From: an uncultured Anaerolineales bacterium
Lineage (GTDB): Bacteria > Chloroflexota > Anaerolineae > Anaerolineales > UBA11858
NCBI GenBank assembly: GCA_964448865.1
Contig: CAYUXO010000004.1
Location: 1 to 54,907 of the forward strand
Length of the DNA stretch: 54,907 bases
Reading direction: 5' to 3'
Shown: in pieces, positions 1 to 54,907 of the stretch
Numbering within the stretch: the first letter of the stretch is position 1
Layout: every line of letters starts with the position of its first letter
Notes under the pieces: generated by a model
Database searches by the model: none
Told to the model about the DNA's origin: nothing
What the model saw: only the letters and a program-made list of their open reading frames with translations
Program-made: the position numbers and the translations under genes

Positions 1-30
1 TACAGTAATATTTAAAGCCTAGGAGAAATT

Positions 31-1455
31 ATGTATCAGGAAAAAAAAGCTGAACTATTAAAACTTTTAGAAGGTTCTGTAACTTTAGAAAACGATCAAA
101 TAGTGATAATTGATGAAGGTAAACTGCAGCTGAAGATAGAAAATCTCGTTAAAGCTGCTGTTTTGGGAGAAGATGAACTCAAGCGGTATCTCGCCCGTTA
201 CCTGGTACGGGTGGTCGCTGCCGCCGCTGGTGTCTATCCAAGCTCCATTCATGATCTTTACCTGGCCTGCGGCCGGGGCGAGGTCTCTAATAATTTCACT
301 GTTCCCGCCATCAACCTGCGTAGCCTGACCTTTTATGCTGCCAGGATCATTTTCCAGATTGCCGGAGAAGTCAATGCCGGAGCATTTATCTTAGAACTTG
401 CCCGCTCCGAAACCGGCTATACAGATCAGCGCCCATCCGAATATGCTGCCAATATCCTTGGTGGAGCTGTCGCTGCTGGATACAAAGGCCCGGTCTTTAT
501 CCAGGGAGATCATTACCAGATTTCAGCCAGCAGGTATCACGATAACCAGGATCCCGAAATCCAGGCTTTGAAAGACCTCACCAGGGAAGCCCTGGAAGCT
601 GGATTTTTCAATATTGACATTGATGCTTCCACTCTGGTGGATCTCAGCAAGGATAGTGTGGTTGAACAGCAGGTACTAAATTCTGAGTGGACAGCCTTTT
701 TTACAAAATACATCCGTGATCTTGAACCCGAAGGTATTACCGTATCTATAGGGGGAGAAATCGGTGAAGTCGGTGAGGAAAATTCAACAGTGGAAGAACT
801 GCGGGCTTACATGGACAACTATCAGGTTGACCTGGAGAAAACTGCCCCCGGTGTAATTGGATTAAGCAAAATCAGTGTCCTTACCGGAACCTCCCACGGC
901 GGTTTGGTCCTGCCGGACGGCAGCATCAAAGAAGTCGCGGTCGATTTTGAACTTTTGAAGAATCTGGGAAAGATTTCCCGGGAAAGTTATGGTTTGGGCG
1001 GCGCAGTGCAGCATGGTGCCTCCACCCTGCCGGAAACAGCCTTCAGTAAATTTCCTGAATATGAAACCCTGGAAGTCCACCTGGCCACCAATTTCCAAAA
1101 TATCATGTACAACGAACTTCCTGATGACCTTAAAAACGAAATTTATTCCTACCTCGATCAAAACCACGCTCATGAACGCAAAGAAGGCCAGACTGACGAA
1201 CAATTCTATTACAAAACCCGCAAACGGGCATTGGGTGAATTTAAGGATAAGATCTGGGGCATCACTTCAGAACAGCTGGCCTGTATCACCATTGCCTGGG
1301 ATCAGCAATTCCGAGACTTATTTGACCGGCTTGGCATTGCTGATACCCGTCCCTACGTGGATAAATTCATCAGCCCGGTGCTGGTCGACCCAATTTTAGA
1401 TAATTATTTATTGGGTGATGTCCAGGCAGAAGACACTTCAGATCTGGCCGACTGA
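31..1455 (+). CDS. Class II fructose/tagatose-bisphosphate aldolase family protein (long form)
   Basis: 474 aa; VPAIN, QGDHYQ, GEIGEVG, GTSHGG and VQHGAS motifs of Zn-dependent class II aldolases; AGGAG RBS. Confidence 0.8.
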   Translation: MYQEKKAELLKLLEGSVTLENDQIVIIDEGKLQLKIENLVKAAVLGEDELKRYLARYLVRVVAAAAGVYPSSIHDLYLACGRGEVSNNFTVPAINLRSLTFYAARIIFQIAGEVNAGAFILELARSETGYTDQRPSEYAANILGGAVAAGYKGPVFIQGDHYQISASRYHDNQDPEIQALKDLTREALEAGFFNIDIDASTLVDLSKDSVVEQQVLNSEWTAFFTKYIRDLEPEGITVSIGGEIGEVGEENSTVEELRAYMDNYQVDLEKTAPGVIGLSKISVLTGTSHGGLVLPDGSIKEVAVDFELLKNLGKISRESYGLGGAVQHGASTLPETAFSKFPEYETLEVHLATNFQNIMYNELPDDLKNEIYSYLDQNHAHERKEGQTDEQFYYKTRKRALGEFKDKIWGITSEQLACITIAWDQQFRDLFDRLGIADTRPYVDKFISPVLVDPILDNYLLGDVQAEDTSDLAD

Positions 1456-1456
1456 T

Positions 1457-1960
1457 ATGCCCGCCTCTGATCAAGGTGTAAGCCAGGATCGTTATCAACT
1501 GATTCCCCGCACGTTAATCTTTCTCACGCGTGGGGAATCTGTTTTGCTGTTAAAGGGAGCGCCTACAAAGCGCCTTTGGGCCAACCGTTATAACGGCGTT
1601 GGCGGACACATAGAAAAGGGTGAGGATATACTCACTGCCGCCCGGCGTGAGCTTCAGGAAGAAACCGGTCTGGTTGCTGAGAGTCTCTGGCTGGTCGGCA
1701 CTGTGACCATCGAGACTGGAGAGCCTACTGGCATTGGAATATTCGTGATGAAAGGGATTTGTATGGATAGAGAGCCCCGCTCCTCCCAGGAAGGTGAACT
1801 GGAATGGGTACCCTATAATGAAATCCTGAATAGAGACCTTGTTGAGGATCTGCCTGTGTTATTACCGCGGGTCATCCAGCAATCATCAGCAGATCCCCCA
1901 TTTTCAGCCAGGTATTATTATGATGAAATGGATCAACTGGTAGTGGAATTTACTGAGTAA
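1457..1960 (+). CDS. NUDIX hydrolase (MutT/MTH1-like)
   Basis: Nudix box GGHIEKGEDILTAARRELQEETG; start placed at ATG 1457 just after the aldolase stop. Confidence 0.85.
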   Translation: MPASDQGVSQDRYQLIPRTLIFLTRGESVLLLKGAPTKRLWANRYNGVGGHIEKGEDILTAARRELQEETGLVAESLWLVGTVTIETGEPTGIGIFVMKGICMDREPRSSQEGELEWVPYNEILNRDLVEDLPVLLPRVIQQSSADPPFSARYYYDEMDQLVVEFTE

Positions 1961-2056
1961 TTTAAGGATACGTGATCCTAACAGTTTCAGAAAATTGATA
2001 CTAACATAAAGAATTTGACCTTACACTAACACCAAGAGGATCACGCATCCTCCCTA

Positions 2057-2629
2057 TTAACTCACAACCCCATCTTCCACCATATAAAATATCAATTCCG
2101 TACTGCCGTAAGAACGGCGGTCAAAGAGCTTGAGGTTATCCAGCTGGAGTTCCTGGTATTCGACTTTATCGATCTGGACAATGATCCAGCTGTCATCTTT
2201 TATCCAGCCGGGGTTCTTATCCAGGGATTTTAAAGCGTGAGACCAGATGTCTTTAAATTGGGGGGGAGCGATAAACAGGAAGTCAAACTGCCTATCTGCC
2301 ATATTATCCAGAACTGAGAAAACGGACTTCTGCCAGACCTCAGCCTGTTCAATAAACCCGGTGTGTTCCAGGTTTGCCCGAATGGTTTTAACAGCAGCCG
2401 ATTTGTTCTCAACAAAGCGGGCCATAGCTGCCCCCCGGCTGAGGGCTTCTATACCCACACTACCGGTTCCCGCAAACAGATCCAGCCAGGTTGAATCCAG
2501 GATATAAGGGGAAACTATGTTAAACAAAGCAGCTTTGACCATCGACATGATCGGCCTGGTCCCACTGCCTGGTACTGACTGCAATCTGAATCCTTTGGCT
2601 TTCCCACCGATAACGGATAAGTTTCCCAT
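2057..2629 (-). CDS. rsmD: 16S rRNA m2G966 methyltransferase RsmD
   Basis: VIGGKAKG..GTRP, LDLFAGTGSVGIEALSRGA, xPPF motif, RSYGST. Confidence 0.9.
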   Translation of the reverse strand: MGNLSVIGGKAKGFRLQSVPGSGTRPIMSMVKAALFNIVSPYILDSTWLDLFAGTGSVGIEALSRGAAMARFVENKSAAVKTIRANLEHTGFIEQAEVWQKSVFSVLDNMADRQFDFLFIAPPQFKDIWSHALKSLDKNPGWIKDDSWIIVQIDKVEYQELQLDNLKLFDRRSYGSTELIFYMVEDGVVS

Positions 2630-2632
2630 GAC

Positions 2633-3838
2633 TTAATCTTCCTGATCTAAATCCTGAGGAGGGATCAATTTATTGATGGCTTTCTCCAGCAGTTCGGTTT
2701 CAGAACTCTGATCAGCGATATACTGCTCAATAAAACTTGAACGGCGCAGGCGCAGCGCCATTGGAGCAACTACACGGATATCTTCCAGGTTTACTTGCTC
2801 CCTGGCATCTGCCGCGGCATGAGCCCGGGCAGCTTCAAACAAGGTGATCTCGGCGCGCAAAGAATCCAGCTCCAAGTCCTCGATTAATTCCAGGCCGATC
2901 TGGGCAATTTCATCGGAAAGCTCCACCTGGTTGATTTGTTCTCGGCTGGCCTGGATTTCATCCTTAAATGCTCTGGTAGCAGGGGCATATTGAGCAGAAA
3001 AAGCCCGGTTACTTTCTTTATACGCCCTGGTCCGTTGATAGGCTTCAAGGCGGTCTTCTTTATTTTCCAATCCTTTGACAAGCACCCGCAGGCCAAATCT
3101 ATCCATAATCTGGGGACGTAAGTGACCTTCTTCAGGATTCATGGAACCGATCAAGGTGAAATTTGAACGATAAGTGGCGGACATAGAGCCCCGCCGAACT
3201 GTATATTGACCTTGGGCTGCCGCGTCCAGGATGGCATCTACAATCTGATCATTGAGCAGATTGACTTCATCGACGTACAGCAGATTGCGGTCAGCTCGTG
3301 ATAAAATACCCCGTTTCAGCTGCCGGCGTGAATTGGCTTTTGCCTGGGGATCCAAACCTCCCACAACATCTTCCAGGGTTGAGTTAAGTGGCAGTTCGAC
3401 AAGGCTCACATTTTCTAGCCGCGAGAGAGGATCACCCTGCCCGTATTTTTTTGCACAAACCGGACAAACAGCATCAATTCCTCCGGATTCAATCTCTTCC
3501 TCCAGGCAGCCGTAATAACACAAACTTCGTCTCACATCTGGAAGCAAATTTATCAAACTGCGAACTGCGGTGGATTTTCCAGTTCCGCGGGGACCGATCA
3601 ACAGCACTCCGTCCAGATTGGGATTGAGCAAAGAAAGCACCAGAGAAAGCTTCATTTGATTCTGCCCCACCAGCGCCAGAAAAGGAAATGGCACATTCTC
3701 AGCCAGTCCAGAATCTTCCTGATCATAATCCAGCACAGCTCTTACCCCTGAGGCTTTTTCAAGCAATTCCTGGAGGGATCCCACCTTGGTGATAAGTTCT
3801 GGTTCACTCTGAGGAATTTTAATCTCTTTCTCATCCAT
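2633..3838 (-). CDS. Magnesium chelatase subunit I (ChlI/BchI)-like AAA+ ATPase
   Basis: FPFLALVGQ, Walker A GPRGTGKS, Walker B LYVDE, GSMNPEEG.LRPQ.MDRFG, SLRAEI. Confidence 0.85.
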   Translation of the reverse strand: MDEKEIKIPQSEPELITKVGSLQELLEKASGVRAVLDYDQEDSGLAENVPFPFLALVGQNQMKLSLVLSLLNPNLDGVLLIGPRGTGKSTAVRSLINLLPDVRRSLCYYGCLEEEIESGGIDAVCPVCAKKYGQGDPLSRLENVSLVELPLNSTLEDVVGGLDPQAKANSRRQLKRGILSRADRNLLYVDEVNLLNDQIVDAILDAAAQGQYTVRRGSMSATYRSNFTLIGSMNPEEGHLRPQIMDRFGLRVLVKGLENKEDRLEAYQRTRAYKESNRAFSAQYAPATRAFKDEIQASREQINQVELSDEIAQIGLELIEDLELDSLRAEITLFEAARAHAAADAREQVNLEDIRVVAPMALRLRRSSFIEQYIADQSSETELLEKAINKLIPPQDLDQED

Positions 3839-3965
3839 AATTGATCCTTATTTCCTGATTTCTGCCTCCATTATACTCAATCTGAAACTTTTTCACTTGC
3901 GCAGACTCCTTTTCTGGTCTAGGATTATTAAGGTGGCAAATGATCACATCCAACAGGGAGATCAT

Positions 3966-4751
3966 ATGATCGGTGCAATCGCAGGCGACATCATTGGGTC
4001 AGTTTATGAACATAATCCCCTGAAAAGCGAGGGTTTTCCCCTTTTTAGTGATTATTCCCGGTTTACAGACGATACAGTCATGTCCCTGGCAGTTGCCCGG
4101 GCAATTCTTGAGGGAGGGGATTACGGACAGGGGATGAAATCATTGGGCAGGATTTTTCCAAATGCGGGTTATGGAGGAAATTTCATACTCTGGCTCGCAG
4201 AGGATGAAATTCGACCTTACAACAGCTGGGGAAATGGTTCTGCCATGCGCGTCAGTCCTATTGGATTTGCACATGATACTGAAGAGGATGTACTTCGTGA
4301 AGCCAAAAATAGCGCCGTGATTTCTCATGACCACCCCGAAGGCATTAAGGGTGCCCAGGCGGTAGCCTTGGCCATCCTGCTTGCCCGGCAGGGAGCATCC
4401 AAAGAGCAGATCAGGGAAAGGATCTCAATCGAATTCATCTATGACCTAGATCGCACAATTGATCAGATTCGCCCCGGCTACAGTTTTGACGTTTCCTGCC
4501 AGGGATCTGTACCAGAAGGCATCATTGCTTTTTTGGATTCTACGGATTATACAAGCGCCATCCGAAAAGCAGTATCCCTGGGGGGTGACAGCGATACCCT
4601 GGCTTGTATCGCCGGAGCCATCGCAGAGGCTTATTATAAAGAAATCCCCACCCTGATACAGATTGAGACTGAAAACCGTCTTCCTGGTATATTATGGAAG
4701 ATCCTGGAGAAATTTGAAAAGAGATATCCCTGCTGCGGAAAGGGAAATTAG
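3966..4751 (+). CDS. ADP-ribosylglycohydrolase (DraG/ARH family)
   Basis: MIGAIAGDIIGS, FTDDT, SWGNGSAMR, GGDSDT; GGGAG RBS before ATG 3966. Confidence 0.9.
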   Translation: MIGAIAGDIIGSVYEHNPLKSEGFPLFSDYSRFTDDTVMSLAVARAILEGGDYGQGMKSLGRIFPNAGYGGNFILWLAEDEIRPYNSWGNGSAMRVSPIGFAHDTEEDVLREAKNSAVISHDHPEGIKGAQAVALAILLARQGASKEQIRERISIEFIYDLDRTIDQIRPGYSFDVSCQGSVPEGIIAFLDSTDYTSAIRKAVSLGGDSDTLACIAGAIAEAYYKEIPTLIQIETENRLPGILWKILEKFEKRYPCCGKGN

Positions 4752-4783
4752 ATCTATAGACAAAATGAAATATTGAGCAATTC

Positions 4784-5254
4784 TTATTCCACGTCGTTGT
4801 AAGTCCAGATGCGGTTGATCAAGAAGTTCCAGAACATCACTACCACCACCGCAACACCCAGGGCAAAAGTATATCCCAGCCATTCAGCATCGATAAACCC
4901 AATCGGCAGGAATGAGAATCCTTCAAAGAGCCGCCTGAAGGGGAGTTCCAAACCGGTGAAAATCGGAGTCCTGATACCCAGCCCAACCAGGTTAACAATA
5001 AAAAAACTCGTCAATTGATTTCTTAGTGGCTTTGATCTGGAATCAGGATAGGTCCATAATCGATTCCAGATGAAGTTGCTGATAATCGCCAGTGTGAATG
5101 ATCCTGCCTGAGCCCATTTCGGTTCAATCCCCAGGAAACTCATCAGCAAGTGAAAAGAGCTAAAATCTACCAGCGCTCCAATTGCACCTACCACACTGAA
5201 CTTCAGGAACCTGTTCCTCTCCCGGGGGTTATTAAGGACTGATTTAAATTTCAT
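4784..5254 (-). CDS. GtrA family membrane protein (lipid-linked sugar translocase-like)
   Basis: FLKFSVVG, NFIWNRLWTY and WNFLINRIWTY duplicated motifs; 3-4 TM helices. Confidence 0.85.
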   Translation of the reverse strand: MKFKSVLNNPRERNRFLKFSVVGAIGALVDFSSFHLLMSFLGIEPKWAQAGSFTLAIISNFIWNRLWTYPDSRSKPLRNQLTSFFIVNLVGLGIRTPIFTGLELPFRRLFEGFSFLPIGFIDAEWLGYTFALGVAVVVVMFWNFLINRIWTYNDVE

Positions 5255-5260
5255 GGCTTT

Positions 5261-6217
5261 TTAGATGTTTTCCTGAAAATAGGGGATGGTCCGGGTTAAT
5301 CCTTCTTCAAGATCAATGCTTGGATTCCAATCCAGGACCTGTTGTGCCCGAGCAATATCCGGTCTGCGGCGTTGGGGATCCCCCTCTCCCCTTTTATCCG
5401 GATGCATTACTACCTCGGCAAGATTATCAGTCAGCCGGTTTATGGTTTCTGCCAGTTCCAGAATAGTCATCTCTGTGGGATTACCTATATTCACAGGTTG
5501 GTGTTCCTTAGACAGGAACAAACGATAAATGCCCTCGATCAAATCATCCACGTAGCAAAAACTCCTCGTCTGTGATCCGTCACCATAAATAGACAAGGAT
5601 TCCCCGGACAAGGCCTGATTGAGAAAGTTTGGTACTGCCCGGCCGTCGTCCAATCTCATCCGGGGTCCGTAAGTATTAAATATACGGACAATACTGGTAT
5701 TAATTCCGTGAAAACGATGATAGGCCAGGGTCAGTGCCTCTGCAAATCTTTTAGCTTCGTCATAAACAGATCTTTCGCCAATGGGATTTACATGACCCCA
5801 ATAGGATTCTGGCTGCGGGTGGACCTGGGGATCACCATAGATTTCGCTGGTTGACGCCAGTAGGAATTTTGCGTCATATGCCCGGGCAACGCCCAGTGAA
5901 TTCAATGTTCCAAGCGCCCCGGCTTTCATGGTTTGAATGGGCAGGTTGACATAACCATAGGGAGAGCTGGGGTTTGGGGAAGCTGGAGAAGCAAAATGCA
6001 TTACACCATCCAGGCTGCCACCCGGAACGTCGATATACTTGGATACATCATGCTCAATAAAACTGAAAAGTTCCTGGTTATTGAGATGCTCCAGGTTCTC
6101 CGGGCGGCCAGTAATAAAATTATCCATTCCGATAACTTCATGGCCTTCCTGAACCAGGCGATCACACAAATGAGAGCCTAAAAAACCCGCTGCCCCTGTA
6201 ATAAGAATTTTCATCAT
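5261..6217 (-). CDS. UDP-glucuronate decarboxylase (UDP-xylose synthase)-like SDR
   Basis: [54 protein letters not shown]. Confidence 0.9.
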
Positions 6218-6227
6218 TTCTCCTCAA

Positions 6228-7838
6228 TTACCAGTCTAATCGCGATACCCCGCCATCACCGGTTACCTGCCAGGCATCCCCACTTTCTGGAACCAGTATC
6301 CAAATATTACCCTCATAGATCACTGCCAGGGGATATGTTCCGCTGGCTTCTGCCTGTCGGGGAGACCAGGCTCCCCAACCCCTGGATGGCTGCAAACCCG
6401 GCTTATCCTGAGCTGGGAAAACCAGGTGTCGATTTGAACCATCCCGATCCATCAGGGCAACCCTATAATTGCTTGTCGCACTCTGATCGGGGAAGATTGC
6501 CATCAAGAAAGCGACCTGATAAGATGCTTCTCCGGATGGTTTGGCTGTCACTGGAGATGCCAGGGGGTAGGCAAACATACCCACATTCTGAACAATGGTT
6601 CGTACACCCCCACCCGTCAATGGAATCGCAATTAGATCAAATACAGGGGAATCCTCAGCCACTATTGATCCCTCTGGAGCTGAATGGTTAACTGAAAAGA
6701 TCACATTGCCCATAGGTCCGATGCTCAGACCCGGCATCCAGGCCCAATCACCCTGGGTTTGGTAGGGAATAACCTCCACCAATACCTGTTTTTCTGGTTC
6801 ATCATAAGGAATAACTCCGATTTGGTCCGGACTCGCATAAGCAGCCAGATCTCCATCAGGGAAGAACTGAAAAATTGTCCCCCACCACCCGTACACTCCA
6901 CTGTAATTAGTTTCTTGGAGTGTATTTACCCGGGATGTCCAGCCGTTATCACTGAAGATACTTACAATTAGATCGTTATTTGCCTGCCAACCCGGCGCAG
7001 ACAGGCGGGGCTCAACAGTGGAATAGCTAAACTTCTCTTCTGATCCAGGAAACCAATCCGCATAATGGATCACATTTTCAACATCCAGTGAAATCAAGGA
7101 ATCCTCTGGGGAGGATAAATTGACCGTCCAGAGTGAGTTTATGACGTCTTCATCTTCCTCTGTACGGGTGAACAGCAGCCAATTTCCATCTCCTGAGAGG
7201 CTGAATACTCTACCGTCAAGGTCACCGGTTGGCACAATCAGATAGCGGTTGGCTGTGGATTGATCCATTAACCAGGCATTACCGTTCGACAGGTAAACCA
7301 GCGGGCTAGGTAATGCCAGCGGAGCAATCGAGGACTGCACCCCCACCAGGATGATTTCGTCTATAGTTTCTTCCAATTCCAGGCTGCTTACCTCATAAAA
7401 GGATATTTCTTCTCCGTTCTCAAAGAGGCGAATTGATATGATCTCCTTCAAACCATTTTTTCCTGCCTGGAGTAGTTTCTCCTGGCCGGTAGGCAAATTC
7501 TCGGTAGGTTGGCGGATTACTTCAAATGGTATGATCACCTGTTCTGTTTCTATGCGTTCTTCAACCCGAATAACCCGGATCAATCCATCTTCCAGGAGGG
7601 AAATCACCTGGGCAGGTTCAGTACGGTCACTGCCTGAAAGCTTGATATCGCCCATAGTCAATACATCCCCTACTGTGCTGCCAGCCGGGACCTGGAGAGA
7701 AAGGGTCTCGTTATCGACCTCGATCTGGATCGTAATATCCTCGGGCAGGGATGTTTGAGACAAGGAAGAACAGGCTGTTCCAAACAGGAGCAGCAAACTG
7801 GCAATCAGACCTAATTTAATAAAATGGTATAATCTCAT
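6228..7838 (-). CDS. Lipoprotein with DUF348/G5 domains and a C-terminal TolB-like beta-propeller
   Basis: Lipobox FGTAC; STVGDVL; G5-like LQAGKNG...EIILVG; repeated FS/WSPDG-like blades. Confidence 0.7.
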   Translation of the reverse strand: MRLYHFIKLGLIASLLLLFGTACSSLSQTSLPEDITIQIEVDNETLSLQVPAGSTVGDVLTMGDIKLSGSDRTEPAQVISLLEDGLIRVIRVEERIETEQVIIPFEVIRQPTENLPTGQEKLLQAGKNGLKEIISIRLFENGEEISFYEVSSLELEETIDEIILVGVQSSIAPLALPSPLVYLSNGNAWLMDQSTANRYLIVPTGDLDGRVFSLSGDGNWLLFTRTEEDEDVINSLWTVNLSSPEDSLISLDVENVIHYADWFPGSEEKFSYSTVEPRLSAPGWQANNDLIVSIFSDNGWTSRVNTLQETNYSGVYGWWGTIFQFFPDGDLAAYASPDQIGVIPYDEPEKQVLVEVIPYQTQGDWAWMPGLSIGPMGNVIFSVNHSAPEGSIVAEDSPVFDLIAIPLTGGGVRTIVQNVGMFAYPLASPVTAKPSGEASYQVAFLMAIFPDQSATSNYRVALMDRDGSNRHLVFPAQDKPGLQPSRGWGAWSPRQAEASGTYPLAVIYEGNIWILVPESGDAWQVTGDGGVSRLDW

Positions 7839-7916
7839 TGTAGCTTTCAAAATGACAAATTAACCTTGAAGAGGATAATAACATCCCCCGAAATTGCTCT
7901 AAATGCAAATTATAGC

Positions 7917-8495
7917 ATGACAGAAGAAAAATCCCCCCAAACCAATCAAAAACAAGATCTCGGATTAACCGCTCTAGTAGAAGCGATTTTATTCGTCTCA
8001 CCTGAGCCGATCAGCGCCAATCAAATTGGCAGCCTAATGGATATATCTCCCCGGGAGATAAAGAACGCTTTTAACGAATTAGATCAGCTTTACGCAGGGC
8101 GGGGAATCAGGCTGCAGTATCATAAGAACAAAGTGCAGATCACCTCGGCTCCGGAAGCAGCCTCGGTCCTTGAGAATATGCTCAACCTGGAAACGACCAG
8201 CACACTCAGCCAGGCTGCCTTGGAAACTCTCTCAATCGTTGCCTATCAGCAGTCTATTACCAGACCTCAGATCGATTCAATCCGGGGTGTGAACAGTGAT
8301 GGTGTGTTGAAAACACTGCTCAATAAAGGCTTGATAGATGACGTGGGCCGGGCAGAAGGACCAGGTCGACCAATTCTTTACAGCACAACCACAGAATTTC
8401 TGAAATATTTTGGGCTGGGTTCCTCCGAGGAACTCCCCCCACTTGATTTTGATGAAATCCAGGAGTCAACCGACCCCAAGGTGCTTAAAGGATAA
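7917..8495 (+). CDS. scpB: SMC-Scp complex subunit ScpB
   Basis: VEAILFVS, LSQAALETLSIVAY.Q.ITR..I..IRGVNS, GRPILY.TT.FL.YFGL. Confidence 0.93.
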   Translation: MTEEKSPQTNQKQDLGLTALVEAILFVSPEPISANQIGSLMDISPREIKNAFNELDQLYAGRGIRLQYHKNKVQITSAPEAASVLENMLNLETTSTLSQAALETLSIVAYQQSITRPQIDSIRGVNSDGVLKTLLNKGLIDDVGRAEGPGRPILYSTTTEFLKYFGLGSSEELPPLDFDEIQESTDPKVLKG

Positions 8496-8540
8496 ACCTT
8501 TCAAGCTAATACATCAATTGACAATAATCTCACCTAACTG

Positions 8541-9269
8541 ATGAAATCTCGCCTTCAAAAAATCCTTGCTCAAGCCGGTTATGGATCCCGACGCAGCTGT
8601 GAGGAGTTAATCCGGCAGGGCCGGGTGCATGTGAATGGCAGCCCGGCATCATTAGGATTCCAGGCAGACCCCCTGTTTGATGTCATCCTGGTTGACGGAA
8701 AACAACTCTCACCTCCGGAAACACTCAAGTATATCATGCTGCACAAACCCCGGGGTGTGCTTTCTACAGTAAGTTCCCCAGATTCGAGACCCACTGTCAG
8801 ATCGTTGATCGATCTTCCCGGACGGCTTTATCCTGTCGGCAGATTGGATGTTGGCAGTGAAGGGCTGATCCTGATGACTAATGATGGTGAGTTGACCAAC
8901 CGTCTCACTCACCCCCGCTATCAGCATGAAAAAGAATACCGTGTGCTTGTTCTTAGTCACCCCAGCGACCAACAGTTAAATGGCTGGCGGAAAGGTTTGA
9001 TCCTCGATGACGGAACTCTCACCCGCCCAGCGAAGGTATGGATAGAACACAAGGATTCCAACGGAACCTGGTTGGGGGTTATACTTAAGGAAGGTAAAAA
9101 ACGCCAACTTCGAAGAATGGCCGAGATCTCGGGATTGGTGGTGACACGCCTGATCCGGATCAAGATTGCCAATCTGGTCTTGGGAGACCTGCTCCCGGGT
9201 GAATGGCGCGAGCTCAATCAACAGGAGATCCAAGATTTAGGCAGTTTAATGGAAAAAAGGGATAAATAA
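8541..9269 (+). CDS. rluB: RsuA/RluB family pseudouridine synthase
   Basis: S4 domain RLQKILAQAG.GSRR; catalytic PVGRLD; conserved position after scpB. Confidence 0.85.
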   Translation: MKSRLQKILAQAGYGSRRSCEELIRQGRVHVNGSPASLGFQADPLFDVILVDGKQLSPPETLKYIMLHKPRGVLSTVSSPDSRPTVRSLIDLPGRLYPVGRLDVGSEGLILMTNDGELTNRLTHPRYQHEKEYRVLVLSHPSDQQLNGWRKGLILDDGTLTRPAKVWIEHKDSNGTWLGVILKEGKKRQLRRMAEISGLVVTRLIRIKIANLVLGDLLPGEWRELNQQEIQDLGSLMEKRDK

Positions 9270-12200
9270 TGGAAAAGAGCACTGAACAAAACAACAAAAC
9301 CTGGCTGGATACCGCTGCCCTCTCCAATATCAACATATCCTGGGAAATGATCCTGTTTGGGATCATTTTGATCCTGGCAGTCCTGTCCCGTTTTTACGAC
9401 CTGGGAGCCCGGGTGATCAGCCATGATGAAACCTCCCATGTTTATTACGCCTGGAGGTTGTTTAAAGGTATGGGCTACAGCCATGATCCCATCACCCATG
9501 GTCCCTTCCAATTTCATTTCCTGGCCTTCGTTTATTTCCTATTGGGTGACAGCGATTATACTGCCAGGATTCCGGTAGCCATAACCAGTGTGATCACGAT
9601 CCTGTTTCTCTGGAAATACCGACGTTATCTTGGAAAATGGGGCACAATGGCAGCTGCCCTGATGTTTCTAATATCACCTTTTATGCTTTATTACGGCCGG
9701 TATGTACGCAATGAATCTTACGTAGCTTTATTTGGTGTAATAACCATCTGGGCCATACTGCGTTATCTGGAAACCAGCACTCCCAAATATCTGTACTGGC
9801 TGACCGGGGCGACAGTGCTTCACTTTGTAACTAAAGAAACTGCTTTCATTTACACCGCCCAGGCAATGATATTCCTCGGCCTGGTTTTCATCATAGATGT
9901 CATCAAGGATGAATGGGAAAACCCCTCGATCAAGAAACTTTTCATGGCAGGGATCATAGGAGCAGGCTTATTCCTGGGTCTCGGCTTACTGGCAGGAAGC
10001 TTGACACCTGAATTCCCCATCCCGGACCAGGCACCGGCCGGACCAAATCCAATGACCGCTATCCCCATGGTGCTCGCAGGATTATTATTATTGGGATCAC
10101 TGTTATCCGCCCTTTTTGGCTACACCTGGAAAAAACTTAAAGGGCTGCCTTCTTTCAGCGCCCTGCTGGTGCTGGGAACTCTGGTCTTGCCCCAGCTGGC
10201 TCCTTTCCCGGCAAATCTCCTTAATATCAATTCCCTCGATTATTCCACCGACGGGATGCTGAGAACCGGTGCAATCATCCTGATCCTGACAGCCATCGCA
10301 GTCTTCGCGGGTTTGTCATGGAACCGACGAGAATGGTTGATCAATGCTGCTATTTTTTATATACCTTTCGTCATTTTTTACACCACTGTTTTTACCAACG
10401 GCACCGGCTTTTTCACCGGGCTGGTGGGTTCACTGGGTTACTGGCTGGGACAGCAAGTTGTTGAACGGGGAAGCCAGCCCTGGTACTACTACTGGTTGAT
10501 ACAAATTCCGATCTATGAATACTTGCCTGCCCTGGGCGGCCTGGCCACAGTCATTGGCGTCGGTGTTAAAAAGCTTAAGAGGAAACCGGTACCAGAGATC
10601 GATCAGGCAATACCGGCAGAGCCAGCTGAGAAAAAAGCCCCTGTATTTGCTTTGTTGGCATTCTGGGCTCTCACCAGTTTGATCGCTTATCCACTCGCCG
10701 GGGAAAAGATGCCCTGGCTGACAGTACATATTGCCCTCCCCTTAATCCTGCTGGCTGCCTGGGGCTTCCAGCAAATGATGTTGAAATTTGACTGGAAACA
10801 CTTCAAAGATGAACGAGGCTGGCTGGTGTTAATTCTCATCCTGATATTCCTGGCAGGAATATTTGGCAGCCTTGGTTCACTGCTTTCCTCCAATCCGCCC
10901 TTCCAGGGACAGGATCTCCATCAGCTGCGGGCTTCAGGAAATTTCTTATCCGCACTGGTAGTCGCTGGAGTCACCGGATATCTGATCTGGTCCCAGGTAC
11001 GGGGCTGGAAACCTATCCAAGTCTGGATCTCTACTGCCCTGGCGATTTGCCTTGTGCTGGTTACTCTCACTTCACATGCTGCAGTTCAAGCTGCCTTTAT
11101 CAATTATGACAACCCTACAGAATACCTTGTTTATGCGCATGGCGGCAGGGGGATAAAGGAAGCCCTGGCCCAAATTGAGGAGCTTTCCTACCGGACCAGT
11201 GATGGCCTGGCTATGGAGGTTGCGTTCGATAATGAAACTACCTATCCTTACTGGTGGTACCTCAGAAATTATGAGAACCAGCGTTATTATGGTGAAAATC
11301 CCACCCGGGATTTACGCAACGCCCCGGTGATCCTGGTAGGAAATAATAACTACGCTAAACTTGAACCAATAGTTGGAAATGCCTATTATGAATTCACCTA
11401 TAACCGGATTGTCTGGCCCAACCAGGATTATTACAACCTGACCTGGGAACGAATAGGCAATGCCCTCAGTGACCCGGATATCAGGGAGGGAATTTTCAGG
11501 ATCTGGCTGATGCGGGATTACCAGAAGTACGCTCAAGCCACCGATAAAAGCATCAGTCTGGCGAATTGGAATCCGGCGGACCAGATGAAGCTGTATGTTC
11601 GCAAAGACGTTGCTGCCCGGGTCTGGAATTACGGCTCAATGGATCTGGTTTATGTTGACATCTCAGATCCATACGAAGGAAAAGAATTAACTCTTGAAGC
11701 GGATATCAGCCTGGATCAATTAGATCTGGTTTCACCCCGCAATCTGGAAATCGCACCTGATGGCTCTCTTTACCTGCTGGACACTGGCAACAACCAGGTT
11801 TTGCATCTCTCAGCGGAGGGTGAATTGCTCCATTCCTGGGGGGAATACGGGACTTCCGATACAGGCAGTGCACCTCCAGGAAGTTTTAATGAACCCTGGG
11901 GCATTGCCATCAGCAGCGATGGGTATGTCTTTATAGCTGATACCTGGAATCACAGAATTCAAAAATTCACGGCTGACGGGAAATACCTGACGAGTTGGGG
12001 ACAATTCGGTCAAATGGAAACTCCGGAATCCTTCTGGGGACCAAGAGATGTCGCAGTTGATGAAAACGGACATGTTTATGTATCTGATACTGGAAATAAA
12101 CGGATTGTAGTATTTGATGAGAAGGGCAATTTTATCTCGGAATTTGGTGAAATCGGTCTGGGTGAGGCTCAATTTGATGAACCATCCGGCCTGGCTTTGG

Positions 12201-12580
12201 ATCAGGAAGGCAATCTCTACGTTGCCGATACCTGGAATCAGCGCATCCAGGTATTTTCTCCGGATATTGATGGGATCGCGCAAAACTTCCTTAACCAGTG
12301 GGATGTGGAAGGCTGGTACGGTCAATCACTCGACAATAAACCCTATTTGAGCATCGGACCTGATGGCTTTGTTTATTCCAGTGATCCCGAACTTTCCAGA
12401 ATAATTGTCTTCACTCCCTTAGGAGAGGTTATCGCCGCCTGGGGAACCCAGGGGCCAGAAAGCTTTAATCTCAACTTCCCTACAGGTCTGGCAGTAGATG
12501 CTGAGGGGGGAATCTGGGTAGCTGATACCAAAAACAACCGGGTTCAATATTTCAGCAGCCCTTTCCAGACTGAGGAATAA
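9269..12580 (+). CDS. TIGR03663-like GT-C (PMT-like) membrane glycosyltransferase fused to a C-terminal NHL beta-propeller
   Basis: HDETSH and DPITHGPF loop motifs, RYVRNE, TKET, EKMPWL; many TM helices; about 6 NHL repeats (P.GIA...G..YVADTWNHRIQ.F). Confidence 0.8.
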   Translation: MEKSTEQNNKTWLDTAALSNINISWEMILFGIILILAVLSRFYDLGARVISHDETSHVYYAWRLFKGMGYSHDPITHGPFQFHFLAFVYFLLGDSDYTARIPVAITSVITILFLWKYRRYLGKWGTMAAALMFLISPFMLYYGRYVRNESYVALFGVITIWAILRYLETSTPKYLYWLTGATVLHFVTKETAFIYTAQAMIFLGLVFIIDVIKDEWENPSIKKLFMAGIIGAGLFLGLGLLAGSLTPEFPIPDQAPAGPNPMTAIPMVLAGLLLLGSLLSALFGYTWKKLKGLPSFSALLVLGTLVLPQLAPFPANLLNINSLDYSTDGMLRTGAIILILTAIAVFAGLSWNRREWLINAAIFYIPFVIFYTTVFTNGTGFFTGLVGSLGYWLGQQVVERGSQPWYYYWLIQIPIYEYLPALGGLATVIGVGVKKLKRKPVPEIDQAIPAEPAEKKAPVFALLAFWALTSLIAYPLAGEKMPWLTVHIALPLILLAAWGFQQMMLKFDWKHFKDERGWLVLILILIFLAGIFGSLGSLLSSNPPFQGQDLHQLRASGNFLSALVVAGVTGYLIWSQVRGWKPIQVWISTALAICLVLVTLTSHAAVQAAFINYDNPTEYLVYAHGGRGIKEALAQIEELSYRTSDGLAMEVAFDNETTYPYWWYLRNYENQRYYGENPTRDLRNAPVILVGNNNYAKLEPIVGNAYYEFTYNRIVWPNQDYYNLTWERIGNALSDPDIREGIFRIWLMRDYQKYAQATDKSISLANWNPADQMKLYVRKDVAARVWNYGSMDLVYVDISDPYEGKELTLEADISLDQLDLVSPRNLEIAPDGSLYLLDTGNNQVLHLSAEGELLHSWGEYGTSDTGSAPPGSFNEPWGIAISSDGYVFIADTWNHRIQKFTADGKYLTSWGQFGQMETPESFWGPRDVAVDENGHVYVSDTGNKRIVVFDEKGNFISEFGEIGLGEAQFDEPSGLALDQEGNLYVADTWNQRIQVFSPDIDGIAQNFLNQWDVEGWYGQSLDNKPYLSIGPDGFVYSSDPELSRIIVFTPLGEVIAAWGTQGPESFNLNFPTGLAVDAEGGIWVADTKNNRVQYFSSPFQTEE

Positions 12581-12683
12581 AGGTAAAAAATCCCTTTTTA
12601 TTCTTTCCATTAATCCGGAAAAACAAGTAAGAATTTGTTCTCTGAACTCATCTTAACTCAAATATATAGTTGAGGATTGAAAC

Positions 12684-13670
12684 ATGCCTGGAGAAGCCAT
12701 GTCTAATAACTTTGGATCTGAAATCACTCCCAGAAAAACGTACGCCACCAGAAAAGTATTTCTGAAAGCAATGGGTGTTGCCGGAGTCAGTGCCGCTGTG
12801 CTGGCTGCCTGCCAGAATAAACCCTTCCTGGCTGGAGAGGATATACCTGCTGGAAGTGAGGGAGCAATAGACTCGGGTGCAGCGCCGACAGCATCCGGGC
12901 AGGTTGATGAATTGGGAGATGCGCTGACATCTTATGATGACGTCATCAGCTACAACAATTTTTATGAATTCACCACTGATAAAGAAGGCGTTGCCAGGTT
13001 GGCGAAAGATTTTCAGACCTCCCCCTGGGAAGTTAAGATCGGCGGCCTGGTTGAAAATCCCCTAACTTTATCCATGGATGAGATCCGTGGACGCTATACC
13101 ACTGAAGAACGCATATATCGAATGCGCTGCGTGGAAGGATGGTCCATGGTGATTCCCTGGCAGGGATTTCCGCTGGCAAATTTATTGGAGGATGTGAAAC
13201 CTACTTTAGCCGCAAAATATGTCCGATTTGAATCCATCTATGATCCCAAACAGCTTCCCGGCCAAAGCAATCGATTTTATCCCTGGCCATATATTGAAGG
13301 ACTGCGCCTGGATGAGGCCTATCACGATCTTGCCCTGATAGCCACAGGTCTTTACGGTGAAAATTTACTGCCTCAGAGCGGCGCTCCTATTCGGCTGGTA
13401 GTACCCTGGAAATATGGCTTTAAGAGTATTAAATCGATCGTTAAAATAGACCTGGTGAAAGAAATACCGGAATCATTGTGGATGGAATCTGCTCCTAACG
13501 AATACGGCTTTTTCGCCAATGTAAACCCAGAAGTGGATCATCCCCGCTGGTCCCAGGCAACTGAACGGCGCATCGGAGAATTTTCCCGCCGGCCCAGCCT
13601 GAAATTTAATGGCTATGAAAAAGAGGTAGGATCACTGTATGAAGGCATGGATCTCGCAGAATATTTCTAA
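12684..13670 (+). CDS. msrP: Protein-methionine-sulfoxide reductase catalytic subunit MsrP
   Basis: [46 protein letters not shown]. Confidence 0.95.
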
Positions 13671-14283
13671 ACCCTGGAAAAAATATAGAAGGAATCTGGC
13701 ATCCATACTCCACCCACTCTCTCATGCGGGCGCTCTGGTGCCTCTAATTATCGGTTTATGGGATTTTTGGCAGGACAATCTTGGTGCAAATCCGATCCTG
13801 GAAATCACTCAACGGACAGGTAAAACAGCTATCACCCTGCTGCTGTTATCTCTGGCTATCTCACCCCTAAGACAGCTTCTCAATTGGCCGCAAGTAAATA
13901 AACTTCGCCGGCCATTGGGCTTATATGCTGGGTTTTATGCCTTAATCCATTTTTTGATCTTCATCTGGCTGGATTATGGTTTCCAGTGGGAGCTAATCTT
14001 GAAGTATTTTCTGACCAATAAGTTTATTTTGCTCGGATTCACTACCGGATTAATTTTGCTGACACTATCGATAACATCCTTGAATATATTCCTTAAAAAG
14101 ATGGGTAAACGCTGGAAACAGCTCCACAGATTGGTTTATGGAGCCGGAATTTTGTCTGCGCTGCATTATATCCTGGCAGTAAAGCCGGGAGTTCTCAGGC
14201 CCTGGCCATATGTGATTATCATGTCAATTTTGCTTTTATTCCGGCTTCCGCCGGTCCGGGCCTGGGTAAAAACGACGTTCTAG
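13639..14283 (+). CDS. msrQ: Heme-binding membrane subunit MsrQ
   Basis: [23 protein letters not shown]...LH; directly follows msrP. Confidence 0.92.
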
Positions 14284-14388
14284 GTACTCCAAATATACCA
14301 AATTATTAACCCGGGCTTTTTTCGTCACTATTTTAACAGGATGCTCATCACTATTCCTTTTTGGGACTCTAAAAAGGATTTTTTCACA

Positions 14389-14397
14389 TGGTATAAT
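14389..14397 (+). promoter_or_regulatory. Extended -10 promoter for sucCD
   Basis: TGGTATAAT ~55 nt upstream of the sucC start. Confidence 0.55.
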
Positions 14398-14450
14398 TTC
14401 GGCGCAATTGGATTTTTACACCCAATTCGATTCCGGGAGCTGATTGACAT

Positions 14451-15584
14451 ATGAAACTTCATGAGTTTTATTCTAAAAAGATCTTCAAAAAATATGGAAT
14501 CCCCATCCCCGAAGGCGAACTAGCCAAAACTCCAGCTGAAGCCCAAAAAATTGCCAAAAAACTGAATGGACCTGTGGTCATAAAATCCCAGGTTCTGGTT
14601 GGCGGACGTGGTAAAGCTGGTGGGATCAAAGTAGCCCAAACAGCCGAGGAAGCCGCTCAGCATGCTGAAGAAATCCTGGCACTGACCATCAAAGGCTTAC
14701 CGGTCCGTATGGTGTTGGTGGATCAAGCAGCAGATATCAAGACAGAAATTTACCTGGGCATCACTAATGACCGCTCAGCCAGAAAACCTGTGATCATGGC
14801 ATCTGCAGCCGGCGGCGTTGATATTGAAGAGGTCGCCCACAAGACTCCCGAAAAGATCATCAAGTGCCATATTGATCCTCTGATGGGACTGCAAAGTTAT
14901 CAATCCCGGGATCTGGCAGCAGGAATAGACCTGCCGCGTGAACACTGGCGCGCATTTGGGAAAATAGCCTCTGGCTTATGGCAGGCCTACAGCGGCAGCG
15001 ATGCCACCCTGGCAGAAATAAACCCCCTGGTTGTAACCGGAGATGGAGAACTGCTGGCTGTCGATGGAAAAATGGTCCTTGACGACAATGCCCTTTTCCG
15101 GCATCCTGATTTAGAAGAACTCAGGGATCTTGACGTTGATCAGGAAGCTGAAATTCAAGCCCGTGAGCACGGTTTGTCATTTATTAAATTAGGCGGGGAT
15201 ATTGGCTGCATGGTAAATGGTGCCGGCCTGGCAATGACTACCATGGATATCATCAAGCTATTTGGTGGTGAGCCGGCTAATTTCCTGGATATCGGCGGAG
15301 GGGCAAGCGCGGAAAAGGTTGCAGCTGCCCTGGAGATCATTCTCACAGACCCCAGTGTCAAAGCGGTTCTTTTTAACATATTTGGCGGTATCACTCGCTG
15401 TGACCTGGTTGCCAAAGGAATCCTGGAGGCTCTGGATAAAGTCAAGACCGATGTCCCCATGATTGTCAGGCTGGTTGGAACCAATGCGGCTGAAGGACGT
15501 CAGCTGCTCAAAGATGCCCAGATGGAAACCGCTGACACTTTAGCGGAAGCTGCCAAACTTGCAGTAGCGGCAGCCAAGGCGTGA
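14451..15584 (+). CDS. sucC: Succinyl-CoA ligase beta subunit
   Basis: [48 protein letters not shown]. Confidence 0.95.
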
Positions 15585-15608
15585 AATGAATGATATTGGG
15601 AGATATTC

Positions 15609-16469
15609 ATGAGTATTTTAGTGAATCAGAATACCCGTTTATTAGTCCAGGGAATTACCGGGCAGGAAGGTTTATTCCACACGGAAAAAATGCTTTCCTA
15701 TGGAACCCGGGTGGTAGCTGGTGTAACTCCTGGCAAGGGCGGTGAATGGGTATTGAACGGCAAGATCCCTGTATTTGATTCTGTAAAAATTGGACGAATT
15801 GCTACCGGTGCCAATACTTCTGTAATCTTTGTTCCGGCCCGCTTCGCCGCTGATGCTATGTTCGAAGCTGCTGACGCTGGTATCGAATTGATCATCTGCA
15901 TCACTGAGGGTGTTCCTGTCGCTGATATGATGCGGGTAAGAACTTACCTGGACCAAAAAGACGTTCGACTGGTTGGGCCCAACTGCCCGGGTTTGCTGAC
16001 CCCTGGAGAAGCCAAGGTTGGCATTATCCCCGGGAATATAGCCATCCCCGGTAAAATCGGCGTTGTCTCCCGCTCTGGAACGCTCACCTATGAAGTTCTT
16101 TACGCCCTCAAGAACCTGAGTATGGGCGTATCAACTTGTGTGGGTATAGGGGGAGATCCCGTGAATGGAACCAACTTCATTGATACTCTGGAAATGTTCC
16201 AGGAGGATCCAGGGACCGAGAAGATCGTTCTGATCGGAGAAATCGGGGGCACTGACGAGGAACAAGCAGCGGAATATATTTCCCAGCATGTCACCAAACC
16301 AGTGGTTTCGTTCATCGCCGGCCGGACTGCGCCTCCGGGTAAACGTATGGGGCACGCCGGCGCCATTGTCCAGGGGGGCACAGGATTGGCGGAGGATAAA
16401 ATCAAAGCCCTGAAAAATGCCGGGGTCAAGGTTGCCCAGCATCCTGAAGAAATACCTGAATTGTTGTAG
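15609..16469 (+). CDS. sucD: Succinyl-CoA ligase alpha subunit
   Basis: [21 protein letters not shown], phospho-His motif MGHAGA. Confidence 0.96.
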
Positions 16470-16473
16470 AAGA

Positions 16474-16530
16474 ATATATTCCGACTGAAGTCATAGAATT
16501 AGCTTTGCTGAGCGTCCCTCTAGGGACGCT
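16474..16530 (+). repeat. Bipartite REP-like unit 1; its second hairpin probably doubles as the sucCD terminator
   Basis: ATATATTCCGACTGAAGTC...GCTGAGCGTCCCTCTAGGGACGCT followed by a T-run; first 41 nt match 17051-17091 at 36/41. Confidence 0.75.
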
Positions 16531-16948
16531 TTTTTTTATTGGATATTTCTTCTAATCTCATGTCTAGATCACCAAAATTGTGATGCAGTTTTTGTTTCCT
16601 GACATACATAATGACTTTCTCTGTATCCCACCTACTTACGGTAAATGTTCCATAACCAATTTGCCACTTAAAATGATCATCCATCAGACAGTTCTGGTTG
16701 ATGAATCTAGAAGACACACCTTTACCTTTTTTCACTAGCTCTGCTATTGTGACGGTTGTAGAGAACTTAAGAAACAAATGAACATGATCGGGCATGCCAT
16801 TAATGGCCAGAGTTTTGCATCCAAGTTGATGAACCTGATCAACAATATTGCGATAGACCCGGCGCTCAATATTTGGTGTAATCCAATACTCTCTATCCCA
16901 GGTTGCCCAAACAAGATGGAGATATAAAGCAAACTTCTTGACCCCCAT
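16520..16948 (-). mobile_element. tnpA: Y1 (HUH) transposase, IS200/IS605 TnpA or REP-associated RAYT type
   Basis: HLVWAT, MPDHVH (HUH), KG.SS, WQ.GY, catalytic Y...Q..HH; AT-rich; no tnpB nearby. Confidence 0.88.
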
Positions 16949-16997
16949 AAATACCCCATTTATTAATTATATAACGTCATTTAGAAAGAAAATCAAT

Positions 16998-17091
16998 ACG
17001 TCGACGAAGGTCGACGTTCGGCTCTGCCAGCCGGGACGATTTTAATCGGTATATATTCTGACTTAAGTCGTAAAACTAGCTTTGCTGAGCG
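16998..17091. repeat. Back-to-back pair of REP-like units (inverted copy 16998-17056, direct copy 17051-17091)
   Basis: ACGTCGAC-GAAG-GTCGACGT, CGATTTTAATCG and GACTTAAGTC hairpins; both units align to 16474-16530 and share ATATAT. Confidence 0.7.
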
Positions 17092-17100
17092 CCACCCCAT

Positions 17101-17183
17101 TTCGGCTGCGCTCAATGAGTTGAGACAGATATTCTGGAAAATAACATCAACTCTCAGAGCGGAGGCCAAAGGCCGCAGTCGAA
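17101..17183. repeat. Long imperfect palindrome (TTCGGCTGCGCTC...GAGCG..CGCAGTCGAA)
   Basis: Complementary ends plus an inner GAGTTGA/TCAACTC stem. Confidence 0.6.
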
Positions 17184-17259
17184 GAGCTTATCCCTAATCT
17201 GACGAGGGGACAATCTTAATCGGTTAGGATTCAATAATAAATGAATTATAAGAACAAAC

Positions 17260-17292
17260 AAAAAAGCCCGCCAGGAATTAGGCAGGCTTTTT
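17260..17292 (-). terminator. Intrinsic terminator of acpP (bidirectional)
   Basis: AAAAAAGCCCGCC-loop-GGCAGGCTTTTT. Confidence 0.75.
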
Positions 17293-17312
17293 GTATTGTT
17301 ACCTGATTTTAT

Positions 17313-17546
17313 TTACATTTTCTCATCCAGGAAAGTCACAGCATCGCCAACAGTGGTGATTTTCTGAGCATCCTCATCGGAGATTTCTCCCCCAAACGTA
17401 TCCTCGAATTCCATGATCATTTCGACCAGATCGAGGGAATCGGCTTCCAAATCTTCCCTGAAGCGAGCTTCCTTGGTCACTTTGGCTGGATCTACTGCCA
17501 GCAAATCTACAATAATTGTCTTAACCTGCTCAAATGTGTCGGCCAT
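17313..17546 (-). CDS. acpP: Acyl carrier protein
   Basis: 77 aa, acidic; DLEADSLD phosphopantetheine Ser motif; ISDEDA.KI.TVGDA. Confidence 0.95.
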
Positions 17547-17638
17547 TCTGGATCCTCCTTGAGAACAATTTCATGACTTCTATGACATCTTAATAAACAG
17601 TTTTTTATGAGTTTGGTTTCGTTTATCGATGTGTGAGT

Positions 17639-17722
17639 ATTGTAACCTCAGGGGACAAGTTGTCAAGGTTCAGGCAGGGCAAGCTAGATTTTGTTGACAG
17701 GGGTGTACCAGACTGTTACCAT
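17639..17722. promoter_or_regulatory. Divergent sigma70 promoters for acpP and fni
   Basis: Minus strand TTGACA-16-TACAAT (17666-17639); plus strand TTGACA-17-TACCAT with TGn (17694-17722). Confidence 0.65.
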
Positions 17723-17743
17723 ACCTTAAGCCGAAGGATATCT

Positions 17744-18775
17744 ATGCCCAAGCAAACCCCCTCCACCAGCGCCAGAAAAGAAGACCACATCCGGATTAAT
17801 TTAGATCAGGATGTGCGATCGGGGTTAAGCACCGGGTTGGACCGCTACCGGTTCATTCATCAGGCTCTACCAGAATTGAATCTGGAAGATATAAAGCTGG
17901 ATCTGAACCTTTTCGGAAAGAAGATCTCAGCTCCCCTTTTTATATCCTCCATGACTGGCGGGACAGAAAGCGCCAGACACATTAACCAGAACCTGGCCCT
18001 GGCCGCCCAGAATACCGGGATCCCCATGGGATTGGGATCACAGCGGGCTGCAATTGAAAAAGCTGAACTTGCTGATACTTTCCAGATTCGGGAATTTGCC
18101 CCGGATATTACCCTTTTTGCTAACCTGGGAGCTATCCAGCTCAATTACGGATTATCCGCAGCTGACTGTCAGAGCGCTGTTGACATGGTTGATGCTGATG
18201 CCCTGATACTGCATCTGAATCCGCTTATGGAAGCCGTCATGGCAGAAGGAGATACCCGCTTTAGCGGATTGATAGGAAAAATTGGTGAAGTTTGCCATCA
18301 ACTGGAAGTTCCTGTCATCGTCAAAGAGGTTGGCTGGGGAATTTCCGGACAGGCAGCTGAGATGTTGGCAGAAGCTGGAGTCGCCGCGATAGATGTTGCC
18401 GGAGCCGGAGGAACTTCCTGGACTGAGGTGGAAATGCACCGGGCAAAAAATAACCATGGGAGCCAGATCGCCTCAACTTTTGTGAATTGGGGAATACCCA
18501 CTGCAGAAAGCATCCAGATAGTAAGAGAAACGCTGCCTGATATGCCTATCCTGGCGTCTGGCGGATTAAGAAATGGCCTGGATATAAGCAAAACAATAGC
18601 TCTCGGAGCTTCCATGGGCGGCCTGGCTGGTCCTTTCCTGAAAGCTGCCGCAATCTCAGCAGATGCTGTGGTTGCTGAGATCAATCGTATCAAACGAGAA
18701 ATTCAGATCAGCATGTTCGGGGCTGGTGCGGGGGATTTGAAAGCCCTGGCTGAAATCCATTTACACAAAGAATAA
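17744..18775 (+). CDS. fni: Type 2 isopentenyl-diphosphate delta-isomerase
   Basis: RK.DHI, SSMTGG, GSQR, ANLG, HLN, VKEVGWG, GAGGTSW, SGGLRNG. Confidence 0.93.
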   Translation: MPKQTPSTSARKEDHIRINLDQDVRSGLSTGLDRYRFIHQALPELNLEDIKLDLNLFGKKISAPLFISSMTGGTESARHINQNLALAAQNTGIPMGLGSQRAAIEKAELADTFQIREFAPDITLFANLGAIQLNYGLSAADCQSAVDMVDADALILHLNPLMEAVMAEGDTRFSGLIGKIGEVCHQLEVPVIVKEVGWGISGQAAEMLAEAGVAAIDVAGAGGTSWTEVEMHRAKNNHGSQIASTFVNWGIPTAESIQIVRETLPDMPILASGGLRNGLDISKTIALGASMGGLAGPFLKAAAISADAVVAEINRIKREIQISMFGAGAGDLKALAEIHLHKE

Positions 18776-18780
18776 TACCC

Positions 18781-19806
18781 ATGAGCGAATCCACCGGATT
18801 TTCATCCTTTGCTGATTTGGCTAAACCAGCTCTGCGAGAGCAGCTCAAACAGGCGGTCTCTTTATCTGCAGAACACGGTACCCCAGAACTGCAGGATATG
18901 ATCACCTACCAGCTGGGCTGGACTGGTGAAAACGCCGGACCCAAGGCGGAAGGCAAACAAATTCGCCCCCTTTTGGTACTGCTGGCAGCTGAAGCAGGCG
19001 GCGGGGATTGGAAAAAAGCCCTGCCGGCAGCGGCAGCAGTGGAACTAATACATAACTTCTCCCTGATCCACGACGATATTGAAGATCAGGGCGAAATACG
19101 CCGGGGAAGGCCAACTGTCTGGAAGATCTGGGGCCAAGCCCAGGCCATCAATACCGGTGATACCATATTCGCCCTGGCAAATATCGCCTTGACGGACCTG
19201 GAAAACACCTTATCCCCTGAGAAAGCTCTTGAAGCAGGAAAGTTATTTCATGCCACCTGTTTACGATTAACCCAAGGACAGCATCTGGATATCGCTTTTG
19301 AATCCCTGGATGAGGTCGAGTTGGAAAAATATTGGCAGATGGTAGGAGGAAAAACAGCTGCCCTGCTGGCTTTCAGCCTGGAGGCGGGCGCTATATGTGC
19401 TGGTGTGTCCCCTGAAACCCAATCGAATTACCGCGATTTTGGTCACTACCTGGGTTTGGCATTCCAGGTCCAGGATGACATCCTGGGAATATGGGGAGAC
19501 GAGGAAATCATCGGAAAATCCAGCACCGGGGACCTGGTAGTGCGCAAAAAGACCCTGCCTGTGCTCTTTGGATTGGGTCAGAAAAAAGCCTTCTATGAAG
19601 CCTGGATGGCGGGACCAATTACGCCTGAAGTGGCTGTAGGATTAGGTCAGGTGCTCGAAGCAGAAGGGGGACGTGCCTACGCGCAAAGTACTGCCGACCG
19701 GCTGACTGACCTGGCATTAACCGCCCTTGAGAGCGCCCAACCCCAGGGAAATGCTGGCGAAATCCTGCGGGAATTAGCAAAAAGATTGCTCAACCGGGAG
19801 GAATAA
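18781..19806 (+). CDS. Short-chain polyprenyl (FPP/GGPP) diphosphate synthase
   Basis: GK.IRP, HNFSLIHDDIED..RRG, GQ.LD, KTA, FQVQDDILG. Confidence 0.9.
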   Translation: MSESTGFSSFADLAKPALREQLKQAVSLSAEHGTPELQDMITYQLGWTGENAGPKAEGKQIRPLLVLLAAEAGGGDWKKALPAAAAVELIHNFSLIHDDIEDQGEIRRGRPTVWKIWGQAQAINTGDTIFALANIALTDLENTLSPEKALEAGKLFHATCLRLTQGQHLDIAFESLDEVELEKYWQMVGGKTAALLAFSLEAGAICAGVSPETQSNYRDFGHYLGLAFQVQDDILGIWGDEEIIGKSSTGDLVVRKKTLPVLFGLGQKKAFYEAWMAGPITPEVAVGLGQVLEAEGGRAYAQSTADRLTDLALTALESAQPQGNAGEILRELAKRLLNREE

Positions 19807-19948
19807 TCTCCCCAAAATTTCCCCTTTTACCTAAAATCCTCTTGAATTTGAGATAATTTCTGGTATTTTCTCTTTAACTATCCTTACTCCCGGCTTCTGG
19901 TATAATTGCCGCTGTCTAGTGACAAAAATATCAACAAAGAGTGATCTT

Positions 19949-21079
19949 ATGGCACAAACAAACAGAATCTGCCCCACCTGCGGCACCCGCGTCAAGGATG
20001 GCGCTGAACGCTGCCTGGTATGCGGCAGCGGCCTTAGTGGAGCGAAAAAAGACGCCCAGGTAGTCAGCGGCGGACGTATGCCTGAAATTACCGTCGGTCT
20101 GCCGATCGCGATCGGCCTGGTAGTAATATTCCTGGCGATTGGCGCAGGAATGGTGTATCTGGCCCTGCAACAGACTGGTGCCATGGCTGATACCACCATA
20201 ACCCCGACACTGACCGAAACAGTCACCGTAACACCCACTACCACCCCGGCACCTCCCACGGTAACTCCTTCGCCAATGCCCAGCCCAACACCATTAACCT
20301 ATATCGTCGCACCCAATGACACCTGCCTGGCCATTGCTGTCAGGTTTGAAGTATCCATTAAATCGATAGTGCTGCTCAATAACATTCCTGCCTCTTGCGA
20401 TACTCTCTATGAAGGTCAGGAACTATACATTCCCCACCCAACTCCAACAGCTACATCCTTCCCGACTGCAACATTAAGCGGAATTGAAGGTACCCAGGCG
20501 GCCTGCGACAAGGTTGTCTATGAAGTTGGAGAAGGCGACACACTCGGCAGCATCTCCCTGAATTACAATGTGCCGGAAGCTGCCATCAAATCTTACAATG
20601 GCATGGTCAGCAACACAGTTTACGAAGGATTAACCCTGATTATCCCTCTTTGTGAACGGGCAGCAACTCCCGGTCCTTCCCCCACTCCTACACCACCGCC
20701 GCCTTACCCGGCGCCTAATCTACTGCTGCCTTCGGATGGCGGGGTATTCTCACTAAGCGACAACCAGGTTACCTTGCAGTGGTCTTCTGTGGGATTGATC
20801 AATGCAAATGAAGCTTATCAGGTTTCGGTAATGGATCTGACTGAAGGCACCGGACGTAAACTCGTGGGTTATGTAACCGATACCAAGTTCATTGTTCCTG
20901 GATCCTTCCGGGCCAACGATGATTCCCCCCACATATACCGCTGGACCATCAGCACGGTCCGTCAAGTGGATGTGGACGAAAATGGCAACTCGATCTGGGA
21001 AGCTGCCGGCAGCGAAAGCGAAGCCCGGGTCTTCATCTGGACCGGTGAAACCGCAATTGAAGCAACACCGACGCCCTGA
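19949..21079 (+). CDS. Membrane-anchored LysM protein with N-terminal zinc ribbon and Thr/Pro-rich linkers
   Basis: CPTC...CLVC, one TM helix, two LysM domains (YIVAPNDT, YEVGEGDTL), C-terminal Ig/FN3-like region; TGGTATAAT upstream. Confidence 0.8.
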   Translation: MAQTNRICPTCGTRVKDGAERCLVCGSGLSGAKKDAQVVSGGRMPEITVGLPIAIGLVVIFLAIGAGMVYLALQQTGAMADTTITPTLTETVTVTPTTTPAPPTVTPSPMPSPTPLTYIVAPNDTCLAIAVRFEVSIKSIVLLNNIPASCDTLYEGQELYIPHPTPTATSFPTATLSGIEGTQAACDKVVYEVGEGDTLGSISLNYNVPEAAIKSYNGMVSNTVYEGLTLIIPLCERAATPGPSPTPTPPPPYPAPNLLLPSDGGVFSLSDNQVTLQWSSVGLINANEAYQVSVMDLTEGTGRKLVGYVTDTKFIVPGSFRANDDSPHIYRWTISTVRQVDVDENGNSIWEAAGSESEARVFIWTGETAIEATPTP

Positions 21080-21101
21080 TGAATAAAGTACTTTTGATAA
21101 T

Positions 21102-21128
21102 AAAACCCGGACTTAGGTCCGGGTTTTT
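21102..21128 (+). terminator. Intrinsic terminator
   Basis: AAAACCCGGAC-TTAG-GTCCGGGTTTTT. Confidence 0.8.
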
Positions 21129-21198
21129 GGTTTAACGACATCTAATTTGTAAATTTTGAGATGTTAGCCGTTAGCAATGACTATTATTCAGTTCCAGA

Positions 21199-21406
21199 TC
21201 CCGGTCGGAAGCTCAGCTTCCTCCGGTCTTTTAACTATGTATCTCTGGAACAGGAGATTGCCACGGGTGCTGCGCACCCTCGCAAAGACAGTATTTCATC
21301 CGGTCCTCGGTCGGAAGCCCAGCTTCATCCGGTCTCCGGTCCCGTTCCGATGGTTCTACAATTCAGGGGATTGCTTCGTCCACTCCGCTCCCTCGCAAAG
21401 ACAGTA
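21199..21406. repeat. Alternating B-A-B-A mosaic of two palindromic repeat types
   Basis: B = CGGTCGGAAGCyCAGCTTCmTCCGGTCT (two copies); A = GGrGATTGC...CCCTCGCAAAGACAGTA (two copies). Confidence 0.7.
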
Positions 21407-21407
21407 A

Positions 21408-23978
21408 TTAACCCGTTCTCCGTCTTTTTATCCACCTCACACTATTCGACCGGCAGGAAGGACAAATTCTTTCCTGGTCAGAATTGTAGATTACATCCCA
21501 GGATTCGCCGCAAACCAGGCATTGGAATTCAGCTGGTTGGTTTTCGTCTTTCGGCCGGGGATTGCGAGGACCGGGAATCCGACTGTCTTTCAATAACTCC
21601 CGGGTATTGGAAATCATTTCCGGGGTCACCTCCAGGCGTTTCTCTTCAGACTGTTCCATGATATGCTGCCAGCGTTTCCCTTCTGCTGCGGAACACCATT
21701 CCAGCTGCAATCGTGAAGGATCCAGTTCCAGCTTTTCCATACCATCCCAGAGGCCATCCAGCCGGCGGGTAGTGCTTCGGTTAGCGTCAATATAATGACA
21801 GTCCACATAATGGCATCCCGAGACCAGCACCACTGGAGCCCCTTTGCGAAAGGCATACCATACAAAATCCGGACTCACTCTACCGGAGCACATGGTACGG
21901 ATGATGATGGCATTGGGGGGATAAGCCATCCGCCCCACTCCGGCTGTATCCGCGCCGGCATAGGAACACCAGTTGCAGGCAAAAGTCACTATGTTATCAC
22001 CAGGATTCTCTTCCAGCATAGCATCAATCTGGGCATAAATGGCCTGGTCTGAAAAGTGTCTCATGGCAATGGCGTTAAATTTGCATTCCGCTGCGCAGGT
22101 TCCACAGCCAGTACAGGCAGCGGTGATAACCTCAGCCAGTTGGCCTTTTTGCCAGGTAATGGCACTGAAAGGGCAGACATCCGCGCAGATACCACACAGT
22201 TTACAAAGATCTTCTTCTACCACAGCCGTTATGGCATCCACTGAAAACTCATCTTTATTGAGCAGGATCGCTGCCCGCGAAGCGGCAGCGCTGGCCTGGG
22301 TAACACTCTCCCTGACATCTTTGGGACTCTCTGCGCCGCCAGCGATAAAGACTCCCTTGGTTGGTGTATCGACCGGGCGCAGTTTGGGATGAGCTTCCCG
22401 CAAAAACCCACTGGGGGATTTGGAAAGACTGACCATCTGCCGGATAGTCTCTGTATTTCTTCCCGGAACAGCTCCAACTGCCAAAACCAACATATCAAAG
22501 ATGTGCGATTCCAGGCGGTTGCTGGTGGTATTTTCCACCAGCAGGTGCAGGTCACGGGTCTCGGGATCTTCAGATATTTCACCTGGCAATCCCCTGATAT
22601 AAGTTACTCCGGAACTTTTACTGCGCATCAACAACTCTTCAAAACCTTTTCCGAAGGCCCGCAAATCTGTATAAAAAACCGTCGATTCCACTTCTGGATA
22701 GGTATCATGCAAATACTGGGTAGACTTGATGGTATTCATACAGCAGATATTGGAACAATAGGGATTGCCCCGCTCTGGATCCTGGGTCCTTGATCCTACA
22801 CATTGTATGAAACCAACTTTTTTAGGAAATGCCAGGTCACTGGGGCGGCTCAAATGTCCTTCCAGGGGGCCGCTGCTGCAGATCAACCTCTCAAACTCCA
22901 GGCTGGTAACAACATTCTCATAACTGGAATATCCATATTCATCCAACGGTGTGGGATCATAGATATCCATGCCGGTAGCCACCACCACCACACCGACATC
23001 GACCTCGATGATCTCATCACTCATGGCAAAATCAATGCAGCCTTTTTCACAGGCTTCGATGCATTTTCCACAGGCGATGGGGTTTTGTCCCAGGCATTCA
23101 TTGGCATTGACGATATATGCTGAAGGTACCGCCTGGGGAAAGGGCAGAAATATTGCTCGGCGACTTCCCAAACCTACCTGGTACTCATCCGGAATGACAA
23201 CAGGACAAACCTCGACACAATCACCACAGGATGTGCATTGGGTTTCATCCACATAACGGGCTTTTTTCCGGATCCGGACCATAAAATTTCCTACATAACC
23301 AGATATATCTTCAACTTCTGAGTATGCTAGTAATTTGACTTTGGGATGTCGACCGACATCCATCATTTTGGGTCCAAGTATTCAAATACTACATTCTATA
23401 TCCGGATATACCTTGTCGAGCTGAGCCATGATCCCGCCAATGCTCGGCTGCCGTTCCACCAGGTAAACCTGGTGCCCAGAATCTGCCAGGTCCAGGGCTG
23501 CCTGAATGCCGGCCACTCCTCCTCCGATCACAAGAGCAGCATCCGTAACCTGGATCTGCTCCTCTTCCTGGGGAATCAACCAGCGCGATCTGGCCACTGC
23601 CACTTTAAGGATCCGTTTAGCTTTCGCAGTAGCAGCCTGACCATTTCCCGGGGTCACCCAGGAACAATGCTCCCGGATATTAGCCATCTCCAACAAATAG
23701 GGATTTAGCCCCGCTCCGGTTATGCAATTTCGGAAAATCACCTCATATGATGTGGGTGAGCAAGAAGCTACCACGACCCGGTTCAGATTATTTTCCCGGA
23801 TCGCCTTCTGGATCTCCTTCTGTCCTGGATCAGCACAGGTGTACTTATTGCGAATTGCGGTGACAACTCCCGGCAGGCCAGCGGCATACTCACGCAGAGC
23901 TTCCGTGTCAACAGTTCCGGCTATATTAGACCCACAATCACAGACAAAAACCCCGATGCGTATATTAGTATCTGCCAA
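21408..23978 (-). CDS. hdrA: Selenocysteine-containing HdrA-MvhD fusion flavoprotein (856 aa, Sec199)
   Basis: ORFs 23382-23978 and 21408-23366 are in frame across one TGA: LDKVYPDIECSI-U-ILGPKMMDVGRHP. Has CDCG, IREHCSW, GGGVAG, QCVGSR, CSNICC, HPKLRP, ferredoxin motifs and MvhD motifs (CNWCSY, MCSGR, GCH..DCHY). Confidence 0.9.
23344..23384 (-). promoter_or_regulatory. Sec UGA codon plus bacterial SECIS-like hairpin
   Basis: UGA (23384-23382), 20 nt, then perfect stem GGAUGUC-GGUC-GACAUCC (23361-23344). Confidence 0.8.
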
Positions 23979-24032
23979 AGAACCCCTCCTTTTTTCTGCT
24001 TCTTCGATAAACCTAAATGAATATTCCTGTTG

Positions 24033-25178
24033 TCAAATCGTTTCAGCAATAATTGTAGCCAGGTCCCTGATCTGCACCGTTTCCTCCTCCCGGAGGGGGT
24101 CCTTCTGGGCGCATTTCAGATGGATCTGGCATTTGATACAAGTAGTAATCAGGATATCCGCTCCAGTTGACCTGGCTTCCGATAACCGCTCTGATTGGAT
24201 CTTTTTGTTTACCTGTCCGCAGGTTGACCAGCAGCTGGTACCGCAGCATATGCTGGATTGGCGGTTGTGATCCATTTCAACCAGCTCATATCCCGATTGC
24301 CGGATTAAATCCCGGGGCTGCTGGTAGATCCCTGAAAATCTACCCAACCGGCAGGGATCCTGATAGGTTGCTGAGCCATTTTCAATCCTTGCTTCTGCTC
24401 TCCCCTCACTGGCAAATCCAGACTGCTCAAGCAATTCAACCAGATGCAATACCTGCAGACCATGGTCTCCAACCTGTTCCGGATAAGTATGTTTGAGGGT
24501 ATAGGCACACTCCGGGCAGGTGGTGATAATCCTCTTTGCTCCTGATTCTTTAATTATTTCCAGGTTTAATCCCGCCAATCTCTGGAAATTTTCCATATCT
24601 CCCTGCCAGAATTGGTCATGGCCACAGCAGCGTTCATTTTCAAGCAGAATAGGTTCAATTCCAAGATGATTGAAAATTTTGACTGCTGCCCGGGCTATTT
24701 CAATTCCTTCAATACCTAAACCTGCAAAAGCTTCCTGATAATAGGGCAGACAACCCGGGAAATATATAGTGTCAGAATCTTTACTTGTCCGAAGATCACC
24801 ACCTAACCAATCCAGACGATTCTGGGATAAATTTGGGTCCGTCATTAAACGACCCCAGGTCTGGATCATCCCGCTGTGGGTGCAATCCCCGGAGAGGTTT
24901 TTGTTTCGGGCTATTTGACGGGCATCCTGGATAAAGGAAGAAAAATCCACCAGGGAGGGACATATTTCACTGCAGCGCTGACATGTTAAACAGGACCACA
25001 ATAGCGGATCATCCAGAACAGGATCTTCCCCTGAGCTGACGGCAGTCTCCACCAGCAGCCTGGGGCTGGTATAGCCGTCGACAAGATGGATGGTAATCGG
25101 ACAAACAGAACTGCATTTTCCGCAGTCCAGGCACAACCAGGCCCGATTGGTCTGAATGATCTCCTTAAATGGATCCAT
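24033..25178 (-). CDS. HdrD-like Fe-S oxidoreductase (2x[4Fe-4S] plus two CCG domains)
   Basis: CLDCGKCSSVCP, CLTCQRCSEICP, FPGC, RCCG, TTCPEC, YQDPCRLGR, ICCG, TTCIKC. Confidence 0.88.
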   Translation of the reverse strand: MDPFKEIIQTNRAWLCLDCGKCSSVCPITIHLVDGYTSPRLLVETAVSSGEDPVLDDPLLWSCLTCQRCSEICPSLVDFSSFIQDARQIARNKNLSGDCTHSGMIQTWGRLMTDPNLSQNRLDWLGGDLRTSKDSDTIYFPGCLPYYQEAFAGLGIEGIEIARAAVKIFNHLGIEPILLENERCCGHDQFWQGDMENFQRLAGLNLEIIKESGAKRIITTCPECAYTLKHTYPEQVGDHGLQVLHLVELLEQSGFASEGRAEARIENGSATYQDPCRLGRFSGIYQQPRDLIRQSGYELVEMDHNRQSSICCGTSCWSTCGQVNKKIQSERLSEARSTGADILITTCIKCQIHLKCAQKDPLREEETVQIRDLATIIAETI

Positions 25179-25180
25179 TA

Positions 25181-25582
25181 TTAACCCTGGATTATTCTTT
25201 CTGCTGACATTATCAGGTCTAAATCACTCACAAAACTCTCTCCATCGTTGGCTTTGAGAAGGGAAAACTGGAGCTGGTTTTCTCTGTAGCCCAGCAATTT
25301 CAGTATGGCACTGGTTTCTTGATATACACTCCGGGCGGCCTGATTGCCGGAATTATGCTGGCATTCCCCTTCAGAACAGCCAACCAGATAAACTCCATCT
25401 GCTCCATTTTCAAAGGCTTTTAAGATTATTCCAGGTGTTATGCGCCCCAGGCAGGCCAGTCTAATGGGATAAACCGCAGTTGAATAAGATAAGCGCTTTG
25501 TACCGGCGTCTTCCAGGCTGCTGTACCCATTCCAATTACAGCTAAACACAATGATCTTTTTTTCCGGTTTCTTTTTGCTCAT
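25181..25582 (-). CDS. mvhD: MvhD/FlpD family [2Fe-2S] subunit
   Basis: IIVFSCNW, IRLACLGRI, AFENGADGV.LVGC.EGEC; start placed at ATG 25582. Confidence 0.85.
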   Translation of the reverse strand: MSKKKPEKKIIVFSCNWNGYSSLEDAGTKRLSYSTAVYPIRLACLGRITPGIILKAFENGADGVYLVGCSEGECQHNSGNQAARSVYQETSAILKLLGYRENQLQFSLLKANDGESFVSDLDLIMSAERIIQG

Positions 25583-25583
25583 T

Positions 25584-28500
25584 TCACACCAGGATTCTTT
25601 CCAGTATGTGTTCCAGCTCATTATCCTGTTGAGTTCCGGGAATGATGGCCCCGGATGGGCAATGGGCTGTACAGATTCCACAATCAAAACACAATAATGG
25701 GTTGATATAAGCTGAACTGATTTCTCCAACTTTGATTACTTCGGGAATCCCAAATCCGCAGATATCCTGGCAGGTCCCGCAAGACCGGCAGCGCTTAGGA
25801 TCCACTTCAGCTGCTGGTTGTTTCACGCGGCTTGAAACTTTGCTGATCCAGGCTTTAATTCTGGCTGCGGCCCCTGTTCCGCTTACCTCAGGTGGCAGTT
25901 CTGGCGAGCAGATCACCAGACCGTAATCTACCGTATCCAGACTCATGCGCGTGCCTGACATCAGGAGCCGCTGATTGGATAATAAAAGAGACTTTGAAAT
26001 GTGGTCCAGCTCAGCTCCGCTTCCCGGGGCCAGGACCAGGCAGTCTGTCCGGTAGCTACCATCAGGCCAATCCGCCCGATAATGACCACCCACCCTGATT
26101 ATTTCCCCTGCCATTACCTCAGCGATATCAGATACTAAGCCAAGCTTTGCCAGGGAATCTTGACAGTACTTCGCAGATGCCCCATTACCTACGATCAGAA
26201 TGCTGTTTGGTATAGCAGATGGGTCTGGTTTGCCGTTTTTTCCGCCAGGTACCCTCACCAGGGCGGACCGGATCAATACCCGGGCAGCAGCGGTGGTCTT
26301 TTTCTTGTTCCGGGGATGTGCCCAGGCACACTGTTCCCGAATATTGACAAATTCAATGGGCAGGGATCTAACCAAAGACCTGAAGATGCCCAGGTTTTCT
26401 TTGCAGCGCAAACGCTGGTAGGTACAACTGTGGCAAATTTGATCCAGGGAACAACAGCTGCAGGCAGCCAGGATGATCCTTTCCAGGTTGTTCTCCCGGG
26501 CAATTCTTCTGATGACGGCTGCGCCATCAGCTGTGCAAGAAAATGGCAGTTCCCTGGCATAATCGATTTCTGGCCAGGATAAGGCTTCTTTGCAGATACC
26601 GGCTGTATCCACTAAGGAAGAAATCTCTTCTCCGCACTGGCAGACGATCAATCCTGTTTTATTCTCACCCACCCGGTCAGCTGGTTCATATCCATCGAAA
26701 AGGATCTTATTAATAAAGCCGTCCTTTTCCATCACCTGGTAAGCAGATGCTGATCCTGCCAGCGGATCAGGTGCTGCCATGATTATCAAGTCTTGCCGGG
26801 ATGCGGGCAGAGAGAGATCATCTGCTGCGATCACTGCGGAGACATGGATTGACCAGGTAGAAGCTTTTTGGTTGTGGATCACAGCACCGGGCTCACATAT
26901 TTCCACGCAGGCCATACATTCACTGCAGGGACCACAAGCCAGGCAGCGCCCCGCTTCTTGAAGAGCACTCTTTTCACTCAATGCCAGATCAACCAGTTGG
27001 AAATTATTCAACCGGTCATTTACAGGCAGACTTGGAATGGATTTTCGCGCCTGATGGGCTTTTTCTATGTTATCAAGCCGATATTCCATCTCTTCCTGAC
27101 TGAGAATTACTTGCTCCCTATCTTTTCCGTGTTCACTAGTTTGACCCATTAGATAATTATGGATGGAATGGGCAGCCCGGTGGCCTTCTCCAACTGCATC
27201 AACTACAAAAGTAGTGTTACCCAGTCGGAAATCTCCCGCTGCAAATAGACCCTCCAGCGGGGTCATCAGCCGATCATCAGTCTGAACTTCACGGCCATTA
27301 TCCCTAATTAATCCCTTATCAAGGGGTAAAAATGAGGGGTCAATCTTCTGCCCCAGAGCCCAGATCACCAGATCTCCCGGAATAAGATGTTCCGTACCCT
27401 CCAACTCTTTAAACTGGCGCTTACCATCCACCACATCGCCAACTTCGGCTTCCAGGCAAAGAACACCCTCAATTTTCTTTTTATCCAGGCTGATTTCCTT
27501 AAAAACTCTTCCTTTGATAATTTCAATGCCTTCTTCAATAGTTGCCTGAAGTTCGTGATCCGATGCCCGAATTCCCCGGCAAAGAACCTTAACCTCATCA
27601 ACCCCTAATCGCAGGGCAGATCGGGCTGCATCCAGTGCGACATCTCCCCCTCCAAGGACAATCACCGTGCGGCCTGTCAGCTTATCACCTTTACCAAAAC
27701 TGACCCGTTTCAAAAAATCCAGGCTGAGCCAGTTATCCTTGTGGTCAGCGTTCTTGATGTCTGGTTTAAGAGCTACAACAGCACCTGCCGCGGCCAAAAC
27801 CGCATCAAAACCATCGTCCATCAGTCCGGGTATATCATCCACCCAGGTATTCAGCTTCAGATCTATTCCCTCTGCCAGGATACCCTCGATTTCCCAGCTC
27901 AATTGCTCGTGAGAAACCCGGTGGGGAGGTATACCCACACGCATCATACCTCCCGGTTCGGGATTGGCATCAAAGATTTTGACCTCATGACCCATTCGGG
28001 CCAAGTCCCGTGCCGCAGTCAGTCCGGCCGGTCCCGCTCCAATAATGGCAACTTTCTTTCCGGTAGGTTCCCGTTCAGGTGGCGGATCACCATCATTTTC
28101 TTCCTGATGATCGAAAGCCCAATCAGCCAGATAATGTTTGAGAGCCATGATATTCACAGCCTGGTCAAGCTGGCCACGGGTGCAGGCAGTTTCACAAAGG
28201 TGATTACAAACCCTTCCGCAAACAGAGGGGAAAGGCAGAGCATCATGGATCAGATCATAGGCCTCCCGGTAACGTGCTTGACCTACCAGCGCAACATAGC
28301 CCTGGACATGAATGCCTGCCCTGCAGGCATTGGAGCAGGGAGACACTCCCGCTTTTGCGATCACAGCACAATCTGGCTGTCCACCAAAATAAATTGCTTT
28401 CAGGTCAGTTCCTGGAATGGTGATCGGGCAAACTTCCAGGCAATCACCACATGCTGTGCACTTTTCCAGGTCAATATAACGGGGACTCTGGTTGAGATCC

Positions 28501-28748
28501 ACCTGAAAACCCCCGGCCACTTTTTCCAGGTTCAACACCTCAGAATTTGTCCAAACCTTGATCCGGGGATGTTTAAGAATTTCCAGCAGCCGGGTATTAT
28601 TTAAATGTGGTTGGTATCCATCCCCTAATATTTCCCCGATAAAAGGACCCGATTCCACCAGGTTAACAAACAGCCCAAAATCTGCCAGATCAGATGCTGC
28701 CTGGATTCCCGCCGGTGTGGTGCCTAGGATCAAGACCTCTTTTTTCAT
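25584..28748 (-). CDS. HdrL-like flavoprotein (HdrA fragments with an inserted GltD/NfnA-type NAD(P)H module)
   Basis: PRYID.EKCTACGDC..VCP, PC..AC, CGRVCNH.CE..C.R, IIGAGPAGL, GGGDVALD, FAAGD, CQCG, NIREQCAW, terminal 2x[4Fe-4S]. Confidence 0.82.
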   Translation of the reverse strand: MKKEVLILGTTPAGIQAASDLADFGLFVNLVESGPFIGEILGDGYQPHLNNTRLLEILKHPRIKVWTNSEVLNLEKVAGGFQVDLNQSPRYIDLEKCTACGDCLEVCPITIPGTDLKAIYFGGQPDCAVIAKAGVSPCSNACRAGIHVQGYVALVGQARYREAYDLIHDALPFPSVCGRVCNHLCETACTRGQLDQAVNIMALKHYLADWAFDHQEENDGDPPPEREPTGKKVAIIGAGPAGLTAARDLARMGHEVKIFDANPEPGGMMRVGIPPHRVSHEQLSWEIEGILAEGIDLKLNTWVDDIPGLMDDGFDAVLAAAGAVVALKPDIKNADHKDNWLSLDFLKRVSFGKGDKLTGRTVIVLGGGDVALDAARSALRLGVDEVKVLCRGIRASDHELQATIEEGIEIIKGRVFKEISLDKKKIEGVLCLEAEVGDVVDGKRQFKELEGTEHLIPGDLVIWALGQKIDPSFLPLDKGLIRDNGREVQTDDRLMTPLEGLFAAGDFRLGNTTFVVDAVGEGHRAAHSIHNYLMGQTSEHGKDREQVILSQEEMEYRLDNIEKAHQARKSIPSLPVNDRLNNFQLVDLALSEKSALQEAGRCLACGPCSECMACVEICEPGAVIHNQKASTWSIHVSAVIAADDLSLPASRQDLIIMAAPDPLAGSASAYQVMEKDGFINKILFDGYEPADRVGENKTGLIVCQCGEEISSLVDTAGICKEALSWPEIDYARELPFSCTADGAAVIRRIARENNLERIILAACSCCSLDQICHSCTYQRLRCKENLGIFRSLVRSLPIEFVNIREQCAWAHPRNKKKTTAAARVLIRSALVRVPGGKNGKPDPSAIPNSILIVGNGASAKYCQDSLAKLGLVSDIAEVMAGEIIRVGGHYRADWPDGSYRTDCLVLAPGSGAELDHISKSLLLSNQRLLMSGTRMSLDTVDYGLVICSPELPPEVSGTGAAARIKAWISKVSSRVKQPAAEVDPKRCRSCGTCQDICGFGIPEVIKVGEISSAYINPLLCFDCGICTAHCPSGAIIPGTQQDNELEHILERILV

Positions 28749-28764
28749 GGATTTCCCATTAAAC

Positions 28765-30336
28765 TTAACCCGTCGTCAGCTCCAATCCCTTTTGATAACC
28801 GATTTCGAATACTTCCAGATTGATATCCACGGTTTTGGGTGGAACGGATTCAGCGATGGCTTGCTCCATGGCTTTTTTATCAACTATGCCCTCAACTGCA
28901 GCCCAGAACCCCAGCATAACGGTATTTGCAGCCCGGTTATTACCAGCCTTTTCTGCGATTTTGGTGGCCGGGATACCCAGGGTTCGAATATCCTTCCTGT
29001 GATCCTCGGGAAGTTTGATTAACTCATTATCGAATAACAGCACACCATTCAGTTTTAATCTGGAAACATATTTATCGTAGGCTCCCTGTGACATCATGAT
29101 CATGCTGTCTGGTTCAGTCAAGTGGGGATGGTGTATGGGGCTGCTGGAGATCACAACCTGGGATCCGGCAGCGCCACCCCTGGCTTCAGGTCCATAACTC
29201 TGGGTGAAGCAGGCTTCCAGATTATTGTATACAGCAGCAGCCATACCGATGATCTTACCGGCACTCATAATGCCTTGCCCGCCAAACCCGCCCAGCTGGA
29301 TTTCTTTTCGCGGAAGTTTTCTTCTTTCAACTTTCAGATCGACCCGTTTGTCAAGGGATAATTTTTCCCTCTGCCAGAATTTTTCAGCCAGGACAACACG
29401 CTGGTCCATAGCTTCTTTGAAATCTGGCCTGTCCTCAGCCAAGAACTCACCCTCTACAATTTCAATTATTTCCCCTTTTTCATTTACCTTGATATGAGCA
29501 TCTTTGGGATGAAGGTTACTTTCCGTTCGTCCTACCAGTTGGTAATGTTTCATTACTTCTAGGCCTCGCCGGCGCAAGTTTTCCGGATCAAGACCTCTGC
29601 CTTCAGGGTTCCAGCGAGAATAAGCTGTAGAGCATGGAGCAATGATTTCCACAAAACTGAAACCTGAATGGGTCAGCGCTTTTCTCAAAGTCCAATCCAG
29701 TTGACGGGCATGTAAAGTTGTCCAGCGGGCAACAAAAGAAGCTCCACTAGCCGCTGCCAGATAAGGCAAGTTAAAAGGGTATTCATAATTGCCGTATTGA
29801 GCTGTAACTGCCCGGGCTTCATGGGGCGTGGTGGGACCTACCTGCCCTCCTGTCATGCCGTAATTGAAGTTGTTTACACATATCACGGTGATACCCAGGT
29901 TTCTTCGAGCTGCATGAATAAAATGGTTGCCGCCGATACCGGCGATGTCGCCATCACCTGATATGACGATTACCTTCAGATCAGGATTGGCTATTTTCAA
30001 TCCAGTGGCAAAGGGAATTGCCCGACCGTGGGTAGTATGAAATGAATCCAGCCTGACGTATCCAGCAATTCTGCCGGTGCAGCCTATTCCAGATACAACA
30101 GCAACTTTGTCCAGATCCCAGCCCTGATTCTCTTCCAGCCACTTCAATGAGCTGATAAAGGATGTCAATGCTGTTCCCAGGCCGCAGCCCTGGCACCAGA
30201 TATGGGGCAGCCGTTCTCCCCGCAGCAAATCATCCATGGGGTGCAGGCCAGTGATCCAATCTCCCTCTGACGCTGACTCATAAGTCATGATGCGGGTTTT
30301 CTTTTTTTTATTAATTCTTTCAACTGTCATACTCAT
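28765..30336 (-). CDS. 2-oxoacid:ferredoxin oxidoreductase beta-gamma fusion
   Basis: WCQGCG, SGIGC, HGRA, TPP motif GDGD..NN, then gamma domain GFGGQG..QSYGPEARGG. Confidence 0.9.
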   Translation of the reverse strand: MSMTVERINKKKKTRIMTYESASEGDWITGLHPMDDLLRGERLPHIWCQGCGLGTALTSFISSLKWLEENQGWDLDKVAVVSGIGCTGRIAGYVRLDSFHTTHGRAIPFATGLKIANPDLKVIVISGDGDIAGIGGNHFIHAARRNLGITVICVNNFNYGMTGGQVGPTTPHEARAVTAQYGNYEYPFNLPYLAAASGASFVARWTTLHARQLDWTLRKALTHSGFSFVEIIAPCSTAYSRWNPEGRGLDPENLRRRGLEVMKHYQLVGRTESNLHPKDAHIKVNEKGEIIEIVEGEFLAEDRPDFKEAMDQRVVLAEKFWQREKLSLDKRVDLKVERRKLPRKEIQLGGFGGQGIMSAGKIIGMAAAVYNNLEACFTQSYGPEARGGAAGSQVVISSSPIHHPHLTEPDSMIMMSQGAYDKYVSRLKLNGVLLFDNELIKLPEDHRKDIRTLGIPATKIAEKAGNNRAANTVMLGFWAAVEGIVDKKAMEQAIAESVPPKTVDINLEVFEIGYQKGLELTTG

Positions 30337-30370
30337 CCCTCCCGGGATCTTGTATTATCCAGCTTGTTGA

Positions 30371-31561
30371 TCAAGCCGGCTGTCTTTCTGCCGCCCCTTT
30401 CCGAATAGCCTCCAGGACATCCCGGGGATCTAATATATCTCCCCCGGGCTTATGAACACCGATCACCTTTGTTTTCCCACTAACACAACGCTCGACTTCT
30501 CTAGCGATCTGTCCCATATTGATCTCCGGGACAATAAATGCAGCGATCTTCTCTGCCAGTTTCGAAATCAGATCTTCGGGAAAAGGCCAGACGGTGATCA
30601 AGCGCAAATAACCAACTTTTAATCCTTCTTTTCTGGCCTGTTCAATGGGCCAGAGGGAGGTACGGGCGGATATACCATATGAAACCACCACCACATCTGC
30701 TCCGCGAAGTTTTTCTTTCTCAACCTGGATGATGTCTTTACGGTTGGCGTTGATTTTTTCCATCAAACGGGCGACATTCCATTGGTTGGCTTCGGCATTC
30801 ATGGCCGGGTAACCCCGCTCATCGTGGGTCAATCCTGTAACATGGATCCTGTAGCCATCCCCTGCTTTAACCATGGGAGATATATAACCAGGATCTCCTT
30901 TTGGTCCAGAGCGGTAAATTCTAAAACGATCCGGTTCCTGCTCTCCTTTCAAAACTTGGGGACGGTTAATGATCTCAACCTCTTCCACCGGAGGAATAAC
31001 CACTTTTTCCGTCATGTGTCCTACCTCGGCGTCTGTCATAACCAACACCGGTGTTCGGTATTTTTCAGAAAGGTTAAAAGCCCTCAGCGTCAGATCAAAA
31101 AGCTCCTGGGGAGAACTGGGGCAGAGTGCAATGATCTCGTAGTCACCGTGCGATCCCCAGCGAGCCTGCATCATATCCTGCTGGCCAACCAGAGTTGGTA
31201 ATCCCGTGGATGGCCCCCCCCGCTGCACATTGACCAGCACACAAGGAGTTTCAAGCATAATTCCCAGGCCAAGATTTTCCATCATCAGGGAAAAACCAGG
31301 ACCGCTGGTTGCTGTCATGGACTTGACCCCTGCCCAGGATGCCCCCAACACAGCATTCATTGATGCCAGTTCATCCTCCATCTGCATAAAATTTCCCGCC
31401 ACCTGGGGAAGGCGCACAGACATGCGTTCGGCAATTTCGGTTGCCGGAGTGATGGGGTATCCAGCAAAAAAGCGGCAGCCTGCCAAAATCGCACCTTCCG
31501 CACAGGCATGATCTCCAAGCATAAAATGTTCCCCTGTAAGCCTGCCTTGTTCTTGATTCAT
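30371..31561 (-). CDS. 2-oxoacid:ferredoxin oxidoreductase alpha subunit
   Basis: GYPITPATE, QMEDE, TATSGPGFSLM, QRGGPSTG.PT, PEINMGQ. Confidence 0.92.
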   Translation of the reverse strand: MNQEQGRLTGEHFMLGDHACAEGAILAGCRFFAGYPITPATEIAERMSVRLPQVAGNFMQMEDELASMNAVLGASWAGVKSMTATSGPGFSLMMENLGLGIMLETPCVLVNVQRGGPSTGLPTLVGQQDMMQARWGSHGDYEIIALCPSSPQELFDLTLRAFNLSEKYRTPVLVMTDAEVGHMTEKVVIPPVEEVEIINRPQVLKGEQEPDRFRIYRSGPKGDPGYISPMVKAGDGYRIHVTGLTHDERGYPAMNAEANQWNVARLMEKINANRKDIIQVEKEKLRGADVVVVSYGISARTSLWPIEQARKEGLKVGYLRLITVWPFPEDLISKLAEKIAAFIVPEINMGQIAREVERCVSGKTKVIGVHKPGGDILDPRDVLEAIRKGAAERQPA

Positions 31562-31866
31562 GCTTTCACCTCACTGCGCTGGATGGGTTGCACCAGGTCT
31601 GGAGCATGAGTCCCTCCGTCTTCAATGTAAATGGCAAAATCCGGGCATAAAAGTGCACATAATCCGCAGTTAACGCAAATTGTCTCAGGTATGATTTCCG
31701 GCGGATGATATCCCTTGGCATTGGTTTGGCTTGACAGCACCAATACATCCTGGGGGCAAAACTCAATACAAAAACCGCATCCTTTACAGCGGTCATCGAT
31801 AATATGCACGATACCGTGTGTAATCAGGATGCGGTCCCTATCTAATGGTTGTCTCCAAAGAGCCAT
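31558..31866 (-). CDS. 2-oxoacid:ferredoxin oxidoreductase delta (2x[4Fe-4S]) subunit
   Basis: CKGCGFCIEFCP, CVNCGLCALLCPDFAI, NAKGYHPP. Confidence 0.88.
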   Translation of the reverse strand: MALWRQPLDRDRILITHGIVHIIDDRCKGCGFCIEFCPQDVLVLSSQTNAKGYHPPEIIPETICVNCGLCALLCPDFAIYIEDGGTHAPDLVQPIQRSEVKA

Positions 31867-31986
31867 AGCTCCTCCTCAACAAGATCGATAAGCCACAATC
31901 AATAAAGAAAATATTTCCAGTAAAATTATCTGATGATTTCTCTGCCCTACTTATCCCTAACAGTTATATTATTACCTGACTCGGTT

Positions 31987-33018
31987 CTAATACATCATCT
32001 GGTTGATCTCATCCAGTGACTCTTGCGTGGGGCGGAGTTTATCAACCGGAAGCCGGTTAAGCGCTGTTTCCGGGAGATTATAAAGATCAAAGAGCGCTTT
32101 CTGTTTGGGATTGATATAGATCAACCCGGTGATCAATTCATTATTGTCATTGGCTTTTTCCAGCATCACCAGAGCCCGGGCGCGATCTGTAGGTTCATAA
32201 TCCTGAGCCAGTTTTTTGAGGATGATATGGGTCCCATCATACAGGGGAACTTCCAGGGTTTCTCCTTTTTCGTACTGAACCTTGATAGCCTTCACCGGGG
32301 GCACAAAAGAAAGCTCATGCAAAGCAACCTCATGAGATTTACCCCAGGCATAGGAGTGGAAGGCTTCATCTGAATTATTGAAAGTCACACAAGGGCTGAT
32401 CACATCTATAACCGCAATTCCTCTGTGGAGGATTCCGGCTTTAATGAGAGCCTTCAGCTGCTGGGGGTCACCCGAAAATGTCCGGGCCACAAAAGACGCT
32501 CGTCCTGCAATGGCTTCCCAGACTATATCCACCGGAACATAGCGGTTCTGACCTTGTTTCTTTAGCGCCAAACCCTCTTCGGCGGTGGCAGAAAACTGGC
32601 CTTTGGTGAGACCGTAGACACCGTTATTGGCGACAATGTAAAGCATAGGTAGATTACGCCTGGTAACATGCTTGAACTGGCCCATACCAATGCTGGCAGT
32701 ATCACCGTCTCCGCTGACACCGATGCCAATCAGGGATGTATCCCCAAATAATGCGCCGGTTGCCAGGGAAGGCATGCGCCCGTGCAAGCCGTTAAATCCA
32801 AATGAACGATCCAAGAAATAAGTGGGAGCTTTACTGGAACAACCAATTCCACTGACTTTGAGGATGCGTTCAGGGGGGATGTCAAGTTCATAGCAAGCTG
32901 CGATCATCTGGGCAACGATGGCGTTATGTCCACAACCCAAACACAATGTAGATCGTTTGCCCTTATAGTCTTCCTTGGATAATCCGATTTCGTTGAGTTT
33001 TTTGGTTTTCTCAGCCAT
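31987..33018 (-). CDS. 2-oxoacid:ferredoxin oxidoreductase beta subunit (second enzyme)
   Basis: LCLGCGH, SGIGCSSK, HGRM, SGDGD, NNGVYGLTKGQ, SPCVTFN. Confidence 0.92.
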   Translation of the reverse strand: MAEKTKKLNEIGLSKEDYKGKRSTLCLGCGHNAIVAQMIAACYELDIPPERILKVSGIGCSSKAPTYFLDRSFGFNGLHGRMPSLATGALFGDTSLIGIGVSGDGDTASIGMGQFKHVTRRNLPMLYIVANNGVYGLTKGQFSATAEEGLALKKQGQNRYVPVDIVWEAIAGRASFVARTFSGDPQQLKALIKAGILHRGIAVIDVISPCVTFNNSDEAFHSYAWGKSHEVALHELSFVPPVKAIKVQYEKGETLEVPLYDGTHIILKKLAQDYEPTDRARALVMLEKANDNNELITGLIYINPKQKALFDLYNLPETALNRLPVDKLRPTQESLDEINQMMY

Positions 33019-34847
33019 TAAGCTCTCTCCTCATCCATCACAGCGCCTTTAATCCAACCTGCACACAGCGGCAGTCCATCAAGGAGTGCTAACGAGACCA
33101 GGTCTGCTGCCCTGTCGGGAATTTCAAGCGATAAGATTTTATGCATCTGGCCGTCCCGGTTATTTTCAACAACATATATTTTTTCCTGCGACTTAATAAA
33201 ATCAATCACCTTTTTGCCGACCGGCAGAGATCTCAATCGCAGATAATTGAGTTTGATGCCATCTACCTTGAGGTAATCCAGGGCTTCCTGGACAGCTGCA
33301 TCAGTTGAACCAAAAGCGATCAATCCGGTTTTTGAGCCGCGCTGTTTATTGATCACTGGCTCAGGAAGGTCTGCCACCGAGGATTTGATCTTGTTTTTGA
33401 TCCGGGTGAGATTTTTTACCCAATCATCTGGATTCTCACTGTAGTTTGCATAATCGTCATGTCCGGTTCCTCTGGCAAAGTAGGCGCTCCGTGGATGAGT
33501 GTTGCCAGGTATAGTCCGGTAAGGGATAAAATCGCCATCCAGGTCTTTATACCTGCCCCATTCATCCTTTATTTTTTCCAGGTCCTCTTCCCAGAGAACC
33601 TTACCTCTATCAATGGGGGTATCAGGATATTCAAAGGGTTCAGACATCCATTGATTCTTCCCCAGGTCCAGATCTGAGAGGACTAGGACAGCTGTTTGAT
33701 ACTTTTCTGCCAGATCCTGAGCTTTCCAGCCAAACTCAAAACATTCCCGTATATTTCCGGGTATGAGCAGGATATGTTCTGTATCACCCTGCCCCAGATA
33801 ATAGGATAAAGTGATATCACCCTGGGCAGTTCGGGTTGGCAGTCCGGTACTGGGTCCAACCCGTTGTATGACCCAGATCACAACCGGGATCTCGGCGAAA
33901 TAAGCCAGGCTAGTATATTCGCCCATCAAACTCAGTCCAGGACCTGAGGTCGAAGTTACGGATCTTAAACCAGACCATCCAGCACCGATGCACATGCCAA
34001 TGGCTGCCAATTCATCCTCAGCCTGAAGGATGGCGTAGGTGTTTTTTCCGGTCTCAGGGTCTATTCTAAGTTTGGGAGCAAATTCCAGCATCGCTTCCGG
34101 GAGACTGGTGGCAGGGGTGATGGGATACCAGGCCATAAAATGCATGCCACCAAAAATAGCTCCCAACCCCCCGGCAGTATTACCATCTACCAGAATACAA
34201 CAGTCTGTTAATTTTCGGGGTTCAATTCCAATTGATAAATCCAAATCCAGATTATCATCAGCCCATTGGAAAGCCAATTGGATAATGTGAAGGTTAAATT
34301 CAACTGGACTTCGTTTTCCCTTGAAATGAAATTCCAGGGCACCTTCTATGGAACCAAGCTCGATGCCCAATAAGTTGGCCAGGATTCCCACATAGACCAT
34401 GTTGGCAACAAATTTACGAAGATCCCGGTGGGGTTTTGCTTCCCGAACCAGGTCTTTGACCGGCATGGGCACCACGATCATATCTTCCCGGACGACGGCT
34501 TGTTTGATATCGTCCGCATAGAGGAACAAACCGCCTTCTACCAGATCATCCTGGTCTTCCGTAAAGGTACTGGGATTCATAGCCACCACGATATCCGCCA
34601 CATTCCGGCGGCCGGCATACTCTTTCTCACTGACCCGGATCTTATACCAGGTCGGCAAACCCTGAATATTCGAAGGAAAGATATTCTTTCCGGATATAGG
34701 AATACCCATCTTAAATATCGCTCTAAGCAAAGTCAAATTTGCTGTTTGGCTTCCGGAACCATTAACAGTACCAATATTGATTGAAAATTCATTAACACCG
34801 CTCAAACGGGATTGAGTGTGTTTTGCAGAACCTTTACTTTGAACCAT
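33018..34847 (-). CDS. 2-oxoacid:ferredoxin oxidoreductase gamma-alpha fusion subunit (second enzyme)
   Basis: NGSGSQTAN, FPSNIQGLPT, WYPITPATS, QAEDELAA, TSGPG, RVGPSTGLPT. Confidence 0.92.
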   Translation of the reverse strand: MVQSKGSAKHTQSRLSGVNEFSINIGTVNGSGSQTANLTLLRAIFKMGIPISGKNIFPSNIQGLPTWYKIRVSEKEYAGRRNVADIVVAMNPSTFTEDQDDLVEGGLFLYADDIKQAVVREDMIVVPMPVKDLVREAKPHRDLRKFVANMVYVGILANLLGIELGSIEGALEFHFKGKRSPVEFNLHIIQLAFQWADDNLDLDLSIGIEPRKLTDCCILVDGNTAGGLGAIFGGMHFMAWYPITPATSLPEAMLEFAPKLRIDPETGKNTYAILQAEDELAAIGMCIGAGWSGLRSVTSTSGPGLSLMGEYTSLAYFAEIPVVIWVIQRVGPSTGLPTRTAQGDITLSYYLGQGDTEHILLIPGNIRECFEFGWKAQDLAEKYQTAVLVLSDLDLGKNQWMSEPFEYPDTPIDRGKVLWEEDLEKIKDEWGRYKDLDGDFIPYRTIPGNTHPRSAYFARGTGHDDYANYSENPDDWVKNLTRIKNKIKSSVADLPEPVINKQRGSKTGLIAFGSTDAAVQEALDYLKVDGIKLNYLRLRSLPVGKKVIDFIKSQEKIYVVENNRDGQMHKILSLEIPDRAADLVSLALLDGLPLCAGWIKGAVMDEERA

Positions 34848-34882
34848 TAAAACTCCTGTCTATATTGCTGATCCAATAATTA

Positions 34883-35536
34883 TCACCGCATCATTCGGTC
34901 CATTAAATTGAAGTGTTCGTGGAGTATTTCTAATCCACGTTCCTTGTCTCTATTGATGGCTGCTTCGGCCAGCTGATCATGATAGGTCCAGACCTGCTCA
35001 AGGTACTCCAGGTCGGCATAAACGTTCAATCCAACTGCTTCATAGGCATCCCAATAAGCTTCTAGCAATCCGGAAACAAAGACATTATTCAGCCTTTTAT
35101 AGAATGTCATGTGCAGCTCGCGGTGTTCCTGGTGGGGAATTCTTACAGGACTGCCTTTTAATTTTTCCCAGGCGCTTTTAACCAGGCGGCGGAGTTCAGC
35201 ATGATCGGATTCATTCAGTAAATCAACAGATTGGGGAAAATAAGAATATTCTAAGTGCCTTCTCAAGTCCACATAATCATCAAAATAGGATTGATCCTGC
35301 TGAATTGCATAACACAGCGAGACACCTACTGCAGGGATGAACGAATAAGGCAGGCGGCGGATGCCTAGACGGGGTTTAACATCTACCAGGCCGAGAGCTT
35401 TGGCAACTTCCAACTGTTCTCGTAAAGTGGAGATGCTGATACCCATTTCCAGGCTGAGATCTTTCAGCGCCGGCAGCTTATCAGTATCCGAATCTACAGA
35501 TTGAAGGAGATAGGAGAAAAATTCAGAATGATCCAT
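34883..35536 (-). CDS. GntR/FadR family transcriptional regulator
   Basis: wHTH LP.L..LS..MGIS..TLRE.L....GLV; C-terminal FCD-like domain; start placed at ATG 35536. Confidence 0.8.
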   Translation of the reverse strand: MDHSEFFSYLLQSVDSDTDKLPALKDLSLEMGISISTLREQLEVAKALGLVDVKPRLGIRRLPYSFIPAVGVSLCYAIQQDQSYFDDYVDLRRHLEYSYFPQSVDLLNESDHAELRRLVKSAWEKLKGSPVRIPHQEHRELHMTFYKRLNNVFVSGLLEAYWDAYEAVGLNVYADLEYLEQVWTYHDQLAEAAINRDKERGLEILHEHFNLMDRMMR

Positions 35537-35547
35537 ATTTGCCCCTG

Positions 35548-35613
35548 ATATGATTAATAAGATCAATAAGATTAATCCTATTTAATAATACACTCCAATT
35601 TTCTTTCCGTCAA
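35548..35613 (-). promoter_or_regulatory. Sigma70 promoter and candidate operator of the FadR-OFOR-Hdr cluster
   Basis: TTGACG-17-TATTAT (35613-35585); 9-bp-periodic ATAAGAT-like boxes at 35548-35581. Confidence 0.55.
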
Positions 35614-35628
35614 GGAACAAATAAAAAA

Positions 35629-35661
35629 AGACTCCCGGAGTTTTTAAAACTCCGGGAGTCT
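35629..35661. repeat. Perfect palindrome, REP-like, likely also a terminator
   Basis: AGACTCCCGGAGTTTT-T-AAAACTCCGGGAGTCT with an adjacent A-run (U-tract on the minus strand). Confidence 0.75.
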
Positions 35662-35681
35662 GATGTATCACAGTAAATATG

Positions 35682-36860
35682 TTAATCCGCCAACAGATTT
35701 TGGACCACTTTTACAAAGAGAGCAGTTCCGTAAATCATAGCTTCTTCATCAAAATTAAAATCTGGTTGATGGTGTTTGACAGTCAACCCCTCTTCAGGGT
35801 TGGAGGAGCCAATAAAACAATAGCAACCTGGAATCTGCTCCATAATAAATGCCATGTCTTCAGAGGCCATGGTCTGATAACTATCATCCAGGTCAGATTC
35901 CGGGAAAAGCTCCCGAGAACTCTGCCGTAGGATCTCAGCCAATTCGGGATCATTTACAACCGGAGGAGTTATATCCTCGATGGTGATCTCTGCTCGGCAG
36001 CGATGAGCAGCGGCAACACCTTCGACAATCTCTTGAAAACGCTTCAGCAGCAGCTGGCGGGTTTCAGGTGTAAAACTGCGAATGGTTCCACCAAGAACTG
36101 CCTGATCCGGAATCACGTTGTGTGTTTCGCCGGCCTGGAAAGTGGTTACTGTAATCACAGCGCTGTCCAGGGGATGCACTTCTCTTGAGACCAGGCTTTG
36201 CAGGGAAATTACAACTGCGGAAGCAGCCAGGATCGGGTCAACAGCCTCATGGGGTTTTCCCCCATGACCTCCCTTGCCCAGAATGTCGATCTGGAATGTT
36301 TCCGAGGCTGACATCACTGGTCCATCGCTGATACCTATCCAGCCCAGAGGTTTTTCATTCCAGAGATGCAGAGCAATTGTCAGATCCGGTATGGGATCTT
36401 TCAAAACTCCATCTCGGATGACCTGCTGGGCACCTCCCAAACCTTCTTCAGCCGGCTGGAAGAGAAATTTAACCTGTCCAGATAAATCGTCCCGCATATC
36501 TGCCAGGATCCTGGCAACACTGAGGCCAATAGCCATATGACCGTCATGCCCACAGGCATGCATCAATCCCTCATTTTCAGAGGCGAAGTCAATACCTGTA
36601 TTTTCATGAACTAGCAGAGCATCCATATCAAATCGCAGCAGCAGGGTTTTTCCCGGTTTCGCGCCCTGTAATACTGCAGTGATTCCCGTTTCCGCAAGTT
36701 CCTTCTTAATAGAAAAATCATCCAATCGGGATAGTTCCCGGAGGATGATTTCAGATGTTTTATATTCCTGGAAACCTAATTCAGGGACCCGGTGAAATTC
36801 CCGGCGCAGATCCCTGGTATAAGGGAAGATTTCTTTTACTCGTGAAAGCACAGATTTCAT
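35682..36860 (-). CDS. M20D family amidohydrolase
   Basis: RREFH..PELGFQE, RFDMDAL, MHACGHDGH, FQPAEE, GGHG, SEDM, HH.P.F. Confidence 0.92.
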   Translation of the reverse strand: MKSVLSRVKEIFPYTRDLRREFHRVPELGFQEYKTSEIILRELSRLDDFSIKKELAETGITAVLQGAKPGKTLLLRFDMDALLVHENTGIDFASENEGLMHACGHDGHMAIGLSVARILADMRDDLSGQVKFLFQPAEEGLGGAQQVIRDGVLKDPIPDLTIALHLWNEKPLGWIGISDGPVMSASETFQIDILGKGGHGGKPHEAVDPILAASAVVISLQSLVSREVHPLDSAVITVTTFQAGETHNVIPDQAVLGGTIRSFTPETRQLLLKRFQEIVEGVAAAHRCRAEITIEDITPPVVNDPELAEILRQSSRELFPESDLDDSYQTMASEDMAFIMEQIPGCYCFIGSSNPEEGLTVKHHQPDFNFDEEAMIYGTALFVKVVQNLLAD

Positions 36861-37675
36861 GAGCGGATTAACTCTACCTCTTTAGAATCAAAATCGTGTA
36901 TGCCATTTTCGCCAAGATTTACTGTTATTATCTGGCTCAGTGGGTTCAAGCGGATCACTTTGCCTTCTCCACGGGGTGTGGAGACTCTTTTTCCTGGTTT
37001 GGGCAAATTCTTTTTAGCTTCCATATACTGTTTGTGTTCATGCTTCAGGCAGCAGCGCAGCCTTCCGCACATACCTGTTATTTCTGTGGGAGCGAGGGAG
37101 ATGCCTTGTTCCTTCGCCATTTTGATGGAAATGGGTATAAATTCAGTCATGAACTCCGTGCAACAGCGAATCCCTCTGCCGCAGGCGCCCATTCCGCCGA
37201 TGATTTTGGCTGAATCCCTGGGGCCAATGCGGCGCATTTCCAGGTTGGTCTTACCATGTTCTTTTTTGAGTTTTTTCCGCAACCCTGATAAATTCGGATC
37301 ATCATTCTCCTCAGAACAGTAGAGGAATACCAGGTTATCCCCCTCCAAGCTGTATTCTGCGGCGACAAATTTAACACCTTCCAGCTTTTCTTCCAATGCA
37401 ATTTTCCGGCAATGGATCAAAACATCATCTTCTTTATTCTCCCAAACCTGGCGCATAACCAGATCCCGGGAGGAAGCCTGCCTTAGGATCGGTTTCCAGT
37501 TGCGGCTGTTCTTGCTTTTGGGGTCGAGGAAAGATACTACCTGTCCCAGCTGCTGTCCCCGACTGGTTTCAACAATAACGTAATTTCCCTCCTCGATATC
37601 AGGGCAGGAGGAAGCGTCAAAATGATAAGTTTTTCCACCACTGTGGAAACGTATTCCAACAATAAGAGCCATCAT
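36857..37675 (-). CDS. PSP1/RicT (YaaT) family Fe-S protein
   Basis: VIVETSRG, IGPRD.AK..GG.G.CGR..CC, ISIKMAKEQ, GMCGRLRCCL. Confidence 0.9.
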   Translation of the reverse strand: MMALIVGIRFHSGGKTYHFDASSCPDIEEGNYVIVETSRGQQLGQVVSFLDPKSKNSRNWKPILRQASSRDLVMRQVWENKEDDVLIHCRKIALEEKLEGVKFVAAEYSLEGDNLVFLYCSEENDDPNLSGLRKKLKKEHGKTNLEMRRIGPRDSAKIIGGMGACGRGIRCCTEFMTEFIPISIKMAKEQGISLAPTEITGMCGRLRCCLKHEHKQYMEAKKNLPKPGKRVSTPRGEGKVIRLNPLSQIITVNLGENGIHDFDSKEVELIRS

Positions 37676-37734
37676 GTGCCTATTTTACCTTATATCTCTA
37701 TTAAATAAGCAAGGACGCGGTTTCCTTTAAAAGA

Positions 37735-37765
37735 GGACACGGATTCCTTGAAGGAATCCGTGTCC
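37735..37765 (-). terminator. Perfect hairpin downstream of mrp
   Basis: GGACACGGATTCCTT-G-AAGGAATCCGTGTCC, followed on the minus strand by TCTTTT. Confidence 0.65.
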
Positions 37766-37795
37766 GTAGAAATCCATTCAAATATTAATTTTGTC

Positions 37796-38845
37796 TTAAG
37801 CCTTATTGATTGCCGCTATGCTAATCTGGGCAGCAATTTTTTCAGTGATTTCCATCAACGCTTGAGAGACAACTGAGTCAGGGTGTGAGAGCGTAACAGG
37901 TAGCCCGGAATCACCGCCAATTCGAACCTGAGGATCAATAGGAATGGAGCCAATGAACGGCACTCCGGTCATCTTGGCCAGTTTTTCACCACCGCCGCTG
38001 CCAAAAATATCCATTTTTTCACCAGCGGGGGTTTCCAGGTAGCTCATATTCTCGATCACACCAAAGATAGGAATTTTAAGTTCCTGGAACATGTTGATTC
38101 CCCTGAGGGCATCATCCAGTGAGACCTGCTGCGGAAGGGTAACAATCACTCCGCCCTGCAGCTCAAGGGTCTGGTTCAGGCTGAGCTGAACGTCCCCGGT
38201 TCCAGGGGGCAAATCGACGATCAAATAATCAAGTTCTCCCCAATCCACATCGGAAACGAACTGTTTTATAGCAGAATGAAGCATGGGACCGCGCCAGATC
38301 AGAGCCTGTTCGGGTTTGACCATAAAGCCGATTGAGATGACTTTGACACCATGTCCTTCTCCCGGCAGGATCTTTTCATCCTTGGCGCCGCCCAGTCTAT
38401 CCACTCCCATCATAGTTGGTATGTTGGGACCGTAAATATCAGCATCCAGCAGTCCGACTTTGGCTCCTTTTTTAGCCAGGATGACTGCCATGTTAACAGC
38501 TATAGTGCTTTTTCCAACCCCGCCTTTGCCAGAAGCTATAGCGATGACGTTCTTGATATTGGGGTGCTCGGATTTCTTTGAGCCAACGGGGACTTTTGCA
38601 CCCATTTCGATCTTGACTTCTTTCACACCATCGATAGCCTGGACAGCTGTCAAAGCGCTTTTTTGTATCTCGTCTTTGAGTGGACAGGCCGGCGTGGTTA
38701 GGTTGACAGTGAAGCTGACATTGGATCCGTCTATTTTCACGTTATCAATCATGCCCAGGCTTACCAGGTCCTTTCCGATTTCAGGGTCAAGTACCTTGCC
38801 AAGCGCTTCCAGGACTACTTCACGGGTGAGTTCTTTTTTTGCCAT
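37796..38845 (-). CDS. mrp: Mrp/ApbC Fe-S cluster carrier ATPase with N-terminal DUF59 domain
   Basis: DPE..LTTPACP, SGKGGVGKST, DADIYGP, WRGPM, DLPPGTGD, ENMS. Confidence 0.92.
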   Translation of the reverse strand: MAKKELTREVVLEALGKVLDPEIGKDLVSLGMIDNVKIDGSNVSFTVNLTTPACPLKDEIQKSALTAVQAIDGVKEVKIEMGAKVPVGSKKSEHPNIKNVIAIASGKGGVGKSTIAVNMAVILAKKGAKVGLLDADIYGPNIPTMMGVDRLGGAKDEKILPGEGHGVKVISIGFMVKPEQALIWRGPMLHSAIKQFVSDVDWGELDYLIVDLPPGTGDVQLSLNQTLELQGGVIVTLPQQVSLDDALRGINMFQELKIPIFGVIENMSYLETPAGEKMDIFGSGGGEKLAKMTGVPFIGSIPIDPQVRIGGDSGLPVTLSHPDSVVSQALMEITEKIAAQISIAAINKA

Positions 38846-38940
38846 AATTTTCCTTTCAAGATAAATATTTCCATTGTTGCGTCCATCATTCTAACATGTA
38901 TACCTTGCCAATATCTCAAATTTATATTAGAAGTCCCTGG

Positions 38941-39037
38941 GAGACCTCCGAGGTACGGGCAACCTCCGTGGTCTACTGAACACCCATCGAGTGAAATTGG
39001 TTGAGATCTCCGAAGTACGGGCAACCTCCGAGGTCTC
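38941..39037. repeat. Two 34-bp REP-like direct repeats with a 62-bp period
   Basis: GAGACCTCCGAGGTACGGGCAACCTCCGTGGTCT and GAGATCTCCGAAGTACGGGCAACCTCCGAGGTCT (31/34). Confidence 0.75.
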
Positions 39038-39125
39038 CATAACCCGGAAATATTGTCAGCCTGACAAGAAGGTTATTTTACAATATAATGTAAAGGCTGA
39101 TCAAACACCAAAATTGAGAAGTCGT

Positions 39126-39701
39126 ATGGCTGATGACAATCAGAATTCCACAGAACAGCGCCATGTTGAGCTTGTTCCCTATAATCCAGATTGGTCCCGA
39201 CTGGCAGATCAGGAGGCTAAAAGAATCCTGGAGGATCTCTCCTTCCCGGTTATCGGAATCTATCACATGGGAAGCACATCGGTTCCAGGTATTAAAGCCA
39301 AACCGATCCTGGATTTTGTGTTGGAAGTTGAAAATCTAGAGGATGTTATTGAAAATGTGGAAGTGTTCAACAATCTGGGTTATACCAGCAAAGGGGAATT
39401 TGGCATTCCGGGCAGGCAGTTCTTCACCAGAGACACTGATGGGGAGCGGACTCACCACCTGCATGTTTTCCAACAAGGCCATCCCGATATTGAACGCCAC
39501 CTGGTTTTCAGGGATTATTTAAGAGCTAACCCTGACGCTGCCCGAGAGTATGAAAGTTTAAAAGAAGAATTAGCACAGCGCTTTCCTAAGGCCAGCGGCA
39601 GTTATACCGAAGCAAAATCAGAATTCATCCTTTCCATGGATGAAGTGGCTCGCTACTGGGTAGAACATAGGGGACTTAATAAAGGTTCAGAAGATCAATA
39701 A
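39126..39701 (+). CDS. GrpB family nucleotidyltransferase-fold protein
   Basis: VPYNPDW, HMGSTSVPGIKAKPILD, HHLH, FRDYLR, Y..LK, YT.AK..FI. Confidence 0.92.
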   Translation: MADDNQNSTEQRHVELVPYNPDWSRLADQEAKRILEDLSFPVIGIYHMGSTSVPGIKAKPILDFVLEVENLEDVIENVEVFNNLGYTSKGEFGIPGRQFFTRDTDGERTHHLHVFQQGHPDIERHLVFRDYLRANPDAAREYESLKEELAQRFPKASGSYTEAKSEFILSMDEVARYWVEHRGLNKGSEDQ

Positions 39702-39817
39702 TTTCTTTGTTACCACCCTCCAATAAATCCCCGTCCAGCTATTCATTCCAAGTCCAAAACAAGTCCATATACCAGGAGTGACCTAACTAGAGGAATCATT
39801 GGATTTAATTCACGTCT

Positions 39818-39850
39818 AAGACCTCCGAGGCGGGTGAATCTCAGAGGTTT
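39818..39850. repeat. Degenerate copy of the AGACCTCCGAGG palindrome
   Basis: AAGACCTCCGAGG-CGGGTGAA-TCTCAGAGGTTT between the converging grpB-like and glmS genes. Confidence 0.6.
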
Positions 39851-39858
39851 TCCTTTCT

Positions 39859-41697
39859 TTATTCTACTGTAACGGATTTTGCCAGGTTGCGGGGCTGATC
39901 GACATCCAGGCCGCGTTGGGCTGCGATGTGATAAGCCAACAGCTGCAATGGAATCACTGTTGTTACCGGGCTTAACATCCAGGGGGTTTCAGGCACATAA
40001 AGCACCTGGTCGGCACAGGCTTTGATCTGTTCATCACCTTCAGTAGCTACTGCAATCACTCGCCCACCCCGGGCTTTGGCCTGCTCGATCTGGTTAAACA
40101 TCTTTTCGTACCAGGGATCCCGGGGAGCGATCACGACCACAGGCAGATCCGAATCAATTAGAGCGATCGGTCCGTGTTTCATTTCGCCAGCCGGGTAACC
40201 CTCTGCGTGAATATATGATATTTCCTTCAACTTCAAGGCACCCTCATAAGCCGTGGGCATATTCACTCCCCGGCCAAGGTAAAGGGCGTTCTGGGCTTCC
40301 AGCAAACTTTCTGCCACAACCTTGACCTGCTCTTCCTGGTCCAGACAGCGGCCTGCCAGATCCGGGACCAAAAGCAGGTCCTCTACCAGCTTGCGCCGTT
40401 TCTTTTCATTCAAAGTTCCCCGCAAATCTCCTAACAGGATAGCCAGCATATACAGATCCACCAATGGTGCTGTATATGCTTTCGTTGACGCCACCCCGAT
40501 TTCCGGCCCTACCTGCATGGATATATATCCATCAGCAGTCCGCATGGCCTGGGAGCCAATGGCGTTGACAATCGACCACAGGGTAGCGCCTTTCCGGCGG
40601 CCTTCTTCCATAGCAGCCAGCGTGTCGGCTGTTTCACCAGACTGGCTGATAGCCAGGACAACGGTTTTGTCATCCACAATGGGATCCTGGTAGCGGAACT
40701 CCGAGGCAATCTCTACTTCAACCGGTATACGGGCAATGCGCTCGATCAACACCTTGCCGACCATACCAGCATAAGAGGCTGTTCCACAGGCAATAATGAA
40801 TATTTTCTTGATATCCTTGACCAACTCCGGTGTGAGATTCAAAGTGGGCAGCTGAATGGATCCGGTTTCAAAATCCACCCGTCCGGCAATGGTGTCCGTC
40901 AGTGAGCGCACCTGTTCGTGGATTTCTTTGTGCATGAAGTGGCGATATTCTCCCTTTTCTGCTGATACCGGATCCCAGGGAACATTATGCACTTCCACCT
41001 CAACTTTTTTACCGTCCAGGGTCATTACTTCCAATCCCTGGCGGGTGACCACTGCCATCTGGTGAGACTCCAGGAATACCATCTCCCGCGTATACTCCAG
41101 GATAGCCGGAAGGTCGGAGGCTATGTACATTTCATCCTGGCCTTTGCCAAGGACCACTCCACCGGCATTTCCGATCCGGGCTGCAACGATTTTATCGGGC
41201 TCGTTCTTATGCATGACCACAATACCATGGGCACCTTTGAGATGCTTCAGGGCTTGCTGAACCGCTTCGATAATGTTGTTTCCTGAGAGATAACGTTCTA
41301 TCAGGTGAACGATAACTTCAGTATCGGTCTCAGATTGAAACTCCACCCCTTCACTCTCCAATTCATCCCTCAGTGTGGAAAAATTCTCTACAATGCCATT
41401 GTGGACCACTACCACGTCCCCGGTCATGCCCAGATGGGGATGGGCATTTTGGGAATTAGGTTCGCCGTGGGTTGCCCAGCGGGTGTGACCAATGCCAATA
41501 TTTCCTTCCAGCGGGTCCTGTTGGACAAGCTGTGATAATCGTTCAAGCTTGCCGGCGTCCCGCCTGACCTGGATAACATCGTTTTCAAGGACCGCAATAC
41601 CGGCGGAATCATATCCCCGGTACTCAAGTTTTTTTAACCCATTCATGATAATGGGCGTAGCATTCTTTGGTCCAATATAACCAACAATTCCACACAT
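39859..41697 (-). CDS. glmS: Glutamine-fructose-6-phosphate aminotransferase
   Basis: MCGIVG, LEYRGYDSAG, GHTRWATHG, SQSGETADT, PRNLAKSVTVE. Confidence 0.98.
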   Translation of the reverse strand: MCGIVGYIGPKNATPIIMNGLKKLEYRGYDSAGIAVLENDVIQVRRDAGKLERLSQLVQQDPLEGNIGIGHTRWATHGEPNSQNAHPHLGMTGDVVVVHNGIVENFSTLRDELESEGVEFQSETDTEVIVHLIERYLSGNNIIEAVQQALKHLKGAHGIVVMHKNEPDKIVAARIGNAGGVVLGKGQDEMYIASDLPAILEYTREMVFLESHQMAVVTRQGLEVMTLDGKKVEVEVHNVPWDPVSAEKGEYRHFMHKEIHEQVRSLTDTIAGRVDFETGSIQLPTLNLTPELVKDIKKIFIIACGTASYAGMVGKVLIERIARIPVEVEIASEFRYQDPIVDDKTVVLAISQSGETADTLAAMEEGRRKGATLWSIVNAIGSQAMRTADGYISMQVGPEIGVASTKAYTAPLVDLYMLAILLGDLRGTLNEKKRRKLVEDLLLVPDLAGRCLDQEEQVKVVAESLLEAQNALYLGRGVNMPTAYEGALKLKEISYIHAEGYPAGEMKHGPIALIDSDLPVVVIAPRDPWYEKMFNQIEQAKARGGRVIAVATEGDEQIKACADQVLYVPETPWMLSPVTTVIPLQLLAYHIAAQRGLDVDQPRNLAKSVTVE

Positions 41698-41806
41698 AGG
41701 GTATACCCTCCTGATACATCAGCCTTTTTCCAAACTGTACCTGCCGGGTTCCATTCCACATTCAGGCAGACAGTTATAAAGGGCTGTTTTCATTTCAGTC
41801 ACTCAA

Positions 41807-42030
41807 GATGATCTTGTCCCACCGGTCGCCCGGGTTTTTATCATCCGTTTCAATTGGAGGGAAAAGTCGGAGTGTGACAAACTCCGGAGGGCTTCCGCTG
41901 ATAGTTCGATTTTCCCGGTCGTTTTTCTCCCCCAACCGGTTAACCTCCCGAAGGAGGAACCCTCATCCTCGTCAACTCAAGTTCACATGCTGATCAGTTC
42001 TCTTCAGCCTCTTGAGCCCGTGCGCTATTT
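41807..42030 (-). ncRNA. glmS ribozyme (GlcN6P-activated), variant with core insertion
   Basis: 5' leader of glmS: UA^GCGC, P1 GGCUCAAG/CUUGAGUU, GACGAGG, P2 GAGGGUU/AGCCCUC, AUCGAA..AUCAGCGG, P3 CGGAGU/ACUCCG, P3.1 UUGUC/GACAA, P4 GAUGAU/AUCAUC with a GCGA-capped stem. Confidence 0.88.
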
Positions 42031-42153
42031 TCCCTGACTACAATTTTTCCAGTCACCTCCTTAATAATTGATCCGCGAAGGAAAAAACCAAATCCAATCC
42101 CTCGCGGATGTTATCTTACTAAAAAATCAATAAACCTGCAAGCTACGCTTTCC

Positions 42154-42630
42154 CTACATCACTGAGGCTTTGGTGATCACATCGTCCTGGCGAATGCTGT
42201 CAACCACGTCCTCACCCTGGGTCACTTTACCGAAAACAGTGTGTTTGCCGTCCAGATGAGACTGGGGTAGATGCGTGATAAAAAATTGGGAACCGTTAGT
42301 ATTGGGTCCCGAATTGGCCATGGAAATCACCTTGGGACCGTGTACAAGGGGATTGCCTACCAGCTCATCCTCAAAACGATAGCCTGGGCCACCGCTGCCG
42401 GTGCCTGTGGGGTCACCGCCCTGGACCATGAATTTATCAATCACACGGTGAAATTTCACACCATCATAAAAAGACTCACCAATCAGGAAAATAAAATTAT
42501 TGACGGTCTTGGGCGCGTGTTCTGGATAAAGTTCCAGCTGAATGTCTCCCCGGCTGGTTTCCAGCTTGACCTGGTAAACTTTGCCCTCGTCAATGGTCAT
42601 TTCAGGAGAAGTATCCCATTGTTTTGCCAT
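42154..42630 (-). CDS. Cyclophilin-type peptidyl-prolyl isomerase
   Basis: [51 protein letters not shown]. Confidence 0.95.
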
Positions 42631-42691
42631 AATTCCTCACTTTTAACTAGGTTTTTGAAATACGCCGCAATTATATCACCCGTCACCATCA

Positions 42692-42724
42692 AAGGGACTA
42701 AGTCCTTTAATAAGACTTAGTCCC
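42692..42724. repeat. Perfect 12-bp inverted repeat
   Basis: AGGGACTAAGTC-9 nt-GACTTAGTCCCT. Confidence 0.55.
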
Positions 42725-42831
42725 TGATCAGAAGGCCACCTAGGTGACCGCGATCCTAATTGAAGTCCCTGGAGAGCGGGAGAAACCATCCGCATAATCC
42801 TCCAGGGAGAAAAAATGGATCTCAGCTAAGT

Positions 42832-44202
42832 TTAGAGGTTAGGTTCCCGGATGTGACCCTCCAGGGGAAGACCGGATTCAAGATCTGGCCGTTCACCGCC
42901 AGGACGAACACCTTCTGGGCGTTCCGGGCGGGGATTGCCAGCAATAACAACCCGGGCTATGATCTTGCCATCCCGGTCAATATAGCCGCCGAAACCAACC
43001 CGCATGCCCTTTTCCAGGTCATCAAAACTATTCACCTGGCCGCGGTAAGTGGTTTTTCCATCCACATAAACTGTCAGGACAGTGCCATCAGGTTTTTCGA
43101 GTTGGAATTTTCCTGCCCCGGGACTGACTGCCTTGATGATTCCCTGAGCTCTAATTATTTCCGGCCTTTCATCCGGGGGTGCTCCTGCAGCCACTAAACG
43201 GGCGATCAATTTACCATCGCCATCCACAATGGCTCCTACTCCTGCTCGCATTCCTTCCTCCAGATCCCGGATACCTTCAATCTCGCCTTTATAGTTGGTA
43301 TTTTCATTCACAAAAAAGGTCAATACAGATCCATCAGACTTTTCAAGCTGGAATTTTCCAGCGGAAAGGTCCACACCAATGATGATACCCTGAGCCCGGA
43401 TCTGCTCCGGCCGGGTGCCGGCGATCACCAGCACAGCCATCAGTTGGCCATTTTCAGTTTCTTTGGCAGCCACTCCAGCCTGCCATCCTACCTGCATCTC
43501 TTCCAGATTGGATAACTGGCCCTGGTAGCGGGTCTTTTCATCCACCAGGAATCGCAGAGATCTTCCGTCCTCGGTTTCAATTGAGAATGTCTCTGCCCCA
43601 GGGTCAACTGAAGTGACCTTGCCTTTTACTTTGAGCAATTCAGGAGCATCTCCAGCCACAAGACCAATAGCAAGCATCCTGCCTGGACTGGTTTCAGTGG
43701 CAACCACACCAGCATGCCAGCCTTCCTGCAAATCCTCCAGGCTACTCAGCTGGCCTCCATAACGGGTGTTTTCATCAACAAAGAAGGTCGTCTTTTCACC
43801 ATCTGGTTTTTCAATGGTGAATTTTCTAGCTGAGGTGTTGACATCAGTGACCAGCCCGCGGGTCTGGAAATAATCCTCGGGATCACCGGAAAGCACCAGC
43901 ACAGCCCAGAGTTTTCCATCTTCATCTGCGCGGGCTCCCACACCAACTTTCCAGCCAACTTCAAGTTCCTCAAAGCTCTGCGCTTCCCCCCGGAAACGGG
44001 TCTGCTCATTCACAAAGAACATCAGCTCTGATCCGTCGGTCTTCTCAATCCGGAAATTTCCCGCTGAAGTATCAACGGCAATCACCTCTCCCCGGACTCG
44101 GATTCCTTCGGGTTGATCTGTTTCCGCCGCCAAAGCGGTCCCACTGAAAGAGACTGTCAGCATAGCGGCTGCAATAATGGGTAATACGATTTTCTTGAAC
44201 AT
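42832..44202 (-). CDS. Secreted protein with five tandem ~77-aa DUF5666-like OB-fold repeats
   Basis: Signal peptide ending ALA; repeat G.V..V......F.IE..DG....F.VDE.T.Y.G.......L..G...GV; GGAGG RBS before ATG 44202. Confidence 0.75.
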   Translation of the reverse strand: MFKKIVLPIIAAAMLTVSFSGTALAAETDQPEGIRVRGEVIAVDTSAGNFRIEKTDGSELMFFVNEQTRFRGEAQSFEELEVGWKVGVGARADEDGKLWAVLVLSGDPEDYFQTRGLVTDVNTSARKFTIEKPDGEKTTFFVDENTRYGGQLSSLEDLQEGWHAGVVATETSPGRMLAIGLVAGDAPELLKVKGKVTSVDPGAETFSIETEDGRSLRFLVDEKTRYQGQLSNLEEMQVGWQAGVAAKETENGQLMAVLVIAGTRPEQIRAQGIIIGVDLSAGKFQLEKSDGSVLTFFVNENTNYKGEIEGIRDLEEGMRAGVGAIVDGDGKLIARLVAAGAPPDERPEIIRAQGIIKAVSPGAGKFQLEKPDGTVLTVYVDGKTTYRGQVNSFDDLEKGMRVGFGGYIDRDGKIIARVVIAGNPRPERPEGVRPGGERPDLESGLPLEGHIREPNL

Positions 44203-44317
44203 ATTTTCCTCCATGAAACGGATAGGGTTTAGATAGTACGCCCTCATAATAAATAATCCCTGTAAAACCATCACAATCGGGATGTAAAATCCAGGTAAAA
44301 ACTCTCCTTAAAATCAA

Positions 44318-44343
44318 AGATGCGGGGGGAAAAGCCCGCATCT
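44318..44343 (-). terminator. Intrinsic terminator downstream of the dNK gene
   Basis: AGATGCGGG/CCCGCATCT stem followed by a U-rich tail on the minus strand. Confidence 0.6.
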
Positions 44344-44377
44344 ATTCAAGTTTAGACTGTCGTACAAAGAGATTGGT

Positions 44378-45022
44378 TTATTTGGCCGGAAAAACCACCT
44401 CTTCCTTTCCGGTCAATTTCTCCTGGACCAGCTCAGCCACAGTATCCAGATGGCCTTTTTTATGCACAAAATCCAGGTCATCGGAGCGAATTTTCAATAC
44501 TGGGCAGAGGTCAAAGGTATCCATCCAATCTTCATAAAAAGAATCCAAAAGGGAAAGGTACTCCAGGGAAATGCCCGACTCAATCTCCCTTCCGCGTTCC
44601 TCAATTCTCTGGCGGAGGATCTCCGGCGGAGCAATCAGGTAGATCAATAAATCCGGTTCGGGCAAACCACCCGCGATAAACTGGAATACTCGCCGGTAGG
44701 ACATGTAATCCCGTTCTGAAAAGCTGCCCTGATGGTGCAGCGCGCGGGCAAAGATTTCCACATCCTCATATATACTCCGGTCAGCGATGGCATCCCGGCT
44801 GTCATTAACCAGTTCTAGGTGCTGCTGAGCCCTGTGACCCAGGAAATAAATTTGCAAATGAAAGGACCAAGCTGTCATATCCTGGTAAAAATCGCCCAGG
44901 TAAGGATTATCGATCACAGATTCGAAGCCTGTCTGCCAGCCCAGCCGGTCGCCCAGGCGTTCTGTTAAGGATGTTTTGCCAGTCCCGATATTTCCGGCCA
45001 CAAGCACCAGTTTTCCCGCCAT
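44378..45022 (-). CDS. Deoxynucleoside kinase (Dck/Dgk family)
   Basis: P-loop GNIGTGKTS, NPYL.DFY, LQIYFL..R, DRSIYED, PDLLIYL, RGR..E. Confidence 0.92.
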   Translation of the reverse strand: MAGKLVLVAGNIGTGKTSLTERLGDRLGWQTGFESVIDNPYLGDFYQDMTAWSFHLQIYFLGHRAQQHLELVNDSRDAIADRSIYEDVEIFARALHHQGSFSERDYMSYRRVFQFIAGGLPEPDLLIYLIAPPEILRQRIEERGREIESGISLEYLSLLDSFYEDWMDTFDLCPVLKIRSDDLDFVHKKGHLDTVAELVQEKLTGKEEVVFPAK

Positions 45023-45094
45023 ATACCCTACCTCCATTAATTAAAGAACGATTTTTATTATATCCTGAATGATTTTGGTCTTTAGAAAATCGAG

Positions 45095-45124
45095 TTGACA
45101 AACACCACCCTGAGAGTATAGGAT
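45095..45124 (+). promoter_or_regulatory. Sigma70 promoter for pcm
   Basis: TTGACA-18-TAGGAT. Confidence 0.5.
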
Positions 45125-45145
45125 TAAATTAAACACCAAGGAAAG

Positions 45146-45931
45146 ATGTTGATGAAAACTAGATCAATTTATCCCGTGTTCCTCACTGTCTTGATAATAC
45201 TTCCGTTTCTATTAGGCGGGTGCCAATCATCCGAACCGGACCAGGAACCAGATATCCAGGCGACCACGACTTCTGAATCTGATCTGGAAGACCCAGACGA
45301 TTCTCGACTTGCCGAACGTGAGCGTATGGTAGAGAATCAAATCATCAATCGGGGCGTGATAGACCCGGCAGTTCTGGCAGCCATGAAAACCGTTCCACGC
45401 CATGAATTTGTACCGGATGACTTTGTATCCCAGGCCTATCGCGATCACCCTCTACCGATCGGATATGGACAAACCATCTCCCAACCTTTCATTGTGGCAC
45501 TGATGACCGAAGCTCTTAATCTAAAAAAAGGGGATCGAGTTCTGGAAATTGGAACCGGCAGCGGCTACCAGGCAGCAATCTTGGCCGCGCTGGATACTCA
45601 GGTTTACACGATTGAAATCATACCGGAATTAGCTCAAGCAGCGGAAGATAAGCTAATAATTCTTGGTTATACAAATATCGAGGTCCTGAACGCAGACGGA
45701 TATTTTGGTTGGGAAGATCAAGCGCCATTTGACGCTGTGATCGTCACCGCCGCCCCGGATCATCTCCCTCAGCCCCTCATTCAACAGCTGGCTGAGGGCG
45801 GACGGATGATCATCCCGATCGGTCCTATTGGGGCAGTTCAAACCTTGTGGTTGTTTGAATCCAGCGGAGGGGAGTTGAAGGCAATGAATCTGGGCCCGGT
45901 CAGCTTTGTCCCTCTCACCGGGGAACATTAA
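45146..45931 (+). CDS. pcm: Protein-L-isoaspartate O-methyltransferase with an N-terminal lipoprotein-like signal
   Basis: VPRHEFV, GQTISQP, VLEIGTGSGYQAA, APFD.VIVTAA, VSFVPL; N-terminal hydrophobic stretch ending LLGGC. Confidence 0.92.
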   Translation: MLMKTRSIYPVFLTVLIILPFLLGGCQSSEPDQEPDIQATTTSESDLEDPDDSRLAERERMVENQIINRGVIDPAVLAAMKTVPRHEFVPDDFVSQAYRDHPLPIGYGQTISQPFIVALMTEALNLKKGDRVLEIGTGSGYQAAILAALDTQVYTIEIIPELAQAAEDKLIILGYTNIEVLNADGYFGWEDQAPFDAVIVTAAPDHLPQPLIQQLAEGGRMIIPIGPIGAVQTLWLFESSGGELKAMNLGPVSFVPLTGEH

Positions 45932-48354
45932 TTTATCCGGGCACGCAGGATTAACCAGGCAGCCAGGTAAGCTAGTCCACCCAGGAACAAAACCAGGGGA
46001 TAGCCAGCCTGGAGGGATAGAATTGCCGTTATCACAGAGGCAATAACCGAGGCGCTGCCGTTAACAGCCCAGGCCCAGGGGACTAAACCAGGAAAGGATT
46101 CTTTGATCCAAGAAATCCCCTGGGGGAAAAATAAACCCATAACAAATCCTGTCGGCGCCAATCCCAAACAGGGAACCAAATAACGGATCCAGGACGGCCA
46201 ACTTAGAACGATATCCTTTTCCAGGGTGGTGAAGAGGATAAATCCCCCACCTAATAAAACCAACAAAGGAAGGATGTAGGCTCTCCGGCTCCAATCTTGA
46301 ACCGCTGCCATGCTCCCCAGTCCTGAAGTGAGCAGCAGCAGCCCCACAACAACCGAAAAGGCAGCTATGGGGGAGTTAAGGAACAATCTCCACTGACTGA
46401 TCAAGGGAATCTCCAGAAACATAAAACCAGTTCCGATCAATCCAAAATACAGCAGGACCCATTTTTTTCCAAGAGATCGGGGACCCGGCCTGTATATCCT
46501 GCGCAGGATCAACGGCAGCAGAATTAATAATCCACTTAACAGGATCACCAACCCCAGCAGGAAAACCAGCAGTAAAAATCCGCTCCCACCAAACGGCTGC
46601 CAGGTTTTTCCCAGGGTTTCTAAAACCTGGGGAACCTGACTCCAGGTAAAGAAGTGGAAGAAAAAAGGATGGTTATCAGTTGGTGGTGTGATGTTATATA
46701 GGTAAGATTGATAAAATATCCCCTTATCTGGGGTTTGAAAGAGTTCCTGTAGGGCTTGATAATAGACCGGTTCCTGGAGCTGATTCCAGCGGTTGAGTTC
46801 CTCTACTTCCAAATCTGGTGCCCAAACCAGATCATAGCGGCAGCGTTCCAGGAACTCCCGCAGGGAAACCAAGTCTGAAATGTCCCATCCGGCTGGTTTG
46901 ACCACAACTGTGATGGTCTGGATACCCCGATAAATCAGAAAAGTATCCCGCGGATTATCGATCTCCAGGCTTTCCAGAGCTGCCAGCACGGTGGATACTA
47001 ACCTCAATCCCTCACTGGGAGGACTCTGGAGCCAGCGGCTGCTCAGGAAAATACCTTCCGGAGATAACCTGCCTAAGGCAGCCTCGGCACCTTCCCTGGT
47101 AAGGGAATAATTCTCAGAAATGCTGTAAGCCCCATTTGTGACGGGTTGATAAGGATCCGTTAATGGAAGGAAGACCAGATCGAACTTTTCATTTGTGCGC
47201 TCAAGGAAAGCCCGCTGGTTCCCAACCAAAGTACTAACATCAGGATGGTTAAACATGGAGTAGCCGGGAGCTGTCTCCCGGACGCCTTCCAGGATTAACC
47301 GATCCTCAATGACGGTCTGGATAGAACCTGCCTTCCCAGCTGCCGCCTGTAAAAGGCCAAATCCTGCTCCTGGATTCAGTACCAGGACATCCGGGTTGGA
47401 TAAGATTGAAAAAGCCCACCATTCCGGCAGCCACTCACCGGCAGAAAAATCAGCCGGTTCCAATAATGTGATCGGCTGGAGCGCATTACCATCAACCGAT
47501 AACCCATATTGGGAGGGAGTAGAACCGCTGTACATGTAACTCAATCCGGGCAATCTCCGGGTCCCGGCATTCGCCATCACATCAACCCGGGATGCTGCAG
47601 ACCATTTCCCAAATAATAGTTCTCCATCTGGATAATTCCTGGCGTATGACAATCCTTTATAGGGAGAGAGCTCCATACCTACCGGTGAATGTCCCTGGAA
47701 GTTAATGACCACAAGGTATATCAAGGCGGTCAATCCAATTATGTTGAACAAACCAAAAATAACCCGGTTAAAGATAAATTTCATATGGTCAGGCTTAATG
47801 ATCACCCAGCATGCAAGTCCCAATAGTCCTGAAAACAAGACCGCTCCAAGAATCCCTGAGAGGGAAAGGACTACCGGGGCTAGGAGGACACCCAACCCAG
47901 AGCCAACCAGGTTTGCGGCATATACCTGGTTGTGTTTTTTATCGATGACTGCTAGAGCTGTGCCCAAACCCAAACCGCTTACCAGAAAAGGAAGAGAAAG
48001 AGAAAAATAATACAGAATAAAATAAAATATCTGCCGCCGGTCCCAGGCAATGCTGTAAGAATCAAAAGGAAGCCAGTTTACTACCCCATAGGTGATCCAG
48101 ATACTGAGGGCAAATAAGATCCCCACCCGGGCGAGGATATCTGGCAAGGGCTGTTCCTCAATCTGGGGAAAGGTGGACAGGAGAGTTCCGCTAGCGCCAA
48201 ATCCGAGCAGCGCCAGGCTGACGATCAAAAAAGCAAAATGATAAAATTGGGCGACAGCGAGAAACCTGATCAGCGCCGTTTCAAAGGTTAGAGTAGCAGC
48301 TGAAAGCACCGCTATGGAAAGAATGACTCGGGAAAACCGGATTTTTGTGTTCAT
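45928..48354 (-). CDS. Spermidine-synthase-like membrane protein (TM bundle, SAM-fold domain, TM bundle)
   Basis: YHFAF..VSLALLGFGASG, YAANL.GSG.G, degenerate GAGFG, ENY..T.E, TDN.PFF, GFMFLEI, WAWAVNG.ASV. Confidence 0.75.
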   Translation of the reverse strand: MNTKIRFSRVILSIAVLSAATLTFETALIRFLAVAQFYHFAFLIVSLALLGFGASGTLLSTFPQIEEQPLPDILARVGILFALSIWITYGVVNWLPFDSYSIAWDRRQIFYFILYYFSLSLPFLVSGLGLGTALAVIDKKHNQVYAANLVGSGLGVLLAPVVLSLSGILGAVLFSGLLGLACWVIIKPDHMKFIFNRVIFGLFNIIGLTALIYLVVINFQGHSPVGMELSPYKGLSYARNYPDGELLFGKWSAASRVDVMANAGTRRLPGLSYMYSGSTPSQYGLSVDGNALQPITLLEPADFSAGEWLPEWWAFSILSNPDVLVLNPGAGFGLLQAAAGKAGSIQTVIEDRLILEGVRETAPGYSMFNHPDVSTLVGNQRAFLERTNEKFDLVFLPLTDPYQPVTNGAYSISENYSLTREGAEAALGRLSPEGIFLSSRWLQSPPSEGLRLVSTVLAALESLEIDNPRDTFLIYRGIQTITVVVKPAGWDISDLVSLREFLERCRYDLVWAPDLEVEELNRWNQLQEPVYYQALQELFQTPDKGIFYQSYLYNITPPTDNHPFFFHFFTWSQVPQVLETLGKTWQPFGGSGFLLLVFLLGLVILLSGLLILLPLILRRIYRPGPRSLGKKWVLLYFGLIGTGFMFLEIPLISQWRLFLNSPIAAFSVVVGLLLLTSGLGSMAAVQDWSRRAYILPLLVLLGGGFILFTTLEKDIVLSWPSWIRYLVPCLGLAPTGFVMGLFFPQGISWIKESFPGLVPWAWAVNGSASVIASVITAILSLQAGYPLVLFLGGLAYLAAWLILRARIN

Positions 48355-48504
48355 AGTTAGGATGAATTACGTTTCCCTGGAGTGATCCAGGTGTTATTAA
48401 GGAGCTCATCCAACATTAAAAATCAGATCAAAAATCATCCCCCAAAAACCATTGGTGAACCTGTTAATCGCGGGCGATCAGGTCCAGGTTCGGCCAAGAT
48501 CAGC

Positions 48505-50604
48505 TCAGCGTTTTTCTACCGCAACTGCACAAACTTTATAATCAGGGATCTTGGCCTGGGGATCTCTTGCATCCTGAGTGAGTAAATTAGCTGCTGCCTC
48601 CACAAAGTGGAAGGGAAGGAATACCATCCCGACCGCCGAACGTTCTGTGACCAGGGTTTTAACCTCAATTTCTCCCCGCCTGGATCTCATCTTCACCCAA
48701 TCCCCGGTTATTATGCCAATCTTCTCAGCATCGCTGGGATGGATCTCAACCAAGGCTTCTGGATAAATATCATCCAGCTTGGAACGCCGGGTCATGGTAC
48801 CTCCATGCCAGTGATATAAAACTCGGCCTGTGGAAAGGATCAGGGGATACTCATCATCTGGCAGCTCCAACGAAGGCCGGTAAGTCAGGGGAGTCAGCGC
48901 ACCCTTACCGCGGGGGAAACTCTCCGCGAACAGGTAAGGAGTGCCGGGGTGATCGGGAGTCGGGCAAGGCCAATGCACACCATCTTCTTTCTGAACCCGC
49001 TCATGGGAAATGCCCTGGAAGGTCGGCGTCAGCTCCGCCATTTCATCCCAGATCTGTGACGGGTTCTCAAAATCAAATCCGATGCTGGTTTTAACCTCTA
49101 GTTTTTCCTCCACCCTGCTGGCCAAGTCCTGGATGATGATCCAGTCCGGGCGAGCTTCACCAGGAGGTTGGATTCCCGGTCGGATCAACTGAACCCGCCG
49201 GTCGCTGTTGGTAAAAGTGCCATCTTTTTCGGCGAAGCTGGCTGCTGGAAGGATCACATCAGCGTATTCGCCGGTTTCATTCATGAATATATCCTGGTAA
49301 AGTACAAACTCCAGGCTCTCCATGACATGGCGGGCATGCAGTAGATCCGGTTCGCTCATCATGGGGTTTTCTCCCATAATGTAATAGCCTTTGATGGCGC
49401 CGGTTTCAGCGGAATCTACCATTTCCATGGTAGTTAAACCTGGTTCGGGATCAAGGGAAGTGCCCCAATGTTTTTCAAATTTTCCCCTGACCTCAGGATC
49501 TGATACCGGCTGGTATCCGGGATAAACATTTGGCAGGCCACCGCTATCCGAACAGCCCTGAACGTTATTCTGCCCCCGCAGGGGATTCAGGCCAGTGCCC
49601 GGACGGCCAATATTACCGGTCAATAATGCCAGGTTGGCAAGGGACACAGCATTATCAGTGCCGTGTACACTCTGGCTGATGCCCATGCCCCAGTAAATCG
49701 CCGCTGATTTTGCATTACCGTATAGTCGGGCAGCTTCCCGGATCTCGTCAGCCGGCACGCCACAGATCTCCTCCGCGTATTCAGGAGTAAATTCTTCCAG
49801 GGAAGGCAAATATTCCTCAAATCCCTCCACCCGCTCTTTGATAAAGTCCTTATCAATCAGGTCTTCTTTAACGATCACATGAGCCAGGGCCTGGAAAAGC
49901 ACAACATCCGTTCCCGGTTTGAGCCGCAGGTAATGATCCGCAAATTGAGACATCTCAATTCGGCGCGGGTCGATCACAATCATCCTGGCGCCATTTTTAA
50001 CGATGGCTTCCCGCATGAATGTGCTGATCACCGGGTGGGTTTCCGAAGTATTCGATCCGGTCACCAGCAGCACATCCAGGTCTTTCATCTCCGCAATTGA
50101 GTTGGACATGGCCGAGGAACCCAGGGTGATCTGCAAACCAGCCACCGAGGCGGCATGGCATAATCGGGAACAGTGATCAATATTATTGGTGCCCACTACC
50201 CCTCGGACGAATTTTTGGAAAATGTAATTATCCTCGTTAGTGGCCTTGGCGGAACAAAAAGTTCCCAATGCATTACCGCCATTTTCTTTGATAATTCCGG
50301 ATATCTTCTCCGCTGCCAGGTCAAAGGCTTCATCCCAGCTGGCCCGTCGAAAGCCGTTTAATCCCACTGGTTTACGCGGTAGGGACCCCAGGTCCTTGCG
50401 GATCAGGGGATAGGTCAATCGGGAGGGATGGTGCACAAAATCCATGCCATAGCGGCCCTTGGTGCATAATCGCCCGTAATTTGGAGCGACATCAAAAGGC
50501 GCGTCCACCCGGATGATGTGATTTTCTTGAATCTGCAGGTCTACCTGGCAGCCGACGCCGCAGTAAGGACAGGTACTTCGAATGATTTTCTGTGCCTCTG
50601 CCAT
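48505..50604 (-). CDS. fdhF: Formate dehydrogenase alpha subunit (Mo/W-bisPGD, Cys ligand)
   Basis: [46 protein letters not shown]; no Tat signal. Confidence 0.92.
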
Positions 50605-50606
50605 GG

Positions 50607-51311
50607 TCAGCTCCTTTTTTCCACCCGTTCCTGCCTGCGCCGGGCTCGGATCTCATCATGCTGCAGACCCTGTTCCAGCAAATATTCGGTTTTTCCCTGC
50701 AGGGCCTTAGTAGGGCAAACTCCCACACAGTTGCCGCAGAACACACAGGTGGTATCCGTCATAGGATTTTCAAAGAAGGTGGTGATTTCAGTATCGTGAC
50801 CCCTTCCGCCCAATGCCAGGGCATAGGTGTACTGCACATCATCCGCGCAAACCTGAACACAGCGCCAACAGAGAATACACTGGCTGTAATCGCGCACATA
50901 AAAGGGATTGTCATCCAGGATATCGTACTGGCGTTTCTTAGCTCCAGGGAAGCGATCCGGATCCGCCTGATATCGTTCCATCTGGCTTTGTAATTCCGGT
51001 GAACGAGAAATATCTGCGCTGGCATTGAGCATCTCCAGAATAGTCTTTCGGGAGCGCACTACCCGTTCGCTTTCTGTTTCCACTGTCATGTCTTCTGCCA
51101 CCGGAGTGATGCAGGATGGAGCCAATCTACCCCAGCCCTCAATTTCGACTACACACTGCCGGCACAATCCTTCTGCCGTGGTGGCTTCATGCACACAGAT
51201 CACCGGAATATTGATATCCAGGGATCGGGCAGCCTCTAAAATGGTTGTGCCCTCTGGCACCTGACATTTTACCCCGTCGATCTTCAGAGTAATGTTGGTC
51301 TTATTAGCCAT
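50607..51311 (-). CDS. NuoG-N-like Fe-S subunit of the formate dehydrogenase complex
   Basis: [2Fe-2S] IP.IC..G.CR.C.VE..SC; [11 protein letters not shown]; [12 protein letters not shown]; start placed at ATG 51311. Confidence 0.88.
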
Positions 51312-53034
51312 GGTTGCCTTCTTCAAGTCCAAAATATTCCGGACAAATTTCAATTACGCTCAACACCGCCGACCCAGCCGTTTGTCCCAAACCACACAAG
51401 GATGTGTCGGTCATGGTGGCGATAATATCCTCCAGCCGTTCGATATCACCTTCAAATGCCTGGCCGCGCAGGTTGCGATCCAGGATTTCCGCCTGACGCT
51501 GGGTGCCTAATTGGCAGGGATAACATTTACCGCAGCTTTCATGGGCAAAAAAATGTCCCAAGCCGTGCAGCACAAATTTCATATCCACATTTTCGTCAAA
51601 AACCACTACTGCGCCAGATCCCAGGGACAGACCAGCTTTCCGGACTCCCTGGGTGGTAAGGGTCACATCCAACTGGTCCGGAGCGACAAATTTTCCCGCT
51701 GCGCCGCCTAATAAAACTGTGCGCAGCTCTTTTCCTCCCCTGATCCCGCCGGCTTTCTCGTAAATCAATTGCTTCAAAGTGATAGGTTCAGTAATTTCAT
51801 AAATACCCGGTTTTTCGATATCTCCCGAAATGCTGAACAAACGGGGACCGGTAGACCCTTCAGCCCCCAATTTTTTATATTCATCCGGTCCGATCCTGCA
51901 GATCAAAGCCACATTGGCAAGAGTTTCCACGTTGTTGATTACCGTGGGCTGATTAAATAATCCATGAGTGGTAGGGAAAGGAGGTTTTACTCGCGGGAAG
52001 CCCCGCTTGCCTTCAATGGACTCAAATAAGGCTGTCTCTTCCCCGCAGATATAAGCTCCCGCGCCGCTGCGCAATTCAATTTCATAATCAAATCCGCTGC
52101 CGAGAATGTCCTTTCCCAGGAACCCTTCTTGAGCAGCTATTTCCAGTGCCTGGGAAATTACCTCATGTGAGCAGGTATATTCACCACGGATATAAAGGAA
52201 GCCTTTGTTCGCACCAACCGCATAAGCAGCGATGGTCATACCTTCAATTATCGTAAAAGGATCCCCTTCGATCAGAGCCCTATCCTTAAAAGTGCCTGGT
52301 TCGGATTCGTCCTCATTACAAACTATATATTTTGGAAAGCGGTCCACTTCGGCGCAGCTGCTCCACTTCAATCCTGTGGGAAAACCCGCCCCACCCCGAC
52401 CGGTCAGGCCGGCATCAGTCATTATTTGGATCACATCTTCAGGGGGCATGGAAAGCACTACCCGCAAGCCCTCAAATCCCCCTGCCTTTTGGAATTCGGC
52501 CATACTAAGGGGATCGATTTTTCCGGCCCGGACCATCAGGTATAAAGGATCGCCATATATCTCTGACTGAGGATGGCTTTCTGGATTGAAGATCTTATCC
52601 AGGGTGGCCTCCCCTACCATATCATCGCCAACCAGAACACCCGGAGCATGGTCGCATAAACCCAGGCATTCCACTTCTTCAATAATGTAGCGGCCGTCCA
52701 TGGTAGCTTCACCAACCCCGACACCCAGGTGCTGGCAAAGCTCGGTAACCAGGTCTCCGCTGCCCTGGGAGGCACAGGAAGGAGTGGTGCAAACCCGGAT
52801 GGAAGTTTCCGCCCGGGGTTTACTTGATAACATAGAATAAAATTCGATCACTCCATAAAGATCCGCCAGTGGAACATTGAGGGATTCACTGATGGAAGCG
52901 GCAGCTTCCCGGGGAATATAATCATAGATTTTCTGGGTTTTCAGCAAAGCCGGAAGCAGCATGGTCCTGCCCCGGGTGCCGTTCTGGTCCAGGAAATCTT
53001 TGAGTTGAGGGGAAAGGGAGGAATCATTTCCCAT
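51304..53034 (-). CDS. NuoE-NuoF fusion (NADH/FMN-binding diaphorase subunit)
   Basis: VC...SC / ECLGLC [2Fe-2S]; GRGGAGFPTG, DESEPGTFKDR, GAGAYICGEET, ESCGKCYPC, SLCGLG. Confidence 0.92.
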   Translation of the reverse strand: MGNDSSLSPQLKDFLDQNGTRGRTMLLPALLKTQKIYDYIPREAAASISESLNVPLADLYGVIEFYSMLSSKPRAETSIRVCTTPSCASQGSGDLVTELCQHLGVGVGEATMDGRYIIEEVECLGLCDHAPGVLVGDDMVGEATLDKIFNPESHPQSEIYGDPLYLMVRAGKIDPLSMAEFQKAGGFEGLRVVLSMPPEDVIQIMTDAGLTGRGGAGFPTGLKWSSCAEVDRFPKYIVCNEDESEPGTFKDRALIEGDPFTIIEGMTIAAYAVGANKGFLYIRGEYTCSHEVISQALEIAAQEGFLGKDILGSGFDYEIELRSGAGAYICGEETALFESIEGKRGFPRVKPPFPTTHGLFNQPTVINNVETLANVALICRIGPDEYKKLGAEGSTGPRLFSISGDIEKPGIYEITEPITLKQLIYEKAGGIRGGKELRTVLLGGAAGKFVAPDQLDVTLTTQGVRKAGLSLGSGAVVVFDENVDMKFVLHGLGHFFAHESCGKCYPCQLGTQRQAEILDRNLRGQAFEGDIERLEDIIATMTDTSLCGLGQTAGSAVLSVIEICPEYFGLEEGNHG

Positions 53035-53191
53035 GGGAACTCCTTTTGCGGGATGGCAGAACAGTTCTAATCATGGCTGGGCTGTGCATAGAATATCAGG
53101 TCTATGTGACAGATTATATCAAGAGCAGGGGAACTGTTCAGGGGGTTTTCAAATATGTTCAGAAATTCATCAAAATAACTTAAGTTAAAAC

Positions 53192-53222
53192 AAAAAAGGC
53201 TGCTTGTTTCAGCAGCCTTTTT
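53192..53222 (-). terminator. Intrinsic (bidirectional) terminator after the S1 gene
   Basis: AAAAAAGGCTGCT-loop-AGCAGCCTTTTT. Confidence 0.85.
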
Positions 53223-53247
53223 GAATATCGACCTAATAGGTTTTGAA

Positions 53248-53913
53248 CTATTTTTTCAGCTCAGAAATCATGTTCGCCAACTCACTGTTCTCGCCATTGG
53301 ATTCCATGGCCTTGCGGATGGCAGCTTCAAAAGCTGTTGGGGTTACTTCTCTCTTCTCGTCGTCATCATCAAAATCAAAAGATACCATTGGGGGATCCTC
53401 AAGCGCTTTCATGCTCAATTTGATTTGCTTTTTGCGGCGGTTTACCTTGAGGACTTTCACATTAATCTCGTCACCCTTCTTGACAATATCCGTCGGGGTG
53501 CGCACATAACCGTGGGCCATTTCACTGATATGAACTAAACCTGGGCGCTCAGCATCAATATCCACAAAAACGCCATACTTCTCAATCCGGGTAACTGTTC
53601 CTACCAGCTCCATATCGGGCCGGATCTCGGGCCAGTCCATTCCCAGGGGCTCCAACATGGTCAGCTCGATCTTTTTGTTTTCAGGGTCAGTCCGCTGGAT
53701 CCAGACCTCAACCGCCTGACCTTCTTTTAATATATCCGCAACACGGGTCACGGTTCCTTTCTGAATTTTAGATATATGAATCACACCCGGTACACCGACA
53801 CCAACATCAACAATCGCACCCGCCAGGGAAGTCTTCAAGACCTTTCCCGCAACCTTCATTTTAGGTTCCAAGTCTTCAATTGTTTCAGGCGTCTTCAGCT
53901 CTTCGTTCGCCAT
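53248..53913 (-). CDS. Two-domain S1 RNA-binding protein (short RpsA-like)
   Basis: GAIVDVG..G.IHISK and YGVFVDI....GLVHISEM..I.LSMK; acidic tail. Confidence 0.85.
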   Translation of the reverse strand: MANEELKTPETIEDLEPKMKVAGKVLKTSLAGAIVDVGVGVPGVIHISKIQKGTVTRVADILKEGQAVEVWIQRTDPENKKIELTMLEPLGMDWPEIRPDMELVGTVTRIEKYGVFVDIDAERPGLVHISEMAHGYVRTPTDIVKKGDEINVKVLKVNRRKKQIKLSMKALEDPPMVSFDFDDDDEKREVTPTAFEAAIRKAMESNGENSELANMISELKK

Positions 53914-53953
53914 AAAACACTCTCCAAATACACTTCATTTTCAACAAGCGTCA

Positions 53954-53982
53954 ATTATACCGTTCCGATGTGACCTTGTCAA
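53954..53982 (-). promoter_or_regulatory. Consensus sigma70 promoter of the S1 gene
   Basis: TTGACA-17-TATAAT, perfect match. Confidence 0.85.
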
Positions 53983-54006
53983 AGTACATCTGTGGTTATT
54001 TGCTTT

Positions 54007-54906
54007 TTAGTAAGCTGTCAATCCAACCAGAACGGCGGTCAGTTTCTCCACCCAACCTTTATCACTCAAATCAAGAGGGATCCAAACTGAAGATTCCCCG
54101 AAGCGCACCTTGTATTCAAATTCCCAGGGCTGCGGCAGGGCTTTTCCCTCCGGATATCCCAGGTTGATCTTGCCATACTGGATGGAAATACTCTCCACAC
54201 CGGCGCTTTCTGCCAGTAGCTTCATCTCCAGCTGTGTAAGCAGGTTATTAACTAATTCTGGCAAGGGACCAAAACGATCTTTAAATTCCACCCGCAGCTC
54301 ATCGATCTCGCGGGCAACCATAATGGCTGCCGCCCGGCGGTAAAGGCTGAGGCGCACGGAACGGTCCGGGATGTAATTTTCGGGAATGCCCACCGGCAGG
54401 GGCAGATCAATATTCACCAGGGGACGCAAAATCTGGAAGGGCAGCTCATCCTCCGCTGAGGGACCGCCCTCATCCTTTTTAAGACGCTTGACAGCGTCTG
54501 CCAGCAAGCGGGTATAGAGATGAAATCCCACGGCAGCGATATAACCTGATTGGCGGGTGCCCAGGATATCTCCCGAACCCCTGATTTCCAGGTCCCGCAT
54601 GGCAATCGAGTAGCCAGCGCCCAGGTCCGTGTGTTCTGCGATGGTTTCCAGCCGCAGGCGGCCTTCCAGAGTGGGTGTTCCACTTCTGTCCCGGAAAAAA
54701 TAAGCATAGGCCCGTTGAGCGCCGCGCCCCACTCTGCCTCGCAGTTGGTAAAGCTGGGCCAAGCCGAACATATCAGCCCGATCGACTATCAGGGTATTCG
54801 CATTGGGAATATCCAGGCCGGATTCGATGATCGATGTGGATAACAACACATCAATTTCTCCCCGGGTAAATTCTCTCATGCGCTCAGCCAGATCCCGTTC
54901 ATGCAT
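54007..54906 (-). CDS. mfd: Transcription-repair coupling factor, C-terminal part (cut by the window edge)
   Basis: STSIIESGLDIPNANT, GLAQLYQLRGRVGR, AMRDLEIRG.G.ILG..QSG, TRCF domain E..DRFG..P. Confidence 0.95.
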   Translation of the reverse strand: MHERDLAERMREFTRGEIDVLLSTSIIESGLDIPNANTLIVDRADMFGLAQLYQLRGRVGRGAQRAYAYFFRDRSGTPTLEGRLRLETIAEHTDLGAGYSIAMRDLEIRGSGDILGTRQSGYIAAVGFHLYTRLLADAVKRLKKDEGGPSAEDELPFQILRPLVNIDLPLPVGIPENYIPDRSVRLSLYRRAAAIMVAREIDELRVEFKDRFGPLPELVNNLLTQLEMKLLAESAGVESISIQYGKINLGYPEGKALPQPWEFEYKVRFGESSVWIPLDLSDKGWVEKLTAVLVGLTAY

Positions 54907-54907
54907 C

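Follow-up and report, generated by a model that had tools for sequence, protein, structure and literature searches.

The coupling of 2-oxoacid:ferredoxin oxidoreductases (OFORs) to Hdr proteins has already been raised from other genomes, and the cluster described here is a variant with a proposed HdrL input. In class II benzoyl-CoA reductase, the HdrA-, HdrD-, and MvhD-like proteins of BamDEF support a reduction at very low potential in an organism that is not a methanogen; the same set recurs in the present cluster, whereas the catalytic partner is a tungsten AOR-type enzyme there and an OFOR here. Hydrogenobacter thermophilus reportedly has a multi-subunit 2-oxoglutarate:ferredoxin oxidoreductase (OGOR), For, said to go back to Yamamoto 2003. 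The two-subunit OGOR of the same organism is KorAB (PMC5020499). One sentence on Syntrophobacter fumaroxidans names an "HdrAL/POR (Sfum_0012-0018)" cluster, proposing no function there, and the cluster was "not detected" in proteomes (Sedano-Nunez et al. 2018, PMC5947623). In tubeworm symbionts and Thioflavicoccus mobilis, korABCD/tfrAB are interspersed with flxABCD-hdrABC in rTCA clusters, and the account of these clusters proposes a complex in which bifurcation passes NADH electrons directly to OGOR (Rubin-Blum et al. 2019, PMC6315080). Low-potential electrons of HdrA are described as channelled directly via polyferredoxin to the CO2-reducing Fwd (PMC13518236). HdrL of Desulfobacterium autotrophicum joins HdrA to a glutamate synthase small subunit (NfnB), carries an NAD(P)H site, and has mvhD as the next gene (Strittmatter et al. 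2009, PMC2702500), and HdrA9-11 of ANME-1 are likewise HdrA-NfnB fusions (Chadwick et al. 2022, PMC9012536). The preliminary description of the present locus as possibly undescribed was therefore too strong, given the named HdrAL/POR cluster and the Hdr-to-OGOR delivery proposed for the symbionts.

The window (the whole stretch of DNA analyzed, 54,907 nucleotides) comes from a marine Chloroflexota bacterium and carries ten tightly packed, co-oriented genes on the minus strand at 21408-35566 (ORF calls, Pfam, and NCBIfam). All ten genes reported earlier were found there, with domains matching their original naming. A GntR/FCD regulator lies 35 nt from the OFOR-1 gamma-alpha gene, which overlaps OFOR-1 beta by 1 nt; the largest gap, 120 nt between OFOR-1 beta and OFOR-2 delta, agrees with the ~120 nt first given. 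OFOR-2 delta and alpha overlap by 4 nt, and 34 nt separate alpha from beta-gamma. The remaining gaps are 16 nt (beta-gamma to HdrL-like), 1 nt (HdrL-like stop to MvhD start), 2 nt (MvhD to HdrD-like), and 54 nt (HdrD-like to HdrA-MvhD), and these gaps of 1 to 54 nt from OFOR-2 beta-gamma through HdrA suggest translational coupling. Hydrogenase, Fdh, and Flx genes were not found in the Hdr module, and Pfam bore out the earlier statement that the ten genes include no MvhAG, Flx, or separate HdrB or HdrC domains. Contigs from independent public runs bridge 21300-31918 (X3 record 9), 28458-33464 (X1 record 7), and 30059-34322 (X9 record 31), ruling out an assembly artefact as the source of the gene arrangement.

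The regulator (34883-35566, minus strand; Pfam FCD and GntR) belongs to the FadR (FCD) subfamily of the GntR family. Its FCD domain scored 46.2 bits, above the Pfam cut-off of 24.3, its GntR wHTH scored 22.6, below the cut-off of 27, and no NCBIfam match was found. The regulator-led unit is framed by predicted control elements, all on the minus strand. An intrinsic-terminator-like hairpin with a 15-bp stem and a T-run (35629..35661) follows the upstream M20 peptidase gene and delimits the unit on that side. A sigma-70-like promoter (35585..35613; TTGACG-17-TATTAT, 10/12 match) comes next, followed by an operator-like block, GATTAATCTTATTGATCTTATTAATC (35552..35577), between the -10 box and the regulator start codon, which is likely the ATG at 35536. 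The block has two overlapping matches in the window, both at 35552..35577, compared with 0.17 expected; near-identical copies occur at two related loci (L005 and L006), each behind a matching TTGAC box.

OFOR-1 is of the two-subunit KorAB type, without delta, and consists of a fused gamma-alpha subunit (33018-34847) and a TPP-binding beta subunit (31987-33018), both on the minus strand and both assigned by Pfam and NCBIfam. The gamma-alpha subunit scored 512 with TIGR03710 (NCBIfam cut-off, 482.75), and its closest solved relative is the Magnetococcus OGOR (6n2n_A; E 7e-59). OFOR-2, also on the minus strand, comprises a delta subunit with 2x[4Fe-4S] and an N-terminal WRxPLD motif (31558-31866; Pfam), an alpha subunit (30371-31561; Pfam and NCBIfam) that scored 560 with PRK08659 (cut-off, 411), and a beta-gamma fusion (28765-30336; Pfam and NCBIfam) whose two parts are separate genes in several relatives. 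For both enzymes, OGOR/KOR was the closest class among solved structures. The 2-oxoglutarate equivalogs of NCBIfam all fell under their cut-offs (KorA, 374 < 579; beta, 242 < 364; delta, 60 < 125), OFOR-2 alpha best matches, among solved structures, a Pyrococcus enzyme with the generic name "2-keto acid:ferredoxin oxidoreductase" (1yd7_A), and the S. fumaroxidans cluster is labelled "POR" where it is named (PMC5947623). These points would suit OFORs with other substrates (pyruvate, branched-chain, or aromatic 2-oxoacids) in amino-acid fermentation rather than in a TCA branch. We regard such a role as improbable, since a PFOR and a VorB-type OFOR (502; cut-off, 399) are encoded elsewhere in the genome, the next-nearest OFOR-2 homologues lie beside sucCD in 3 genomes, and the top solved match of OFOR-1 is an OGOR.

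The HdrL-like protein (25584-28748, minus strand; 1054 aa) is an NfnB/HdrA chimera according to Pfam, NCBIfam, and structure comparison. Residues 1-113 correspond to the beginning of the HdrA flavin domain, with the Cys/Sec pair missing, residues 134-637 to an NfnB/GltD-like FAD/NAD(P)H module with Fe-S, residues 697-870 to the HdrA N-terminal [4Fe-4S] domain, and residues 979-1040 to a 2x[4Fe-4S] domain. An NfnB-like fold was predicted for the core (TM 0.76-0.79 to 5jca_L and 4ylf_B); the whole-chain model was poor (pLDDT 64, pTM 0.45). The combination of an HdrA-NfnB fusion, an NAD(P)H site, and a neighboring mvhD is shared with D. autotrophicum HdrL and ANME-1 HdrA9-11 as described (PMC2702500, PMC9012536), whereas in the 1054-aa form most of the HdrA flavin domain is missing, along with the Cys/Sec pair. 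The free-standing MvhD (FlpD; 25181-25582, minus strand; Pfam) is followed by an HdrD-like HdrC+HdrB fusion (24033-25178, minus strand; Fer4 and 2x CCG in Pfam, NCBIfam). The latter has two CxxCxxCxxxCP and two complete CCG motifs; all of these cysteines, including the 10 in the CCG motifs, are kept in 11/11 orthologs.

The product of the last gene, an HdrA-MvhD fusion (21408-23978, minus strand; Pfam, NCBIfam, and alignment to solved HdrA), contains selenocysteine and has a CxxC...CxxC tail at its C terminus. Its NF040770 score of 1095.2 is just under the cut-off of 1100, and residues 7-657 and solved bifurcating HdrA can be aligned end to end (E 3e-223); the protein is about as similar to methanogen HdrAs as those are among themselves. 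An in-frame TGA (23382-23384, minus strand; DCSIU-ILGPK) is a selenocysteine codon whose counterpart in solved HdrA is the cysteine of LDCSMCILAPKM; it is retained in 8 of 9 orthologs. A SECIS-like hairpin, GGAUGUC-GGUC-GACAUCC (23344..23361, minus strand), lies 20 nt 3' of the UGA; its synonymous sites are invariant across the 8 TGA-bearing genes, and it is missing in the Cys version of HdrA (L051). The methanogen Hdr-Vhu-Fwd and Fdh-Hdr-Fmd structures were met as search matches (PDB 9sw2-9sw6, 7bkb, 5odc). The selenocysteine occupies the position of Sec197 described for methanogen super-assemblies, with which the cluster also shares MvhD adaptors (PMC13518236).

OFOR and Hdr genes unlinked in relatives had been named beforehand as evidence against the coupling; linkage was seen instead, from both the HdrL and the OFOR sides. 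The core order OFOR-2, HdrL, MvhD, HdrD, HdrA is found again on contigs of Chloroflexota, Desulfobacterales, and Glassbacteria. OFOR-2-type genes were present at 10 of the 79 loci found with HdrL, among them contigs of Desulfobacterales (L008) and Glassbacteria (L044). Full-length short HdrL occurred at 6 of the 79, in every case with OFOR-2 genes directly upstream, and most other HdrL-family loci (~4.3-kb matches) lacked an OFOR and showed a second HdrA plus an MvhD part encoded on the same strand. From the OFOR side, flanks were surveyed in the 12 best genomes besides the source genome, out of 301 Chloroflexota sampled: the whole order was found in the top 4, OFOR with a double HdrA and HdrD in 1, OFOR adjoining sucCD in 3, and neither Hdr nor sucCD in the stretch fetched in 4. 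Recurrence of the core order in unrelated lineages indicates that the arrangement exceeds chance. A fortuitous adjacency of functionally unlinked OFOR and Hdr genes is thus very improbable, as several phyla share the order and it was reached from the HdrL and the OFOR side alike. The view of all ten genes as one cluster held for the OFOR-2 and Hdr part; OFOR-1 (3 of 10 OFOR-linked loci) and the regulator (2 of 10) are confined to the nearest relatives.

An R-x-P-[LFI]-D motif (mostly WRxPLD) at the delta N terminus tracks Hdr linkage: of 15 Hdr-linked deltas, 14 have it (all except L051), compared with 0 of 5 unlinked ones. In the alpha-subunit tree, one group holds 14 of 15 Hdr-linked alphas (support 86/82, not starred), with sucCD-linked Kor-type enzymes just outside it. 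The nearest solved relatives of OFOR-2 delta are the polyferredoxins FwdF (E 1e-18) and MvhB (2e-17) of Hdr super-assemblies, ahead of solved OGOR delta (6e-12). Complex prediction for HdrA(205-856) with delta gave 0.76 (best control, 0.00), a mark that 116 of 157 solved complexes also reach, as do 2 of 215 mismatched pairs; this calibration is only rough for the present pair since the alignments were self-made. Contacts agree between runs to 96% or more, partner pLDDT is 81 or higher, and the lowest-error contacts place delta residues 5-10 on HdrA 263-272 (ORF residues 59-68), in the inserted ferredoxin domain. The pass may reflect likeness rather than binding, because like complexes (polyferredoxin-HdrA and HdrC-HdrA contacts) are already solved and the model may remember them. 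Together with the fact that neighborhood by itself is no sign of binding, this leaves some room for co-regulated genes that form no single complex: the OFORs would use free ferredoxin, and HdrL-MvhD-HdrD-HdrA would be a separate NAD(P)H:ferredoxin:disulfide oxidoreductase, a functional analogue of FlxABCD-HdrABC, refilling or draining the same pool. OFOR-1, lacking delta, must use a soluble carrier, and genome G168 has an OFOR within the Hdr-linked clade but no Hdr genes within 13 kb downstream. We consider this arrangement unlikely in view of the motif, the predicted contact, and a gene order fixed across phyla with gaps of 16 nt or shorter. Judged from sequence, the OFOR and the Hdr module probably work as one machine.

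Tentatively, and at somewhat under an even chance, we propose that OFOR-2, HdrL-like, MvhD, HdrD-like, and Sec-HdrA-MvhD proteins form one bifurcating system serving a 2-oxoglutarate-type OFOR; its physical complex, direction, and substrate are what we infer. The NfnB-like flavin of HdrL would oxidize NAD(P)H, and the electrons would reach the bifurcating FAD in HdrA by way of Fe-S clusters and MvhD. The low-potential electron would go from the HdrA ferredoxin domain straight to the polyferredoxin-like OFOR-2 delta, driving the conversion of succinyl-CoA and CO2 to 2-oxoglutarate, and the high-potential electron would pass via HdrD-like (HdrCB) to a putative disulfide. The HdrA-polyferredoxin-Fwd route offers a precedent for such delivery, as there, too, polyferredoxin-like 2x[4Fe-4S] units connect the low-potential branch to an enzyme that fixes CO2. 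As described, however, the methanogen super-assemblies take H2 or formate and deliver to Fwd, whereas here the proposed donor is NAD(P)H by HdrL and the output enzyme a TPP-dependent OFOR; the CoM-S-S-CoB acceptor is not to be assumed in a bacterium. The tubeworm-symbiont clusters also embed OGOR genes among Hdr genes, but in their published outline (PMC6315080) the input is FlxABCD and HdrB and HdrC are separate, in contrast to the NfnB/HdrA chimera with MvhD, the fused HdrCB, the Sec-bearing HdrA with fused MvhD, and the classical SdhAB in place of tfrAB found here.

The genome encodes Wood-Ljungdahl genes, acetyl-CoA synthase, classical-type SdhAB, and sucCD (14451-16469). Citrate synthase gave no match (one Pfam family searched; genome 91.6% complete), which fits 2-oxoglutarate made by a reductive branch. 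The same physical unit might instead run in reverse, with OFOR-2 oxidizing 2-oxoglutarate or another 2-oxoacid its low-potential electrons joining those of a thiol by confurcation at HdrA, and NAD(P)+ being reduced at HdrL; such a unit would act as a 2-oxoacid:NAD(P)+ oxidoreductase of catabolism that avoids free ferredoxin. HdrA systems are reversible in principle, as flavin-based bifurcation allows, and the HdrA here bears a fused MvhD, a module that is an input adaptor in solved Hdr complexes. NAD-linked OFORs exist as curated families (NADH-dependent phenylglyoxylate dehydrogenase is among the weak NCBIfam matches), sucCD could make ATP from succinyl-CoA, and an M20 peptidase gene lies just upstream. 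A strong terminator and a promoter stand between that gene and the unit, however, the Wood-Ljungdahl genes and missing citrate synthase match point to a need for reductive 2-oxoglutarate synthesis, and no thiol source is evident, making reverse operation a minor prospect. No candidate disulfide carrier was found, the sole DsrC-family protein having a single C-terminal Cys.

Under the proposed reductive working, OFOR-1, a KorAB-type enzyme dependent on free ferredoxin, and the GntR/FCD regulator would be lineage-specific additions, placing two 2-oxoglutarate enzymes, OFOR-1 and the Hdr-coupled OFOR-2, under a single organic-acid-sensing switch. By its description (PMC5947623), the S. fumaroxidans HdrAL/POR cluster shares the HdrA/HdrL set with an OFOR and no hydrogenase; the present cluster adds the two-subunit OFOR and the regulator, in Chloroflexota. 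As in accounts of H. thermophilus, one organism has a two-subunit (gamma-alpha plus beta) and a delta-bearing multi-subunit enzyme, here putative OGORs; unlike there, both adjoin in one regulator-led unit, with the delta-bearing one tied to Hdr. Beyond the last gene, a hairpin read directly from the sequence (21097..21123, minus strand; CCCGGAC-CTAA-GTCCGGG), absent from the scan output that gave the upstream terminator, is preceded by AAAAA and followed by TTTTATTAT and is likely a two-way terminator common to the convergent LysM gene.

The operon is real, conserved, and uncharacterized. Its ten ORFs (21408-35566, minus strand) encode a predicted GntR/FCD regulator, two 2-oxoacid:ferredoxin oxidoreductases (OFOR-1 and OFOR-2), the HdrL-like protein, MvhD, the HdrD-like protein, and HdrA-MvhD, and analysis of ORFs with Pfam and NCBIfam bore out the domain content named in the preliminary description. 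Intergenic distances from the regulator to HdrA were 35, -1, 120, -4, 34, 16, 1, 2, and 54 nt; the largest, previously put at ~120 nt, measured 120 nt. The genome is a 2.7-Mb MAG of 198 contigs (91.6% complete) in which the window is the entire 54.9-kb contig C4, and the nearest public relatives of the window carry the record titles Chloroflexota, Anaerolineae, or "Chloroflexia." Among overlapping contigs from public runs, record 9 of run X3 spans 21300-31918 with 21 differences from the window, and record 7 of X1 and record 31 of X9 both traverse the OFOR-2/OFOR-1 junction. Because the junctions are bridged by independent assemblies from other studies, the arrangement is not a chimera.

Next, the borders of the cluster were defined. 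A terminator scan placed a 15-bp stem 3' of the upstream M20 peptidase gene (35661-35629, minus strand), and a promoter scan found a promoter-like site, TTGACG-17-TATTAT (35613-35585, minus strand). Conservation revealed an operator-like block, GATTAATCTTATTGATCTTATTAATC (35552-35577, minus strand), just 5' of the regulator's probable ATG; L005 and L006, the closest loci, carry it in near-identical form, and the flanking spacers are dissimilar. The spacer 3' of hdrA is 330 nt long and ends in a GC hairpin between A- and T-runs (21097-21123) that faces a convergent LysM gene, and the scan found no strong terminator within the cluster. As read from the DNA, these borders fit one regulator-led, probably autoregulated transcription unit. 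In the 120-nt gap 5' of OFOR-2, words resembling the operator (GATCTTGTTGA) are kept in L005 and L006; a search with the 17-mer operator, allowing 3 mismatches, gave no match in this gap, so an internal regulated promoter here is no more than a possibility. The FCD domain of the regulator scored 46.2 (Pfam cut-off, 24.3) and its GntR winged helix-turn-helix 22.6 (cut-off, 27), and no NCBIfam model matched the protein.

Two features flank the unit. The downstream spacer (21085-21407) carries a 37-nt direct repeat (21193-21229 and 21299-21335), and since fragments of ~40 nt from it turn up on six further contigs (C86, C192, C136, C3, C112, and C24) in this genome, it represents a small dispersed repeat. 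Upstream of the M20 gene, 37796-38845 (minus strand) encodes an Fe-S cluster carrier ATPase of the Mrp/NUBPL type along with a PSP1-domain protein; all three genes occupy the same place in L005, L006, and L011, loci found by the HdrL search described below.

HdrA is interrupted by an in-frame TGA (23382-23384, minus strand). Translation with TGA as U yielded 856 residues with the motif DCSIU-ILGPK. Solved methanogen HdrA has the second Cys of LDCSMCILAPKM where this U aligns, the position given as Sec197 of Methanococcus maripaludis HdrA in PMC13518236. The TGA is retained in eight of nine HdrA genes of OFOR-linked loci and is TGT in L051, the locus with a Cys-type HdrA. An 18-nt hairpin (GGAUGUC-GGUC-GACAUCC) lies 20 nt downstream of the UGA; it is invariant at synonymous positions among the TGA-bearing genes and missing from L051. 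Its folding energy alone is not distinctive (z, -0.77), and support for a SECIS-like hairpin comes from invariance at synonymous sites, not from energy. The genome also has tRNA-Sec (C65) and a SelB wing domain (C150). The UGA at the Cys/Sec position, the hairpin, tRNA-Sec, and SelB together mark HdrA as a bacterial selenoprotein. Residues 7-657 aligned to 13-655 of 8rvu_a (E = 2.9e-223), Cys motifs included, and the N-terminal Fe-S domain, TrxR-like FAD domain, Cys/Sec pair, and both ferredoxin domains mark the protein as a predicted bifurcating HdrA. With C substituted for U, it scored 1095.2 bits against NF040770 (HdrA2; cut-off, 1100). Pfam detected an MvhD domain fused to HdrA. Past this domain, residues ~805-856 (21408-21560) form a zinc-ribbon-like tail, CxxC...CPxCRSNS, kept in a 10-row ortholog consensus in which 4 of the 10 rows end before the tail.

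The HdrL-like protein is a 1,054-residue chimera. Residues 4-113 match the start of the HdrA flavin domain, together with half (the first) of the ferredoxin domain inserted in HdrA, lack the Cys/Sec pair, and have a Gly motif that has degenerated in this lineage; residues 134-637 resemble NfnB/GltD (Foldseek TM, 0.76 to 0.79 to 5jca_L and 4ylf_B); residues 697-870 match the N-terminal Fe-S domain of HdrA; and a 2x[4Fe-4S] domain occupies residues 979-1040. The rest of the HdrA flavin domain has no counterpart within HdrL, which argues that the NfnB-like flavin is probably its only one and that the bifurcating site probably sits in the Sec-containing HdrA. The whole-chain model (mean pLDDT, 64.4; pTM, 0.45) is too weak to tell whether the HdrA-like pieces at the N and C termini make up a flavin site and served only to confirm the NfnB-like core by Foldseek. 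An HdrA/glutamate-synthase fusion with an NAD(P)H site followed by mvhD, which starts 1 nt downstream, matches the definition of HdrL at the level of gene and domain content, and we accordingly class the protein as an HdrL. Compared with the HdrL of Strittmatter et al. (2009), it is a short form with an incomplete HdrA flavin domain. In the comparison bearing on NADH versus NADPH, the window's group reads CRGIR and more distant orthologs YRRTR, with a 4-residue deletion in addition. The free MvhD (25181-25582) reads CNWN versus CNWC in HdrA-fused MvhD and has one cysteine fewer in this motif.

The HdrD-like protein fuses HdrC and HdrB and contains two CxxCxxCxxxCP and two CCG motifs (Pfam CCG twice, 95 bits). 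All 11 of 11 orthologs share the ferredoxin-type Cys 16/19/22/26 and 63/66/69/73 and the CCG Cys 143/184/185/221/224 and 276/311/312/347/350. These motifs for non-cubane clusters are those of a fused HdrB/HdrC, as which the protein is predicted to act; the NCBIfam HdrC and HdrB equivalogs scored far below their cut-offs. The module had been described as free of hydrogenase and of FlxABC, and both statements held: the NiFeSe_Hases domain is absent from the whole contig, none of the 10 genes has a Flx-type architecture, and the NAD(P)H module is NfnB-like. An Mvh/Vhu hydrogenase elsewhere in the genome was considered and rejected, the only clear [NiFe] enzyme (C52) being sulfhydrogenase-like with no MvhD adjoining. 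DsrC was likewise rejected as an obvious disulfide substrate. The lone DsrC-family protein (C13) ends in KKPTGCI and, with this single Cys, is TusE-like.

OFOR-2 is of the four-subunit Kor/Oor type, with a POR_N plus PFOR_II alpha subunit, a TPP-binding beta subunit, a POR gamma subunit, and a 2x[4Fe-4S] delta subunit (Pfam); beta and gamma are fused in one ORF, and alpha exceeded the NCBIfam cut-off for PRK08659 (560.5 versus 411). OFOR-1 has a fused gamma-alpha subunit with the domain order POR then POR_N (TIGR03710, 512.3 versus 482.75), a beta subunit, and no delta, as in the KorAB type. The curated 2-oxoglutarate equivalogs scored below cut-off (KorA, 374 versus 579; KorB type, 242 versus 364; 2-oxoglutarate oxidoreductase [OGOR] delta, 60 versus 125). 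The nearest solved structure to OFOR-1 is Magnetococcus OGOR (6n2n), and those nearest to OFOR-2 alpha are a Pyrococcus 2-keto acid OFOR and then 2-oxoglutarate synthase. Elsewhere, the genome encodes a single-chain PFOR (C81), a VorB-type OFOR above cut-off (C23), an acetyl-CoA synthase domain, and a MetVF-Hdr-MvhD cluster like those published from marine Chloroflexi. The succinyl-CoA synthetase genes sucC and sucD lie 5 kb beyond the cluster end (14451-16469, plus strand), with isoprenoid and LysM genes and a transposase gene of the IS200-like kind (16520-16948) in between. No citrate synthase matched by family in the 91.6%-complete genome, and its absence is unproven because one Pfam family was searched and the genome is incomplete. 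Taken as gene content, this context favors two 2-oxoglutarate enzymes and a need for reductive formation of 2-oxoglutarate from succinyl-CoA. A thiol:fumarate reductase was rejected as a partner; the fumarate reductase/succinate dehydrogenase in this genome is of the classical SdhAB form, has two small subunits (sdhA_forward, 807 versus 727), and is not TfrA-like.

Two other Hdr loci were seen in this genome. In L001 (contig C98, 1-4320), the contig start truncates an HdrA-like protein to its C-terminal end; also encoded are MvhD, which contains an in-frame TGA, MetV (DUF5981), MetF (MTHFR), and a 477-residue HdrD-like protein, a gene set corresponding to the Moorella-type methylene-THF reductase cluster of marine Chloroflexi in published work. 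L002 (contig C51, 6135-9724) encodes a 1,058-residue HdrA-like protein in which two FAD-binding starts occur alongside ferredoxin domains; a CBS-domain protein precedes it, MvhD follows, and no OFOR is nearby.

To ascertain whether OFOR and Hdr genes are linked in relatives, genome contigs were searched with HdrL, and gene content at the resulting 79 loci was scored by tblastn with fixed thresholds. OFOR-2-type genes were present at 10 loci; the other 69 represent other HdrL/HdrA paralogues without an OFOR. A single full-length match to the short HdrL occurred at six of the 79, and OFOR-2 genes lay immediately upstream in all six. The order delta-alpha-beta(-)gamma-HdrL-MvhD-HdrD-HdrA(MvhD) was found, where the contig allows, in L005, L006, L008 (titled Desulfobacterales), L009, L020, L027, and L044 (Glassbacteria); contig ends truncate L007 and L011. 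OFOR-1 was present in three and the GntR/FCD gene in two of the 10 OFOR-linked loci. Thus, of the linkage proposed earlier, the part from OFOR-2 through HdrA recurs as a set, and OFOR-1 and the regulator do not consistently belong to it. In L008 (15361-17681) and L020 (14913-16759), a histidine kinase with a GAF domain and a free-standing receiver protein lie between hdrD and hdrA, and the regulator of these more distant clusters is therefore a two-component pair, not GntR/FCD. A similar gap of 1.9 to 2.2 kb separates hdrD and hdrA in L007 and L027.

Individual loci showed further features. L008 has a double-rhodanese gene after hdrA. L006 contains the full cluster and the same upstream genes at 61 to 88% protein identity to the window and is titled an uncultured Nitrosomonadaceae MAG, which suggests mis-binning or recent transfer. 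In L005 (3899-17339), the closest relative, tblastn split OFOR-1 gamma-alpha, HdrA, and the upstream genes into adjacent frames; these look like assembly indels rather than pseudogenes.

The junction was also approached from the OFOR side. OFOR-2 beta-gamma matched in 121 of 301 Chloroflexota genomes (E <= 1e-40), a tally that takes in two unpublished genomes unused later, and was mostly missing from relatives of the same order. The flanks of the 12 best genomes were inspected. The top four (G077, G105, G141, and G244) carry the whole OFOR-Hdr order; G068 has the OFOR and then a double HdrA and HdrD; in G086, G211, and G291 the OFOR adjoins sucCD; and in G168, G226, G175, and G108 neither Hdr nor sucCD was found in the stretch fetched, the G226 contig ending after 9.6 kb. 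Of the 15 Hdr-linked sequences in a tree of alpha subunits, 14 fell into one group that includes G168 (support, 86/82, not starred), with the sucCD-linked sequences just outside it. The tree is not an unbiased sample, since its rows were picked by the HdrL-side and OFOR-side searches.

To gain insight into how the two halves might meet, OFOR-2 delta was paired with HdrA, chosen because HdrA is the one Hdr component common to the standard, L051, and G068 variants. The input was delta and HdrA residues 205-856 (the table-11 ORF after the TGA), each with its ortholog alignment. The prediction scored 0.76, and the best of three controls scored 0.00; 116 of 157 solved complexes got to this mark, as did 2 of 215 mismatched pairs, counts that hold only roughly with our own alignments. 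Contact agreement among runs was at least 96%, with partner pLDDT of at least 81. The lowest-error contacts joined delta residues 5-10 to ORF residues 59-68 (263-272 of full-length HdrA), in the inserted ferredoxin domain. The contacting delta residues form the motif W-R-x-P-[LFI]-D, and its R-x-P-x-D core occurs in 14 of 15 Hdr-linked deltas (the exception being L051) and in none of five deltas of unlinked OFORs. The best solved relatives of delta are FwdF and MvhB, polyferredoxin units of Hdr super-assemblies, ahead of OGOR delta. This likeness supports a role for delta as a putative built-in polyferredoxin adaptor. It also means that the prediction may recall solved polyferredoxin-HdrA or HdrC-HdrA contacts. 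Structure prediction, put forward earlier as a check on an OFOR-Hdr complex, was therefore passed by the delta-HdrA pair as a modeled likeness rather than as binding.

The circuit had been called possibly undescribed, a view that did not survive comparison with the literature. An "HdrAL/POR (Sfum_0012-0018)" complex is named in Syntrophobacter fumaroxidans, where it was not detected (PMC5947623), and korABCD and tfrAB interspersed with flxABCD-hdrABC were proposed to form a complex shuttling electrons directly to OGOR (PMC6315080). HdrL was defined in Desulfobacterium autotrophicum (PMC2702500), and HdrA-NfnB fusions were noted in ANME-1 (PMC9012536). Among the full-text matches listed for "HdrL," a link to an OFOR is drawn in one sentence of PMC5947623 only; papers on mvhD/hdrA with 2-oxoglutarate, including PMC11201294 and PMC8515935, do not appear to describe the cluster, and our literature search turned up no study of the biochemistry, structure, or expression of the OFOR-linked form. 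What is new here is the GntR/FCD-led variant with two OFORs, including the promoter, operator, and terminators that go with it; the synteny tested from the OFOR and HdrL sides of the junction; and the Hdr-specific delta motif with its predicted docking site, together with the polyferredoxin likeness of delta.

The best reading of the operon is an Hdr-type bifurcating system in which the input, the NfnB-like HdrL, and the output, the 2-oxoglutarate-type OFOR, are both new; its direction, substrate, disulfide, and physical complex are what we infer. Reductive carboxylation by OFORs requires electrons near -500 mV. Their source in anaerobes that reduce ferredoxin with neither H2 nor light has long been a question, both for the reductive TCA branch and for subsurface Chloroflexota. 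The supply would be explained by a dedicated Hdr module in which NAD(P)H electrons are lifted and handed directly to the carboxylase, and the methanogen design of exchangeable input, fixed bifurcating core, and CO2-fixing output would then extend to bacteria with new modules. A more specific reading, which we consider doubtful as a whole, is a self-contained, ferredoxin-free "NAD(P)H-driven 2-oxoglutarate synthase." Low-potential electrons bifurcated by HdrA would pass directly into the TPP enzyme via the polyferredoxin-like delta, which would have evolved its own N-terminal docking motif (WRxPLD), and the high-potential branch would reduce a bacterial disulfide. Such a synthase would add to Fwd and class II benzoyl-CoA reductase a third kind of output module in Hdr super-assemblies, and with it anaerobes of several phyla could carboxylate succinyl-CoA without a low-potential electron donor. 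The delta motif offers a concrete, testable handle, and the system would make the disulfide problem approachable.

Two further regions of the contig were recorded. An 808-residue ORF (45928-48354, minus strand) matched no Pfam family at E <= 1e-5. Beyond it, 48505-53034 (minus strand) encodes a NuoE-NuoF fusion (576 residues), a 2Fe-2S/4Fe-4S NuoG-like protein (248 residues), and a molybdopterin oxidoreductase (699 residues), a gene set resembling that of a formate dehydrogenase linked to NAD(P)H and possibly bifurcating.

Follow-up and report, generated by a model that had tools for sequence, protein, structure and literature searches.

A UGA-containing HdrA-MvhD fusion gene from an Anaerolineales genome predicted to encode an HdrA2-type selenoprotein

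HdrA is a classic selenoprotein family of bacteria and archaea, and bacterial members with selenocysteine (Sec) have been on record since 2006 (Zhang et al., 2006; PMC1794560). The roles of the residue concerned, Cys197 or Sec197, have been described for archaeal proteins (PMC9012536; PMC13518236). In Methanothermobacter HdrA, Cys197 is a ligand of the N-terminal [4Fe-4S] cluster of the partner protomer, and in Methanococcus maripaludis HdrA, Sec197 forms a Se-S bond and has been proposed to relay electrons between the FAD and the N-terminal [4Fe-4S] cluster (PMC9012536; PMC13518236). Bacterial homologues of a further form, the HdrA2 of Methanosarcina acetivorans HdrA2B2C2, have also been noted (PMC5296606).

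Here we describe a gene of this kind in a window of 54,907 nucleotides, by which we mean the whole stretch of DNA analysed, from an Anaerolineales (Chloroflexota) MAG of 198 contigs that is 91.6% complete. A preliminary description of the window had read two listed ORFs on the minus strand, 23382..23978 (198 aa) and 21408..23366 (652 aa), as a single frame whose only interruption is TGA 23384-23382. Our frame check agrees: ORF list and sequence put both in the same frame, and the TGA is the sole break between them (context ...DKVYPDIECSI*ILGPKMMDVGRHP). The 856-aa read-through product proposed there also holds, since 21408..23978 (minus strand) is open from end to end, with zero further internal stops, once the TGA is read as U, and the product gives one unbroken match to the HdrA2 profile. 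We conclude from the sequence that this is very probably one gene for an 856-aa HdrA2-type flavoprotein, with UGA199 decoded as Sec by way of a downstream hairpin. The features of the gene and of its upstream neighbours are as follows.

21408..23978, minus strand: hdrA2-type gene for an HdrA-MvhD fusion, 856 codons and a TAA stop, with a TTG start at 23978-23976
23985..23989, minus strand: Shine-Dalgarno GGAGG, 6 nt upstream of the TTG start, read from the sequence
23382..23384, minus strand: in-frame UGA, putative Sec codon, residue 199, pairing with Cys197 of 5odc_A
23362..23381, minus strand: 20-nt spacer from UGA to hairpin, made up of codons I L G P K M plus a portion of the M codon that follows
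23344..23361, minus strand: SECIS-type hairpin in which a GGUC apical loop caps the 7-bp stem GGAUGUC/GACAUCC
21639..21992, minus strand: MvhD (FlpD) domain, fusion residues 663-780, Pfam PF02662, E = 3.3e-40
24033..25178, minus strand: HdrD-like/HdrCB-fusion Fe-S protein, 4Fe-4S dicluster and two CCG domains, Pfam CCG and Fer4_8
25181..25729, minus strand: stand-alone mvhD, Cys-type, Pfam FlpD, E = 1.1e-32
25584..28748, minus strand: 1054-aa HdrL-like protein in which a GltD/NfnB-type NAD(P)H flavoprotein is joined to ferredoxin domains and an N-terminal domain of HdrA

With M. maripaludis HdrA (Sec197; PMC13518236) the predicted protein shares the Sec column, the C-x-x-U motif and the HdrA domain order, and Sec at the Cys197-equivalent column would place it in the HdrA selenoprotein family. 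In the Methanococcales genes, an archaeal SECIS lies in the 3' UTR, whereas the Anaerolineales gene has an in-frame bacterial hairpin just past the UGA. It further differs from them in its fused MvhD, in a context that lacks Vhu and Fwd, and in its bacterial host, which makes CoM-S-S-CoB an unlikely substrate. The Sec-containing HdrA, HdrL and MvhD described for Deltaproteobacteria and Clostridia (PMC1794560) and for Desulfobacterium autotrophicum (PMC2702500) belong to the same selenoprotein family, and those organisms have the same neighbourhood logic (hdrL-mvhD, hdrD, hdrA) and a full selABCD set. Unlike the deltaproteobacterial and clostridial cases as described in these sources, only HdrA would carry Sec here, the MvhD, HdrD-like and HdrL-like genes having no in-frame TGA; in addition, HdrA and MvhD form one polypeptide and the host is an Anaerolineales MAG. 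The HdrA-MvhD fusion is common to this protein and M. acetivorans HdrA2 (PMC5296606), and NCBIfam HdrA2 is its best model. It departs from the system reported there in having Sec for Cys, in a single HdrCB-fusion partner in place of separate HdrB2 and HdrC2, and in a host in which F420 would not be expected. Set against the bSECIS consensus model (PMC13188914), the hairpin is minimal, with no conserved lower stem, and its sequence hardly changes over many phyla, whereas bSECIS elements are described as usually unlike one another. The Anaerolineales gene is an unsurprising new member of a long-known selenoprotein family.

In one chain, the fusion has an HdrA core, made up of the N-terminal domain, the FAD/TrxR-like domain and the ferredoxin domains (inserted and C-terminal), and then MvhD; the chain ends in a short zinc-ribbon-like tail. 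NCBIfam HdrA2 (NF040770) matches residues 7-787 over profile positions 1-774 of 777 in a single stretch at 1095.2 bits, 5 bits below the curated cut-off of 1100 for a query that had C instead of U. In comparisons with PDB chains, HdrA 5odc_A (5-652) aligns to residues 7-657 at roughly 50% identity across 650 residues, and MvhD 5odc_D (7-123) to residues 662-778. Because one NF040770 stretch covers both halves and the alignment to 5odc_A crosses the break without a gap, we treat the two ORFs as a single gene. Its product is the only canonical full-length HdrA found in the host assembly.

In the same alignment, U199 falls in the column of Cys197 in the solved HdrA 5odc_A, which is 'X' in 9sfi_A, and thus at the second Cys of the C-x-x-C beside the FAD domain (C196-S-I-U199). 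The residue is likewise the second Cys in the DKxFPxxDCxxC motif that had been recognized earlier. The codon at the site is TGA in 95 of 108 related genes and TGT or TGC in the other 13. Among the relatives' genomes, 18 of the 29 loci containing the site have TGA, and all 11 with TGT or TGC are a paralogue (42-45% identical); on named MAG contigs the counts are TGA in 77 of 80 loci, TGT in 2 and no motif found in 1. Both gene halves reach up to 88% protein identity in TGA-bearing relatives. Contigs from three independent studies have no change at 23382-23384, so at the level of contigs rather than raw reads the TGA is retained and not replaced by TGC or TGT. A second Sec in some orthologues, suggested by a count of an extra TGA, was rejected, this TGA being their true stop codon. 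We also noted two contigs from an RNA library, each 151 nt long and with 12 differences, that come from a relative and span 23227-23375 and 23380-23529; no change of the TGA is listed for them, and as contig data they are not proof of transcription of the present gene.

A probable Chloroflexota host, suggested beforehand from the sequence, agrees with the nearest named records, which are Anaerolineales MAGs at 75-87% identity. A search of the genome for selA, selB, selC and selD found all four: selA (in two pieces at contig ends, an assembly break), selB, a tRNA-SeC(tca), and a Sec-type selD with U in CAGUASK. TGA terminates 370 of the 1077 long ORFs of this genome; the genetic code is therefore standard.

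A SECIS-like hairpin had been proposed 20 nt past the TGA, and a perfect stem-loop, GGAUGUC/GGUC/GACAUCC at 23361-23344 (minus strand), does begin exactly 20 nt past the A of the TGA, with its apical loop starting 27 nt after the UGA. The published bSECIS ranges call for a loop of 3-9 nt, a stem of 4-16 bp, a G in the first two loop positions, a spacing of 16-37 nt and an MFE of -7.5 or lower (PMC13188914); checked against them as given in that source, the element agrees with them throughout, with a 4-nt loop beginning GG, 7 bp, 27 nt and -10.2 kcal/mol. Folded alone, the 26-nt hairpin reaches this energy at z = -2.42 (6 of 200 shuffles as good), and in its 71-nt context the fold is no different from shuffles (z = -0.90; 37 of 200). 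An Rfam scan of 23200-23500 at E <= 10 gave no family that fits the hairpin; its one hit, a plant-virus element on the other strand, is a chance match. No further copies of the hairpin core were found in the host's own genome. As seen in the single sequence, the hairpin is only suggestive, and the evidential weight comes from the comparison of relatives.

The comparison took in 91 distinct Sec sequences of about ten phyla, and at hairpin codons +8 to +12 the synonymous sites are frozen in all 91; these sequences are related, so the number of independent events is smaller. GAT, GTC, GGT and CAT are each used in all 91, and the Arg codon is CGA in 78, CGG in 10 and AGG in 3, with pairing preserved throughout. 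In contrast, the spacer codons of the relatives vary synonymously, with a codon entropy of 1.0-1.9 bits, and each amino acid that is invariant at +1 to +5 is encoded by 2-4 different codons in the 91 sequences. The constraint on the hairpin therefore acts at the RNA level. All seven pairs are retained in 87 of 89 distinct sequences, and the RNAalifold consensus of these 89 has the 7-bp stem as its only conserved structure; a conserved lower stem, which we looked for in the same analysis, was not found. In two Cys forms whose peptide is identical, other codons appear (GTG/GTA, GGA, CAC), a contrast supplied by two sister sequences that count as one event. The best stems of Cys forms have 4-6 bp versus 6-9 bp in Sec forms, with mean MFEs of -5.4 versus -10.4 kcal/mol, and a 6-bp remnant stem persists in two Cys forms (L032 and L108). 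In the distant Sec orthologues L022-L024, another hairpin lies equally far from the UGA; since its register is shifted by about 1.5 nt, it cannot be counted as covariation, and an 18-sequence alignment held no compensatory change on both sides of a pair. The earlier proposal could be checked by asking whether relatives conserve the hairpin, and they follow the expected division: orthologues keep the TGA and the hairpin, and paralogues have Cys without such a hairpin.

These data bear on other ways of reading the break. That the TGA arose by nonsense mutation or misassembly, making the locus a pseudogene or a sequencing artefact, might be suspected from two ORFs called mechanically in a MAG of 198 contigs and 91.6% completeness, but the identical TGA in 95 related genes whose halves are up to 88% identical in protein, its retention in the contigs of three other studies and its position exactly on a conserved Cys leave that scarcely credible. 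A different possibility is that the UGA stops translation, giving a 198-aa protein, and that ribosomes re-initiate at the ATG ATG five codons on, yielding a split HdrA or a selenium-gated truncation. The two ATG codons do follow shortly after the UGA, and under selenium starvation termination at a Sec UGA is expected to compete with Sec insertion. Split and tandem HdrA forms also occur naturally, as described in PMC9012536 and PMC1794560. However, the break lies within the FAD-binding domain, a region uninterrupted in solved HdrA chains, the Met codons belong to a PKM(M/V)D motif conserved even in Cys forms, and the ATG ATG has no preceding Shine-Dalgarno. Re-initiation would also leave no role for the frozen hairpin or for the complete Sec machinery, and we consider it very unlikely.

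It is likewise highly improbable that the UGA is read as Cys or Trp, both ordinary amino acids, through a near-cognate tRNA or under a reassigned code. Cys does work at this site in homologues, but TGA frequently serves as a stop in this genome (the 370 of 1077 long ORFs above) and ends several orthologues of this very gene, the genome has tRNA-Sec, selA, selB and a Sec-type selD, and the hairpin fits the bSECIS model. The in-frame UGA thus almost certainly encodes selenocysteine, selenium incorporation itself being what we infer from the sequence. In the Sec-decoding reading that we prefer, SelB carrying Sec-tRNA(Sec) would bind the 18-nt hairpin during translation, so that Sec is inserted at codon 199 and termination avoided, and Sec199 would stand in for the second Cys of the C-x-x-C beside the FAD domain.

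The neighbouring genes suggest a setting for such a protein. The product of 24033..25178 (minus strand) matches the NCBIfam TfrB, GlpC and HdrC-like models and has no in-frame TGA, and a homologue is the immediate upstream neighbour, in the same orientation, at 44 of the 71 related loci with enough flank. For the stand-alone mvhD, the true start is probably later than the listed TTG; a hidden Sec was considered for its product and rejected, as the translation contains no TGA and the upstream stop is not TGA. The domain make-up of the HdrL-like protein agrees with that of 'HdrL' as described in PMC2702500, and two 2-oxoacid:ferredoxin oxidoreductases adjoin the locus. The products of the three upstream genes, an HdrL-like NAD(P)H flavoprotein, MvhD and an HdrD/HdrCB-like protein, are most likely the partners of the fusion. 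Together they probably form a soluble complex for flavin-based electron bifurcation or confurcation, which would join NAD(P)H, ferredoxin from the adjacent oxidoreductases and some disulfide.

A broader and more doubtful proposal is that hdrL-mvhD-hdrD-hdrA2(Sec) constitutes a mobile, obligately selenium-dependent bifurcation unit, with the hairpin GGAUGUC-GGUM-GRCAUCC as a near-universal SelB ligand in some ten phyla and a Cys196-Sec199 relay. Sec199 is retained in 93 of 95 clade members, and Desulfobacterales copies nest within the Anaerolineae clade. Were the unit mobile, these copies could stem from one horizontal transfer, and a Cys196-Sec199 selenylsulfide would be the obligatory relay from the bifurcating FAD to an N-terminal-type [4Fe-4S] cluster, which could be that of the HdrA-type N-domain of the HdrL-like partner.

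Knowledge of how selenoproteins are encoded is unchanged by this gene. For annotation, the locus is best entered as a single selenoprotein of 856 aa instead of a pseudogene or two fragments, and the organism counted among selenium users; if the gene were left split, metabolic models of marine-sediment and vent Anaerolineales would lose the assembly's only canonical full-length HdrA. The minimal, nearly invariant hairpin is a compact candidate SECIS for recoding experiments, and the large bacterial clade in which Sec is nearly always kept offers many natural sequences with which the role of Sec could be tested.

The preliminary description had joined two listed ORFs into one frame, broken by a single TGA at 23384-23382 and followed 20 nt on by a hairpin, and sequence and translation bear out every particular. 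The elements are as follows.

23382..23978, minus strand: 198-aa ORF of the ORF list
21408..23366, minus strand: 652-aa ORF of the ORF list
Minus strand: TTG start of the hdrA2-type gene, read from the sequence, with GGAGG 6 nt before it
23361-23355, minus strand: 5´ arm of the stem, GGAUGUC, beginning 20 nt past the UGA
23354-23351, minus strand: loop, GGUC
23350-23344, minus strand: 3´ arm of the stem, GACAUCC

On the minus strand the context reads GAA TGT AGT ATT TGA ATA CTT GGA CCC AAA ATG ATG GAT GTC GGT CGA CAT CCC. With TGA translated as U, 21408-23978 stays open as one frame for 856 residues, of which U is number 199, and ends in TAA. Residues 7-787 match positions 1-774 of the 777 in NCBIfam NF040770 (HdrA2, the HdrA-MvhD fusion) in one stretch, at 1095.2 bits, just below the curated cut-off of 1100. 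Pfam places an FAD/Rossmann domain from residue 149, ferredoxin domains, and FlpD/MvhD at 663-780. Among solved structures, the HdrA chains 8rvu_a and 5odc_A align with residues 7-657 (E about 1e-221 to 1e-223) and the MvhD chain 5odc_D with residues 662-778; the alignment to solved HdrA is gap-free across the break. Residues of about 790-856 (21411-21620, minus strand) form a tail with a zinc-ribbon-like CxxC...CxxC pattern, for which Pfam returned no family. Of 89 Sec orthologues whose 3´ end is complete, 37 share this pattern, chiefly in the Anaerolineae/Desulfobacterales clade, and the rest have a Lys/Glu-rich tail.

A fragment alignment (residues 150-260) equates position 199 with residue 197 of 5odc_A, in ldktfptnDCsiCilapk, and 9sfi_A carries an 'X' in the same column. 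According to the available text of PMC9012536, the N-terminal [4Fe-4S] cluster of one HdrA protomer has Cys197 of the other protomer as a ligand. In Methanococcus maripaludis HdrA, the accessible part of PMC13518236 describes a Se-S bond between Sec197 and a cysteine, and suggests that Sec197 serves as a relay linking FAD to cluster A3, with its exact role called unresolved by the authors.

The genome of the window (2.71 Mb, 198 contigs, 91.6% complete) holds the machinery for Sec insertion. selA scores above the Pfam cut-off but is divided between an end of contig C14 and an end of C11, an assembly break; a SelB winged-helix domain lies in a 635-aa open frame; and ARAGORN finds one tRNA-SeC(tca) among 36 tRNAs. 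selD (354.8 bits) itself contains one in-frame TGA, in ...SKCAGUASKL.... TGA is an ordinary stop in this genome: of 1077 mechanical ATG-ORFs no shorter than 300 aa, 370 terminate with it, 523 with TAA and 184 with TAG. Further HdrA-like genes, on contigs C123 and C51, are Cys-type and belong to longer frames with several domains, such as DKTFPTNDCAMC on C123. A search with this query found no canonical stand-alone Cys-type HdrA back-up in the 91.6%-complete genome; same-genus genomes have one.

The hairpin lies within all four published bSECIS constraints, as set out in the available text of PMC13188914, with a 4-nt loop, a 7-bp stem, GG at the loop start and 27-nt spacing, at -10.2 kcal/mol. 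We compared codons across 91 distinct Sec sequences with the common peptide GPKMMDVGRH; these sequences are related to one another, so the counts are not independent. The hairpin codons GAT, GTC, GGT and CAT are each present in 91/91, and Arg is CGA in 78, CGG in 10 and AGG in 3, each of the three preserving the pairing to the U opposite. Positions +1 to +5 (I, L, G, P and K) are just as invariant in residue, and each is encoded by two to four different codons (codon entropy 1.0-1.9 bits). Two Cys forms with the same peptide have GTG/GTA, GGA, CGG/AGG and CAC/CAT instead. All 7 pairs form in 87 of 89 distinct 66-nt windows and 6 in the other two, and the RNAalifold consensus of the 89 returns the 7-bp stem alone. 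The best contiguous stem in the allowed zone is 6 bp in 4, 7 bp in 69, 8 bp in 21 and 9 bp in 1 of 95 Sec genes, and 4-6 bp in 13 Cys genes; the mean 28-nt MFE is -10.4 kcal/mol for Sec genes versus -5.4 for Cys genes.

Part of this stem is dictated by the peptide, because the Cys forms L032 and L108 still have 6 bp of it around a 6-nt loop. The remnants fit a Sec-to-Cys conversion, judged from sequence, and that of L108 looks like its relic. The 71-nt fold was no better than its shuffles (z = -0.90), no pair had changed on both sides, and Rfam gave no match to the hairpin. Distant Sec orthologues carry a different, off-register hairpin, UGACGC-GUC-GCGUCA or a 9-bp version, with its loop from 26 nt past the UGA.

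Metagenome contigs, rather than raw reads, from three studies apart from the possible source also cover the site. In each of runs X2 and X7 a single contig spans 22900-23900 with two differences, and in X9 one covers 23367-23543 with three; the TGA is unchanged in all. In the bin 23342-23375 depth rises 4- to 20-fold (X2, 307 versus about 71 beside; X9, 531 versus 17-30). The jump is made up of short contigs of other organisms at a match of at least 85%, and this pile-up over the hairpin is an independent sign of nucleotide conservation.

We searched the window's own genome and 40 relatives; 33 of these 41 gave a match at E <= 1e-50. Thirty loci were fetched, with the site present in 29 (L020 begins past it). 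TGA occupies the site in 18/29: 14 loci of the same genus (80-91% identity), the three distant loci L022-L024 (44-47%) and the window itself. The other 11 have TGT or TGC; each is a copy of one paralogue, 42-45% identical and about 676-690 aa long, behind which mvhD stands as a gene of its own. A count of two TGAs in some orthologues proved to be the Sec codon plus the true stop codon. In two same-genus genomes (loci L021 and L036) the orthologue appears as two or more overlapping or fragmented matches, which frameshifts or faulty assembly may explain; both the hairpin and the Sec TGA persist.

From contigs of species-representative genomes we took the best 80 of 561 confirmed stretches. By identity, MAGs of Anaerolineales or Anaerolineae come first among the named records (75-87%), followed by Desulfobacterales (71-74%) and, further down, other Chloroflexota, Zixibacteria, Calditrichota, KSB1, Marinimicrobia, WOR-3, Ignavibacteria and others. 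The site is TGA in 77 of these 80 and TGT in two (L078 and L108); a motif search found no site in L085. In a FastTree tree of 105 rows (93 Sec, 12 Cys), with the site masked as X and three rows with too little sequence on either side of it left out, the 10 paralogues fall on one side with support 100. Within a 92-row Sec clade the two TGT forms group as sisters. Two changes of state are enough for the Sec/Cys pattern. This pair, from Dehalococcoidia/Chloroflexota MAG contigs, comprises the only Cys forms in that clade and has the same downstream peptide in other codons. Five Desulfobacterales MAG copies (L046, L047, L049, L053 and L059) form a nested clade, support 100, in an otherwise Anaerolineae clade and, at 71-74% identity, resemble the window more closely than do many copies from Chloroflexota (63-68%); this suggests horizontal transfer or mis-binning.

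Upstream, also on the minus strand, lie further genes.

24033-25178, minus strand: HdrD/HdrCB-like protein, 4Fe-4S dicluster and two CCG domains
25181-25729, minus strand: MvhD, Cys-type
25584-28748, minus strand: 1054-aa 'HdrL-like' fusion of a GltD/NfnB-type NAD(P)H flavoprotein (134-637), an HdrA N-terminal-domain match (698-870) and ferredoxin domains
28765-31561 and 31987-34847, minus strand: two 2-oxoacid:ferredoxin oxidoreductase (OFOR) gene pairs, directly upstream of the hdr cluster

The stop of the 1054-aa fusion overlaps the listed mvhD start, and the true start is probably later. The fusion corresponds to the 'HdrL' type of Desulfobacterium autotrophicum, in which mvhD follows each of hdrL and hdrA (PMC2702500, available text). 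NCBIfam 'diclust_near_Sec', a family that takes its name from its nearness to selenoprotein genes, gives the fusion a weak match as well. Among the 80 named loci (the best 80 of 561), an HdrD-like gene lies immediately upstream on the same strand in 44 of 71 with at least 1300 nt upstream, mvhD is next in 37 of 40 with further flank, and an HdrL/GltD-like gene is next in 21 of 37 with still more. OFOR beta/gamma homologues were found upstream of the hdr cluster in 12/109 related loci searched. By homology and gene order, HdrA2 and the products of the three hdr-cluster genes upstream would assemble into a soluble complex for flavin-based bifurcation or confurcation that connects NAD(P)H, ferredoxin and some disulfide, and in which the Cys196-x-x-Sec199 pair may act at the junction of FAD and the N-terminal cluster, as in methanococcal HdrA.

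HdrA was counted among bacterial selenoprotein families in 2006, with 16 members in Deltaproteobacteria and Clostridia (PMC1794560, accessible part), and is listed in a 2026 review as well. Bacterial homologues of HdrA-MvhD fusions are described in the available portion of PMC5296606, and Sec-type formate dehydrogenases, SelB and hdrABCD operons are reported from Anaerolineales single-cell genomes (PMC4959059; PMC5736913, in the text available). The accessible passages of the papers found on HdrA and Anaerolineae selenoproteins name no Sec-HdrA in Chloroflexota. Since the HdrA family and the fusions have already been described, the Sec-HdrA2 of the window adds to a known selenoprotein family and is therefore no new kind. 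The call is correct and of use for annotation, and would be no surprise to a specialist.
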